A stretch of 63,582 nt of DNA, filler included, from Folioceros fuciformis (lineage: Eukaryota): NCBI GenBank assembly GCA_049999805.1. It is 13 parts of 13 records of this genome, joined end to end, with 100 filler letters (N's around TTAATTAATTAA, not from the genome) between each part and the next. Parts side by side here need not be neighbours in the genome. Positions count along the whole stretch, not along the records: positions 29,100 to 36,015 come from JBNGIO010002125.1; 12 more parts are not named here. One strand, given 5' to 3'. Shown piece by piece: positions 1 to 63,582 of the stretch. Made by a program: the position numbers and the translations under genes. The notes beneath the pieces were generated by a model that was given only the letters and a program-made list of their open reading frames with translations, had not been told where the DNA came from and searched no databases. Position 1 is the stretch's first letter; each line of letters starts with the position of its first letter.

Positions 1-2026
1 CATTGCGCCTACTGCGCTGGCGCGTTTCCCACCCCTTGGAATAGCAGCATCCCGCTTCAGGTACTCGACTCGAATCAATTTCTATGCCACTTCAACACCA
101 GTTGTTTTGGGGCACTTGTCGTCTTGTTCAGTCCCAACATTCAATTCGTTCCTTGTCGTAATTTGTTGTTGTCGTTGAACATTGAACACTGCATTCGCTT
201 TGCTCAAAGGCAAAGCGTGTCGAAATGTGTGTTTCATTTACGCTGTAGTCGTGGTTGTTGTTGTCGCCATTGTTAATCAACATTGAACATCGCACAAGGA
301 AGAACGATGTTGATGGAACGCATGGGCAGATTCACTGGTCCTGGCTGTTGATGCCGTGGCATCGATGGTTTTTGTTCTTCCACGAAAGGATTTTGGCGTC
401 GCTCCTCGGGGACCGCACCTTTGCTCTTCCTTTCTGGAATTGGGACAACCAGGATCCCACGCTCAGGCTGGGTGAGGACGGCGAGCTGGAGTTTCTGCCC
501 GGAATGATCCCTAAAGCCTACGTGAAACAACCGTTTCTGAGAAACTGTAGCAGGACTGTGAAGAGGCAGCCTCCCAGCCTCGTAGACCTCCGGTTTAACG
601 TGTTCGTATACCCGGAGCAGGTTACGAATCCTCTCAACCTGCCGCCCGACGCCCTTCGCCGCTCCAATCTCAACATCATGCATCAGGCAAGAGATGCCTC
701 CTTTCTGAAAGAGTGGATTCATTTATTTGTTCGTCTGGTGATGTGCGTGGACACACTGTCAACGTTGGACATCGAATTCAGAAGAATGTCGGCAATCTCG
801 AACCTGACATGCGTGCTTGCTGTCCAGGTAATGGTGGCAGGAAGCGGAACAGCAAGTTTGTTTATGGGCGAAGCATATCGGTATGGGGATCCCGCGGAGC
901 CGACTTTTGACCTTAAATCCAGATTCGGGACCCTGGAAATGGGCCCTCACTCCAACGTTCATGTTTCTACCGGCAACGAATCCACGCCTGACTACGCTGA
1001 GATGGGCAACATCGGCATTTCTGCTCGGGATCCTACATTCTACACTCACCACGGCAACATCGATAGGCTTTGGGAGGTACATTTAGCTCATTGACAACGT
1101 TAAGTCATCGCAAAGTTTGTTCATGGAAGCCTTGTCTTCCTCCCATCCCTATCTAATTCGTTCTTCCGTGTTGACATCTGATGCAACTACTTAGAACTAG
1201 CACGCTGTGCTTGCCTGAATTTCCCTGCTGATGAAGGTGTGGAAAAGCATACCGGGAGGATCGAGAACCGACTTGACGGACCCTGACTTTCTCGACACAG
1301 AGTTCGTCTTCTACGATGAGAAAGGTGATTTGGTAAGCTGATGACAATCTGCTTTCCCCTGGCAAATTTGCCAGCCAGGATTGTAACAGCAACTGCGTGA
1401 AAGACAGGTAGCAAGAAATCGACAAGACTGCTCGGATTCACCTCTGAGTCACATACCTGCAGGTGAAGGTGCGCGTGGAAGACTCACTGGATCTTCTCAA
1501 GATGCGCATCGGCTACCAGCCCATGGACGAAGGTGACAACGAGTGGATCCGTTACAACGCAACCGCATGCTCCACCCTGTCTCCCGCAAAGGCGAAAGAT
1601 TGGGTGTCCGGGCTCTCCAAGAAAACCAAGAACATAGTGGTGAAGGTAGACGGAAAGCCCACCGAGCTGGCCGTGCCCAGGCCAGCCACCCGGTCAGGGG
1701 AGTGGGAAGAGGTGCTGGTCCTGGAGGGCGTGCGGGCTAACTGGGCTCAGCCGGCACACTTGGAGGTGTTCCTCATGCTTCCCGGGGTCACACCGAAGAC
1801 TTCGGCCACCTGCGCAGAGCTTGCCGGCCTCCTGACCACCGCCCCTTACTACGGCCCCGACCGAAACTTCTCTCTCAGCTTGGGCATCGGCCCAATACTA
1901 CAGCAGCTGGGCGTCTCTGATTTTCGCACAGTAGGCGTTTCGCTCCTTCCAGGCCCCCAACATACCCATGATCGGCCCCTAACAATTGCCAGCGTCTCCA
2001 TCCAACTGGAACAGACCTACTCATGA
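1..2026 (+). CDS. PPO: Polyphenol oxidase PPO-1 (tyrosinase/catechol oxidase family), 5'-truncated at window edge; exons <1-60, 330-686, 828-1076, 1237-1332, 1463-2026
   Basis: CuA HCAYC...[22 protein letters not shown]; CuB PHSNVH...[19 protein letters not shown]-like [15 protein letters not shown]-terminal EEVLVLEG. Internal exon lengths (357, 249, 96) equal those of the paralog at 8792-10904. Confidence 0.95.
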
Positions 2027-2646
2027 AGATTCACAAACCTAGTAAAAGCACACGTCCGAAGCACACGACGGGAGGTCCGTGACAAATGCCATTGTTCCCC
2101 TTCGGAAACTCTAGAGATGATGTACTTTCAAATCCAGATTTATCCCATTGGCTGACGCGTGCCGCTGTTTCCCCTTAAGACACTTCTCACCCTGTAGCCA
2201 TCTCCTCTCATTCGCAACCAGAAATGGGGTGGATAAGAATATTAGTAACCGTCTATGATGGTAGTTTCAAGGGTACATAGCGGACTGACGTAAACAAAAA
2301 CTCCAATAAGATCGCTGAAGATTTGGAACATAGTTGGAAGGCAGTCGCCTCACAGAGTGTCGTCTAGGAGAAACTGAGGTCAAAATGCTCTTGTTGGATA
2401 AACTGACAGGTTGCAGTTACTAAGGCTTGTCGAATGGTGTGCAGATTCTGAAAAGATAGGTATTACATTTGAAGGTGAAGCCCGGTGATGTTACAAAGCG
2501 CACAGTAGAGAGGAAACCAAGCCGGCATTTGTGAACAAGCGCTTATATCTTTACAGATCCTACAGCACAAAAAATGAGAAACGCCTATGTCGCCTACTTT
2601 GCTCCTGCTACCGTCATCTTACAACGTCTGTCCCAGAGAGAAGTGC

Positions 2647-3903
2647 TCACTTCTGTGCAAAAGCCTGCAACCACGATAGGACAATGACGACTTATCAGCT
2701 CAGGTCGGCACTGCACTGCACGAGAGAAGTCGTTGTTCACGGGAAAAAGCAGTGTGTGCTTACAGCAAAGATTGTAGCGTGGCCAGGGTCAGCAAGGTGG
2801 GCGAACAGGTTGTCGATGGGACCAGTTCCTGTGTAAACGGCCTGGAACCAGGCGCCGATGACAGCCAACATGGCGAGTCTTCCATTCTTGATTTCCTTGG
2901 TCCTCAGCTCCTTGATCTTCTCAGGAGAGCCAGAGCCCCAGCCGAAGGGGTCAAACCAGAAGCCACCAGGGTAACCGACATCTGTTCCTGTCAGCTTGTT
3001 GTTGGGGAAGACGGGATCCACGTTCACGGATCCCGGCTTAATAATGTCCGCCCATCTGCGGCCCTCGGCCCATCCCAGCAGGATGAGCTCCACCACGAAG
3101 AGGGTGGTAGGGTCGGCGAAGTACTCCGCCTCTCCGGCAGTGTACCACGACGGGGTGTTGAGAATTCCGATCTTGGTCAACAGCTCGGGAATGAAAATCC
3201 CGGCAGCTCCCAGCATTGCCCAGCGGGAATGCACAATCTCAGCTTGCACGAACCACTTTAACAGCTCGGGGTCAGATCCTGCGACAAACAAACCGAACCC
3301 AAGGGCTGTGAGAAAACCCGTCCGCGAGGACAATCCCTCTCAAACCAGATTCAGGACATGGGCGGACTCGATCCTCACCAAGGCCAAGAGGGTCGAATCC
3401 GAAGTCGGCGGGCAGGCTGTGCAAAGCAAACCCAGAAAATGAAATCGTGAGATCCCCACCTCAACTGCACAATGATTACAGAACCCAAAACCAGAGCATC
3501 ATCAAACAAGCACCTGCCGTCAAGCCACTCGGGAGCAGTGCTGCCAGGGAACCACAGCGGTCTCTCGGGGGCTGCGGCACGGACGGCGAACGAGGCCTTG
3601 GCCGACGAGGCGGCGACCCTGGTCTGGCGCAGAGCCCGGCCAGAGAGGAAGGAAGCCTTCACGGCGCCCACGTTCTGCACATTCTTCTGTGCGCTGCCAA
3701 GCCAGGCGCCCAATCACCCAACAGAGTCAGCCAGGACACCGCATAGCGCAAATTTCACAAACGGCATTGCACCCTGGGGCCTGCATTTCCACAGGCGAGC
3801 AGCTCTGGCCCTGGGGCAGGGCAGGTTGGAGGGGCACAAACCTGGTGGAGGGGGCCGCAGCGACGGCTGCGACCCTGGAGGAGGCACAGACAGCGGCCGC
3901 CAT
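2647..3903 (-). CDS. LHCA2: Photosystem I chlorophyll a/b-binding protein Lhca2; exons 3903-3842, 3693-3514, 3416-3379, 3278-2764, 2664-2647
   Basis: Transit peptide then [84 protein letters not shown]; all junctions GT-AG and in frame. Confidence 0.95.
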
Positions 3904-4385
3904 GTCTGCAGACGGTAAGGAGAGCGCGCCTCAATACAGGCTCCCCGGCGGACTGGAGGCGGATGGCAATCGGACTGGAGGTGAGGACGGCCCAGCAGCG
4001 GTGCAGCAATACTCCTTGTCGCAGGCGGGAGAGAGGGGAAGGCCTGACCCGGGGCCAATGGACACTTGCAGAATCGGCTTGGCGACCAATCAGCTGCCTC
4101 ACCATCCTATCTACCTTTGTTATCCAGGCCCCGTTATTTTCACCCCGGCTTCTGCCTCTAAACCACACACCCATTGGCTGCCCATGGATATCTTTCCAAG
4201 CGCTGGACTAGCACCCGCTACCACCGTAATGCCACCGTGACGGCGACAAACAAACCAACACAGACTTTTATTTATGGATTCATGAAGCACAGTTTGGATA
4301 AATTCACTGCCTTATTTTGGACCTTTTCTATCTTGGACAACGGGATGCTAGGATCACTTGCTCACTAGTACAATCTAGAGTAGGG

Positions 4386-4560
4386 CTAGTGACACCACAT
4401 CCGCTAGTGAAATGCAGTCCTCCTTTGAGGTTAATAACACCACATTTGCTAGTGAAGTGCAATCCTCGTCTTGAATTAGTGACACCACATCTACTAGTGA
4501 AATGCAGTACTCCTTTGGAGTTAGTGACACCACATTTGCTAGTGAAATGCAATCCTCCTT
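4386..4560. repeat. 45-bp tandem repeat, about 4 copies
   Basis: Units begin at 4386, 4431, 4476, 4521; consensus ttagtgacaccacatttgctagtgaaatgcaatcctcctttggag. Confidence 0.9.
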
Positions 4561-5299
4561 CAGCCGAGAAAGGTAAGCTTGAAGATGTTGTTGAGCATAG
4601 TATAAGAATTCACTCTTGTAAGGAAAGATGTCACCCACCTCAACCAAAAGAGAATATGATGTCGCAAACATATCATCTATAGCGCTTTTGTTGCTAGCCC
4701 AATGAGCAAAGTGGGTTCTTGACTCATCAAGGGGCAGCCCACAAGTACAATCTTGGAAGGGGCACACAAAAAGCTAGGCCAAGTCTAAGCAAAACCACAA
4801 AAGAGATTCCTCGTTATACAAAGAAAAAGAGGCTAGTGCAATTTGGAAGGTTGAGCATGAAGCCATGAACGTGCTCCCTTATGAAAGGGAATGAGGTGGG
4901 CCCAAGCTTCCCTAGGAATGGAAGAATCTCAAAGGAGCACTAGTTAACCTGCATGCTACTCTTTTTCGTGGAAGAAGGTTCAGATTATAAAGGTTTGTGG
5001 CAAGAACAAGGGGACAGAGATAGGTCAAGGATCTCAAAGACCGCTCTCCCTACCCTACTCTAGCTAAATAGAAGGTCCTTAGACTGTATACTATTGAGAG
5101 AGCATATGCTAACCCTTCTTCCATAGTGAGCAAAAAAGTTCAGGAGCACCTACCCACTCCATAGACTTGAATGGTTCCAAACCCCCCCTCTTACCGAATA
5201 AGGAGGCCAACCTATTACCACTCTTTGCTCTTGAACTAATGTGGTGTGGTCGCCCTCACACCTTCAGCTGCAATCAAAATATCTTCGCAATTTTTTTAT

Positions 5300-6000
5300 A
5301 ACGAGGATTTTGCTGCCAATGGCACTTTCCCCCCATACACCATTGCCAATCACTTAAGCCAAAGTCCATGGAGGCATGAGCTCCACACCAAGCCCCACCA
5401 TTGCTTTTGAAAGAGTGGTTTGCTTGAGACACCATCAAGGCCGAAGAGGGTTGTCTCTTCTGAGATCATAACATTGATGTTAGGGAAGAGGGATTGGAGC
5501 CACTTGCTCACCTCCCTCCAGACAAAATGCATTCGCATCGAAAAAACAAATGTTGGCTTTTGTTGGGAGCGATGCATGTCCAGCAGAATTCCTCCCTTGT
5601 AGTGATCAACAACCCATCCCACTTATCTACCGATGGTAAACGCGCTTAAAGAAACCCCAAATCAGCAATCTGGCCTTTGGGGGTATGCCCACTACCGTCC
5701 ACATGAACCTAACTGCAGCTCGTTGCCAGCGTGCTGAAAGCCTCAATTTGGGAACCATCAGTTGGCGCTTATAACTCCTCTGCACCTGGATCAGCCAGTG
5801 GTACATATATGCAGTACAATGGTTAAACAATGATCGGAAACCAACTTGATGGCTTTGCCGCCGTTTGGGCCACCTAAAAAGGCCTAGCCGCATGGTGATT
5901 TCCCAATTTTTGACAACTTTGAACCAACACCAACTCAAGGAGTTAGTTGTGGACTTGCACCTCCTTGTGCGCTCCTCCTTACGCCACCTCCTTGCTCATG
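5300..6000 (-). mobile_element. Degenerate LINE (L1-like) ORF2 C-terminal remnant (zf-RVT region)
   Basis: Broken frames give FMWTVVGIPPKARLLIW, VWREVSKWL and WWGLVWSSCLHGLWLK, typical of plant LINE zf-RVT tails; stops and frameshifts; boundaries approximate. Confidence 0.6.
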
Positions 6001-6172
6001 CAGTATGGGACAACACCGTGATGGGTCTTAATTCCCCGTAGATCGCCACCCCCTTTTCCAACAAACCATAGGGTGTGATGACTCTAAAGGACTAACTTGT
6101 TTGTTGTTCACCATAGAGGAAGACAAATACTATAGAGTCCAACTTCGAGGGTGCTTGATCCTCCTCCCTTCT

Positions 6173-6272
6173 NNNNNNNNNNNNNNNNNNNNNNNNNNNN
6201 NNNNNNNNNNNNNNNNTTAATTAATTAANNNNNNNNNNNNNNNNNNNNNNNNNNNNNNNNNNNNNNNNNNNN
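6173..6272. other. Artificial contig spacer (44 N + TTAATTAATTAA + 44 N); identical spacers start at 14832, 18193, 23225, 26963, 29000, 36016, 38072, 48226, 54166, 56331, 60199
   Basis: Twelve identical 100-bp blocks; the 12-mer places stops in all six frames. Confidence 0.98.
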
Positions 6273-6455
6273 GCGCTTGGGCAGGACGGGGCAGCACTCG
6301 ATTTTCTGCCGCAGGTTGATGGACGGAAAGTAAGCAGAAGCGGTGTGACACTTGCTCAGATCCGGCGCGGGCACAGGGAGGCCAGAGCCCGCGGGAGCCA
6401 TGGCTACCATCACTATCCCCAGCAGCAGGGGCACCAGGCTAGCCATCACCTCCAT
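6273..6455 (-). CDS. PPO: PPO-3 N-terminus (signal peptide and start of mature protein), truncated by gap
   Basis: [39 protein letters not shown]...[10 protein letters not shown] is colinear with PPO-2 exon 1; TATA-like CATATAAG near 6523-6530 on the minus strand. Confidence 0.88.
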
Positions 6456-7974
6456 CGCCTTCACCCACACGCAACACGATGCTTTCGCCTCCGATTGCTC
6501 AAACTGCAAGCTTCGTCGCAAACTTATATGAAGTGGTGATCTCGGATACCACCCGGCCCACGCCCTTCATGGAATGGTACGGAACTTGCCGCGCAGCTTC
6601 CTGCGCTCATGCCTAACAGCATCCTGGGAGGCAACGACCTTCCTCCCCGCCGCTAAGGCCTGCTCTCTTGATTCTCTCGTAGATTAGATTTGCTTTGTTT
6701 TCCTTTTTCAATTCGACCTTGAGAGAGAAGGAACCCTGGGCAGAAAAGATGTGTGAGTCAGGTTTCTGATATTTCGTCGCATATGACGTTGCATGCATTC
6801 TCACTGGCCCCAGACAGATGAACTGGCCGAGTCTTATCAGGCAGGGCCGCCTTTTCAGAGCTTCGTCAAGGCCAAACCTCAGTGATTGTGCCAGGCAGCG
6901 GGTAAGGTGACCCAACAAAACAGCTCTTGCGAGTGACGAGGGATTGCAAGCTTGCAGGATTCAAAAAGATTACAACCGCATCCACATGTCGCTCTTGTAT
7001 CTCCATTTGTGAGCCTTGCTGATTACGCAATGCAGGATGGAGCATAAAGCTGCGCTGCGGAGACGGTCTCCTTGGCCTCGGGCCCTCCGGGACTCACTCG
7101 TTTGAACATCCTTTTTCCAGCCAAGACCCTAATTCGTTCAGTCTCGCTCAGCAAACACAAGATGGAATGAACGGAATCAGTTTAATTTCCACACTGGTAC
7201 TATCTTGCACAAAAGCGTGCCGTACCAAATCATATACACATTCAAAGCATCTGCAATAATATGCCTACCACAACTCTCACCTTGAGACACATGGCGGGGT
7301 GGACAGTGTACATTGTTTAAGGGTTTCCCATGGGTATTAGCCGAATATTCCCTTTTGATGCCTATATTTTTCCTGTCCCTTTTCTTAAACCAACCAAACT
7401 GGACGCCGCACCAAAGGGAACATGGCTCAACGGTTACAGCCCGTTTTGGGCTGGATGCCGGGCGGCCTTAGGGCAGAAAGCCCAAATACGTCCTGTAACC
7501 GGACATGCTTGCACTTTTCATGTCCGGTTTGGTTTTGGGTTTAGGGTTACGGTTACGCGCCAAAGCGGACGCATAACCTGTGGTTTTGTAAAAAAACCTA
7601 GAGAGAGGGGGCGTGTCCCCTTTGGTATGCCATAGTGGAGTGACTCCTTCCCAAATGGCGAAGCGGGCGAAGTGCAGATACACTGAAAGCAGGAGAGTGC
7701 GTCTGGAAAATGATGTATGTACAAGTCTAAATAAGCGTCGGTTTGGGGACCCTAACCCTAACCCTAAGTTCGTGCAGCTACCAATAGCAGCTGCGAAGAA
7801 CAGTGTGGTATGAGCAAAAGGAAATTTGACGGTACCCTCTTGATGTGCCCTAACATACAGAGTGCCATCATATCCCACATGCTTAGGGATCTTTCACTCG
7901 CCCGAAATCTCTCACACCTGACAACTTTCTGGCAAGTTGTCGAATTTTTGACCATAGGACAATATTCTGACGGC

Positions 7975-8615
7975 TTTTAGACTTTCACGATGATGCCCCT
8001 GTCCGTACCTGCAGTCTTCTATCCATGTCGATGGTTCTGACCATCTTTGGATAACCTCAGATATGGATGTGCTGCTGCGTGTTCATCCAGAATGGGCCGT
8101 GGTATGGAACATATCTCTTCAAGAGTTATCAAGCTGTGAGCAGAAATCCTCTGGTTCTTGTGTCCTTCCGGTTGGACGTGGCAAAACTATATCCCATGCT
8201 GAGGAGAACGGAGTGCTAACCACCTGCCGTGGTTACATCCCCCGTACAAGGCGTGAGAGAAGAGAGTTCCACGAATGCACTCGTGGAATACTCTGTTGCT
8301 CCAGGCGGTTGGGTGAAACCCAAGATACAGTACAGGGCTGGAGTCCGAGTCCGATTGGTACTCACACCTGTGATTCACCTATGATTCCGCATCCAAATTT
8401 TCCTGCGATTACGCTGACTGTCCCTCATCTTTCTCTGCGTCCCGAATTGAAGATTCCAAGCAGGAGGGCAGGCTCAGTCCCAGCAGATTATTCAGTCGTC
8501 ATCTTTCTCTGCGTCTCGAATACTGGGCGAAGAAGAACGTGCACCTTGTTCTTTGATGGCAAACCGCAGAGCACCTTTGTGGGAACCCGGGTCATGGCAG
8601 AAACGGAATGCACTG
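7975..8615 (-). pseudogene. Decayed pirin copy (last two exons)
   Basis: Colinear nucleotide similarity to 12935-13600, e.g. gctgctgcgtgttcatc, gagcagaaa, ccggttgga, tcccatgctga, ggagtccgagt, acacctgtgatt, ggcaggctc, gcagagcac; indels destroy the frame. Confidence 0.85.
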
Positions 8616-8791
8616 GAGCATACCAGTCGGTCTCGACGAAGGTAAAAATTGCTGCATTCCATTTCGTCCTTCATAATGAGAACAAGAGAATTATGAAGGA
8701 CAAGTCTACAAGCTTTGATGGCCAGGCTGCTGCTGTGCTATTTAGGTGTGTGTAGTAGGGTCTAGGGTTTATGTGTCAGCAGGGAAGGATG

Positions 8792-10904
8792 TCAAGAATC
8801 GCCTTCTTGCTGCAGCTGGATGGAGACGCTGCCGATTATTAAGGGCTGATCCTGGGTATGTTGGGGGCCTGGAAGGAACGAAACTCCTACTGTGGAGAAA
8901 TCCGAGACGCCCAACAGCTCCAGTTTGGAGCCTAAGCCTAGGCTGAGGGAGAAGGTGCGGTCGGGCCCGACGTAAGGGGTGGTAGTCATGAGTCCGACAA
9001 ACTCTGCGCAGGTGGCTGAAGTGTTGGTTGTGACGTTGGGAAGCATGAGGAACACCTCCAAGTGTGCGGGCTGAGCCCAGTCAGCACGCATGCTGTTCAG
9101 GACCAGCACCTCCTCCCACTTCCCGGGCTTGGGGTCCGGTCTGGACACGGCAACCTCGGTTAGTTCTCCATCCACCACCACCACATCCTGCGTGCTTGTG
9201 CTCTTGGAGAGCCCGGACACCCAAGCTTGGGCCTCTGCCGGGGACAGGGTGGAGCAAGCGGTTGCGTTGTAACTCATCCACTCGTTGTCACCGTCGTCCA
9301 TCGGCTGGTAACTGATACCCATCTTCAAAAGATCCAGTGAGTCTCCCACACGCACCTTTACCTGCAGGGTGAATCCCACGCAGTCTTCTCAATACTGTCC
9401 CAGCTCAATACTGTTACACTTGAACCTGGACCTAGCCTGGTTCACACCTGGACCTCGCCAGGCTGAGGAATTCGTACCAAATACAGTTGGACCTAGCCTG
9501 GCTGAGGAATTCGTACCAAATCAGAATTCTCATCGTAGAAGACAAACTCGGTGTCGAGAAAGTCAGGGTCTGTGAAATCACTTCTCGATCCTCCCGGAAT
9601 GCTTTTCCAGACCTTCACCAAGTTTGAAAGATCGGTGGAAAAATGAATGACTTCAGGACAGAAGGATTCGAATGACTGAAACATGATCTCAGTACCTCCC
9701 AAAGGCGGTCAATGTTGCCATGGTGCGAGTAAAAAACAGGATCCCGAGCTGAAACGCCGATGTTGCCCATCTCAGCATAGTCAGGCGTGGACTCGTTGCC
9801 TGTGGAGACGTGAACGTTGGCATGAGGGCCAGTTTCTAGGGTCCCAAATCGGGATTGAGGTTGCGGGAATGGCTCCGTGGGATCCCCATACCGGTATGCT
9901 TGGCCCAGGAATAAACTGGCTGTCCCACTTGCACTCACCATCACCTGAACACCAGCTATATCAGGGGTCATGAGCAGTGGCTTGTCTCATCCACTAACTT
10001 GACTGAAGAATTGTCTCATCCCCTAAGATAATGGAAGAAATCTGAAGGAAAAAAAATGGCAGGTCTTGCCTGATGCATGATGTTGAGATTGGAACGGCGA
10101 AGGGCGTCAGGAGGCAGGTTGAGAGGCCTCTCAACCTGCTCTGGGTGCCTTAAAACGTTAAACCGGAGGTCTATTAGGCTGGGAGGCAGCCTCTTCACAG
10201 TCCTCTTGCAGTTGCTCAAAAACGGTTGGTTCACGTAAGCTTTAGGGATCATGGTCGGCAGATACTCCAGCTCGCCGTCCGCACCGAGCCTCAGCGTAAG
10301 ATCCTGATTGTCCCAATTCCAGAAGGGAAGCGCAAAGGTGCGATCCCCTAGAAGAGACGCCAGAATTCGTTCGTGAAAGAAGAGGAACCATCGATGCCAA
10401 GGCATCAGCAGCCATGACCAGTGAATCTGTCCATGCACGCTTTGGGTTGAGCATTCGCAATGCTCAACAACAAATCTTCTGTTGGACTGACAATGACATT
10501 ACCTGAAGCGCGACACTGCTATTCCAAGGGGTGGGAAACGCGCCAGCGCAGTAGGCGCAATGGAGGTTGGTCTGCTGCGTGAGGGAGCGAGGGTCGTCGT
10601 CGGGTAAGCTGCTCATGAGTTGGTACGCCCGATTGAGGCGAGCGCTATCCTCCGGGCTGAGCTGCTGAGCCGCCGGCCGCAACCGCGGCGGCCATCCCTC
10701 GAGACTGACCCACGAAAAATTCTTCATGGGGCGTTTGGGTAGAACGGGACAACACTGGATTTCCCGCACCAAGTCGCTAGAAGGGAAGTAAGAAAAAGCG
10801 GTGTGACAATTGGCCAAATCCGGCGCGGGCACAGGCAGCCCGCCGACCGTGGGAGCCATGGCCAGGAGCAGACTGGCTACAACCAGGCCCACCGCCGCCT
10901 CCAT
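8792..10904 (-). CDS. PPO: Polyphenol oxidase PPO-2, complete, with predicted signal peptide; exons 10904-10503, 10426-10070, 9944-9696, 9612-9517, 9361-8792
   Basis: APDLANC...[23 protein letters not shown], CuA and CuB His motifs and C-terminal domain; every exon length is a multiple of 3 with phase-0 introns. Confidence 0.95.
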
Positions 10905-12934
10905 CACGGCACACACATGCAACACACTGATGGACGATGCCTCCACCTTCCAAAGTGCTTAAGTGCAGTCTTCCCACAGCTGCGCAAATTTATCATCTCT
11001 TGGGGACTTGTTGCTTACGAGCGGTACGTGGAATTCTCAAACTGGCCCTCCCACTGCCCAAGCGCCTGCCTCATCCTCACCACTCGATTCCCTGCTGACA
11101 GCAGAGCCGCTGCAGATGACGTGTGAATTGACTTAGCGCCGACAAGATATGAACTGACAGACAACTGAACGAGCACTGTCGCCCGTGCTGACACCGGGCG
11201 GCTGCACATACACGCTAAGAGTCAGGGACTGTGAGATTGAGGGATTGCTAGACCGAAGGTTTGGGATGACTGGTCCGCAACCCAGTTTTCTCGACGTCAA
11301 TAGGAGCTGCGTATGGCATGCCAAAACGGCCGATACCCCAGGATATTCTTCCTCGATGACTGGATTCAGGGTGTCCGGTTTGGGCATCCAACAAAGCAGG
11401 ACATTGCACCAAATCGGACACACAACGCTAATGCCACAGGCCGGACACAAAGGTGGAACTGACGGTGATGACGATTCGCAGCACCTCCCGATGGGCAAGC
11501 CAATGTAGGCAAATGACAATTCCTACTAGAGAGTGTAGCTGGCCAGATTGTCCAGCAGGGTATTGGTTTTGCAGGCCAAGGCAGGATCTGGCTGGAAAAC
11601 CCTAGAGGCGCTCCTCACACTCGCGCCTGGAGCCGGACTCGGACACCAGGCACCCGAGAATGAGAGGGGCGCATCCAGCCCATTTCTGGCTGCAGATGCC
11701 CCGCAAAGCATGCTGGGGGGCATGCAGAGCCCCTGAAGGCAGACTGTCACAGTCGGGGGTGCCTGCAGCCCGAAAGAGGCGCGGGGGACTGTAATGAGGC
11801 ACCCCTCTAGCCCGATCCTCGCTGTAGGTGCTCCCTAGGCCTGAAATAAGCGGGCGCCTCTAGCACAAGGAGGAGTGTGAGAGCACCATCTCGTCGCGGT
11901 ACGTATACTGAGTTTTTTTTTTTGCCTCTCAACATTTCCACTTTGGAATGCCATAGCTGTGTAGCTGCGACAGACCGGAAGCGATTGTCCTGCGAATCTA
12001 GGAATTTGTTCATCGTAAACTTGAAATACTTAGGGTGGCATGTCTGCATGGTGGACGAATGTCGCTTGCCCCTTACAAAGGGTATGAGAAAGCGTTACAG
12101 CCAGGAGAAATCCAGCAATGTGATTTGAGTCCGAGTGTCATGCAATTTGATAGTATGCCTTCAAACCCGTAGACTCTTGTTGTGATAATGTGGCTTCCAC
12201 TGCTCCAGACATATCTTTCATGTGTGTTTGAAGCCTGGGCATCAGGAGCAACGTCAATTGAAGGAGGAGTCCACCTTCAGATTACGAGACTTACACACTC
12301 GAGACACCTTAGAAGCATATTGCTCTCCAATCCACCGACGTCAAGGCTTGCCGAAGCACTTACGAGTACGCATCTCCAAACTTGACTGTGGGATAGGCTT
12401 TCCAGGAGGCTTTAATTTTTGGACAGTTTCATGACATATTTGCCGTTGCACCTCCAGGATCAAGGGGTGTGTTGCATTTCTCACTTCCGGCATTTTTGAT
12501 ACACAGGGAAGCCTAGGCTTGCTGCGGAACGAAATTCTTCCAACAAGGCCATTTTGACAACTGTGGCCCATTTCCAAGGGCTTCCTTTGGTCCTTGGTGC
12601 TGTTGCTATACTACATTAGGAGTAGGTCAGGACTGCATCAGGCTGCAGTCGCACATACTGTCATCTACGATCGTGTTACAGCGGGGCTGACTGCTGTGGA
12701 TGTTTCCTAGTGTGAGACACACTAGAGAATGATGGAAACATGGACCCCTGTTTCGTTTCCCATCAGAGACGGAAGAGAACGTGTCCAGGAATGTCCACTT
12801 TATGCAAAATGCATTCTGTACACCAGAAGGCTCTTTCTCAATCAGAAAGTGTCTCCCGCTCGCCACAGTTCCTCACTTGACGAGATGATTACTTACTTTC
12901 TGCCTAGCAGAGGGGTAACAGAAAGGTAATCACA

Positions 12935-14494
12935 TCAGGCCCTGACTGAATCGGACACCCATGTACGTGCCCTCTCGAAGCCATTTCGGTAGTTCTGGTA
13001 ATCCTGGATAGCCTCCAATATCTGCTGCTGCGTGTTCATCACGAATGGACCGTACCGCGCAACAGGCTCGTTCAAGGGTTGTCCAGCTATGAGCAGAAAC
13101 CGACTGGGCTTCACCGCCCGGTTGGAGACGACAAGGCCATCTCCCATGCTGAAGAGTACGGTGTAATAAGCATCCACCGTGGTTATATCCGACGAACTTC
13201 CGAATGTTGTCTGCCCTTCCAAGGTGTAGGAGAAGGCGTTCCAGCTAGCAGGAATTGGCTGATGTATCGTCGCTCCAGGCTGTAAGGTGAAATCCAGAAA
13301 CATAGTCGGAGTCCGAGTGTACACCTGTGATTTCACACCTAGAGATTCTCCGGCGATTATCCTCACTTTCACACCGTCTTTCTCTGCTTCTCTAATATCC
13401 TTGGATTCCAGTTCCTGGTAGGCAGGCTCGATCCTGCAACAACCCGTTTTGGCAAATTAATCAATGGTCACCACAAGAAGCATACTTGCTTGCTGCAGCA
13501 GCGGGGAAAGTTAAAAGTACATCTTGTCTTTAGCAGGTAAGTTGACCCAAAGCTGCAGAGCACGTTGGACCCCACTCGTGGCAGGCATTTCAGAATGGAC
13601 GATGCCTCGTCCTGCTGTCATCCACTGCAACACGCCAGGGAAGCCCGATCTAAGATAAAACTTCCTGTATTTCAACATTTCTTTTCCTTCTAAAAGTGCT
13701 AATGCTTCAAGATATGTTCCGTAAGGCAGTGCCCTGGAATGGACTTACCTGCAAGTCACCAGCCCTGATGGTACCCTTGTGGCCTGCAAAATCTTCATGC
13801 GTAACAGCCCCCTGCAGAAATTTCGATTTCCAAACATCAATCTCAGATTCACAACGTACCCAAACACCACTTTCACAAATACCTTTTGGAGAAACTCCAT
13901 ACCTCTAACACGTAAGTGACGGTCTCGAATCCTGCAATTTCCAAGGACGGTGTGACAAGGAGATCAACAATCCGAGTCAACCGCACCGAAGAAAACAATG
14001 ACGATGTACAGACATACATACCCCGATGCGGATGGTCCGGAAAGCCCGCAGGAGGAGAAACTGCCAGAAACAAGGCGTGGAGTTTCAGACAAGCCCAAAA
14101 CACATAGATTCCCAATCAAATTCGACACCATTTTCTTCTTACTGCTAGCGTAGTCGAGCAAGAGAAACGGATCCAACTCCTTCACCTCAGGCCTGCAAAC
14201 AGCCAACCACAATCCATGACCCACAACACAGCACGCCAAACCAGAAACCACGGCATCAGAGAAGCATGCACACCCAACTCACCTGCCAATGCTGCGCCTG
14301 ACTGTGGCACCCACGCCTTCCGCCTGCTCAACAGAACGCAGCTTCCTGGCCACCGAGCGCGGCTTCGCAAAGGGCACGCTGGACTCACTCCCGGCCATGA
14401 TCATTCCCTGCCTGCGAGGCAAGGCCAAGAAGGGGGATCGGGTGAGCCGAGAGGTCGAGTACCCGGTCAACAAATTCCCTGTCCTCAGAAGCAT
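12935..14494 (-). CDS. Pirin-like bicupin protein (7 exons); alternative start at 14398
   Basis: EGVGATVRRSIG, LDPFLLLD, GFPDHPHRGFETVTY, GDLQWMTAGRGIVHSEMP, LQLWVNLP, GQPLNEPVARYGPFVMNT; metal ligands HxH and HxE intact. Confidence 0.95.
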
Positions 14495-14931
14495 GGGGCA
14501 GGAGGTCGGCGAGCAGGGCAGCACTCAGATCAAAGTGGCCCTCTGCGCGAGCGGAAGCCTGGATAGTCTGGAGGGCCTCGGCTCGAAGCCTGCAACGAGC
14601 TCAGCTAGTGCTGGAGTTATTCTTGATGTTGATGCTGTTCCCGTTGATGTTGTCGCTGGAAGTCAGTGCGATGGCTCAGAAAGTGGGCTGCGGCCTGTTC
14701 TTATACTGCGGCCCCTGCGGAACCATTTCACAGGGGCTGGATCTTTCTGGACCTCCGAGACTTTGGTGTGCCCGGCTGACCTCGGAAGATCCCGGCCCCC
14801 TTTCGTGCCACTTGTTAAAAAATAATCCACGNNNNNNNNNNNNNNNNNNNNNNNNNNNNNNNNNNNNNNNNNNNNTTAATTAATTAANNNNNNNNNNNNN
14901 NNNNNNNNNNNNNNNNNNNNNNNNNNNNNNN

Positions 14932-15270
14932 TGAAGGATCGCTAGGAGCTACATGGTGAAGGAGAGGAGAGGAGGAGGCAAGGAGGGGAGGAGAAAGAGA
15001 GGTTTCACAGTGTCTCTCACAGCTCTATTGCAAAGGGAGCTCAAGAGGGTATTTATACCCTCTAGAAAAGCTCCTAAGGAAGCTTCACAAGAAGCTCACA
15101 GGAAGCTATGCAGGAAGCTTCCTAAAGATTAGCTTAAGCTAATCTAAACTAATGATACTTAATTAGACACTAATCTTAGACTAATTACATTAGTCTAGAT
15201 AAACTAATCACAATAGTTTAATTAGACTAATCACATTAGTCTAAGCACATTAGGCTTTAATAACCCTACA
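14932..15270 (-). mobile_element. LTR (TG...CA), same family as 55601-55889
   Basis: Starts tgaaggatcgct, ends taaccctaca; highly similar to the PBS-flanked LTR at 55601-55889, with extra short internal repeats. Confidence 0.88.
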
Positions 15271-15918
15271 TCAACTACATTAGCTATTGGACAAGGCCCA
15301 ACATCTAGCACTCCGTTAGTGCAGTTTCTCAATACCTTGAGAATCCAGGCCCCGAACACTGGATAGTAGTTAAAAGGATCCTCCGATACCTGAAAGGCAC
15401 ATCTACCTATGGACTATGCTTCTAGAGCATTGACAATGCCATCACTCTTGAGGGATACGTAGATGTTGACTAGGCTACTGACCCAGATCAACGCAAGAGG
15501 ATCTCCGCGTATTGTTTCATGCTATCTGGTGTAGCCGTCAACTGGAGTTCTAAGAAATAGGCATCCATAGCCCTATCATCCACGGAGGCCAATACAAAAC
15601 TCAGTTAAGGAGGCTGAATGGGAGCGCACTTTTCTAGCTGGCATGGGCTTTCCGCAGTCGATTCCCACAACCAGTTTTTGCGACAACATGTCTACTATTG
15701 CCTTGGTCGGGAATATGCATTTTCATGGGTGCACTAAACACATAGAAATTCACCATCACTCCGTCAGACATTCCGTGGAGCGCAAGGTGATGAAAATTCA
15801 GCACATATCAACAGAGATGAATACAGCTCACGTGCTTACAAAGAGCTTACCGACAAGCAAGCATGTTTTTCATATGGAGGCACTGGGCTTGGTAGAGTAC
15901 TCTCCCTACTTGCCTTGA
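15271..15918 (+). mobile_element. Degenerate Ty1/Copia RT C-terminus and RNase H
   Basis: HWIVVKRILRYLKGT, NWSSKK*ASIALSSTEA, CDNMSTIAL...TKHIEIHHH...VLTKSL with premature stops. Confidence 0.9.
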
Positions 15919-16859
15919 CACTTGCAGGTAGATGCTCCAGGTGCTAGACGGATGAAGCTCCTTTGCCTATCTAATCGTTTGGTACCTAGCTACAATCTAT
16001 TTTGGCACTGGAACTTTGGCAGCCTTCTCCATCTAGTTTTTCAGTTGCCTCAGCTGATCCTTTGGGACACAGGTGTGGACTCCACATCCTGAATAGGTCC
16101 TTGGAAAATGGTAGGATTTCTCTTTTTGGGAATCTCTAAGTGAACCCTGTGGTGAAAAAGTTAAAAGATTAGGAAAGATTAGTAGCTAGATTAATGGTGA
16201 GGTGAGATGTGTCTTTGAAGGGTTGCTGGAATGATCTGAGAGAAGGGATGGAATGATTTGAGAGAGGAGGGAGAGGGTTGAGAGGCACTGACCATTTTGG
16301 TAGTCTTGAGAGGTTGGTCAATTTTGGCAAGGGCACCCAGTGGTGTCCATGGGACACAACCCCTTTCAGGTCAGAACTAGGTTTGGGTCAAAGTTAGGGT
16401 TAGGTCAGAGTTAGGTTTAGGTCAGAATTAGGGCCGGCTTAGGTCAGAGAGAGATTGCTGGGTGGTTGATTGAGGCTAACCCTAATAGATAGAGATGGAG
16501 GTTTGGGCCAAGGTAGTATAAGAGGCTAGACCTGCCGTTGAGGAGGGGGCTGTCTACGCTGCGATTTCCCTAGACCTTGGGTGCAGAACTCCTGGCTTAG
16601 GGCGCTGAGCTGGTTGAGACTAAACCAAGGTCTTGATTTCCCTTGCCACTAGGGGAACGTGGAGGATCCCTAGACTGCCAAGATTCGTGTGGCCGGTTCC
16701 GCAATGGCTGACCATCTTGCTTGCTGGCTGAGGTGAGGTTGCAGGGCCGTGAGCCAAGGAGGCTACCCAGCCCTAGGCCTCACCTTTGCCTTGAAGGCTG
16801 CTAGAGGGAAGGCTGTTGTGTTCCAAATTGCAGGAGAGAAGGGTTGAGTTGCAGATTTT

Positions 16860-17030
16860 GGAAGTGGAAGTGTTAAAGTGAGGAGTTGAGCTGAAGTGAG
16901 GGGCTTGAGGGTGAAGTGAAGTGCTGAAGTGAAGGACTGAAGTGCTGAAGTGAAGGACTGAAGTGCTCAAGTGAAGTGCTGAAGTGGTGGAATGAAGTGT
17001 TGGAGCTGGAGTGAGGAGCTAGCTGAAGTT
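16860..17030. repeat. Degenerate GAAGT-rich tandem repeat (21-bp core gaagtgctgaagtgaaggact); a 17-18-bp ttaggtcagagttagg array also lies near 16365-16450
   Basis: Directly visible repeated units. Confidence 0.7.
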
Positions 17031-17684
17031 GAGGTTCTCGTTCAGCTGCGGAGGTAGCTAGCACTAGGTGCTGAGAGTTGGAGGCCAGACTTGGGGCTGG
17101 AGCCTCCTCTTAGCACTGAAGTGATTGATACTTGGAGCTGGAAATGAAGGCTGAAGACAATGCTGGAGTTCTCATTTTGTTGAGGCTGGGGTTGGTGTTG
17201 TGGTAGGAGCCGAAGACAGGACCAAGACTTCTGACCTATTGCTGTAGCACTTGGTATATGCTGATAGATAGGGTGAGATTAGGGAGATGTAGGTAACCTT
17301 GACATTAGTTCACTCCCTTGGGAGCGAATCATAAGACTGCAACGATAATAAGGGGAAGTGTGGCCCCTTGGTGGTTCTTGGGTGCAAGTTTCACTCCACA
17401 ACAGGCTTGCTTCTTCACTGGCCTCATCGCCACTGCCACTGATAGCTTTTCTTCCCAGCCTGCCATCTCGATTCGTTGCTCTATCGCATAGAATAACCCG
17501 TTTCTATGATCACGTGTTGTTGGTGATCTCCGTCTTCTCCTAGCTCGTTTCAAATGCTCCTCTTTTCAGCATTAGATCAACACGAAGACCGCGATCACAA
17601 GGGTGCACAGATTTATCACCAACAGCAATGATGTTGCCATCACATTCTCCTTTCTATGTTCTTAGGCTAACTAGCATCCCGTGC

Positions 17685-18192
17685 TTAAGGGGGTGTGTTA
17701 AACCTTAGGGGTCATTATAACCACGGGTTCTAGTTACCTAGTTACTTAGATTAGGGTTAGATGTATATTAAAGGGTTATTCATAATAACACTTAGGGTTT
17801 AGTATTTAATGACAACTCTTTGTGAACACATTTTATTATTCATCATTATTGATTGTTAAGTTCGCTCTCTCTCTAGTAGTAATTGACAGCAACCCTATGC
17901 ATTGGGGGAAGCTAGTGGCTCATCGATTCTAGTCTGAGGTTAGAAAACTTAGGCAGGAAAAGCCACCTACCTCGGGTCTCTCCCCCTTCTTTTTCCATAT
18001 CTGGCATTAATTCAAAGTCTTGACCACCTCCGAAAAGGCAGCTTGGGCTCGCCTCCCCCCCCCTCGGCTCCCATACCTCCAGCCCCCACTCCTGATTCCG
18101 CCCCTAGAAAGAAGACTCTTATACCAGCAACCCAGCCTAAGGCCCTCGCCACAAACCCCCCATACCCCTCCCGGTCTCAAAAGCGTCGGAGG
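17685..18192 (+). mobile_element. Polypurine tract and start of a 3' LTR (from 17696)
   Basis: ttaagggggtg followed by TGTTAAAC, the same PPT-TG pattern as at 37930-37940 and 53691-53701; right boundary not seen. Confidence 0.55.
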
Positions 18193-18746
18193 NNNNNNNN
18201 NNNNNNNNNNNNNNNNNNNNNNNNNNNNNNNNNNNNTTAATTAATTAANNNNNNNNNNNNNNNNNNNNNNNNNNNNNNNNNNNNNNNNNNNNGTGCATGG
18301 TTATGCCTCAACTCAAATAAGTTTTATGTGTGTTGTCTTGATTACAACATAAATTGTTGTGCACTAAGAAGAACAAGGGCAAATAAAAAAACATGAAGAA
18401 CGACAACTTAGTTAGAAGATCATATTTTAGATTGTGCATGTTACTCACCTATCAAGATTTTGTAGTAAAACATGCATGTTACTCACAAATCAAGATAACA
18501 TTGGAAGATGTACTCATTTTTTTTTTTTCTAATACAATCACAACAAGTGTCAGATGCATACTCAAGAGTTAGCAAATATGTGTTGTTAGCTATATGTGTG
18601 AAGTACATATGTAGGAAGCTGGAGAAAAGGTTGGGTGATATACTCGACGAGGGCGAACAGCAATAACCTACTAAAATAAATGTGAGACACACATGCATGT
18701 TGGTTGTACAAAATGGTATTTGAAAACAGAGACAACGAGAGAGAAA

Positions 18747-18811
18747 AAGTTGATCTGTCCTATTCGTTTTCTCTCTTAAAAAGAGAGAAAACGAATAGGA
18801 CAGATCAACTT
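18747..18811. repeat. Perfect 31-bp inverted repeat with 3-nt loop
   Basis: aagttgatctgtcctattcgttttctctctt-aaa-aagagagaaaacgaataggacagatcaactt. Confidence 0.95.
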
Positions 18812-20932
18812 GATCCACCTGTGCGTGTGACAACACTATTAAAAGCTTTGTACGTGGAGAAAAAAAAGGACGGATTGACTCCCACGCTTGAACGATAATT
18901 TGCTTGTTAAGCTGGTACTAGAAGAGTGTTACTAAGCTTGCTCAGTTCAGCGTTCTACCTCGTCCTGCCTTGTCCTGGACAACACGAATGCAGTTGCTTG
19001 TAAGGTCGAGGACTGATTGGGTGCAAGATTTGGGTTGGGTTATCTGGTTGTCTTGTGTCCTACTATGGTAGTATGAAGGATATAATGGAGCAACCAAAAA
19101 TGGGGTTGATGCTGGCGATGCGTTTTGCTGGCTATTTAGTTAGTGTATCCGCGCGTAGGCTATCTGCGAGTGCGCCAGGACGGGTAAGTAAAGTGCCAGG
19201 TAAGCGGATGGCGGAGGGCAAGGCAGAATGTAGAAACGTGGATGCGGCGTCCATGCGCATACATATGTGCTGATGTATGTGGAGTGTGGAGTGTGGTTTG
19301 TTTTGCCGTCTAGAGTGGTGCGGTGCGGCGTCTGGCCTCGCCTCTCGGCTTCCTTGCCTCTCTGCTTCTCAGCCCTGCCCAGCCCAGCCCTGGGTCCTGC
19401 CTGACTGCCTGCCTGCCTTCCTTCCTTCCTGCTCTCTCTGCCTCTCGCCCCCGCGCGTCGCGCGACCATCCGGCTTTCGCACTCGCGCTCGCTCGCCGCC
19501 GTGTTGAGTGTGTGCGCCTTGGCGACTTCAGCTCGCTGTGCCTGCCCTTGCTCGCCCTCGCCCCTTGCCCTCCTCTGTTTGCCCTGCTGGCTCTTCTCCG
19601 CGCTGCCGCCATCTCTGCCGCCGGCGCCATCGCCAGCTCCCGGCGGAGCTCGGCCGCGCTGCAGGCCTCCGCAGATTTGTGCACGCCGAGATCGGCGAGC
19701 CGCGCCAGCCGGTTCCCGCTGCCCTGTGTCACAGCGGCGTCATCCCCTCCTCTCCGCCCGTCCCTGTGCTTGCCTGTGTCGGGATTTCTTGCGCCTCGCC
19801 TCGCCTCTCCTCTCCTCGCCTCGGCTCGTCTCCTTCCCTCGCCTCTGGCTGGGGTTTGTTTGCGAGCTCCCACTCCCGCTTCTCCCCCGGCGCGCGAGCC
19901 TGGAATTCCGCACTCGCGCTGTCACCCTCCCTGCTAGGGTAATGCCGTCCTGCTTCTTGCGTGCTTGATTTGACTGTCGTCCTGTGCGTCCCCGGGCTCC
20001 CCTGCCGTCGCCGCCGCTGTCGGCCTCGCCTGCAATTCTCGCTTCTTCTTGCGCCTCCTTCTCCCACCCGAGCTTACCCGCCCCGCCCCTGCCCGCCCCG
20101 CCCCGCTGGGCCTGTCCTGGCCTGGCCGGTGGCCGGGCCTTCTTGCTTCCGTCGCGGCATTCTCGCACTCAGCTCTGGGCTCCTCGGGCGGGACGGCACG
20201 GCACGGCACGGCACGGGACGTGGCTATTTATGTTCATCCTGGTGTGCGCTTCGATATCCTGAATTTGTGTGCCTGCGGTGAGTCCCGATCTTTGCGATTT
20301 GAGTTCAGTGTGTGCTTGGCAAGCCGGCGCACGCATGGCGCGCAGGCGTGTCATCTCTTCCCGAGCTCACTCCCTTTTTTGGTTCGTTGCTCCGTGAAGG
20401 CAAGTTTCTACTCTTATATGTATACGCGGCGCGGCTCCGGAGTTTTGAGCATCCAATTCGGAGCAGCAGGAGGACCAGGGAGGATTTATATTTGGAGACA
20501 AGGCCGGAGTGCGAAGCCGGGGAGTGAAGGGAGCGCTTAGGGTACACAAGCCGGACGAGACCACACCAGACCAGACGGGACGAGACAGGACAGTACACAC
20601 GACACGACACGGTAGTGTTTGTTGTGTTGTTGGTCGGGCAGGCTAAAGCTCAGTCTCAGGCTCAGGCTCAGGCAAAGGCGCAGGGGAAGTGAGTGTCTGA
20701 GTGTGTTCCACCAGTGTTACGCCGGTGCCCGTGCCCGTGCCGTTTATGTTAGCGGCGGGGAATTGCATCCGGCGGCGTGACGAGGGGATGGCGGGGAGCG
20801 TGTTCTCTCCCGACGCACCATGTATGTTGTGTTGCTGTGACTTCGATCTCCTCTCATTACTTCCCTTGGTCGACAGCTTCCGTCTGGGAGGTTGACTCGG
20901 ATCGTTTGTGGCGTCTTTGTCTCTGCTATATC

Positions 20933-22435
20933 ATGGCGACAGGGCTGGCCAAGTTCAACCGTCTGTTTTCTGCAATCCAAGACCAGTTGCAACAGTTGCG
21001 ACATATGTATGAGGAGCAGGAAAGGCAGCTGGCGCTGGTTGGCCCCGATGCCGCGCGCTTGCAAGGAGCGGAAGATGCCGGGGCCCAGCTGCTCGCGAGG
21101 GAACCGGAGCAGGTAGCGGCGATCGAGGCCGGGGGCCTTAAGGAGACGGAGGAGGTTAAGGAGGTTGAGGAGGCGGAGTCGGTGGCGCCGCCCCAGGTGC
21201 CTGCGCAGCTGGCGGTGGTTGCTGTCAGGACCGGTCTCCCACAATTGGGGCGGCAGGCGCAGGTGGAACCCGAGGATGTCACGGACGTGGAGCAGCCGGT
21301 GGAGGTGGCTGTAGGCAACAAGGAGGAGGACGTGGCAGCGGCGGCCGAGGGAACCCAGCGGAAGAGGGAGGGGGACTTGGAGTTGGAGCTGGATGAGAGT
21401 GAGGAGGATGGCGGGAAGGGCATGGTACTCGCCGTTATCAAGTCCGGCAAGAGGAAGGCGGTGTCGTTTCTTCAGGAGGGCGAGGGCGTGGATTCTGGCT
21501 CCGACCCCGAGCTGGACGTGAATGCCGGGAGGAGCAAGGGCTCCGATCTCGGGGGAGGGTCGTACAACCGGCTGCAGCGACGCGTGAAGAAGACGAGGAA
21601 CGTCGGGGGAGATGTGGATGATATTGTGGTTGCCGTTACAGGTACTGGGGCTGGCGCGGGCGTGGAGCAGGAACAGGGGCACAACTCCGACGCGGTTCGT
21701 GGTGTTGCGGGCCGTGGAGTGTTGGCGAAGGATGAGGCCGGTGCTCTTCCTGCCGTGGCTGCAGGTGCAGGTCCGGGGACCGTGGGGAGAGACAGCGCCA
21801 GCGCCACTGCCAGCGAGACTGACAGCTTCACTTCGACGAGGAGAGGCAGAATTGTGACGGCGGATTTGGGGACTGCCACTGACAAAGCTTTTCTCGGCAA
21901 GCACCAACCCGATCTGGATGTGCTCACCAGCGTGGCTGCGGCTATTGAGGCGGACGACAATGTTGCGTCTGCCGCGGCGGAGGATCCCATGCGCGTCGAG
22001 GCAGGGGAGGAGCGGATGTTGAGCATCCTGGCCCAGGAAGATGGCGATCTGGCGGAACAAGCGTTGCTCATTAAGAGCCTGTCCGCTCGCAAGGAGGGCA
22101 GGGTTGAGGCGATCTCGTCGTCGGAGGTGGTTGCTCGAGCATGTGCAGACTTCTTCAAGGCCTTGGCTCCTGCTCTGCCCGAAGGTTTTGCCGGGGGGCA
22201 GGAGATCGGTAGGTATTGTGAGTCTGATGGTGGCCCCGCTGCCTTGGCCCTTCGTGTGGGAAACTATATTAAGATGCAGCAAGATGTCATTGAGAAGGAG
22301 CGGAAGGCGAATCGGATGCTGGAGGCCAGTCTGGAGAAGGCCCAGCATGATAAGGAGCGGTGGCGGCTGGACAAGGAGCGGCTGTCCGCGCATTTTGGCT
22401 CCATTGCAACCACCGTCGAAGAGGGCAGCGCGTAA
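20933..22435 (+). CDS. Hypothetical acidic, low-complexity protein of about 500 aa with coiled-coil-like ends; may splice onward to 22662-23224
   Basis: ATG 20933 in good context (tcATGG), 1.5-kb open frame, donor-like c|gtaagt at 22432, further E/D/S/K-rich frame to the gap; no recognised domain. Confidence 0.5.
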   Translation: MATGLAKFNRLFSAIQDQLQQLRHMYEEQERQLALVGPDAARLQGAEDAGAQLLAREPEQVAAIEAGGLKETEEVKEVEEAESVAPPQVPAQLAVVAVRTGLPQLGRQAQVEPEDVTDVEQPVEVAVGNKEEDVAAAAEGTQRKREGDLELELDESEEDGGKGMVLAVIKSGKRKAVSFLQEGEGVDSGSDPELDVNAGRSKGSDLGGGSYNRLQRRVKKTRNVGGDVDDIVVAVTGTGAGAGVEQEQGHNSDAVRGVAGRGVLAKDEAGALPAVAAGAGPGTVGRDSASATASETDSFTSTRRGRIVTADLGTATDKAFLGKHQPDLDVLTSVAAAIEADDNVASAAAEDPMRVEAGEERMLSILAQEDGDLAEQALLIKSLSARKEGRVEAISSSEVVARACADFFKALAPALPEGFAGGQEIGRYCESDGGPAALALRVGNYIKMQQDVIEKERKANRMLEASLEKAQHDKERWRLDKERLSAHFGSIATTVEEGSA

Positions 22436-24089
22436 GTCTCTATCATTTTAGTTTGTTTCCTTGTGTGCGTGTACACGTCTGTGTGCCTTTTTTCTTTTCT
22501 TTTTTTAAATTTATGTGATTCAAGTTGCATCTCTCGATTCAAGTGCTGAGCCCTTTATGCATTTGCTCCCCGAACTTGTGGTGTACGGTCACCGGGTGTT
22601 GAGTTGTTGTTGCTAGTACCGGAGCTGTTTTCTCTAACTTACGAAGCTTCATTTGCTGCAGGACTTGTTCATATTGTCAATCCATTCTGAGCAAGCTTTC
22701 GGAGGAAAGTTTTCAGGATGCCTTCAAGCCGGAGGAGGGGCAAGTGGTTCCTTACAACCATCTCCAGGCTGAAGAGGAGGTTGCCCGCGCTGCCTCCAGC
22801 AGTTCTTCTGACGTGCCTGTGTCTGCAAGCAGGAAGGTGGTGACGCTCAGTGATGATGACAAGGGAGAGGGGTCGGAGCCTCAGCTGAGCAACGGGAAAG
22901 ATGGGTCTGCCTCCAGCTCCGGCGACGTGTTGCCCGTCACGAGGAAGAGAAGAGTGGAGGAGGTCATGGATGAAAAGCCCAAGGGCTATAAACGGAGGAT
23001 GGCGAAGGAAAAGGACAGCTCTGAGGTAAAGCAGCCTTCAGCAACCAGAGAGAGCAGCAGGCAGAGTAGCGACAAGGGCGGGGAGGTTGTGAGAAGATCT
23101 CGCAGACTGTCCGCACCTTCTAAGGAGTTCGACAACGATTTGGTGGAGGTTGATATCAAGCAGGTGGAAGATGTTGCTTCGGATGAGGACGTGGATGAGG
23201 AGCTGCCTGAAGCCAAATCGGAGGNNNNNNNNNNNNNNNNNNNNNNNNNNNNNNNNNNNNNNNNNNNNTTAATTAATTAANNNNNNNNNNNNNNNNNNNN
23301 NNNNNNNNNNNNNNNNNNNNNNNNATACAATATATTATAATAGGCTAACAAAGTAATATGTTAGCAGATCTGGATTATGAAAAGTTGGAGAAAAATAAAC
23401 CAAAAATAGTTGGATTTGATATTCCTCTTTTTTTTTTTTTTTTTTGAGGTTATGGTCCTTAACGGCTAAGAAGTGAGGATATGCGGAGAATAAATATGTA
23501 GAGATAAAAGACCTAAAAATATCTATCCCGCAAAAGATAAGGAACAAAAAGTATGAAACACCTAGCAACTGTATGACCGAAGGTGGATTAAATGCGATCA
23601 CTTACATGGTGTGCCCTAGAGATTATGTTGCCGCTGAGCCTCCAGTTGAATATGTGTCAAAGAAATGGAATTCACATAATGTGGCTATGTTCGGAACCAT
23701 GTAAAGAGTTCAAAGGTCACACTAAGCACATCTACAATAAGTGTTCTTGTACATATAAAAAAAAAGGTAAAAGGGGATAATATAATTAACCTTTGTTTTT
23801 ATTTATGTAGATGCTGCTTTGGCACTTAGCAAGGATGTCGGGGAGTATTATGAAGACTATTTAGAGATTGAGGAAGAAATGGAATATGTGGCTAAGAACT
23901 AGGCTTAGTGACAAGAAACTAATCTACCCATATAGCTGCTGATTTTTATCATTGGATTTACATAGACTTGGTATTTAATATATCTAAATTTTTCATATGT
24001 TTAGTATGTAATTTCTGACTGAGGGATTTTGTAAGTAAATCAGCTAAATTATCCTGAGTTTGTATGTAATGGATATCTGTCTATTTAAT

Positions 24090-24183
24090 TTGATTGCATT
24101 ACATTATAAAAAGTACATAAGTGTTTATATAGAAGCCTAGAAGGCGATTACAACAATAAGTTGTTGTAACCATAAGTTGTTAT
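24090..24183. repeat. Dispersed repeat of about 95 bp with internal hairpin; second copy at 27977-28070
   Basis: tgattgcattacattataaaaag...agaagcctagaa...ttacaacaataagttgttgtaac in both places. Confidence 0.85.
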
Positions 24184-26429
24184 GATTATAAGTTGTTATA
24201 ATAGGGATGTTATACACGGACGGACCGTGTACCGTCGTCCTAAAGTTTGTATGAAAGAGCCCCTGATCGTATCAGTATTCCATACTCACACACTTCTAGT
24301 CACAACCTAAATTAGGAGTGTTGAAATTGAACATAGTAATACCCTAAATTATGAAAGTATGAAAACCATGTATAAATAAATAAATAAATAAATAAATTTA
24401 CTAATTTATATCAATTGTAGTTTGATGATGCCACTATATATTTGTGGATGATAATATTGAACATGAAATTAGTTTTCAAGTTAGAAAATTAATTTATGTT
24501 TAAAAATTAAGTTTATTAATGTGAATGGATTACATTGTCTACGTTTGGGATGATGTCTAGTAGTAAACATATCTCCATGTTGGTGTTTGGTCCTCTTTGT
24601 GTTGCAATGTTTACCTTCAAGAAGTGAAGAATAATTGTGTTCATCAGGAAATAAAATATCAATCATTGTCTTGAGTGCATCTTTGAAGTCTACAATTTGC
24701 ATAATTGAATTTTGATTTTCATAACTCCTTTGAATAATTTGCTATTTAATTGACCCTTAAGTGTGTGTGAACAGATACAGTCTCTAAGAAAGATTGCAAC
24801 CATTTCTTTTTGTTGTAATTTTACTTAAGCGAATATGTAATCCATGAAGCATTAAGTTAATTGTTAAAAATAACTTGCTTGTACGTGGCAATGGCATTGA
24901 GAAGCCGTAAGCCCTAGCCTAGAGAGACACTTACTGAACGTACGCATTAGCCCTAAGCGTAAAATATCTTGAGAAAAAAAGGAAAGAAAAAAAAGAGAAA
25001 AAAAGCTGCAAGCCAGGAGAGAATGATTTGGAGAGGTGAGGTTCCCGGTTTCGGGGTATCTGCTTATTGTCATATTGCGTGGGCGACGGCTGGGCCGGGG
25101 CTGGGATGTGGACCTAGGGCCGGTGTTGGCGGGATCTGCTGTCAGCTCTTGTCCCGGTGACCCCCGGAAACTTGGTCTCCTGGGAGATCCGATTACCCGC
25201 GGTCCCGCGGCCCTGGGGCAGGTCGCCGGCTCCCGGCCCGGCCGTGTGTGGAACAGCCTCCATGGCCACTTTTTGGAGCGCAGACAGGGACAAACCACTG
25301 CTTTTAGCCTCCATCATCGGCGCTGCCCGAATTAGACAAAATCCGCAATCGCGGATGCGCGTTGCGTGGTGCGCGTCGCCTTCTCATTCGCAGTACAGAG
25401 TGCGACAGTACGGCCTCGGGCTAGCTCGGCCACGCTTTCAGTTCACACAGGTCTCGGTGCTGGGGGACCGGGTTTGTGCAACAGTCGCAGCCGCCAGTGC
25501 AGTGTCAGTCCTCAATCTTCAGCCTCCGGTCCCTGCCTGCCTCCCTGTTTTTTTAATTGCATACATAATATGCATGAATGAATGAAGCGTACACTGTGTG
25601 TGTGCGTGGAACTTACCTGGAGGCTGCTGTTTTGTCAGGCAGAAGCAACGTGCCCAGACTGCCAGCCGGGCTGCGAAGGAAGACTGTGCGGCTGCGACCG
25701 CCAGCTACAGCCAGATCGAGCGCCACCATTTCCTATCAGGAAGAAGCAACTTCAATGCACTTTGCGAATTGGCTGACGTCAACAATGCGCAGTAATGTTT
25801 CTGAAACCACCCATGTGTCCGTATGTAGGTAGATTGTGGGATATGTGTGTATAAGTAGAACCCGTTCTGTTTCCCGTCAGCTAGTCAAGTCAAGTGTGCA
25901 AGAGCCTTGGGGCTTATCTATCACAACAACCAACAACAACAACAAGGGGAGATTCGTTGGTTGGAATCCCCATTTTATAACCAAATGTTGCGGCGCTGCA
26001 ACATCATTCATACACTGACTACCAATTGCTACTATCAGTCTACCTAGTCTGCCTACTACTGTTGTCTGTGCTATGCTACACGCGGCGGCCAGTGCTATTG
26101 CTACTACTACTGTAACAGAACTTGAAGCCGACAAAACTCTCATCGAAAAAAACACAAGCTCTAACGGCCGTGGTCAGAGCTCCGGTGACCAGGAGAACTA
26201 ACCGTCCCGTCCCGTCCCATCCCATCCTGCCAGAATCGCAGCAGCCGCCTGGATTGGTAAAGGGAGTTGGCCGATATGGGATCGGAGTTGTTCCAATGTG
26301 CCTTCCATACCTGCAATGCAACTGGATGCCATTGGACAGCCACACAACAGAATGTTGAATTGCTCCACCACCGGGACACAGCAGCCTGGCATCACAACGA
26401 ATTCAGATAAAGAGGACAGTTGCAACGAG

Positions 26430-26962
26430 TCAATCCCACAGGCCTTGGCCAGCATCGGCGTCGTCGCCGCCATCGTCGTCGTCGTCTTGCACGTCTGCGC
26501 GGTGATCCCAGGGGTCCAGCAGCATTGCCTGGGCCATGCCTCTCAGCACATTGTGCATATCGAAGATGAGGTCTTCGTCCACATAAGCGGGCTCGGCAGC
26601 GGGATTCTGCTCTTCTTCCGGGACCCGCTGCTCCTCCTGCCCGTGCCCCTGCTCCTGCTCCAGTCCCTGGTCCTCGGGCTGCACCTGCAGCTGGTGAGAG
26701 CTGGAGGAGGCGGAGGCCATATCCATTGCGTACTCGGACGCCGTGGCCTGGATGGACTTGGGGGACATTGAGGGAGGACGGGGGAGCAAGGGCCGGCATT
26801 CCGGGAAATTGAGCACGGCCTCGGACCCCTTGAGACTGTGCGCGGCCACGTCGTAGGCCCGCGCGGCCATCTCCGGGCTGGAGAAGGAGCCCAGCCAGAT
26901 ACGCGATTTCTTCTTGGGCTCCCGGATCTCCGACACCCATTTTCCCCAGCTACGCCTGCGCA
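26430..26962 (-). CDS. AP2/ERF transcription factor, DREB subfamily (TINY/A-4-like), 5'-truncated by gap
   Basis: [40 protein letters not shown]...LNFP; acidic tail ending in LWD. Confidence 0.93.
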
Positions 26963-27062
26963 NNNNNNNNNNNNNNNNNNNNNNNNNNNNNNNNNNNNNN
27001 NNNNNNTTAATTAATTAANNNNNNNNNNNNNNNNNNNNNNNNNNNNNNNNNNNNNNNNNNNN

Positions 27063-27145
27063 AAATATGACTAAATCCTAAGTCAAGTGACTAGGAATAA
27101 TAAAATATGACTAAATCCTAAGTCAAGTGACTAGGAATAATAAAT
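27063..27145. repeat. 40-bp direct duplication at contig start
   Basis: aaatatgactaaatcctaagtcaagtgactaggaataata twice; could be an assembly-end artefact. Confidence 0.75.
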
Positions 27146-27359
27146 TTATAGGATCATAGATCTTATACGAAATCAAGGATTAGCGGATGGAATTCAGCTT
27201 GGTATGCAGGAAAATCATATTAGCCTTAAAATTTATTAAGATACATGTGAGCCCTTTTATAGGCTTTCCACCAGATGGGGTATCCTTTTATTAAGGAAAG
27301 TGTGACAGCTAGACTAGCATAGTTTAACCACAACCAACGTAATATGCACTATCTCTAAC

Positions 27360-27925
27360 CTCATTGCATATGTCACACAACAACATGTAATGATTGTTAC
27401 AAGGGTTTCCATACTATGTACAGACAAATTCCCTCTTTGGTATGAAGGCTTGCATGTCATTTATTGGATTTAAATAAGGTAAGTGACATAGTGCACAATT
27501 TTTCGTGTTCTAAACAAGTTGTGCCATACCTTCCCTCTAACTCCAAGACTCCATTGGGCTTCATATTCGTCACCCTTAATATTATCTTGCTTGCACTTGT
27601 ATCTATTATTGTCATTGTCTTCCTTTGCAGATAGAAATAATCCCCACTTCAAACTTCCGTATTGTAGGCCTAAAATGCTCATTCCTTGCTTTTCAATATC
27701 TCAACTCATTCCCATGTTGAGCTATGAACAAATTGTTCATTGTCACAGGCAACTTCCTCTTAAGTAATTTTAGTCTAAGTTGGATTATCTTTAAACATTG
27801 ATTAGGATCATCCAACTCCACAATAACATTTACTTTATTTGCCAACATTATAGCCAATTGCGGCCTTTGTCAAAATAATAACATGTATGGTGAAAGCTTT
27901 CCCAAGGATGCGTGTCCTTGTCCTA
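27360..27925 (-). mobile_element. Degenerate Ty3/Gypsy integrase C-terminus followed by a partial PHD finger
   Basis: Manual translation across frameshifts: ASLGKLSPYMLLF*QRP...LDDP...MNNLFIAQH...RKFEVG/DYFYL...ILRV...PNGVLELEG.../NCALCHLP...FVC...MLLCDICN. Confidence 0.7.
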
Positions 27926-29531
27926 TAATGATGAGAATCACGCACGAACGTACTTGCCAAAAGAGCTTTTAGAGAATTGATTGCATTACATTATAAAAAG
28001 TTCATAAGTGTTTATATAGAAGCCTAGAAACGGTTACAACAATAAGTTGTTGTAACAATCAGTTGTTATAACTACTAACTACTAAATACCTAAGAAAACT
28101 ACTTGTTGCCCTTGTTACTTAAACATTTAATAATTGTTAAGTAAAGGTGCCCTAGTGAATAGTCCCCTATACCTATCATATTTCATCACTCCAACTCACT
28201 GTAAACTAAGGATGAAAAAATAGAGAATTTTTCTAGCTTCAAAAAGAGATTGAGTAGGCCTAAAATTGACATCTAGTTCTTCAGTAAAATAACTTAGAAA
28301 GTGTTTTAATTTATAAATCAATTAAAATTAATTTAATATTTAAATTAATTAAATTATAGATAATAAAATACCTATTAGAAACCATTTTATTTGACCCCCG
28401 TCCAAGGGCAAGCACGGTCTGTTGGGGTCAGTTCCCCTTGCCTCCATGCTCTTTGATAAATTGTTGTCCTCCATCTCCTTTTTCCTGGAAATGCTTGTAG
28501 GTGAGGAGATAGTGACAACTACCAGAGCATCCCCTTCATGCCTCCAAGTAGGATCGTAATGAGAGGGGGAGATTTTCCTGTATTGCTGTCAAGAACCTCT
28601 ATACGGCTGTGAAGTCCAGAGTTGGAAGGGCTGGCAATTAGGAGGAAGTTATTGATGCGAACTTCTAGTGCCTAGATTCCAGGCTAGGAGGTCAAAAAAA
28701 TAGGGCGCCCACACACCAGCACACCATTCAGAATCTCTAGAACCACAGCCATGCAAGGAGAAGCCACCAAAAACGTGATTTTGTGAATAGCAAGAGAAAA
28801 ATCTGCCGCCGTAGCAGCTAGGCTGCAAGCAACCATGGCTGCCATGGCGCGGAGTGAAGGGCAAGCTATCAGGATCATCAATCTGCATACCAGACCAGAA
28901 ATTTCAACAATTCCCGCTGTAATCCAGCTTCAAATCCGCCTATAGAGAAAAAGAAAAGGGCCGCCGCTATGGGCGAGAAGGCCACGACCACCGGGACGGN
29001 NNNNNNNNNNNNNNNNNNNNNNNNNNNNNNNNNNNNNNNNNNNTTAATTAATTAANNNNNNNNNNNNNNNNNNNNNNNNNNNNNNNNNNNNNNNNNNNNC
29101 GCCCCGCCTCGCCTTTATGTCGCATTCACTCGCAGGCTTTACGGTTTACGGCAAAGCCTACGTGGGGAGCGTACCTTCGCTTAGGCTGGCCCTGTCTCTG
29201 CCTCTGGCCCTGGCCCTGCCTCTCTAGCCTGGCCTGGTGCCCTGTCCAGTCCCCGCCACAATCGAGAGCCTGCAGGCCCTCTACCCTCTCTGCCCACTGC
29301 CTCTGCCGCTTCCTGCCCACCTCCACTTCGCACGACAATGCAAGAACAAGAAGAAGAAGAAGAAGCAGCGCACACAGAGCCGGGAGAAGGAGCAGCAGCA
29401 GCGGGAGCTGCCAGCACTACCACCAGCGGCGGCAGCCCCGTCTTCCTCCCTTCTTTTCTTGTTGCTTCTCCCTCTCCCGTTGCTCCGCCGCCGCCGCCGC
29501 CGCCGCAGCTGCAGCAGCAGGATCAGCAGCA

Positions 29532-32501
29532 ATGCGGAAGCGGGGCGTGGAGCTAATGCTGCTGCCGCCGCTGCGCCGCCTGCTCCTCCTCCTCCTGCTC
29601 CTGCAATTGGGGCCCCGAGCGCGGGGGGAGGACGATGGGGACGCGCTGCTCGAGCTGCGCAGCGCCTTCTCCACCTCTGCCGAGGGGGGCGTGCTGCCCG
29701 ACTGGGACCGCGTCACAAATCCTGATTTCTGCTCCTGGACCGGGGTTAACTGCTCCGGGGGAGTCGTCACCGGCCTCTTCCTCAACGGCACTAATTTGAG
29801 CGGGGAGCTCTCGCCCGCCATCGGAAAATTGAAGTCGCTTCTCTGGCTGCATCTCGACCTCAACAACCTCACGGGCCAGATACCCGGGGAGATTGGGGAC
29901 TGCCAGAGGCTGCAGGAACTCGATCTGTCCGGCAACATGTTCACGGGGGACATTCCCTACACCATACCGCAGCTCAGGGACTTGGAGCTGCTGTCGCTCA
30001 ACGGGAATCGGCTCACCGGTGTCATCCCCACCACGCTCTCGCAGCTACCCAGCCTCAAGGTTCTGGACCTGGCGCAGAACCGCCTCACGGGGGAGATACC
30101 GTCGCTCCTCTACTGGAGCAGCGTGCTGCTCTTCCTCGGCTTGCGGGAGAACAACCTCACGGGCCAGCTGTCCCCGGACATCTGCCGCCTCTCCAGCCTC
30201 TGGTATTTCGACATCCAGAACAACAACATATCGGGGCCTATTCCGGACACCATCGGGGACTGCACCTCCTTCCAGGTGCTCGTCCTGGGGAATAATCAGC
30301 TCACCGGGCCCATTCCCGACTCCATTGGCTATCTGCAAGTCAGCACCTTGTCGCTGCAGAACAATCGCCTCACGGGCGTCATTCCGGATGTCATCGGCCT
30401 CATGCAGGCGCTCATCGTGCTGGATTTGAGCGGCAACCTGTTGGAAGGCAGCATCCCGCCGTCTCTCGGCAATTTGACCTATGCTGACAAGCTCTACTTG
30501 AATGGCAATTTCTTGACAGGTCCTATTCCGCCGGAGCTGGGGAACATGTCCAAGCTCAGCTACCTCCAGCTCAACGACAACATGCTCACGGGGGAGATCC
30601 CCTCCGAGCTCGGTAGTCTGGATGAGCTCTTCCAGCTCATACTCTCCAACAACCTCCTCACGGGGCCCCTGCCCGAAAACCTCAGCGCCTGCACCGCACT
30701 CAATTACCTGGACGTGCACCAGAATCTCCTCAACGGCACCGTCCCCCCTCAGCTCGAGAGGCTCGACAACCTCACCTTCCTCAACCTCTCCTCCAACTTC
30801 TTCTCCGGCGACATTCCCGACCAGGTCTGCAACATCATCAACTTGGATACTTGGGACTTTTCTAACAATCTCTTCACCGGTCCTATTCCTTCTCGCGTCG
30901 GCAACCTGGAGCACCTCATCACTTTCGTTCTCCGGGGGAACCAACTCACAGGTGGGATACCCAAGAGCATCGGCAGGCTCGGCCAGAGTTTGACCTTCTT
31001 GGATCTGTCCGCCAACATGCTTTCGGGCGGCTTGCCCGTCGAGCTCGGCGAGTTGCAGCAGCTGGAGACGCTTATTCTCAACAACAACACCTTCTCCGGG
31101 CCTATTCCGCCGCAGATTTTGAACGGCTACAGCCTCAAGTACCTCAATCTCTCCTACAACAATTTCTCGGGCCAAGTTCCTACGGGCATCACTGTTTTTC
31201 CTCCCGATGCCTTCTTGGGCAACCAATTTTTGTGCCGCACCTCGTCTCCCACATGTGGCTCTCTCCCCCCAGCTTACAATGGCCGATTGGGAACGTCAGG
31301 GATATGGGGGATTGCAGTGGCCGCTGCCTGTTTGCTGGCATTCTTCATCTTCTGCCTCCTCAGATGGAGTCAGCCGGAGTTCTTCCTCAAGGGCCCGCAC
31401 AAGTCTTTCCCTGCCCGCTCCTACTCTGGCCCTCCGGCGCTTGTCATCTTCCACATGGGCATGGCCATCCACTCCTACGATGAACTCATGAGGATCACGG
31501 ACAACCTGAGCGACAAGTTCTTGATAGGCAGGGGGGCTTCCAGCGCAGTCTACAAGTGCGTGCTCAAGAATGGCCAAGCCCTGGCTATCAAGAAGTTATA
31601 TGCCCATCACCCCGAGAACGTGTTGGAATTCAAGGCCGAGCTGGAAACCGTTGGCAACGTCAAGCACCGCAACCTTCTCAGCCTGCGAGGGTACATGCTC
31701 TCCCCGACAGGCAATCTCCTCTTCTATGACTACATGGAGAACGGAAGCTTGTGGGATGTGCTTCATGGGGAGTACAAATCAGCCCTGGACTGGAGCACGC
31801 GTCTCAAGATCGCAGTTGGAGCGGCTCAGGGCCTGGCCTATTTGCATCATAATTGCAGCCCTCGTATCGTCCACCGCGATGTGAAGTCCTCCAACATTCT
31901 GCTCGATTCCAACTATGATGCCCGCCTCGCGGACTTTGGCATTGCCAAGAGTGTGGCCATGTCCAAGTCTTTCACCTCCACTTATGTCATCGGCACCATA
32001 GGCTACATCGATCCGGAATATGCTCAGACTTCTAGGCTGAATGAGAAGTCGGATGTGTACAGTTTCGGCATCGTGCTTCTAGAGCTGCTCACGGGCAGGA
32101 AAGCGGTGGATGATGCTGACAACCTACTTCAATTTGTCATGTCCAAGGTCAGGGATAATACCATTTTGGAGTTCCTGGATGAGCAAGTCCGATCCACCTG
32201 TGCCGATATGGCTCTGCCCGAAAGAGCGCTCAAGCTTGCCCTGCTGTGCACCAAGGAGAGCCCCAGCCTGCGGCCCAACATGTATGATGTGGCACAGGTT
32301 CTGCTCTCCCTGTTCGAGGTCTCTCTGCCCAAGCCCGTTGCTCCTGCCCATGGCCAGTCCCCATCCAGCCCTGGGCAACGCCGGTATCTGGATGACTACG
32401 TCGACACCAAGCACCGAAAGGACAGTTCAGAGAGCAGCTCCTCAGATGGCGCTCATCTCCTCTTCAAATTTGGAGAAGTCATCTCTCAGAACACGTCGTA
32501 G
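29532..32501 (+). CDS. ERECTA: ERECTA-family LRR receptor-like kinase (LRR-XIIIb), single exon, 989 aa
   Basis: Signal peptide, about 20 LRRs including LQVSTLSLQNNRLTG.IP.VIGLMQAL.VLDLS and LGNLTY.DKLYL; juxtamembrane GPP.LVI.HM.MAIH.Y.ELMR.TDNLS; GRGASS.VYKC.LKN, HRDVKSSN, DFG, GTIGYIDPEYA; C-terminal LFKFGEVISQNT. Confidence 0.95.
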   Translation: MRKRGVELMLLPPLRRLLLLLLLLQLGPRARGEDDGDALLELRSAFSTSAEGGVLPDWDRVTNPDFCSWTGVNCSGGVVTGLFLNGTNLSGELSPAIGKLKSLLWLHLDLNNLTGQIPGEIGDCQRLQELDLSGNMFTGDIPYTIPQLRDLELLSLNGNRLTGVIPTTLSQLPSLKVLDLAQNRLTGEIPSLLYWSSVLLFLGLRENNLTGQLSPDICRLSSLWYFDIQNNNISGPIPDTIGDCTSFQVLVLGNNQLTGPIPDSIGYLQVSTLSLQNNRLTGVIPDVIGLMQALIVLDLSGNLLEGSIPPSLGNLTYADKLYLNGNFLTGPIPPELGNMSKLSYLQLNDNMLTGEIPSELGSLDELFQLILSNNLLTGPLPENLSACTALNYLDVHQNLLNGTVPPQLERLDNLTFLNLSSNFFSGDIPDQVCNIINLDTWDFSNNLFTGPIPSRVGNLEHLITFVLRGNQLTGGIPKSIGRLGQSLTFLDLSANMLSGGLPVELGELQQLETLILNNNTFSGPIPPQILNGYSLKYLNLSYNNFSGQVPTGITVFPPDAFLGNQFLCRTSSPTCGSLPPAYNGRLGTSGIWGIAVAAACLLAFFIFCLLRWSQPEFFLKGPHKSFPARSYSGPPALVIFHMGMAIHSYDELMRITDNLSDKFLIGRGASSAVYKCVLKNGQALAIKKLYAHHPENVLEFKAELETVGNVKHRNLLSLRGYMLSPTGNLLFYDYMENGSLWDVLHGEYKSALDWSTRLKIAVGAAQGLAYLHHNCSPRIVHRDVKSSNILLDSNYDARLADFGIAKSVAMSKSFTSTYVIGTIGYIDPEYAQTSRLNEKSDVYSFGIVLLELLTGRKAVDDADNLLQFVMSKVRDNTILEFLDEQVRSTCADMALPERALKLALLCTKESPSLRPNMYDVAQVLLSLFEVSLPKPVAPAHGQSPSSPGQRRYLDDYVDTKHRKDSSESSSSDGAHLLFKFGEVISQNTS

Positions 32502-34725
32502 GGCTCCAGCTTCTGATTTTTGTATCTTGTTCCTCGGTCCAAACAGCAGGCTTGTCGACTTTTTGCCACCACGTTTGTATACATAAATGCCCACTAAAAT
32601 CTTCTGAATTCTGCTTCTGGTTTAGTACTGCAGGTCTCTAGTTCATCTAGGTAGTAAGTGAAACAGCAGGAAGTTCCAATCAAGCTAGTTGAGGGACGTA
32701 CCAGGAGAGGCGCTTTCTGTAGTTTGGACATCCACCTCCTAAGCTTCGTCAACAGAGTTCCGGCACCTCATCGTCGCGCCTTGTTTGAAGCGAAAACCTG
32801 TGTAACATTCGTCTTCCAATTAACATAACTGTGTAATGTACTTGCCATTGTGGCCCGAAGTTTGAGCCGATTTCGACTTCCAGAAGTGGCCTGCTAAGGC
32901 CTACTTTCGCCTTTCACCCATTCAACGAACTCTAGTGTCACGCTCGCACGTTTTCACTATATGCATGAAGATCGCCTCGTCCTGTCCCTTCGTTTGCATC
33001 TTCTCGCGCTTTGCGTGTGCGTGAAGTGTGAGACGTAGACATGTCGTTCTTACTTCCTCCTATTAAAGCACAGTTTGGCACCGACTTTTGAACGGGCGAT
33101 GTCAGGGCTTCATCCACTAGAAGCGCCCGGACCCACACCCTCTCTGGTCGATCAGAGTTTCATTGTAGCCCGAAAGATAAGTCCTGGCCGTTCCGATGGC
33201 TGATGCTATTCGTTGCCTCTGCAAACACAGCTATTTCTGGGGGTTTGATTAGTGAGGGTATTCCTGACGTCTGAACATCCTCCAACGTCTGGAGAACTAC
33301 CTATTCCTGAGGTCTGAGTCGAGCAGCTATTCCTGGCGTCCGTTGATATTACTGCCTCGGGAAGAGACGGTGGTCACTCCTTTCGGTCATGCTTTTCAGT
33401 CTTGGATGCTCGAGTACACTTGGGAGTCACTCATTCTACGGCTTTTCTTCTGATCCACACACTCGGCGCATGGACGCCCATGGGATTAGGTTTTGCGGTC
33501 AGGATATCGAGGGAAGAGCAGGTGGGCCTCCACACACGCTCTGCCACATTTACAAAGGCAGCTGTACTCAGCCGTGTCGTACCAGTACGTTTGGGTGCCG
33601 AGGCTCCCCATCATCACACTTTCTATTGAGATGGTAAAAACATAAGGTTGCCACAACGACGCAGGCGATCTGTCGCAAACTTCCTCTATCCCAAGCTAGA
33701 GATGGACGAAGCGCGTTCGGTCTTAAACCGTCTGCAAACCTAGCAAAAGCCCAAACTTGGCCCTAGCCAATCTTCTCTCTTCATGTCGAAAACTTCCGCT
33801 TCAACGAGCTGGCTGGCCGCCCACACAAAAGAGCCCCAATAGAACTCCAAAAAGCCAGAGAGAAGAAATGCCTGTCCACCGAAGGCTGGAAACAAGGCTA
33901 CATGAACCTTGCAAAAAAAGCCTGGTGATCACAAAAGAAACAGCCACAAAAGGAGGCACAGTGCTGATTTCCTCGTGCTGCATGCACTGGCATGGGCCAA
34001 GCTTAGACTCACAGCTAAAAACTCCACGGAACGACCCCCAACAGCTACTGCAAAAGAGGGAACCAGAAACCTGGCAAACACTCTTGAAAAAGAGGGAACA
34101 CCGACCCGCTGGATGACAGACTGACACTCGAGACCGACAAATAACCTTCACTGGGTGACAACACTAGGTGCACAGGAGAAAAAAAACCTAGACACACACC
34201 AGCCCTCATACTCTGCAATCTCCAAACCTCCACTGTAGAGAAGGTGAAAAACAAAGAATGCCCGAGATGCGTACACTACACTTAACTGCGCTGACACCAC
34301 CACACAAGACAGACTACTCGACTATACATAGTGCTGAGATAAGACAAGAGACAGCGGCATCAGACTGCATTATTTCAGCACGGTGGAGGGAGGAACCTGG
34401 AAAACCTGCACGACTCAAACCTCATCAGTGGGCTACATCCATCCACAGACAAGAAATCCTTGGTGTGACATGGACGACCTGCTCCACAGCAGCAGATCAC
34501 ACCCCCGGTACACACACAGAAAGACTCTTCTCCATACCCAAAGAAGAACGACATAAACCTTCCATGCACCAAGATTTCATCGCTTGACACCTGGAAGTGC
34601 ATTTGCAGAGTGCACCCGATCAAAAACATCTCCATAAATCCCTCGCAGTGGCAGGCTTCTCTTCTTCGAAGAGATGCCGTGCCAAACCACACACAAGGTC
34701 CAAGGGTATGCCGAGAGTCTTCACA

Positions 34726-36015
34726 TCAGACAGCAGTCTTCAATAGAGATTGTAACGATGTCACGATGTCATCTGCGGACATCTCACAGCCATCCTCCAT
34801 CTGCGAGAGTGCCATATTTCAGGAGTCAGGTGTCACCACGAAGTCTTCCCCAAAGCTTCCATTGTCTAGAGTCTCTCGAGTTCCGTATAGTGCAAGGCAG
34901 AGGCATACACGAAAGGAGTTTGCACCTAGGGTGCAGTGGCATCAGTGATGACAAACGGCAGCAGTTTACCTGGGCACTGAATGTCAGCTCGTGCGATGTT
35001 TCCGTGAAGGAAAGTATGTTGGCATTCATCACCACTAACTGCAAATTTTCGAGCTCCGCCAAGGCCTTGGGCAGAAGACCTTTCTTCTTCTCACAGTGGA
35101 TGCGGATCAGCACGTTCTTGTCGATCATGCGAGCCTCGATCTCAGGAGGTTGCTCGGTTACATCTGAGATCTCTTCGGATTCACCTGCCACGTCCTCGGT
35201 GGTTGAGCTCTTGGCCTCCTTACAAGAAGCTGCAATTAGCCTGACTGACGAGACAGAGCGCACTCGCTTGGGAGCCTGTTCCTCCATGGTCTTGAGGCGC
35301 TCCTGTAACTGCTTAACATACTTGATCGCATCTCCCAAAACGGAGGCCTTATCCATCTGGATAATCAACGGGGCCCCAGGCGGTATAACGATTCACAAAA
35401 ATGGTGAGAAGGTAGGAGACCATAAAAGATGACAGTGCAGTACCAGAGACTTGGACGACAAGGTCCAAGGACATACCTTCTTCAGACCTGGAACTATCGC
35501 CGACAAGGCAATGAAGCGCTGGCTAAGCTTTTCTCGTCGTTTACGCTCCGCCATGATGTGATCCTGTGTGTGTCCAGATCCCTTGGTTGGTACAGCCGGC
35601 GCCTTCACCTCCGCGTTCACTCTGAGGACGTTCAAGTCTGGATTGTAGACTTCCGGCTTGTGCCTGCCCCTAATAGATTCGGTGGGCGACAGGGGCATTT
35701 CCCCACGAGGCGCGCCCGAGCTGAGAGTTTCATGAGAAATCCCCTCTGTGACGCTGTCCAGAACGGCTGATCCCGGTGAGCCGCCCAGCTCCGGCTGGGT
35801 AGAAGGAGTCCTGGGTGCTCCAGTTTCCTGAATCTCATCTCGCATCTTGGCACCGAAGGCCTGCATGTGCAACTGCTGGGACAGAGAGTGATGCTGGTTC
35901 GTGTGCTGTTGCAAGTGATGCAGCTGCTGGTGCGGTTGTTGGTAAAATTGGTGCTGTCGAGCCCGCTGGAAAGCCACCGGCTGCGGCATACTGCTCTTCC
36001 CCACATAGCTCAAGT
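34726..36015 (-). CDS. bHLH transcription factor, subgroup IVa (bHLH18/19/20/25-like) with ACT-like C-terminus, 5'-truncated; exons >36015-35477, 35356-34970, 34800-34726
   Basis: QDHIMAERKRREKLSQRFIALSAIVPGLKK|MDKASVLGDAIKYVKQLQER; PEIEAR...VLIRIHCEK; last exon MEDGCEMSADDIVTSLQSLLKTAV*. Confidence 0.94.
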
Positions 36016-36115
36016 NNNNNNNNNNNNNNNNNNNNNNNNNNNNNNNNNNNNNNNNNNNNTTAATTAATTAANNNNNNNNNNNNNNNNNNNNNNNNNNNNN
36101 NNNNNNNNNNNNNNN

Positions 36116-38071
36116 GCCTTCTACTCTGGCAAAGGCAGAGGTAGAGCCCAAGGTGGCAGAGGGCAAAGAGGTGGTAGAGGTCAAAATTCCTACCAAAATC
36201 AGCAACAGAATCAGGAGTCCCAGTACAAGAGTACACGTGGAAGAGGAGAAAATTCTCAAGGCTGGGGGAGTCAAAGAGGACGTGGAAATCAACAACAAAA
36301 TGATGCAAATGAAAATAATAGTGGTTACTGGACTTCTGGTAGGTTAGACCACTTTGAAAGAGACTGTCCAAGGAGAAATCAAGGCAACAGGAGGCAGTAG
36401 AGCAATTATGCCTCTAGCAGTAGTCAGAATGACTCGGACAACTTGTTTGTCATGCAGCATATGCTTAACTCTGTGTCTGCTAATGGATCCACTAATGGTG
36501 AGATTGTGTGGTATGTGGACTCAGGAGCTTCAAACCACATGACATGCCATGGGGAGTGGTTCAAAGCAATGCAGGTGCTTGACAAACCTGGATATGTGGA
36601 AATTGGAGATGACACAACACATGCAATTGTGCATACAGGAACTGTACCTCCTAAGATGCAGGATGGCAAAGTGAAGTGCTTGGTAGATGTTCTTCACGTA
36701 CCCAACATCACAAAGAACTTGGTGTCAGTTGGGCAGATGGTTGAGCAAGGACTGCAGTTTAGGTTTACACCTGCAAGACTCTTTGTTGAAGAGTGCAAGA
36801 AAGGCGGTCGCCTGATTGCTCAAGGGCAGAAGGTTGGACGGATGTTCGCCTTGAACGTGGAGGTTCCTAAGCTGAAGTCAGCCATGTTTGCAAAGGGTAC
36901 AAGGGTAGTGACAGACCTAGAGATGTGGCACAAATGCATTGGACATGTAAATGTGCAGAAGTTGAAGGCCATGCAGCATCAGAAGGTTGTCACAGGCATA
37001 CCCAAGCTTACAGAAACTGGGCTGCAAGGTGTATGTGAAGCATGTCAACTTGGGAAACAGCCTAGGAATGCATTCCCCAAGATAAACATGTCAGCAAATA
37101 TGTGTTGGATGTTGTGCATTCAGATGTATGGGGTCCTACATAGACTGCATCAATCGGAGGATGCAAGTACTATGTGACCTTCATTGACGACCACACAAGG
37201 AAGGTGTGGGTCTATTTCATGAAAGAAAAAAATGAAGTGATCACTCATTTTCATACTTTCAAGGCGATGGTTGAGAAGGAGACAGGGAGGCACATCAAAT
37301 GCCTAAGATCTAATGGAGGGGGAGAGTACTTCTCTAGAGAGAGTCAGTTTATGCAGGTGCCAAGAAAGCCACATTTGGATGCAGTAAGGAGAACGTTGCG
37401 CTATGTGACGGCAACTATGGATCATACTCTCTTTTATGCTGTAGATTCAGAAATAAACTTGTGTGGGTACACAAATGCAGATTGGGCAGGCAGTGTTACA
37501 GATCGTAGATCTACAAGTGGATTCATATTTTCACTTGGGAGTGCAGCAATAACATGGAGTAGCAAGAAGCAGCCTACAGTGGCTTTGTCTAGTACAGAAG
37601 CTTAATACAGAGCCGCAGCAATGGCAGCGTGTGAAGTGACTTGGATTTGTAAGTTACTCGGAGATTTTGGATTGCAGGTCAACGACAAGGTTGTTATCTA
37701 CTGTGACAATCTTAGCAGCATACAATTGGCGCGAAACCCGTTTCATGCCAGGATGAAACACATTGAGGTACATTATCATTTTCTTCGAGAAAGGATTTTA
37801 TCTAGAGTTATTGATCTTGTGTATGTCAACATAGACGAGCAGATAGCCGATATATTTACTAAACCAATGGGAGTAGAGAAGCTGAAGAAATTCCGAGAAA
37901 TGTTAGGCATACAGATGCTATGTTGAGCTCGAGGGGGAGTGTTGAGTTATCGAGCTCTATATATAAGCTAAACTCATGTGGTGTTAGTTATTCCGGTTGG
38001 GTTCATACTAAACTAGTTCTAGTGAGTAATGAACTTAGGATAGTGTAGATTATCCCATATTGAACTTGGAA
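36116..38071 (+). mobile_element. Ty1/Copia element, internally deleted: gag knuckle remnant, protease, GAG-pre-integrase, partial integrase fused to RT end/RNase H, PPT and 3' LTR start (37940)
   Basis: WYVDSGASNHMT, WHKCIGH...CEACQLGKQ, FIDDHTRKVWVYF, GGEYFS, ADWAGSVTDRRSTSG, WSSKKQPTVALSSTEA, KHIEVHYHF, ADIFTK, then gagggggag-TGTTG. Confidence 0.95.
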
Positions 38072-38664
38072 NNNNNNNNNNNNNNNNNNNNNNNNNNNNN
38101 NNNNNNNNNNNNNNNTTAATTAATTAANNNNNNNNNNNNNNNNNNNNNNNNNNNNNNNNNNNNNNNNNNNNCAAAGCACGCATTGTTAGCTATCGTCCCG
38201 GTATACCGCCTCATTGGCCTCGGCAAACCGGTTGTTTCGGTCACACAGGCCGGAGCCGCAGGACGAAAGCAAGACATGAGCGGCTAATGGGCAAACGAAA
38301 TACTGTAGTGTAGGTCCCTTGGACCTGTCAGACTCGCCGATCTCCGCGTTATGCATTATTCCATGTCTTGGCTTCTAGACACCAAGAATGCAACTGCCTA
38401 TCTTTTTTTTAATAATTATAAATACGGTATGGATTAACGGTCGTCGGTCACGAGAAAGAAAATATATATTTTATTCATCATCCTCGTATATTAATCCTAT
38501 TGAAGTACCAGTATTTTCTATTCTTGAAAAAGAGATGGAAGAAAGTCCCATTTACTCCATAAATAAGAGGAACAACCTAAAACCACCTATTGCTCCTAAA
38601 ATGTTATGATAAGGAATAACAAAAATCCTACCTACTATTGCTGCAGAAGAAACTATTTGACCTA

Positions 38665-38980
38665 TGCTTGTTGTTGTTCTAAAAATCGCATTGGTCAATG
38701 TTCTTTGCAAAACAATAGATCCACGTTATTGAAGGAAGAATGCTTGTTATTGTTCTAAAACTCACATTGGTCAATGCTCTTTGCAAAGCAATGTATACAC
38801 GTTGTCGAAAGAAGAAATGTTTGTTGTTGTTCTAAAATTCACGTTAATCAATGCTCTTTGCAAAGCAATGGATACACGTTGTCGAAAGAAGAATGTTTGT
38901 TGTTGTTTTAAAAATCACATTGATCAATGTTGTTTGCAAAACAATGGATCTTTGCAATGGATAAACGTTGTCGAAAGAAG
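38665..38980. repeat. Tandem repeat of about 76 bp, 4 copies
   Basis: Units start near 38665, 38741, 38818, 38894; tg(c/t)ttgttgttgttctaaaa...tcaatgctctttgcaaagcaat...cacgttgtcgaaagaagaa. Confidence 0.88.
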
Positions 38981-39267
38981 GCCACCACAGAAGAAAGAGA
39001 AAGAGGAGAGCACAATTCTTATGACTCCGATAAACCTTGGCGCACTCCAAAGAAAATAAGCCATCCTTTGGACCCCTTGTAATGAAAAGGGAAACATATA
39101 GGCATTTGAAGTTGAAGAAGTTGTCTCGTGACATGTGATCCAACCCAACATCAGAATGTGATAGAAGCTAGCATATTGTGCAACAAAGATAGAGTTCATG
39201 CCAAATAATGAAAAGTTTCATAACATGAATTTGTAGCTGAGGAGAAAACCATCTTATTGCTAAAATA

Positions 39268-39484
39268 ACTTCAATATAATGCTAGGATGTCATCATGAAC
39301 TTGTTGAGGATAGTTGAGTGTTAACCATTGGCTGCAACTCCCACGATATGGTTGATATCATGCATTGGCCATAATTAGACAAATAACATATCATTTCAAT
39401 ATGTTGTGGATTTTGACAACACAAATAGCCACAACTAATGCCATATCAATACGTTCGTTAGACCCACAAAAACAAATGGGTTGC
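39268..39484. repeat. Direct repeat of about 215 bp; second copy at 42293-42508
   Basis: acttcaatataatgctaggatgtcatcatgaactt...cgttagacccacaaaaacaa in both copies. Confidence 0.9.
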
Positions 39485-40345
39485 CACTAGCATAGTATTA
39501 GGCCACTGCGACATGTTTCTTTGTTTTGAGGAATTTGCTAATCTCTCATTTTGAAAATATTTTGTTAATATAATATTACATCTTGCCCTCTTGTTCTACA
39601 ACGCTTAAGTTATGTGTTTGGTTGTCCACTTTATTATGCTCATACAAATCCCTCTTTGGGACTTCATTATCTTCAATTAGATCAAATATCTTGTATAGGT
39701 TGAACTTCCAAGACATGAAATTCTAAATGCCCCTCCACAAGACTAGTGAAAAATCAATCAAGCACATGCGGTAACACCTTTCTCTATATAGCCAAAAAAA
39801 AAGAAAAGCAATATGATACTATAAAAGATATTGAAAGCACACGAGGTCAAAGTTTGGCATGACCGCATCCTTGCATTGACAGCCCAATTCTTTCCACCAT
39901 TCGTAGCATGCCACATCCGCAACTTAACCTACTACAAATAGTTAATGTGATGTCTAATAAGGTTAAATGATCATTAATATTTTAAATAAAATATTATCAA
40001 ATACTTAAAAAAAACAGCTAGAGAGATGCATGTATGAAAACGTGTTGCAGACTGGCTACGAGTGATAGTAAGACTTAATGGTTTAGAGCTTAACAAAGGT
40101 CTACTTTATGCTATTACTAAAGAATAATGTTAGACGTGAGTAGTAAGTTGATTTAGTTGATAACTTAAGAAAGCTATGCTTAAGCCAGTAACTAAAGAGT
40201 AACATCAAACCTTGATGTAAAAGGGGCCTAGCCCATGATTTAGGGTTTTAGGGTTTGGGAGCATAGAGTGGTAAGACAACATCGTTCATGGGAGACTATA
40301 ATCTCTCTTTGTCTCTCTCTCTATCTATTTAAGCAAAGACGAGTT

Positions 40346-40605
40346 CTCTATAAGCTCTTGCCTTCTCTCCAAGCTCTTGCGTTATCTTCAAGCTCTTAGG
40401 TTCTTTCCACGCTCTCAGGTTCTCTCCAAGCTTTCAAGTTCTCTCCGAGCTTTTAGGTTCTCTCCAAGCTTTCGGGTCCTCTCCAAGCTCTCAGGTCCTT
40501 TCCAAGCTCTCGGGTTCTCTTCAAGCTCTCGAGTTCTCTCCAAGCTCTCAGGTTCTCTTCAACCTCTCGGGATCTCTTTGAGCTCTCAAGTTCTCTCTAA
40601 ATTCT
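40346..40605. repeat. 19-bp minisatellite, about 13 copies
   Basis: Consensus ctctccaagctctcaggtt. Confidence 0.9.
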
Positions 40606-41063
40606 CGTGCATTTTTCATGATTCAATGATAAGGAGGCGCTTCTTGAGAACTTATAATGCTAAGGGGCCATAGGTTGTGGAAGCCTGAAGTGCTCTCTCT
40701 TTGTAAGGGTTTTTTTAGGCAAAGACGAGGAATTTTGGTGAGTTCTCTCTTACCTTGTGTGCATTCTCATTGACTCATGGTGAGTAATAAGCAGTAGCAT
40801 AATAAAAAATGCTAACTACTAGTCCTCCTCGGATAGGAGGCCCGGTAGGCTACTTTGAGGCCTAATGCTTATGTTAGGTATTTGGTGTCTTCCATGTTGT
40901 TGGCAGGCAGTTAGTTGATAATTCAAGGAAAGGAATTATATTTTTTGGTACCTCATGTTTGTATATAAACAAGTTAGCTTCATAGTCCTAGATAAATTGT
41001 TCTCATACATATAACAAACACAAGGGGAATCTTAGGTGCCCAACATATTTTTGTTCGATCAAA

Positions 41064-41798
41064 ATGACAAAGTCATTAGCCTTAAAGGGTTTAGAAGGTG
41101 ACGCAATTCAGGTTGATTCTTCATACTCTGAGTTGTCAAATTCTAAGATAAATAACTCATTTAAAGATGTCATAATTACTCCACCTCAATGTCTTCCAGA
41201 TGATTTTCCTAGCCCAACAGTTAGGGCAAAAGAGTCAGGATATGGGTGGCCATATGCCTTAATGCCTTGGCCAGGTCTTGGGGATGAATGGACATGGAAA
41301 GGTTTTGGTAAGCCTCAAAAGTGTAATCCATATTGGGCGAGTAGATCTGTAACTGCTCCACAAGCATTTTACAAGAGAGGGGAAAGAAGGAAGAGCTTTA
41401 AGAGCAAAGAAAACATTTGCAGATATTTAAAAGAAAATTATCCACAAATACATTCAGATGACTTCTTAGTATCTATTCAATGGAAGATACCTATCAAAAT
41501 TGAGGATCACTCTATTGGTGAGGTACAAATGGAGATAAAATCAATATCCAAGACAATGCATGAACAACAAAACCTACTTCCCAACATCTTAAAGTCTATG
41601 TCAACTCCCTCTTCCTTGAAGAGATCATGTGAGGAGTCAAATACTTTTTTTGAAAACAAGAAAGCCTCAAAAAATTGTAGACAAGTTGCAGATCAATGTA
41701 CTGTAAATATGCCATCTTCCCAAGAGATATTTGAAGAACATAATTGTCCAATGAGATTTTTGAAGAAAAGGGAGATACCGTGGCTATTGAGCCATTGA
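41064..41798 (+). CDS. AT-rich intronless ORF with a plant SGxG(L/W)PYA..WP.(P/L)GD.W.W domain (DUF7081-like, MBD-like); possibly TE-borne or decaying
   Basis: ESGYGWPYALMPWPGLGDEWTWK...SFKSKENICRYLKENYP...DDFLVSIQWKIP matches my recollection of the At1g05410/At3g22520 N-terminal domain; coding-like sequence continues in another frame with stops. Confidence 0.55.
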   Translation: MTKSLALKGLEGDAIQVDSSYSELSNSKINNSFKDVIITPPQCLPDDFPSPTVRAKESGYGWPYALMPWPGLGDEWTWKGFGKPQKCNPYWASRSVTAPQAFYKRGERRKSFKSKENICRYLKENYPQIHSDDFLVSIQWKIPIKIEDHSIGEVQMEIKSISKTMHEQQNLLPNILKSMSTPSSLKRSCEESNTFFENKKASKNCRQVADQCTVNMPSSQEIFEEHNCPMRFLKKREIPWLLSH

Positions 41799-43363
41799 AG
41801 AAAGGCTTAAATAGGGAAGAAACACTTGATGAAAAGTCAAGTGACAAAAGACATTCAAACTAGGACTTAAGCCACAAAGAAGAAAACATTAAAAGCTTAG
41901 AGAACAGAAGGGATTCAGACGAATTCAGATAAAAGTTTAAGCAACGAAGAAAACTTAATGATGAGTCAAATAAAACTTAATAATGAGTCAAATATTGAAC
42001 AAAGTACTGGACAAAATATTAAAGAGAATGTCAACGGAGAACTAAATTAAGATTATGAAGATTCAAATTATTCTCAATCAGTAAAGCAAACTCATGAACA
42101 CTTGATCAATAGTTAAATTTATGACAATTAAATGCTGCTATGATAATTTATAAATGATTGATGTAAGAATTATGCTTCATGTGTATGCAAACGCAAGGAA
42201 ATAAATTTTTTGTTTGCTATTTTTGCAATAGTTTTCATTACCATAGAGTTTACTTCTAGTCCATATTTCAATAAAAAAATATTTATCACGTGACTTCAAT
42301 ATAATGCTAGGATGTCATCATGAACTTATTGAGGATAGTTGAGTGTTAACCATTGGCCGCCACTCCCACGATATGGTCGATATCATGCATTGGCCATAAT
42401 TAAACAAATAACATACCATTTTAATATGTTGTGGATTTTGACAACACAAATAGCCACAGTTAATGCCATATCAATACGCTCGTTAGACCCACAAAAACAA
42501 TGGATTGCTACATCTTCCTAAGGATGCAAAACCTAAATATGTTGAAATGTTAAACTTAAAGTTGTCTCACATTGCACAACATTAGCTAAAGTTGAATTCT
42601 CTTGCCCTTATATGGGTTTCCTTTTATTTTGTGACTGTTAATCCGATACATGATTAACAATGGATGAATGCTTAGTCTAATATAGACCCTATCTTGGGTG
42701 GGATACATAAGTTTTGCCTTGTCTTTTCCAAATGCAAAAGCATCCAATCTCCTTGAAATGCTTCCATGTTTCTTGTTAATAACTAGGACCTAAAGGAAGA
42801 GAAGGACAACAAAAGAAAGAAAAAAAGTTGGATTCATATTCAATGAACTTGCATTAAAAACACATTCAAGAGACCTTGGATTAAGCCAATGGCTAGTTAG
42901 TTAATCTAGATGTAGAGTTAACGGAAAGTAACATAAAATTTAAATCTAAAAATGGGAGGTGTGAAATCGGAGGAAGATCCAAACGACGATCTCAGCCACA
43001 TAATTTGCGTGCTTGGCATCAGAGGCGAGGGAGTTATAGGAATTTTGAGTTAAAATTGTGCGTAAATCTCGATAACGAGTATGTACGTATGTGTGTACAG
43101 GGGGCCTTATCTGCGGGGGACGAGATTGCGAAATTATAATGTGGCCGGTTAGCGAGGGGACAGCCAATGGAGCAACGCTACGACAGAGTGACGACGTAAG
43201 CCGGGCGGGAGGTAATTCCAGGGAAAAGGGAGATGGGAATGTGAGGAGGAGAATCAGGAGACGAGAGCAGAGGAGAGGAAAGCAGAGGAGGAGCAAAGCA
43301 AAGCAAGCCAAGGGAAGGGAGGCAAGGAAGAAAAAAAATCCCAGAAGGATTTGAGCGGAGACG

Positions 43364-46300
43364 ATGGCGAGTGCGCTGTCGTCGGCGGCTATGGCTGCCC
43401 GGCCTGCTGGCCCGGCGGTCACACTCTGCTCGGCCTCGCCCATGGGTACGTACCTGCGTCTGTGCTGCTGAATGCAGGGGATTGGAATGAAGGCATTTTT
43501 GGCAGCGTCCGCTCACCGTCCTCGTGCCGCTTGTTGTGGTGCCAGTGTCGCAGCAGCAGGCGGGCTCAAGCAAGCCGGCGCTTCCCAAGCCTGTGCCTCC
43601 TGCTCCTTACGCGCCCGCGCCTGTTCCTCCCATTGCGGTTCCTCCGGCCCGACCGGCTGTACAACAGCAGCAACAGCAAGAGCAGCAGCAGCCGCCGCAG
43701 CAGCTGCAGTATGGCAGGGATGTGGCTGCCGCAAAGCAGGCGATGGAGCAGGGCCGGGCCCCTCCCGCCACGCGCTTGGTGCTGAACAAGGCGGCCAGGG
43801 ACCCGCCCCCGGCGTCTCTTCGGCTGCCGGGGAGGATTCGCGCGCCTGAGCCTGATGCCGCGTCTGTACAGTCGCTCGATCAGATTCTGGACCATGTTGA
43901 GAAGGGGTTCCAGTCAGAGCTCCTCAACCGACAGCAGCAGGCTGGTACTGGTCTCGCGAGTGTGTTAGGGTTTGATGATGTTTGTGCTGGGAGGACAGGA
44001 CAGGAGTGGATTGGATTGGATTTTCTTGTGTTTGGTTGAATTTCCCCCATTGGTGTTGCTGAATTGAGTTGCTTGCCCGGCCCAGGCTTCTGCTGCAGAG
44101 TCGTGAATCGTCTCTACTTCGTTTTGGACCTGATTGAGCCTGGAGCTCGGTTGTGGACATTGCAGGCCTTTCTTCTAGTTCAGGTACCTCAGCAGGAGCT
44201 GCAGCAGGGACCTCGACAGCATCTTCAGGAGGGAACTATTCAGGGTCTCCAGCAGGGACGTATTCAGGGACTCCAGGAGGGTCCTCCTATTCAGGGCCTC
44301 CAGCGGGCTCTTCGTATTCAGGCTCTGCAGCAGGGGCAGGGACAGGGACAGGGACAGGGACATCTTCAGGAGCTCCAGCGGGTCGGGACTTCAGGACTCC
44401 CTCAGGACCTCCACCCGGGCGAGACTTCAGAAACAGACCGTCTGCCGCCCCTGGAGCTCCTTGGAGGGCAAGGGTGGACGAACCCAGGGTGAACCAGGAA
44501 CCCCCGTCGGGAGCAGCACCGCCTACACCGGGGCCAGTGCCACCCCCGATGCGTGATCTCAATCTGAATGGTATCCAAACTGACCAAGGTTTCAGGCCAG
44601 AACCGAGGAGGACAACCATAGTAAAGCCGGTGCTGCCCCGAAGGCCTGCCCCGGAGGGCCCTTATGCACCGCCACCCAGACCCCGTGGTGTTCTGCAAAG
44701 GCCCGCTCCCCCTCCTAGGCCGGCCAGGCCTAGTGGGCCTATTTTGAGAGATGTAGGCGCTGCACCGCAGCCACCAGCTAGACCTCCTCCTAGTGGTGCT
44801 TCCAGTGGCCCCATTTTGAGAGATGTTGGTGCTGCTCCAAGGCCTAAGGCCGTGGACCCAGTGCTAGCAACGGCGGCTGTGGCTGTACCTCCCAAGTTCA
44901 CCAAGTCAGCGCCTGCCAAGGGCAAAGAGGACTGGCGGAAGAAGGCCAGTGCTAATTCGGCAGTTGACGGTGCTAACAAGCGGAAAACAGCTGCACTACG
45001 AGATAAGAGTACAGATGTCGGGACTGGGGACATCGACATTCCTGGGGTTGGCCTTGGTCGCGGTAGGAAGTTCACCAAGGCTACCCGCAAGGCTGCCCGG
45101 AATGAAGCTGCCAGGGCAGCTGCACCTGTGAAGGTAGACATTCTTGAAGTAGGGAAACAGGGGCTATCAGTTGCAGAGTTGGCCTCGAAACTGGCTGTCA
45201 ATGAAGGAGAGGTGGTGAAGGCTCTATTTTTGAAGGGGATCCCAATCACTGTAAATCAGATTCTTGACGAGGACACTGTAAAACTTGTTTGCAACGAGTT
45301 TGACGTTGAGGTTATAGAAGCAGGTGTTGTGGAAATCAAGGATTTGGCTAAGAAAAATGTCGAGTTTGTGAACGAAGACGACTTGGACTCTCTGCAAGTG
45401 AGACCACCAGTAGTCACGGTCATGGGCCATGTGGATCACGGCAAGGTAAACGCTTTGTGGGGACAACCAGGACTGGAGTTCAGGATTGTTCATTTTTCTA
45501 TTTCAACATCCTGCGCAGCAGTTTCTGCAAGATGAGGAGGTGTTTTGCTGAACGAGATTGGTTGTCTGTTGTATCTATCTGCAGACCTCCTTGCTGGACT
45601 ACATCAGGACAACAAAAGTATGTGCTCAGTTTATCAGGAGTATTCATTCGGCTTTTAAAGCTCCCATGAGATGTGCATTTCTGACGCTACGTTTCACTTT
45701 CAGGTCGCTGCCTCTGAAGCAGGCGGTATTACTCAAGGTATAGGAGCGTATAGGGTGCCTGTTGAATATGGAGGTGGACAGCAGTCTTGTGTGTTCATCG
45801 ACACCCCAGGGCATGAGGTGCTGCTACATTCTCAGGCCTTTCCCTTCTAATAGTTCGTCCGCCAGACACATCGGACTCATGGGGTGAATGACCTGTGACA
45901 GGCTTTCAGTGCTATGCGAGCTAGAGGTGCACGAGTCACAGATATTGCAATCATTGTAGTTGCTGCAGACGATGGAGTGCGACCTCAAACGTTGGAAGCA
46001 ATTGCACATGCCAAAGCTGCAAAAGTTCCGATGGTGTTCGCATTGAACAAGGTTTCTTGACTGATCCACGTCTTGAAGTATATGCCCCTCTTATGTCTCC
46101 GCTTGCCGTGTCCTGACTTTGTTGAACTCTATGCTGTGCGGATCAGCAAGTCTCTAAGCTTCTTAGGATGTGACTGGAGGTTGAATTGCTGAAGGCTGCC
46201 TGTTTGAGCCTGCAGTGCGACAAGGATGGGGCGAATCCTGAGCGTGTGAAGCAGGAGCTTGCTAACAATGGCATTCTTCCTGAGGAGTGGGGCGGTGATA

Positions 46301-48225
46301 CTCCAATGGTTGAGGTAATTATGCGCAGTGGTTCACAAGTCTGGTGACTATCCTTTGGCTCCTTTGTGATTGTTACTTAAGTCTGCTGAAGTATTACTGA
46401 TATGCACATGCGTTCTCCGTCTTGTTGTAGGTTAGTGCTTTGACTGGAGACAATATCGATTCATTGCTGGAGAACGTGATGCTCGTAGCCGAGGTGACTT
46501 TCAGCGGCTTTACTTGTCATGTGAGATGTACGTTCAACACTTTTGTAGTAAGAGGAGCTAATAATAGCTGGTCCCTTGCCGTTGCAGTTTCAAGAACTGA
46601 AGGCCAACCCTGCGTCTCATGCCAAAGGAACTGTACTCGAGTCCAGTCTGGATAAGGCGCGAGGAGTTCTTTGCACTTTATTGGTCCAGAATGGCACGCT
46701 TAGACAGGGTGATGTTGTTCTTTCCGGAGAGTCTTATGGAAAGGTTTGCTTCTTCACTCAAGCACACATTCTACGCTTGCTTTAGTTTTGAAACTGGGTT
46801 GTCACATGCTAGTATTGCATGCTCTTTGGCTGGATGCTGCTGATGTCATTGTCACGACGGGCAGTCATGTTCTGTTGTTGGGTCTGCAGGTTCGCGCTCT
46901 GTTGGATGACACAGGTGCAAGAGTTGATGAGGCTGGGCCATCCACTGCTGTACAGGTGTGGAGTCCACGTGGAATTTGATCTTGTGTTCTGCTTGATAAC
47001 TTTGGTTATAGTGGTTCCGAGGTATAAGTTCTAGCTCACATGTGTGAAGATCAAAAGCCCTCACAGCCTCTGATTTCGTGAAATGGGCCTGCGTTTCAGG
47101 TAATAGGGTTTAGTAGGGTTCCATGGGCGGGAGATTCATTCGAGGTTCTCACCTCCCTGGACGAGGCCCGAGAAAGAGCTAACGAACAGGCGGAGTTATT
47201 GCGGGTAGCCCGCCTGGCTGCTCAGGCTGGGGAAGGAAAAGTGACACTCACATCCGGAGCATCGAACCAAGCAACTGGTCTGGAAAAGCATCAGCTCAAC
47301 GTGATCTTGAAGGTCGATGCACAGGTACTTCAATTTCGGCCCACATCAGTCTGATTACTGCACCTTCACAAATGCCTGCTATGTTTCGAAATGTCCTCGG
47401 GGAGCCTGCCGCTCTACGAGTCTCCTTATTGAAAGTGGGATGTTGTTGACACTGCAGGGATCAATTGAGCCCATCAGGGAAGCTCTGCAGGTTTTGCCGC
47501 AAAATACAGTGTCACTCCGTTTCCTGGCACAAGAGGCAGGTGACATCTCCACCAGTGAAATCGATCTCGCGGTTGCGAGTGACGCCCTGGTGCTGGGCTT
47601 CAACGTCGGACTACAACCCGGTGTCCAAACTCAGGCTGATTCTGAGGGCGTCTCTGTCTGTGTCTACCGGGTCATCTATGATCTCGTGGACGAGGTCCGG
47701 AAGCGCATGGAAGGCCTGCTCAACGTTGTCCAGGTATGCATTTCTCGCCAGGGTTGTGGGATACTGCCTCCTCTTCCACTTCACTTCAGCGTCGTAAACT
47801 CCAACCTGACTCCGTTCCGTTCCCTCTTGCAGGAACAAGTACCCCTGGGTAAAGCCGAGGTACGAGCTGTGTTTGGCAGTGGGAGCTCGAAGGTGGCTGG
47901 CTGCATTGTGACGGAGGGGAAGCTCGTCAAGGGCTGTAGCCTAGCGGTTTCCCGAGGTGGCGAGATCGTGCACACCGGCACTCTCGACTCACTTCGACGA
48001 GTGAAGGAGAGCGCAAAGGAGGTACTGTCTCGGTCGTCCTTCCTCCGTCCCTGTCCTTCCCTTTTCGTCCGTAGTGGCAACCACACAACCTTTCTCACTA
48101 CTGGACACTCTACTGTGCATGTGCAGGTTGTTGCCGGCCTAGAATGCGGGGTGGGAGTGGATGATTTCCTGGAATGGAAAGAAGGAGACTTAATCGACGC
48201 CTACAATCTTGTGGAGAAGAAGAGG
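43364..48225 (+). CDS. FUG1: Plastid translation initiation factor IF-2, multi-exon, last codons lost in gap
   Basis: Ala/Ser-rich transit peptide; [85 protein letters not shown]. Confidence 0.95.
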
Positions 48226-51200
48226 NNNNNNNNNNNNNNNNNNNNNNNNNNNNNNNNNNNNNNNNNNNNTTAATTAATTAANNNNNNNNNNNNNNNNNNN
48301 NNNNNNNNNNNNNNNNNNNNNNNNNCAAATGAAGAGGATGGAATAATTTTTTTTTTAAAGTAGGGCCTAGCCATATATGTGAACAAAAGAAAGGATTAGC
48401 TACAATAACTTCAAGACCCACAAACTTGTTAGTCACTTTATCCCTTCATACTCATAATGTTCTTCTGCCCTTGCAATTGAGGATTATGAAGAGAGCTCCA
48501 TTTGAAAGGATAGGCACAATGAACCATTTGCATATCCAAGGAACTAAGCTATCCATGGGCCTTAGCCAATTTATCTCATCTATTGTTTTAACACATGGAA
48601 GGATGGCAAGAAGACACAATCTATATCTACAAGTGCCACGGCTTGGCTACAATGCTATCAACTCAACTTGCAATTATGTGCTCCTCATGTTGAGTTTATG
48701 AAAATCACTTCCCATGAGGTTCTTAGGAGACCTTGTTGGAGGATGACTACCAGTCCTACTAACTCTATAATGCCCTACTAACTCTATAATGCTTAATTAG
48801 CACTACTATATGTAATGGCAATTTTCCTTGTGCATCACTTAAGTTATCATACCATAGCTGTAACAACTTTAGTATTCCATATATACCAAATAGCACAAAA
48901 GAAACGTTTCTTTTTCACTCTACATATATCTTTAAATGAATAATACACCTGTTATGTACAAAATATAATTAATAATTGGAAAGTGTCCCAAAGTGAATTG
49001 AAATTGTGCATCCCTAAGTTAAAAAACTTAGAGATGCCATTCTTAAATACTAAATTTTACATCTTTCCTTCATTTATCTATCAAGTTTACACCAAACATT
49101 CATTAATTATAAATGCTCAAATGTTCCAATCCACATCCAAGACCTTGATAAGGATCATGCAAGTGGCAAAGGAAGCCCCATGGTGTATTCAAGCTAGCCA
49201 TTATGGACATGGTGGCTGAAAAATAAGAAGGAATGACAAAAAAGTAGTAGGTGTGGTGTTCACATTTTGGTTTGCAAACATCCTTCCTTTCATTTTGATG
49301 CAAGATTTTCCTTCGCATGGAATGAATGCAAGCCATATGATATTTTGACTGTGATATAGAAATATGGGCAAATAAAGTGCATTGTGGGCATGCTTGGCTA
49401 TTGAGCAAGTGAAATGAGACCTCCTTAAATTTACTAAAATGATTTGAGTGAGCATAAATGATATGGAAACATATGTTTGCAATCTCCTGTTACACATAGG
49501 AGACTTAAGATCCTTACACAAAAGAACACTAAAATGTTAGAAAGGGTCTACTATTCACCAAGGAGCTTCCTTAGTGAAAATATGCAAAAGAGGGCTTCTA
49601 ATGGGCATGGAATGATCAAATTTAGGAGTGAGATTGAAAAAAAGATGTGAAATTATGGTGATTTGCTAAAAGTAAACAAAGTACGTCATTGGAAGTACTG
49701 TTGGAAATAGTGTCTTCTTCTTCTTGATGCGTAGACCCCTTGTTTGATGACCATGTGCCACTTCAGTGCCCCTTTTATTGTTGCTTTTGAAACCTAGAGT
49801 TTAAGTCATGCACCCTTTAGTAGAAGATGATACAAGCTTATTTGTGAATCCTATTCATCTTATGTTCATATTTTGGTTTCTAAATGTTTCATTGCAACAA
49901 GTGTGTGTTGGAGTGATATTTTGTTTTTTTTGCTAAGTTTGGTGTGAAATAGAGTCAGGATGTAAGTAGATCGAGGTATTTATATTCAAAAGTTCCTTGG
50001 TCAATGAGTTTTAAGTTTTGGGTTTGGTTTGACCAGTAATTGGTCCTTGGACCAAGGGGTTGATTGTTCCTTAGCCTTTGGCCTTTGAACAATTCGCAAA
50101 AGCTTATATAAGGGGGGGAACCCCAGAGACAGTAGAGCCATTTTGTGTTAGGAGCTAGAGGTCGAACCGGGGGTTGAGTGTCCTAGTCTGTGCGTGGACT
50201 TAGTCGTTGAAGAGAGGTAGTCGGAGCCCGATGGTGGTCGTAGAAGGGAGAAAGTGGTCGCAAAAGGAGCAATCAATATTGGAAGTCGGCAGTGGTTGAG
50301 GAAACAAGAACGACTTCCGGAAAATGAAAACCCTAAGGGGAAGTCCAAGTGTCCGAGGTGCATTTTCGAAGTGGAGCGCAACCACGATTGAAGCGATGTC
50401 GGGGAGTGGACTCTAGGCAAACGAAAGCGCAGGTGTACAGGTTGAACAGGGTGAACGCGATGACCAAGGAGGAGGCAGCAGGCGCGGCAACAACGACCAT
50501 CTCCTGACAGGCTTGAGGAAACGCGAGGCTGCGAGGAGCAAGCTTAGGCGGTGGAGGTGGTGCGCAAGCAAACCTTTGGAGCGGCGACGGATGGCGGAAT
50601 TGGTGGATGAGCTAACGGCGGTTGATTCTTGCAGGAACGTCACATCCGGACCCTTGGCACAGGTTGAGATTGCCCTCTGGCCCAACACGGACCATTGGAG
50701 GGTCTAGGCAGGTGATTTGGTGGAGAAACTGGGTCTCGGTTTCATTGCAAAACGTTGGAACTACGTGAACCCACATGTGGAGTAAAATGTTGTGTCAGGG
50801 GACACTGCGAGGGCCACACAAACCCTCTATGTCGTTGTAGCCATGGGATTCGCTCCCAAGGGAATGATTTGTGCCAAGTAACACAGGTTTCTTCTACGAC
50901 TCTACGATTTTGGTCTCTACTCCACAACCACGATCGTGACCTCTGCAACCACTAGTAACCTCCACGACTGGTGGTGGGATTCCATGACCGTGATGGGGCC
51001 CACATGAAACCCTAACTATATTTCCTCGGCGCTTGCGCCGTCGCGGGTTTCCACTGCGGGTTTTATCCAGGGGGTTTCCAGACTCACAGTTCTGGTTTTA
51101 TTGGAGGCTCCACACAAGTGCTAATCCTTGGGGGAACAAGACTCCACGGATTGGCCACACTCTCTCACACACCCATGCGCGCACACACACAAGAAGCTCC

Positions 51201-51513
51201 GATATATGCTTAGTCCTCACAGGTCTGTCCTCAAGGGTCTTTAGTCTTCCAGTAGCACCACAAATCTCCAACAAATCTTTCACAATCCCTCACAATCTTT
51301 CACCAGCTTCGACCATCTTCAACAACCGCTCACACACACTCCGAAATCTCTCGGAATTCCTCCAGGAATCACATCCAAACTTCAGCACCCTTTCTCAATC
51401 ATCCCGCCAACTCTCAACGACTCTCTTCCAGGGTCTAGTAACCTCGCAGCGACCCCCAACAATCTCTCGGGGCCTCCTCAGCCCCTCAGCTCAGTCTTCC
51501 GCAGCCAACGGTT

Positions 51514-51972
51514 CAGGGAATAAGGGAAGGAGAGATTCTCCCTCCACTCTGTGCAGCGGGCGGATTCGTCCCCCTCGCCTCAGCTTACGGCCAGTCAGTC
51601 TTCCTCGTGCACATTCACTCCTTCACCCTTTTCTTTATTACTCACCCACTCTTCATCTTCTCACACACGCTCTTCGACACTTCGCCTCTTCACACCCGCT
51701 TTTCACCACCAGATTTGAAACACAGCCGAAGGATCAGGGAATAAGGGAAGGAGGTGCTCCCCTTCCACTCCGCCCAACTGGCAGATTCATCCCCCTCTCC
51801 TCGGCTACGGACTACAGATAGTCATTCAGGGAATAAGGGAAGGAGAAGTTCTCCCTCCACTCCGCGCATCGGGCGGATTCGTCTCCCTCACCACTCACCG
51901 CAGAACACTAGCAATGCAGGGAATAAGGGAAGGTGACCTTCCACTCAGCAGGCAATTGCTTATTCGTCCCCC
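51514..51972. repeat. Four copies of a structured motif of about 60 bp (starts 51514, 51735, 51827, 51917)
   Basis: Invariant cagggaataagggaagg...tccactc...attc(g/a)tc with variable self-complementary inserts. Confidence 0.88.
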
Positions 51973-52362
51973 TTACCACCAACTGTGGAGCAAGAAAGCT
52001 CCCGACCACCCTTAGGAGCGTCGTACACACGCTGCCCACCCATACATCCCCAATCTAGCTATGGACAGCGTGAGGACCTCGACCAGGAAGAGTCGCCAAC
52101 TTTTCCTCATTAGTGAGGCACCAACATGCCTCTTTGTACACACAACGGGTGGGATCGTAGCCGCCATTAAGTTCAATCTTAGGCAGTCAAGCGCTCTTAC
52201 TTACGAGCGGCATCAGCTCCAAGAAAGCATCTTCACTAGATCTTACTAAATGCTATTCTAAGATGCAATGATTTTTAGCCTATTCTATCACTGCGCTAGC
52301 CTCCTATTTGGCCGTCGTGTACCTGTCCCTCGGCTGCCAAACCCTCGGGCCCTCCTTCCTCT

Positions 52363-53667
52363 TCACTGGTTAGGAAGATCCTCCCATAAAACCTCTATCT
52401 CGCTCTCGCTACCGCCTGACTTCTCTTGTTGAGGCGTGGGTGGGGTCCGCCGAGGAGTCCTTCCCCCACCTTCCAGTTGCTTGTTGCTGAGGACCTTCAT
52501 GGGTTCTTGCTCCACCCATGCTTGCGCTTCTTCCTCTGTCAGTTCTACCAAGACTGCCTCCGAATAACAAGGAGGTCCTCCCTACACCTGGAAGTAGTGG
52601 GAAAAGCATCCCCCGCGAGTCCTCAGTTGTAGAAAGTAAGCTCTTGTCCCTCCTATTTCCACATGCACATGGATAGTCAGGTTAAGTACACGGTCCCCAT
52701 TCACATAGAGGCTAGGAACATGAGTTTCTTCATCCAGTTGCTGTAATACAATCTGGCCTCCTGCTGCAAATGAGGTGCTTACCCCCTCCTCCTGTAGGCT
52801 ACCCCGAACTGCGTGTCTTCTGCTCTCCAAGGAAACTGGGGAATCCTCTGCTCCTCTGGCTGTCGCTGCTCCCAGCCCTGTCCTCGTGGTGCAGGTTGCC
52901 ATCCTAGCTCTTCCAGCCGCTAGCTCCACGACTGTCGCTGCTTCCTCTACCCTAGTAGGTCTGTCCTCTACTGGCGTGGTCTCCCTATGACCGGTAGCGG
53001 CTTCGGCTACCTCAGTCGCGGACCAGCTACTTTGTTTAGCTTTCCCTTTTCCCTTCACCTGGCTCTGGGCCTCATCTCGTTACCGTTTATACCGATCCGC
53101 GAGCTTCTGGACCTTCTCCACTGTAGCCGCCTCCTGCTCCTGTGCCCTCAACAGCTCCTGTTGCATTCCCTGATTGGCTTCGTGGACCTCCTTGACTTGA
53201 GTCAGGAGCAGTTCCTACTGATCTTTCATGGCCTACATTTCCTCCCGAGCCCGGCGTACTTCCTCCTTCGCCTGTTCCATTGCTGCACTCAGGGCCTGTT
53301 GAGCTTCCTGTAGTTGCTCCCGCCTTGCTTCCGCGTCAGACAGCTTGGCCTGCACCTCCTCTTCTTTCTGCTCCTGCATGCTCAGCCAGGTGAGCACCCG
53401 TGCAGCCTGGTCTAGCATGTCCGCCTGCGCCTGAACCATGACCGTTGTCATGCCTCGTAAATCCACCTGTTGGGGCGTGCCTCCAGTATCCATTCCTCTA
53501 TCCAGGATCCCCCTTCCCAGTAGTGTGCATACCCTAGCCAAATCCTCCTCTTGCAAATTTGCCACCAAGGGGGTGGCCTTGAAGGTCTCTTCCCACCCGA
53601 GAAAGAGTTCTTCCCTCGGGGTCAGCCCTAACTTCTTTGCCACCTCAGCCGGTTTCGCCCCCTCCAC
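52363..53667 (-). pseudogene. Decayed coiled-coil ORF antisense to the LTR element
   Basis: ORFs 53233-53667 and 52582-53058 share one frame, separated by TAG/TAA stops in E/Q/A-rich heptad-like sequence; a further piece lies at 52363-52551. Confidence 0.55.
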
Positions 53668-54915
53668 TGGCGCTGATTCCTTGGGTTCGGTTAAGGGGGT
53701 TGTGAACCTCCAAAGTTTGGGGTAGTGGTTTGTTTTGGTTGAAAAAGGGTTAATAGTGGTATGGTTTGGTTTTCTTTTTCTACTTATTTTCCCTAAATTT
53801 CCTTTATTTTCTGGTCATTTTTCCTATTTTTCTTTGTGCTAATTAAGTTAATTGACCAGGAAATAGTTGGTTTGGTTATAAGAGTGGGTATAGGTTTGGT
53901 CCCAGAGCTGGGAAGGTTTAGGTTCGGTACCAGGCCATAGGGTTGGGTGATTAGTTTAATATTAATTAAAGATATATAATATTAAATTATTAAATAATAT
54001 AATAATAATATAATAATGGTTTGAACATAGGAAGGGGTATCTGGGTGTGTCAGGGTCTGACGATAGACTGGCTGATTGCTTGGCTGGCACGAATGGTTGT
54101 GGAGGCCATGCCCTAGCAAGAGCTAGAGGCAGGGGTTGCGGCCGCCCCTCCCCTTTTCCCCCTTTNNNNNNNNNNNNNNNNNNNNNNNNNNNNNNNNNNN
54201 NNNNNNNNNTTAATTAATTAANNNNNNNNNNNNNNNNNNNNNNNNNNNNNNNNNNNNNNNNNNNNGTGTCTGGTAGGATCACAAGGTGTAATGACCAGGG
54301 TGAAGGGGCTTCCCCCTAGCTCTTGATTGTAAAGGATGTGTCTTTCTCTCGACCTGTCCACTCTTGTTCCTTGCTTGGACAAGTGCTGTAGGCCGGCCAT
54401 GTCTCATGGCATCTGGTAAGGTTGTGAGGAGGAGATATCCACGAGGGGAGTGTGTTCCCTTCTTCCTTTTGTTTGGGGTTAGTCTAGTGACTCTTGCCGG
54501 GTAGGAGGAGTCAGTAGGGAAGTGTAGAAGGTAGTGGTGTCATTGTTAGTTGCTGGTGTTGGTGCTGGAGTGAGAGAGTGAGTGAAGTGAGTGAGGGAAG
54601 TTGCAGATCTAACAGGTTAGGGTCGGTGTAGTGACTGGAGTGAGTTTGTGGGCACCAAGAGAGGTGCAGCTGACCGCCGGACAGTGAGGCTTGTCCTACG
54701 CCTGATCAGAGCTGGAGGGAAGCCCTCGAATCCATCATCAAGTTGATCAAGTCCGACCCTCCATCCACAGCAGCAAGGAACCCCATCGCTCCTTCGTGGG
54801 AACGAAACCCAATGTCTCAACAACAGTAGGATAAGTGTAGCCACTAAAGATGGAACCCGTTGGCAACCAGTGCCCGGGGTTTCGCCTCCACATAAGACCA
54901 CTGGCAGGAGCGGAA

Positions 54916-55889
54916 TTACTCAGAGCTATACGAAAGGTGTCCTAGCTCTACAGAAACCCTGACCAATAGAAACATAGCTCTCACAGAATCTAGGAATGAG
55001 ATACCTTGAGATGAGAGCTGGCTGAAAATGGTATTGAACTTATTCAGATGATCGGACATCCTCGTCCCTTCCTTCATCTTCAAGTCCACCAGCTGTTTCA
55101 ACCAGTACACCTGAGAAGCCGCACTTTGCTTCTCATACAGGTCACACAACTTCTGCCATAGCTCGTAACTTGTGGTCTTGTCTTTCACATTGAAGTAGAC
55201 CGACTTTGACAATGTTAGCATGATGGTAGACCTAGCAAGCTCATCGACTTAATTTGCTTCTTATGCACTAGAACATTATACACTTGTTCTTTCCAAAATG
55301 GGAAGTTAGTACCATCTAACTTCTCGATATTGAACATGACGTTTTCTAAGGACGTCATGATTCAAAAATCGATGCAAATCAACTAAAAGGCTAGTTAGAA
55401 AACAATCGGAATGTAATATAGATTCTCAAAGTTACTGTGGCGACGGCGACGGCGCCCTAGCCCTGCGGTTGCGTCCTAGCCTTAGCTGGCGGCCGGCACC
55501 CTTGCTCCTCCTGGATGTCATCTTCTTGCCTTGTGCCTCCGTTCGTAGCACCTACAATAGACACAACCATCTTGCTCCACAACCTGGCTCTGATACCACT
55601 TGAAGGATCGCTGGAGGAGCATGGTGAAGGAGAGGAGAGGAGGAGGCAAGGAGGAGGAGAAAGAGAGGTCACACTCTCACAAAAGGTCTCAATATGCAAG
55701 GGAGCTCAAGGGGGTATTTATACCCTCTAGAAGAGCTCCCTAGGAAGCTTCACAAGAAGTGCACAGGAAGCTGCGCTAGAAGCTTCCTACAGATTAGCTT
55801 AAGCTAATCTAAAGTAATGATACTTAACTAAACACTAATCTTAGACTAAACACATTAGTCTAAGCACATTGGGCTTTAATAACCCTACA
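54916..55889 (-). mobile_element. 5' end of Ty1/Copia element: LTR 55889-55601, tRNA-iMet PBS 55598-55587, frameshifted gag from 55358
   Basis: TG...CA LTR followed by agTGGTATCAGAGC; FNIEKLDGTNFPFWK, LWQKLCDLYEK, LKMKEG..MSDHLNKFN. Confidence 0.92.
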
Positions 55890-56283
55890 AGAAGAAGCAC
55901 TGTCGTCTGAAGGAGCCGAAGTAGAATCCATGGACTTAGAACGAGCATATGGTAACCGAGCCTCATTAAAAGTGACAGTGCCAGCATATACAATAGCATG
56001 GATATCCAAGTCAACCAATTTATAAGCTTTACGGTCCTCGCCATAGCCAACAAATACCAGCTTGCGAGCACGAGCAGAAAGCTTGTCGTGAAGCTGAGAA
56101 GGAATATTAGCATAGGCGGGGCAGCCGAAAATCCGAAGGTGAGTAATAAGAGGCTTATATCCATGCTAGGACTCAAAGGGTGTCTGGTTAGGAACGGACT
56201 TGGAAAGTACCCTGTTGCAGAGATACGTTGCAGTATTAATCGCTTCAACCCAGAAGGGTTTGGGGAGCTGAGCGCAGGCTAGC
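55890..56283 (-). mobile_element. Older Copia integrase C-terminal/SH3-like fragment interrupted by LTRs on both sides
   Basis: LPKPFWVEAINTATYLCNR...TPFE...HLRIFGCPAY...KL...LVFVGY...KAYKL...VTFNE with an internal stop. Confidence 0.85.
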
Positions 56284-56330
56284 TGTGAACCTCCAAAGTT
56301 TGGGGTAGTAGTTTGTTTTGGTTGAAAAAG
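56284..56330 (+). mobile_element. LTR terminus of the same family as 53701
   Basis: tgtgaacctccaaagtttggggtagt(a/g)gtttgttttggttgaaaaag, 46 of 47 bases identical to 53701-53747. Confidence 0.85.
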
Positions 56331-57019
56331 NNNNNNNNNNNNNNNNNNNNNNNNNNNNNNNNNNNNNNNNNNNNTTAATTAATTAANNNNNNNNNNNNNN
56401 NNNNNNNNNNNNNNNNNNNNNNNNNNNNNNTCTGCTTCCGCTTCCGGCCGTCGCTGTAGGTATGGACGGATCGATGCCCCCTGCCGCTGGCGGCTCTGCA
56501 GGATGATGAAAGCGTCGCTCCCCTCTCATGGTCGTGCCCGAGCTATCTGTTTGGGAGGTGGATCGTCTCCTAGGGCACGTGCGTGCTGAAGTCTGCACTG
56601 GCATTTGTCTTCGTGGAGTTTGTATCAGATCAGGTGGCTGCGTGTTGGCTGTCTTTGCTGATCTGTGTGTGCCCTTGCTGGGATTCGTGGGGGAATTCTG
56701 TGGCGGATTTTGCAGATTCCGGGTTTTTGTACATTTTCGTCGTTTTGACTGATTCTCTGTGACTTTGTGAGAGAATTATGCAACTCTCGAGTGTTGGTGG
56801 GGCTTCTTATTCTTGAAGGCCTTTGTTGTTGTGGTGATCAGGTATTTAGTACACCGAGGACTGGGGAATGCCTTTTGGAGAACTAATGCAGCAGGGAAGC
56901 TGCTTTGGGAAGTGTGCATGAGCATTTATTGGTAGATAATCATTTGTAGTAGCGGGACAGGCAGATTCTGCCAGAAAAAAGCATTGTGAAGCATAGGTGG
57001 AATAAAGCGCGCAAGAAGG

Positions 57020-59396
57020 ATGTCGGACAAAGGTACTGAGGATGTTGCCTTCTCTGTTTCCCGCTCTGGTGGTCGGAGAGACCCATATGAGGTGCTAGGC
57101 GTGCCTCGTGATGCGACAGACCAGCAGATCAAGACTGCTTATCGCAAGTTAGCTCTGAAGTAAGTTCTTTTTCTGAATGATAGATCTTCCGAAAAGCAGT
57201 TGCAGGCGGGCCCAGCCGCTCCCGTGCCTGCCTGAGCCTAATCACTTGCTGGCCTGATCCAGTTGTGACAGCAACCTGACCCTCCAAAATCGTGCAGATA
57301 TCATCCCGACAAAAATGTCAACAGTCCAGAAGCTACGGACCAATTCAAGGAAGTTTCGTATGCGTACAGCATTCTCTCGGATCCGGATAAAAGAAAGCAT
57401 TACAACGAAGCTGGGTTTGAGGTATCATTTCGTTTCTTTTTGATGAAGCTCTTTTGGCACGTAGAATGAAACGGCGGGCTTTGCACTATTTTTTGTCATC
57501 ATTGGCCACAAACAGGTTCGTATTTTGACTTGCATGAGATTTTCTCTATCTCGATGGTTTCAGGCTATTGATATGGATGGCCTCGACATGGAGCTTGATC
57601 TCTCAAATTTGGGAACAGTGAACACCATGTTTGCAGCTCTGTTCAGGTGGACGGCCATGGTCATTTTGTTAGATATTTGTCTACATGTGCACTAAGGTCA
57701 TTCAAGCTGTCAAATAGCTTACAATGATTTCTTGTATTATTCAGTAAACTTGGAGTTCCTATCAAGACCACAATTTCAGCCACGGTTTTGGAGGATGCCC
57801 TCAAAGGAACTGTCACAATCAAACCACTACCTCTTGGCAGGCCCCATTCAGACAAGGTCACTACTTGCTTGCAGCAGAACCGATGCCAATGAGTAGTGCG
57901 GATGCCTTTCTCATGTTTCTGGGTGACAGATGAGCATCATGTGAATGCAGGTTGAGAAACAAGGTGCACACTTCTTTGGTGTCACCATTTCAGAGGCGCA
58001 GGCTGAAGCTGGGGTTGTTGTACGGGTCGTCTCGCCTTCACAGAGCAAATTCAAGGTTAGCTTGCATTGTGCCCACAATATCTGACGAGGGAGGAGCCGG
58101 ATGTGGTGTAGAGTAGAGTTGCATTGACTGTTGTCCCTGTTCTCATAGGTGGTGTTTCCGTTTGCAGTTGTTGTACTTTGAACAGGAGGAGAATGCTGGC
58201 TTGGGGCTGGCGTTGCAGGTTGGTTTCCTACTACTCTTCGTTGGAGCTGGTATGCAATTCCCCTAGTAATCCCGGCTGGGTCTTTAAACTGGGAATGGTT
58301 GGTAATTACTCTCTTGTCGGCAGGAGGACAGCATCAAAACAGGGAAGGTCACGTCGGCTGGGATGTTCTTCTTGCACTTTCAAGTTTACCGGTTAGATCC
58401 AACAGTCAATGCAGTGAGTGTTTCTGTCATCATCCTTTCTTCTTCGTAGGAATCAGAAACTGACTTTCTGTGCAGCCTTCTTTCTTTGATGGTTGGATAT
58501 TAACGTTGTAGCCCTTTGCAGTTATTGATTGCAAAGGACCCTGACGCAGCATTTTTCAAAAGACTCGATGGTTTGCAGCCATGTGAGATGTCGACATTGA
58601 AGGAAGGAACGCACATCTTTGCTGTATACGGTGAGCATGTTGTTTGCTGCCAGGTTGTTTCCAAAGAGAATTTTAAATCTTAAAAGACTTGTTATTTCTA
58701 TGGGCAGGTGACAATTTCTTCAAGAGTGCCAGCTACACCATTGAAGCCGTATCTGCAGAAAAATTCTCTGAAGCAACCCAGAAGTTGAAGGCAGTTGAAG
58801 CTCAAATAGTTGCGAAGAGGGATGATTTGCGCCAGTTTGAAGCGGAATATCGTGAGGTGTGTGGATTTTTCTTGTCATATGATTCGGAGATATCCCAAGG
58901 GCCTGTCTACATTCTAAGATGACGTTATTGCAAGACATCTAACTTTCGGTGCGTTGTACGGTTTTCTGAGATGCTGTGTTTTCGATGCAGGTTCTAAACA
59001 GGTTCCAGGCAGTGACACAGAAGTACTCTCAAGAAAAGCATTCTGTGAGTCCCTTCTACCTCTCCCCCGTCATTTTCATTGTGCTGTATTTTGGAGCGGA
59101 GATACCTTGCGGTGCTAGCATCTGAAATGCAATCTTGGGTTTTTCAGGTAGATGAGCTATTGAAGACGCGAGACAAGATTCATGAATCTTTCACTTCAAT
59201 TCCCTCAACGAAGAAAAATCAGAATAAAGATCAGTACATCAAGGCAGGGGCGGCGACAGAAGATGCGAGAGAGGTAAGGGATGAAGAGTGCAAGGACTCG
59301 CTTCTGGATGACGGACCAACGACGGATAAGGATAGGAGCTCCAAGTCGAAAAAGTGGTTCAATATCAACTTCAAGACGGAGAAGAAATGTATCTGA
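57020..59396 (+). CDS. ARG1: DnaJ chaperone of the ARG1/ARL (dnaJ15/16) family, about 11 exons
   Basis: RRDPYEVLGV...AYRKLALK|YHPDKN; LDLSNLGTVNTMFAALFSKLGVPIKTT; VEKQ.AHF.GV; GKVTSAGM.FL.F; AKDPDAAFFKRLDG.QPCE; GTHIFAVYGDNFFK; KKWFN. Confidence 0.94.
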
Positions 59397-59866
59397 AACG
59401 TCTACTCATAGCCGGTGTGAGTCGTTGGTCGAGTAAGCATGTGGGAGCTGGGCTGGCCAGCCTGCATTAGAGATGATTAGTTTGGTATGGCGCATCTGGT
59501 ATCTCATTCTTGTCATATATTCTTGGGTAGTTGTAGCAGTACACCTACAATTGGTTCGTGTAGCCATTAGATAGCTCATTTAGTCGGTAATGTTTCAGCT
59601 TCTGTTGCCTTCTGGTGTGCAACTGGCTGACGTTGCCACCAAGCCCTGAGCAGTGACGTTGTGAGGCAGTCTTAGGTTGTGAGGGGTTCTGGTCTGGCGT
59701 TTTTCTGACTCGTGCTATGCCTAGACCTTAACTTCAAGCCAGCCAGCTGCGGGGTGTGGTAGTCACGTTGCCTTCTCGCTTGTTCTCCGGATGGTTGCTT
59801 TGCTTCGGCTGGTACCACTACATAGTACCTACACAATCTAGCTCCTGAGCCCGACAGACAAACTGG

Positions 59867-60019
59867 CTAGGACATGTACAATAGCGGGTGAAATCCCTTC
59901 CATTCTTTTGGGTTGTAACTATCTAGATAATCTCCAGCCTTCATAAGAGCTGGGGTTTCAATGCAGGTGGCTGGACTTGCTGAACCTAGTCGTCTGATTC
60001 CTTCCCAGCGGCTTGCCAC
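59867..60019 (-). CDS. Possible terminal exon of an unidentified gene convergent with the DnaJ
   Basis: Acceptor-like tcatggcag| then 50 codons (VASRWEGIRRLG...KEWKGFHPLLYMS*); frame also open to the gap; no family recognised. Confidence 0.3.
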   Translation of the reverse strand: MASRWEGIRRLGSASPATCIETPALMKAGDYLDSYNPKEWKGFHPLLYMS

Positions 60020-60331
60020 CTGCCATGAGACGGTGAAGATGGTAAGGTTTATAGGCGGCGAAGACTTGGCACTTGTGATGGGCGGAGCTGAAGGAGAGGC
60101 TGGAGATGGCGGAGGGAGGCGGCGTGGAAGCATCCGTGGTATGCCTGGTGAGCACAGGCCAGGCGCTGGTGGCGGAGCTGCTGCGGCTGGCGGAGCGCNN
60201 NNNNNNNNNNNNNNNNNNNNNNNNNNNNNNNNNNNNNNNNNNTTAATTAATTAANNNNNNNNNNNNNNNNNNNNNNNNNNNNNNNNNNNNNNNNNNNNCT
60301 GACCGATATTTGGATGTGTTTGCACTCGCAG

Positions 60332-61188
60332 ATTCCTGCGGCCATAACGGACAAGGCTTCGGATGCCTACAACAGGAATCGCGTGTGGTTGGATGGCAGC
60401 AGCGGAGCTGTGCGAGAGGTTGTGGCTCGACAATCTGCTGCGGACTTGAAGCAGTTCCTTCGATTCCGGGCCGAAGAGTTGGTCCCGGGCGGAATTTTGG
60501 TGCTCATGTTCGGAGGCAGGCTGGAGAAAGCCCGGCCCCGGAGTCTCATTGCCCGGGACCTCACAGACGGTGTGGAGGAGTTCCAAGGGCTGAGCGAGGC
60601 CGGCGAACTCTTTCAACAGAGCTTCCAGGAGCTTGTTGCCGAGGTAATTATCCAAAGTATCCGTTGCCGCATTCCAAAGGCTTGGGGGACATACTCCAGG
60701 AGCAGCATGGCTCGCCGTGGGCCTGCCAGCAACGGAATTGCGAATGCTGGATCCTAGAAAGATGGTTATCTGTCGGTTCTGTTCCTCTCTCAGTACAATT
60801 TTATGTTATTTAATCTGTGCAGGGAGAAATCGATCAGGAGAAGTTGGACACCTTCAACATCCCAGCCTACAGCAGGAGCCTCCAGGAAGTGTGCACGGCG
60901 GTGAAGGAGACGGGGTGCTATGACATTCACTTGCTGGACAACGTTGCACAGAGCGATATCTTCAGCGCGGAGGAGAAGAAGCGGATGTGGCCTACTCCGC
61001 AGGTTTTCGGCAAGCTGTGGGCCAACAAAACAAGAAGCGTCACGTCCGGACTCCTCCACAGCCACCTCGGAGCGGGAGAAGTGGACCTTGTGTTTCAGCG
61101 CCTCGAAAAGATCTCGGCCAAGAGTTTCGACCAGTATAGTAAGATTAGGATGTGCGCGATTGTGGCCATCCTGGTTCGCAGGGAGTGA
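60332..61188 (+). CDS. SABATH-family SAM-dependent carboxyl methyltransferase, 3' exons only (60332-60643, 60823-61188)
   Basis: IP.AI.DK.S.AYNR.RVW; Q...DL.QFL.FRAEELVPGG.LVL.F.GR; ELVAE|GEIDQEKLDTFNIP.Y..S..EV; H.G...VD..F.R. Confidence 0.92.
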
Positions 61189-63582
61189 CAACCCAGCCCG
61201 TCCTCTTCCCGTCCGCTGACACATTCTTCCATCTCAAGCCCCCTCCTCCACCGCTGCTGCAGCAGCTAATAAGTTGGCGCTGCCACCGGTTTTCTTTTTC
61301 TCTACTAACTCATTCCTACAAGCCAGTCAATCCAACCCAAAAACAGATTGACATGAAGCTGAGTGCGGATTGTCGTATGCGGTACATACATATTTATACA
61401 TACAAAACTCCACCAAGGGAGAAACATACGTACGTACGTACATCTGTTCTGTGACTCAAGTCAAAATATTTGCTGCCGCGCCCATGTCCCTGCGGGTGTA
61501 GGCACTGCATGGTGAAAATATCTGTGTAGAGCACGACACAACCAGGACAAAACATGTTCAGAGTTAATACTATACTCTGATGTGGTCAGCGGCAGACGAA
61601 GTGGCCTCCCGTCTAATCCACGGTACGGTACATGAACTGTACGGGAGTGTCAGGTCAACCAGCTGCTAGTGCGCTGAAGTTGTGGGTGGACCCTATTTTT
61701 ATGAAGTTTGGTGTCCAAGCACTATACAAACCGCGTTCCCTGATATTTTCCCAGAACGGAAGGTTCGACCGAAGTGACTGATGAGAATCAGCAACCTACC
61801 ACTCACCGGGTGGAGTGGAGTGGAGTGGAGTGAAGTGGAGGGGAATGCAAACCGGTGGATGCTGCACTTGAATTTCTGATGTGTGGGCTTGGCCTTTTGG
61901 AGGCACCTTCAGATTCAATGTAACGGGATTGCCTTTTGGTGAGTGGAAAAATGTGGTCGTGCCTGCTGCTGATGTAAGACGAGCACATGTTCTGAAGGGG
62001 TAACCGTAACTCGGAAGCAACTCCAGCTCTCCGAATGTCGTGATCCTTTTCAGTCTAATGATCAATCCTTAGCTCTAACTTGTTGGAATCTTATTATGAA
62101 TGGAGACTGACAGTCTACCCACCCATTGCTGCAGTAATGTGGAGGCAGCGTCCGCAACTCCACTCCAAGTAGCCAACACCTACAATCATTTCATGCCTGA
62201 CGCAAAGGGATGAAGCGCATTGTTAAGCACTACATGTGCCCAAGCCAAGGATTAGAGGACTTTTGCAGTAGGGTGGTAGATAAGTAGCTGCCAGCAAGTT
62301 ATAAGAACCGTTTTCGCATAAAGGATCCTTCACCGTGTTCCTACTCTACCACGCACTCACCCTTACACCCCATATCTAGATTCTTGCATCTTCATGTAGG
62401 GGTTTCATTGGGCAGACCAATTCAAGTGAGTCAGCAGCCCGGCAACCCATTGAAGTTTCTTTTATTTAGCCATATGCATGCATCGTCTACACAATATTTC
62501 TGGTGGTAATCAGCAACCATGGGAGGGAATGGTGCTACGAGGCATGAAGCTAACGAGGAATGACACAACAAGTTTGTCAGCATGATACTTTAGTAAGCAA
62601 TAATCTCATGGTGACTGCTAGCGGCGCTGTATCCAAGCCCTCCACACTATGAGCCTGCTCGAAGCTGGGTGGCTCATCATCGAAGAGCAGGTCATCTATC
62701 ACGAGCCAGGCCGTGGCCTTCTCTCTGTGAGAACGTTTTTGTCTAGACTACCAGCTGGCCACGGGCTAACTAAGGCTACGCGTTTCTTGGAATCGAAAGA
62801 AACCCTGTCGGCATCGTTGTTGTCGCAAGCACGAAGTTGGAACCAACAATGAAGTATTCCTGGACTCACTGATTGCATGCTATAAAAAGGCCAGCATGCA
62901 TACGCGCCGCAATACCTGGTCAGGTCTGGGAATGTGGACGGTTGTCGTACATCCACAGATCCAAGGTCTGCCACCAGCTGTAAAATAAGAGCATCCATAT
63001 TGTATGTGTGTACCTGTATCAAACAGGAGCAATAACTGCTCCGACCACTACTGGAAACACCTTTTGGCTACTAGCTGTAGACGTGCCCTTACATGAGCCG
63101 TTAAAGAATCTCAGTCCCAGTCGTCACAAGGGACACGGGACTTGGTCATGTGGACAGGGTCGCATCCAGGGTTTCCATTACAGTGCCACCATCAACTGGC
63201 TCCAGTATGGCATACCAAACAAGACACTCACTCTCTCTACATACTTTATTGTTTTCTCGCGAGGTATCTACCGGAATATCCATCCCCGATTCCCGGGAAC
63301 TCGACATCCTGTTTGGGCATCCTTACAAACCAGACAGTGCAACAAAGCAGACACAACAAGCGCAGGGAAGCGCACATATAGCCTAACCGCAAAACCATTG
63401 GAACGCGTTCTTCTGCCTACGTACGTGGGCACACGGTTCCAGTGCAGTGGAAGCGGTGAATCCCCAGCTTTTTCAGCTCATACTCTATTTTCGATGGTGC
63501 GATCTCTTAGCCTCATTGCGAACGCGATTGTTGGCGCTTTTCTGATTACTCATTTCTGTTCTGATCAAGATTTGCACGTTCA

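Follow-up and report, generated by a model that had tools for sequence, protein, structure and literature searches.

In the window (the whole stretch of DNA analysed, 63,582 nt including its artificial linkers), we identified what reads as a working, transcribed, single-exon gene of the ERECTA (ER) family from a non-seed land plant, and we think it likely that its introns were lost together, by way of a reverse-transcribed mRNA. A multi-intron structure is a conserved character of this family in published surveys. A survey of 56 species that takes in Marchantia, Physcomitrella and Selaginella gives 22–29 introns for ER genes and 25–27 for about 90% of ERL genes, with some ERL genes described as having "fewer introns" (PMC5902711). 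The intron richness of the family elsewhere, on which the initial annotation had relied, is thereby borne out. Against these 22–29 introns, the gene described here has one exon. Among the papers listed by full-text searches of the literature there is no report of an intronless ERECTA or ERECTA-like gene, and public annotations from this lineage may already show one.

Architecture of the open reading frame

The coordinates of the gene, its domains and its surroundings are collected in Table 1. A single open reading frame of 2970 nt extends uninterrupted from ATG to TAG and encodes 989 residues followed by the stop, with exactly the position and length given in the initial annotation. The hallmarks of the family and the catalytic motifs that had been claimed there are likewise all in place: Pfam detects LRRNT_2, LRR families and Pkinase in the translated frame, and the 20 leucine-rich repeats (LRRs), the transmembrane helix, the RD kinase and the C-terminal FGEVIS motif are intact. 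The motif N-x-L-x-G-x-[IP] recurs 19 times, with a period of 23–25 residues, between residues 111 and 543; together with a first repeat near residue 87 this yields 20 LRRs, and the array can be followed in the DNA as a 72-nt periodicity. Cysteine pairs cap the ectodomain at its N-terminal (67/74) and C-terminal (568/575) ends, and the cleavage site of the putative signal peptide was placed by means of an alignment of 15 proteins. Arabidopsis ERECTA, ERL1 and ERL2 (LRR-RLK XIIIb) share this whole arrangement of LRRNT cap, 20 LRRs, transmembrane helix, RD kinase and C-terminal motif.

The kinase motifs GRGASSAV, K687, HRDVKSSN, DFG and DPE are all kept. Within the activation segment, T817, T822, Y825 and Y830 occupy invariant columns of the 15-protein alignment and, judging from their spacing relative to the GT dipeptide, are probably the counterparts of T807, T812, Y815 and Y820, residues of functional importance in Arabidopsis ER (PMC5441908). 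A short stretch at the C-terminus of ER-family proteins is conserved (PMC5441908), and the FGEVISQN tail aligns across all 15 sequences, some of them with minor variants. Judging from family membership, EPF/EPFL peptides would be the ligands of the 20-LRR ectodomain, with a TMM-like or SERK protein as the probable partner, and the RD kinase would pass the signal into the cell by way of a MAPK cascade.

The GC content of the coding sequence is 57.6%, and its GC3 is 77%. GC3 declines along the gene from 0.85–0.87 in the first 900 nt to 0.65–0.69 at the 3' end, in keeping with the GC-rich LRR half that had been remarked upon earlier.

Table 1. Positions of the ER gene, its predicted domains and flanking features in the window
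Feature	Position	Strand	Evidence
Artificial linker N44-TTAATTAATTAA-N44, left end of ER contig	29000..29099	.	Sequence
6916-nt contig with ER gene and part of convergent bHLH gene	29100..36015	.	X2, X3 tiling
Transcribed unit, 3490-nt RNA-like contig (X1 record 1)	29375..32840	+	0 differences, 0 gaps, no joint
Single-exon CDS, ERECTA-family LRR receptor kinase	29532..32501	+	ORF call, Pfam, alignment, tblastn
Signal-peptide-like N-terminus, aa 1-32, Leu-rich	29532..29627	+	Hydrophobic windows from aa 6 and 8
LRRNT_2 cap, Cys pair C67/C74	29631..29756	+	Pfam (aa 34-75), motif scan
20 plant-type LRRs, 24 residues each, no island domain	29766..31211	+	Alignment, motif scan
Transmembrane helix, about aa 586-614	31287..31373	+	Hydrophobic segment
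RD protein kinase domain	31521..32300	+	Pfam Pkinase aa 664-921, motifs, alignment
C-terminal tail motif LFKFGEVISQNTS, conserved in ER family	32460..32498	+	Alignment, motif scan
3' UTR to transcript contig end	32502..32840	+	X1 contig; no genomic A-run at or after 32840
Convergent bHLH factor, bHLH18/19/25/NAI1 type (MpBHLH41-like), truncated by contig end	33234..36015	-	Database matches

Family membership and phylogenetic position

By its sequence, the frame is an intact ERECTA-family (LRR-RLK XIIIb) gene. The ERL2 and ERL1 ectodomains lead the matches to solved structures, scoring 598–602 bits over residues 34–570 and aligning with the query gap-free (structures compared: 5XJO, 5XKJ and 5XJX for ERL1, and 5XKN for ERL2); GSO1 follows with 516 bits. 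Of 7712 database matches, the best 120 share 48–60% identity with the query; wherever one of these bears a functional name, it is ERECTA, ERL1, ERL2, SIK1, ER1 or "LRR-XIIIb", the full name of match P0066 being "RLK-Pelle-LRR-XIIIb". The top-scoring relatives in this set of 120 are ERL1 of Selaginella moellendorffii (two genes) and ER-family proteins of Diphasiastrum, with 57–61% identity over 96–97% of the length, and no bryophyte ER sequence occurs in the same set. Angiosperm ER and ERL proteins are 54–57% identical to the query over their full length and have the activation-segment Thr and Tyr residues in common with it. In a library clustered at 50% identity, all members of the ER family fall together in a single cluster, and the library thus supplies outgroups only; there, the ER representative scores 1190 bits with 58% identity, whereas receptor kinases from outside the family that are about as long do not exceed 705 bits, at 36–41% identity.

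In a tree of 41 rows, drawn without bryophyte ER or LRR-XIIIa sequences, the query is placed inside the ER clade with an SH-aLRT of 100 and is separated by a branch of 3.15 from six outgroup LRR-RLKs. Within this clade it forms part of an unresolved fork at the base, on an end branch of 1.22 against a median of 0.21. The free tree thus gives it no close kinship to the lycophyte ER proteins; a clade uniting the query with lycophytes is nevertheless compatible with the data (AU p = 0.585), the log-likelihood of the constrained tree being 2.3 units higher. A set of 14 ER proteins from vascular plants has 369 invariant positions; the query departs from the common residue at 42 of them, compared with 1–10 departures for each of those 14, and one of its departures is the loss of a cysteine (C532G). 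These departures and the long end branch may reflect only an old lineage, and a changed or relaxed function is possible as well.

Genomic context

The window consists of 13 contigs of 1.9–10 kb joined by 100-nt linkers of the kind listed in Table 1. Since the joints are artificial, the IF2, PPO and pirin genes, which lie on contigs other than the ER contig (29100–36015), are not proven neighbours of the ER gene. The initial annotation had set the ER gene among intron-rich neighbours, and for IF2 the intron content stands: a Marchantia IF2 protein matches positions 44798–48225 in seven tblastn segments and three frames, indicating a multi-intron gene, and the adjoining bHLH gene has two introns. 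IF2, PPO and pirin belong to the same assembly as the ER gene, but on separate contigs their adjacency to it may be only apparent. The IF2 reading frame finds its best matches, at just 42–51% identity, across liverworts, mosses, Selaginella and Closterium.

The bHLH introns lie at 34801–34969 (169 nt) and 35357–35476 (120 nt), have GT..AG ends, and are spliced out of the X1 and X4 contigs; those of X2 and X3 keep them. Best matches of the bHLH exon, with 41–62% identity, are spread across gymnosperms, ferns, liverworts, mosses and Selaginella. Neither the IF2 frame nor the bHLH exon has a near relative among its database matches. We considered this neighbour as a stomatal bHLH factor of the SMF or ICE/SCRM type and rejected the assignment, its relatives being named bHLH18, bHLH25, NAI1 and MpBHLH41 instead. 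The GC content of the window (49.3%) and the intron lengths of 120–169 nt resemble figures for Anthoceros angustus, which we record as a resemblance only.

Genomic presence and transcription

Aligned by tblastn, the Selaginella ERL1 protein matches the window in one segment of 960 residues, at positions 29631–32492, in one frame and with 59.9% identity, and in the 15-protein alignment the reading frame contains no insert of more than five residues. The X1 contig that defines the transcribed unit carries a further 24 nt that fall in a masked microsatellite just upstream of 29375. As a control for splicing in X1 we used the adjoining bHLH gene, in which X1 shows two joints with CT..AC ends; the intergenic stretch 32841–33233 has no X1 coverage. 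X1 and X4 are taken to be RNA on account of their splice joints, neither being on record as such. DNA contigs of X2 and X3 tile the ER contig and join the reading frame to its bHLH neighbour, the introns of the neighbour being retained, and one of them (X2 record 10, 7057 nt) matches 29542–36015 without a difference. X2 may have been sequenced from the sample behind the assembly, in which case it would not be independent of it.

The colinear transcript contig, in conjunction with DNA contigs that retain the neighbour's introns, thus indicates that the gene is genomic, intronless and transcribed. No intron interrupts its coding sequence or the stretches of untranslated region that lie under the transcript contig, and it is transcribed, the contigs speaking to the presence of a transcript rather than to its level. 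A spliced 5'-UTR exon may lie upstream of about 29351, where the contig ends at the microsatellite.

A copy of the gene in a related organism (organism B, the species of run X4) differs at 168 of 1966 nt, which corresponds to about 91% identity. Third codon positions account for 28 of the 40 listed differences (P = 2e-6 against an expectation of one third). The loss of introns would accordingly be older than the split from a relative that is about 9% diverged, and the ER gene would have been under purifying selection since that split.

Origin of the intronless gene

How did an ER gene come to be without introns? We favor one cDNA-mediated event because more than 20 independent, exact deletions would be far less likely. 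Most probably, all introns were removed in one go through a reverse-transcribed mRNA, either by insertion of a processed copy at a new site, with a parent that was later lost or is still present, or by recombination of the cDNA with the original locus. A relocated copy and a replacement in place may be equally compatible with the data; accordingly, the lineage may have no other ER gene and may have lost the introns of this one in place by cDNA recombination, or the gene may equally be a retrocopy that has outlived its parent.

The introns of the family are absent across the whole of the covered mRNA, as is characteristic of retrogenes. Between 29100 and 33912 there is no A-run of seven or more nucleotides, and none follows 32840; among 20 of the 24 direct-repeat families, none flanks the transcribed unit with one copy upstream of 29375 and another downstream of 32840. 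Both observations agree with the initial annotation, which had seen neither a poly(A) remnant nor a target-site duplication. We count this lack of a reverse-transcription footprint, with neither a poly(A) tract nor a flanking direct repeat, against our preferred account. At a likeness of at least 85%, no second ER-like contig turns up in three runs of this organism, one of them RNA-like and two from DNA, and the other contigs in these runs give only short kinase-motif matches at that threshold. The original proposal of a retrogene formed via mRNA consequently stands in part: the gene is without introns, genomic and transcribed, but its reading as a retrogene in the strict sense is no more than a possibility, with neither a poly(A) tract nor a target-site duplication nor, in these three runs, a second contig at 85% or above. 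That GC composition offered an escape route from intron dependence, as was also proposed, is speculation; the GC3 gradient is real, and nothing in the data links it to expression.

It is conceivable, though on balance unlikely, that the gene is a processed extra copy at a new locus and that an intron-rich parent ER gene still resides elsewhere in the genome. All family-typical introns are missing, and the long branch with its many changes at otherwise invariant sites is what one would expect of a relocated duplicate. A weak hint in the same direction comes from Selaginella, in which, judged indirectly from scaffold lengths, the ER genes (scaffolds of 1.97 and 1.46 Mb) lie apart from the closest bHLH25 gene (2.31 Mb), while the two kinds of gene are adjacent here; this comparison carries little weight, however, because synteny is rarely kept over such distances. 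The absence of a parent at 85% likeness or above from the three runs implies that any parent would have to be an old, diverged paralogue, and the missing poly(A) tract and target-site duplication likewise speak against a copy of this kind.

Deletion of the introns singly or in small groups, in a lineage drifting toward fewer introns, appears improbable. Hornworts, one candidate lineage, average only 3.8 introns per gene (PMC7027989), and a link of our gene to hornworts is a guess. Such a course would require more than 20 exact, in-frame deletions, yet short introns persist in the same assembly, both in IF2 with its seven segments and in the bHLH gene with at least two introns. More improbable again is an ER gene that never had introns in this lineage, with introns gained in the other land plants. 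The basal, unresolved fork in which the ER tree places the query would accommodate this, but the ER genes of liverworts, mosses, lycophytes and seed plants are all reported to be multi-intron (PMC5902711), and the AU test leaves room for a lycophyte affinity. Finally, an artefact, be it a cDNA or transcript wrongly built into the assembly or a chimeric contig, is scarcely credible in spite of the heavy fragmentation of the assembly, because X2 record 10 starts inside the reading frame, crosses the intergenic region into the neighbour with its introns still in place, and extends 583 nt past the contig end, and X3 contigs tile the same stretch.

Relation to known systems

Functional plant retrogenes are intronless copies of intron-bearing genes. 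Like them, the gene described here is intronless, expressed and apparently under selection; unlike them, it comes with no poly(A) remnant or target-site duplication, nor, at 85% likeness or above in the three runs, with a parent gene. Returning to a cDNA-mediated loss of all introns as the preferred origin, we suggest tentatively, and with more doubt than attaches to that origin, that the gene encodes the sole ER receptor of a land-plant lineage that branched off early and is missing from annotated databases, at a guess a hornwort or, just as well, a deep branch of the lycophytes, and that it has been expressed without introns since before two species split. If this is true, the intron dependence of ERECTA in Arabidopsis would be specific to its lineage rather than a property of the family, and the gene would constitute a natural reagent for finding what replaces introns.

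What is the relevance of an intronless ER gene? ERECTA is a standard example of intron-dependent mRNA accumulation, to which a natural, conserved and transcribed intronless ER gene is an exception. The closest artificial counterpart is the intronless ERECTA cDNA transgene of Arabidopsis, likewise an ER coding sequence without introns. Little mRNA is reported from that transgene, by Karve et al. 2011 as cited in the passages of two later papers that deal with it (PMC5902711, PMC5296948), whereas a full-length transcript contig could be assembled for the natural gene. Comparing the two could separate sequence features, such as the enrichment of GC3 toward the 5' end, from splicing as such. For surveys of gene families, the gene also counsels caution, in that a low number of introns in an ER-like gene is not automatically an annotation error.

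Intronless Structure and Transcription of the ER Gene

Our analysis confirms and strengthens the initial annotation's central observation, an uninterrupted 2,970-nt reading frame: the ERECTA-family (ER) gene is genomic, transcribed, conserved, and intronless, and its intronless state is real. In tblastn searches of the window, a Selaginella ERL1 protein gave one unbroken 960-aa alignment, all in the same frame (29631-32492, 59.9% identity); a Marchantia IF2 protein, by contrast, matched its own counterpart in seven segments over three frames (44798-48225). Logan contigs from four public sequencing runs were aligned to the contig carrying the gene (29100-36015). Three runs (X1, from 2017, and X2 and X3, both from 2025) bear the same organism label, and X4 that of a related organism. 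A 3540-nt contig of X1 lies on 33234-34800, 34970-35356, and 35477-36015 of the neighboring bHLH gene, its two joints skipping 169 and 120 nt with ends CT..AC; on the minus strand the skipped segments read GT..AG (GTAAAC...TCGCAG and GTATGT...ATCCAG). Because these joints skip GT..AG introns, X1, which is not on record as RNA, contains spliced RNA. A second X1 contig, of 3490 nt, follows 29375-32840 with no other letters, no gaps, and no joint, its other 24 nt falling within the masked microsatellite just upstream of 29375. Between the two genes, 32841-33233 has no X1 coverage. The 3490-nt contig is the ER mRNA, with a 5' UTR of 157-181 nt or more, the complete coding sequence, and 339 nt of 3' UTR, entirely colinear with the genome.

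X2 and X3 behave as DNA. Record 10 of X2 (7057 nt) reproduces 29542-36015 without a difference, keeps both neighbor introns, and extends 583 nt past the end of the window's contig, and X3 contigs tile 29112-35806. Since these DNA contigs join the reading frame to the neighbor with its introns retained, cDNA contamination and a chimeric contig are ruled out. X2 may come from the same sample as the assembly, so its independence is uncertain.

The related organism provides a view of constraint. X4, which is RNA-like, shows the same two joints in the bHLH gene; its ER copy is likewise seen at the level of RNA-like contigs. One contig on 29638-31603 has 168 differences in 1966 nt (8.5%), and another on 31629-32671 has 81 differences and 17 gaps. 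Among the 40 of 452 X4 differences that were listed, all at 29675-30050, 28 fall at third, seven at first, and five at second codon positions (P = 2e-6 against one third each). Purifying selection has acted on the ER gene since the two organisms split.

Features of the window. Positions are window coordinates unless given as residues (aa) of the ER protein.
Feature	Position	Strand	Remarks
Polyphenol oxidase (PPO) gene	249-2023	+	Contig 1, apart from ER; tyrosinase, DWL, KFDV domains; at least 2 ORFs
PPO gene	8795-10498	-	Contig 2, apart from ER; tyrosinase, DWL, KFDV domains; at least 2 ORFs
Pirin	12938-13456		Contig apart from ER
ER coding sequence	29532-32501	+	Single ORF, 2970 nt, ATG to TAG, 989 aa
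LRRNT_2 cap	aa 34-75		Pfam
LRR families	whole ectodomain		Pfam
Cys pairs	aa 67/74 and 568/575		Motif scan
Hydrophobic segment	about aa 586-614		Motif scan
Protein kinase domain	aa 664-921		Pfam
bHLH gene	33234-36015	-	Convergent to ER; ACT-like domain; 5' part cut by contig end
Ty1/copia-type polyprotein fragment	36401-37174	+	Pol beta-barrel and GAG-pre-integrase domains; short contig after ER contig
IF2	38172-48225		Contig apart from ER
DUF7081 ORF	40992-41795	+	IF2 contig, upstream of IF2
Linkers	6173-6272, 14832-14931, 18193-18292, 23225-23324, 26963-27062, 29000-29099
Linkers	36016-36115, 38072-38171, 48226-48325, 54166-54265, 56331-56430, 60199-60298

Family Membership and Position

The claim of an intact ERECTA-family receptor is borne out by domains, structure matches, alignment, and tree, which agree in assigning 29532-32501 to this family. 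A motif scan found 19 copies of N-x-L-x-G-x-[IP] at aa 111-543, spaced by 23-25 residues, which with a first repeat near aa 87 give 20 LRRs and are matched by a 72-nt periodicity in the DNA; it also detected GRGASSAV, HRDVKSSN, DFG, and DPE in the kinase and FGEVIS at the C-terminus. Among solved structures, the top four matches are ERL2 and ERL1 ectodomains (598-602 bits, aa 34/35 to 568/570), and the next receptor is GSO1 at 516 bits. Of 8000 candidates scored in a 5.8-billion-protein collection, 7712 match; the top 120 show 48-60% identity over 65-100% of the query, and their functional names, where given, are ERECTA, ERL1, ERL2, SIK1, ER1, and once "RLK-Pelle-LRR-XIIIb". Searching a library clustered at 50% identity gave 1190 bits (58% identity) for its ER representative, P0006, and no more than 705 bits (36-41%) for other receptor kinases about 1000-1100 aa long. 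A 15-sequence alignment is colinear end to end, with no query insert longer than 5 aa, and the query retains the short stretch at the very C-terminus that is conserved across the family (Kosentka et al., PMC5441908). The same authors found T807, T812, Y815, and Y820 in the activation segment of Arabidopsis ER to be functionally important; by spacing from the GT dipeptide, these probably correspond to T817, T822, Y825, and Y830 of the query, all invariant columns in the alignment. A maximum-likelihood tree was built from 41 rows, namely 35 ER-family sequences including the query and six other LRR-RLKs as outgroup; its ER clade has SH-aLRT 100 and contains the query.

Within the family, the tree's ER rows, none of them from a bryophyte, split three ways at the base, into the query, the lycophytes (support 93), and the euphyllophytes (99). 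The query's end branch measures 1.22 against a median of 0.21, angiosperm ER root-to-tip paths being about 1.0-1.2. When the query was constrained to group with the four lycophyte rows, the log-likelihood rose 2.3 units above that of the free search, and the AU test does not reject this lycophyte affinity (p = 0.585). The 14 other aligned ER proteins, all from vascular plants, share 369 invariant positions, at 42 of which the query departs; left out in turn, each of the 14 shows 1-10 departures. Most of the query's departures are conservative, the exceptions being C532G, G569R, and D251V. C532G removes a conserved Cys in LRR 19, G569R lies beside the C-terminal Cys cap, and N76G and N83F change the first repeat. 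Database searches with IF2 and bHLH gave no closer relative than did that with the ER protein: best matches are a mixture of liverworts, Selaginella, mosses, and Closterium for the IF2 ORF (42-51% identity) and of gymnosperms, ferns, liverworts, mosses, and Selaginella for a bHLH exon (41-62%). The searched collections thus contain no annotated close relative of this land-plant lineage. The window's GC content (49.3%) and introns (120-169 nt) resemble, and do no more than resemble, the 49.6% GC and mean intron of 173 nt given for the hornwort Anthoceros angustus (PMC7027989), and a hornwort origin is a guess.

Loss of the Introns

How did the gene come to lack introns? According to a 56-species survey spanning Marchantia, Physcomitrella, and Selaginella (PMC5902711), all ER genes have 22-29 introns and about 90% of ERL genes 25-27; its authors regard a multi-intron structure as a family character and put the few ERLs with fewer introns down to annotation errors. 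Because the family carries so many introns, a single event via a reverse-transcribed mRNA would be much more likely than more than 20 exact deletions. Wholesale cDNA-mediated loss, as the initial annotation proposed, is therefore likely, but the reading as a retrogene is only partly supported, with parent and relocation putative. A retrocopy might sit beside a surviving parent, a retrocopy might have outlived its parent, or cDNA might have recombined in place; these routes are comparable in likelihood, and only the first would be a retrogene in the strict sense. Other contigs in the three runs of this organism, at 85% likeness or more, match only a short conserved kinase motif (31859-31906), which excludes a recent ER parent gene; an old parent is possible. 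As originally noted, poly(A) remnant and target-site duplication are lacking: no run of seven or more A's occurs in 29100-33912, nor does any follow the end of the transcript at 32840, and of the 20 direct-repeat families shown (24 were found), none has copies both before 29375 and after 32840.

What is the relevance of an intronless ER gene? Among the papers listed on ERECTA or ERECTA-like genes and intronless genes or retrogenes, we found no report of an intronless plant ER gene; those on ERECTA-like and intronless genes dealt with maize EPF genes and melon ABCB genes, and those on retrogenes mostly with Drosophila. Public gene models of the lineage may already record this gene as one exon. 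Of two hornwort genome papers, the available text of one (PMC8075897) names an ERECTA orthologue but says nothing of how the gene is built, and that of the other (PMC7027989) does not mention one. The gene is a new structural variant of a well-known family, and it runs counter, as a case found in nature, to the rule that ERECTA expression depends on introns.

The LRR half was correctly described as GC-rich. GC3 is 77% over the coding sequence; within this one exon it starts at 0.85-0.87 (first 900 nt) and declines steeply, reaching 0.65-0.69 at the 3' end. GC content is 64% in the 5' flank and 45% in the 3' UTR. Steep 5'-to-3' GC3 gradients are best known from grass genes. A tie between GC3 enrichment and intron-independent expression is a candidate link, conjectural at most. 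A run rich in CTG and CTC codes for the signal peptide. Microsatellites of (GAA)n, (GCC)n, and (CAG)n occupy 29334-29374 and 29476-29532 in the 5' UTR, reaching the start codon, and RNA and DNA Logan contigs alike break there.

Genomic Neighborhood and Other Features

Twelve identical linkers of 100 nt, each a six-frame stop spacer of the form N44-TTAATTAATTAA-N44, split the window into 13 contigs of 1.9-10 kb, and reading frames or neighborhoods crossing them are artificial. The stop-to-stop frame 29052-32501, for example, begins within a linker. The only other gene on the ER contig is the bHLH gene. The contrast with intron-rich neighbors holds assembly-wide and for the bHLH gene, with its two introns; IF2, PPO, and pirin lie on other contigs and are at most putative neighbors.

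The bHLH gene has deep coverage by RNA-like contigs of runs X1 and X4. It is not a stomatal factor of SMF or ICE type, its relatives being named bHLH18, bHLH25, NAI1, and MpBHLH41. The closest relatives of bHLH and of the chloroplast IF2 share the same "longest contig" length in Selaginella (2,305,360), Marchantia polymorpha (30,125,287), and Riccia fluitans (60,055,272), and the contigs of the two genes (29100-36015 and 38172-48225) are two apart in the window; this may be a sign of ancient linkage, with the contigs standing in their true order. The two Selaginella ER genes are on scaffolds other than that of the bHLH and IF2 relatives.

Elsewhere, 19000-22500 has a GC content of 60-65% and no Pfam match, with very long open frames on either strand (567 and 560 aa at 20744-22447); the region may be low-complexity or repeat DNA. 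The two PPO genes lie on separate contigs in opposite orientation.
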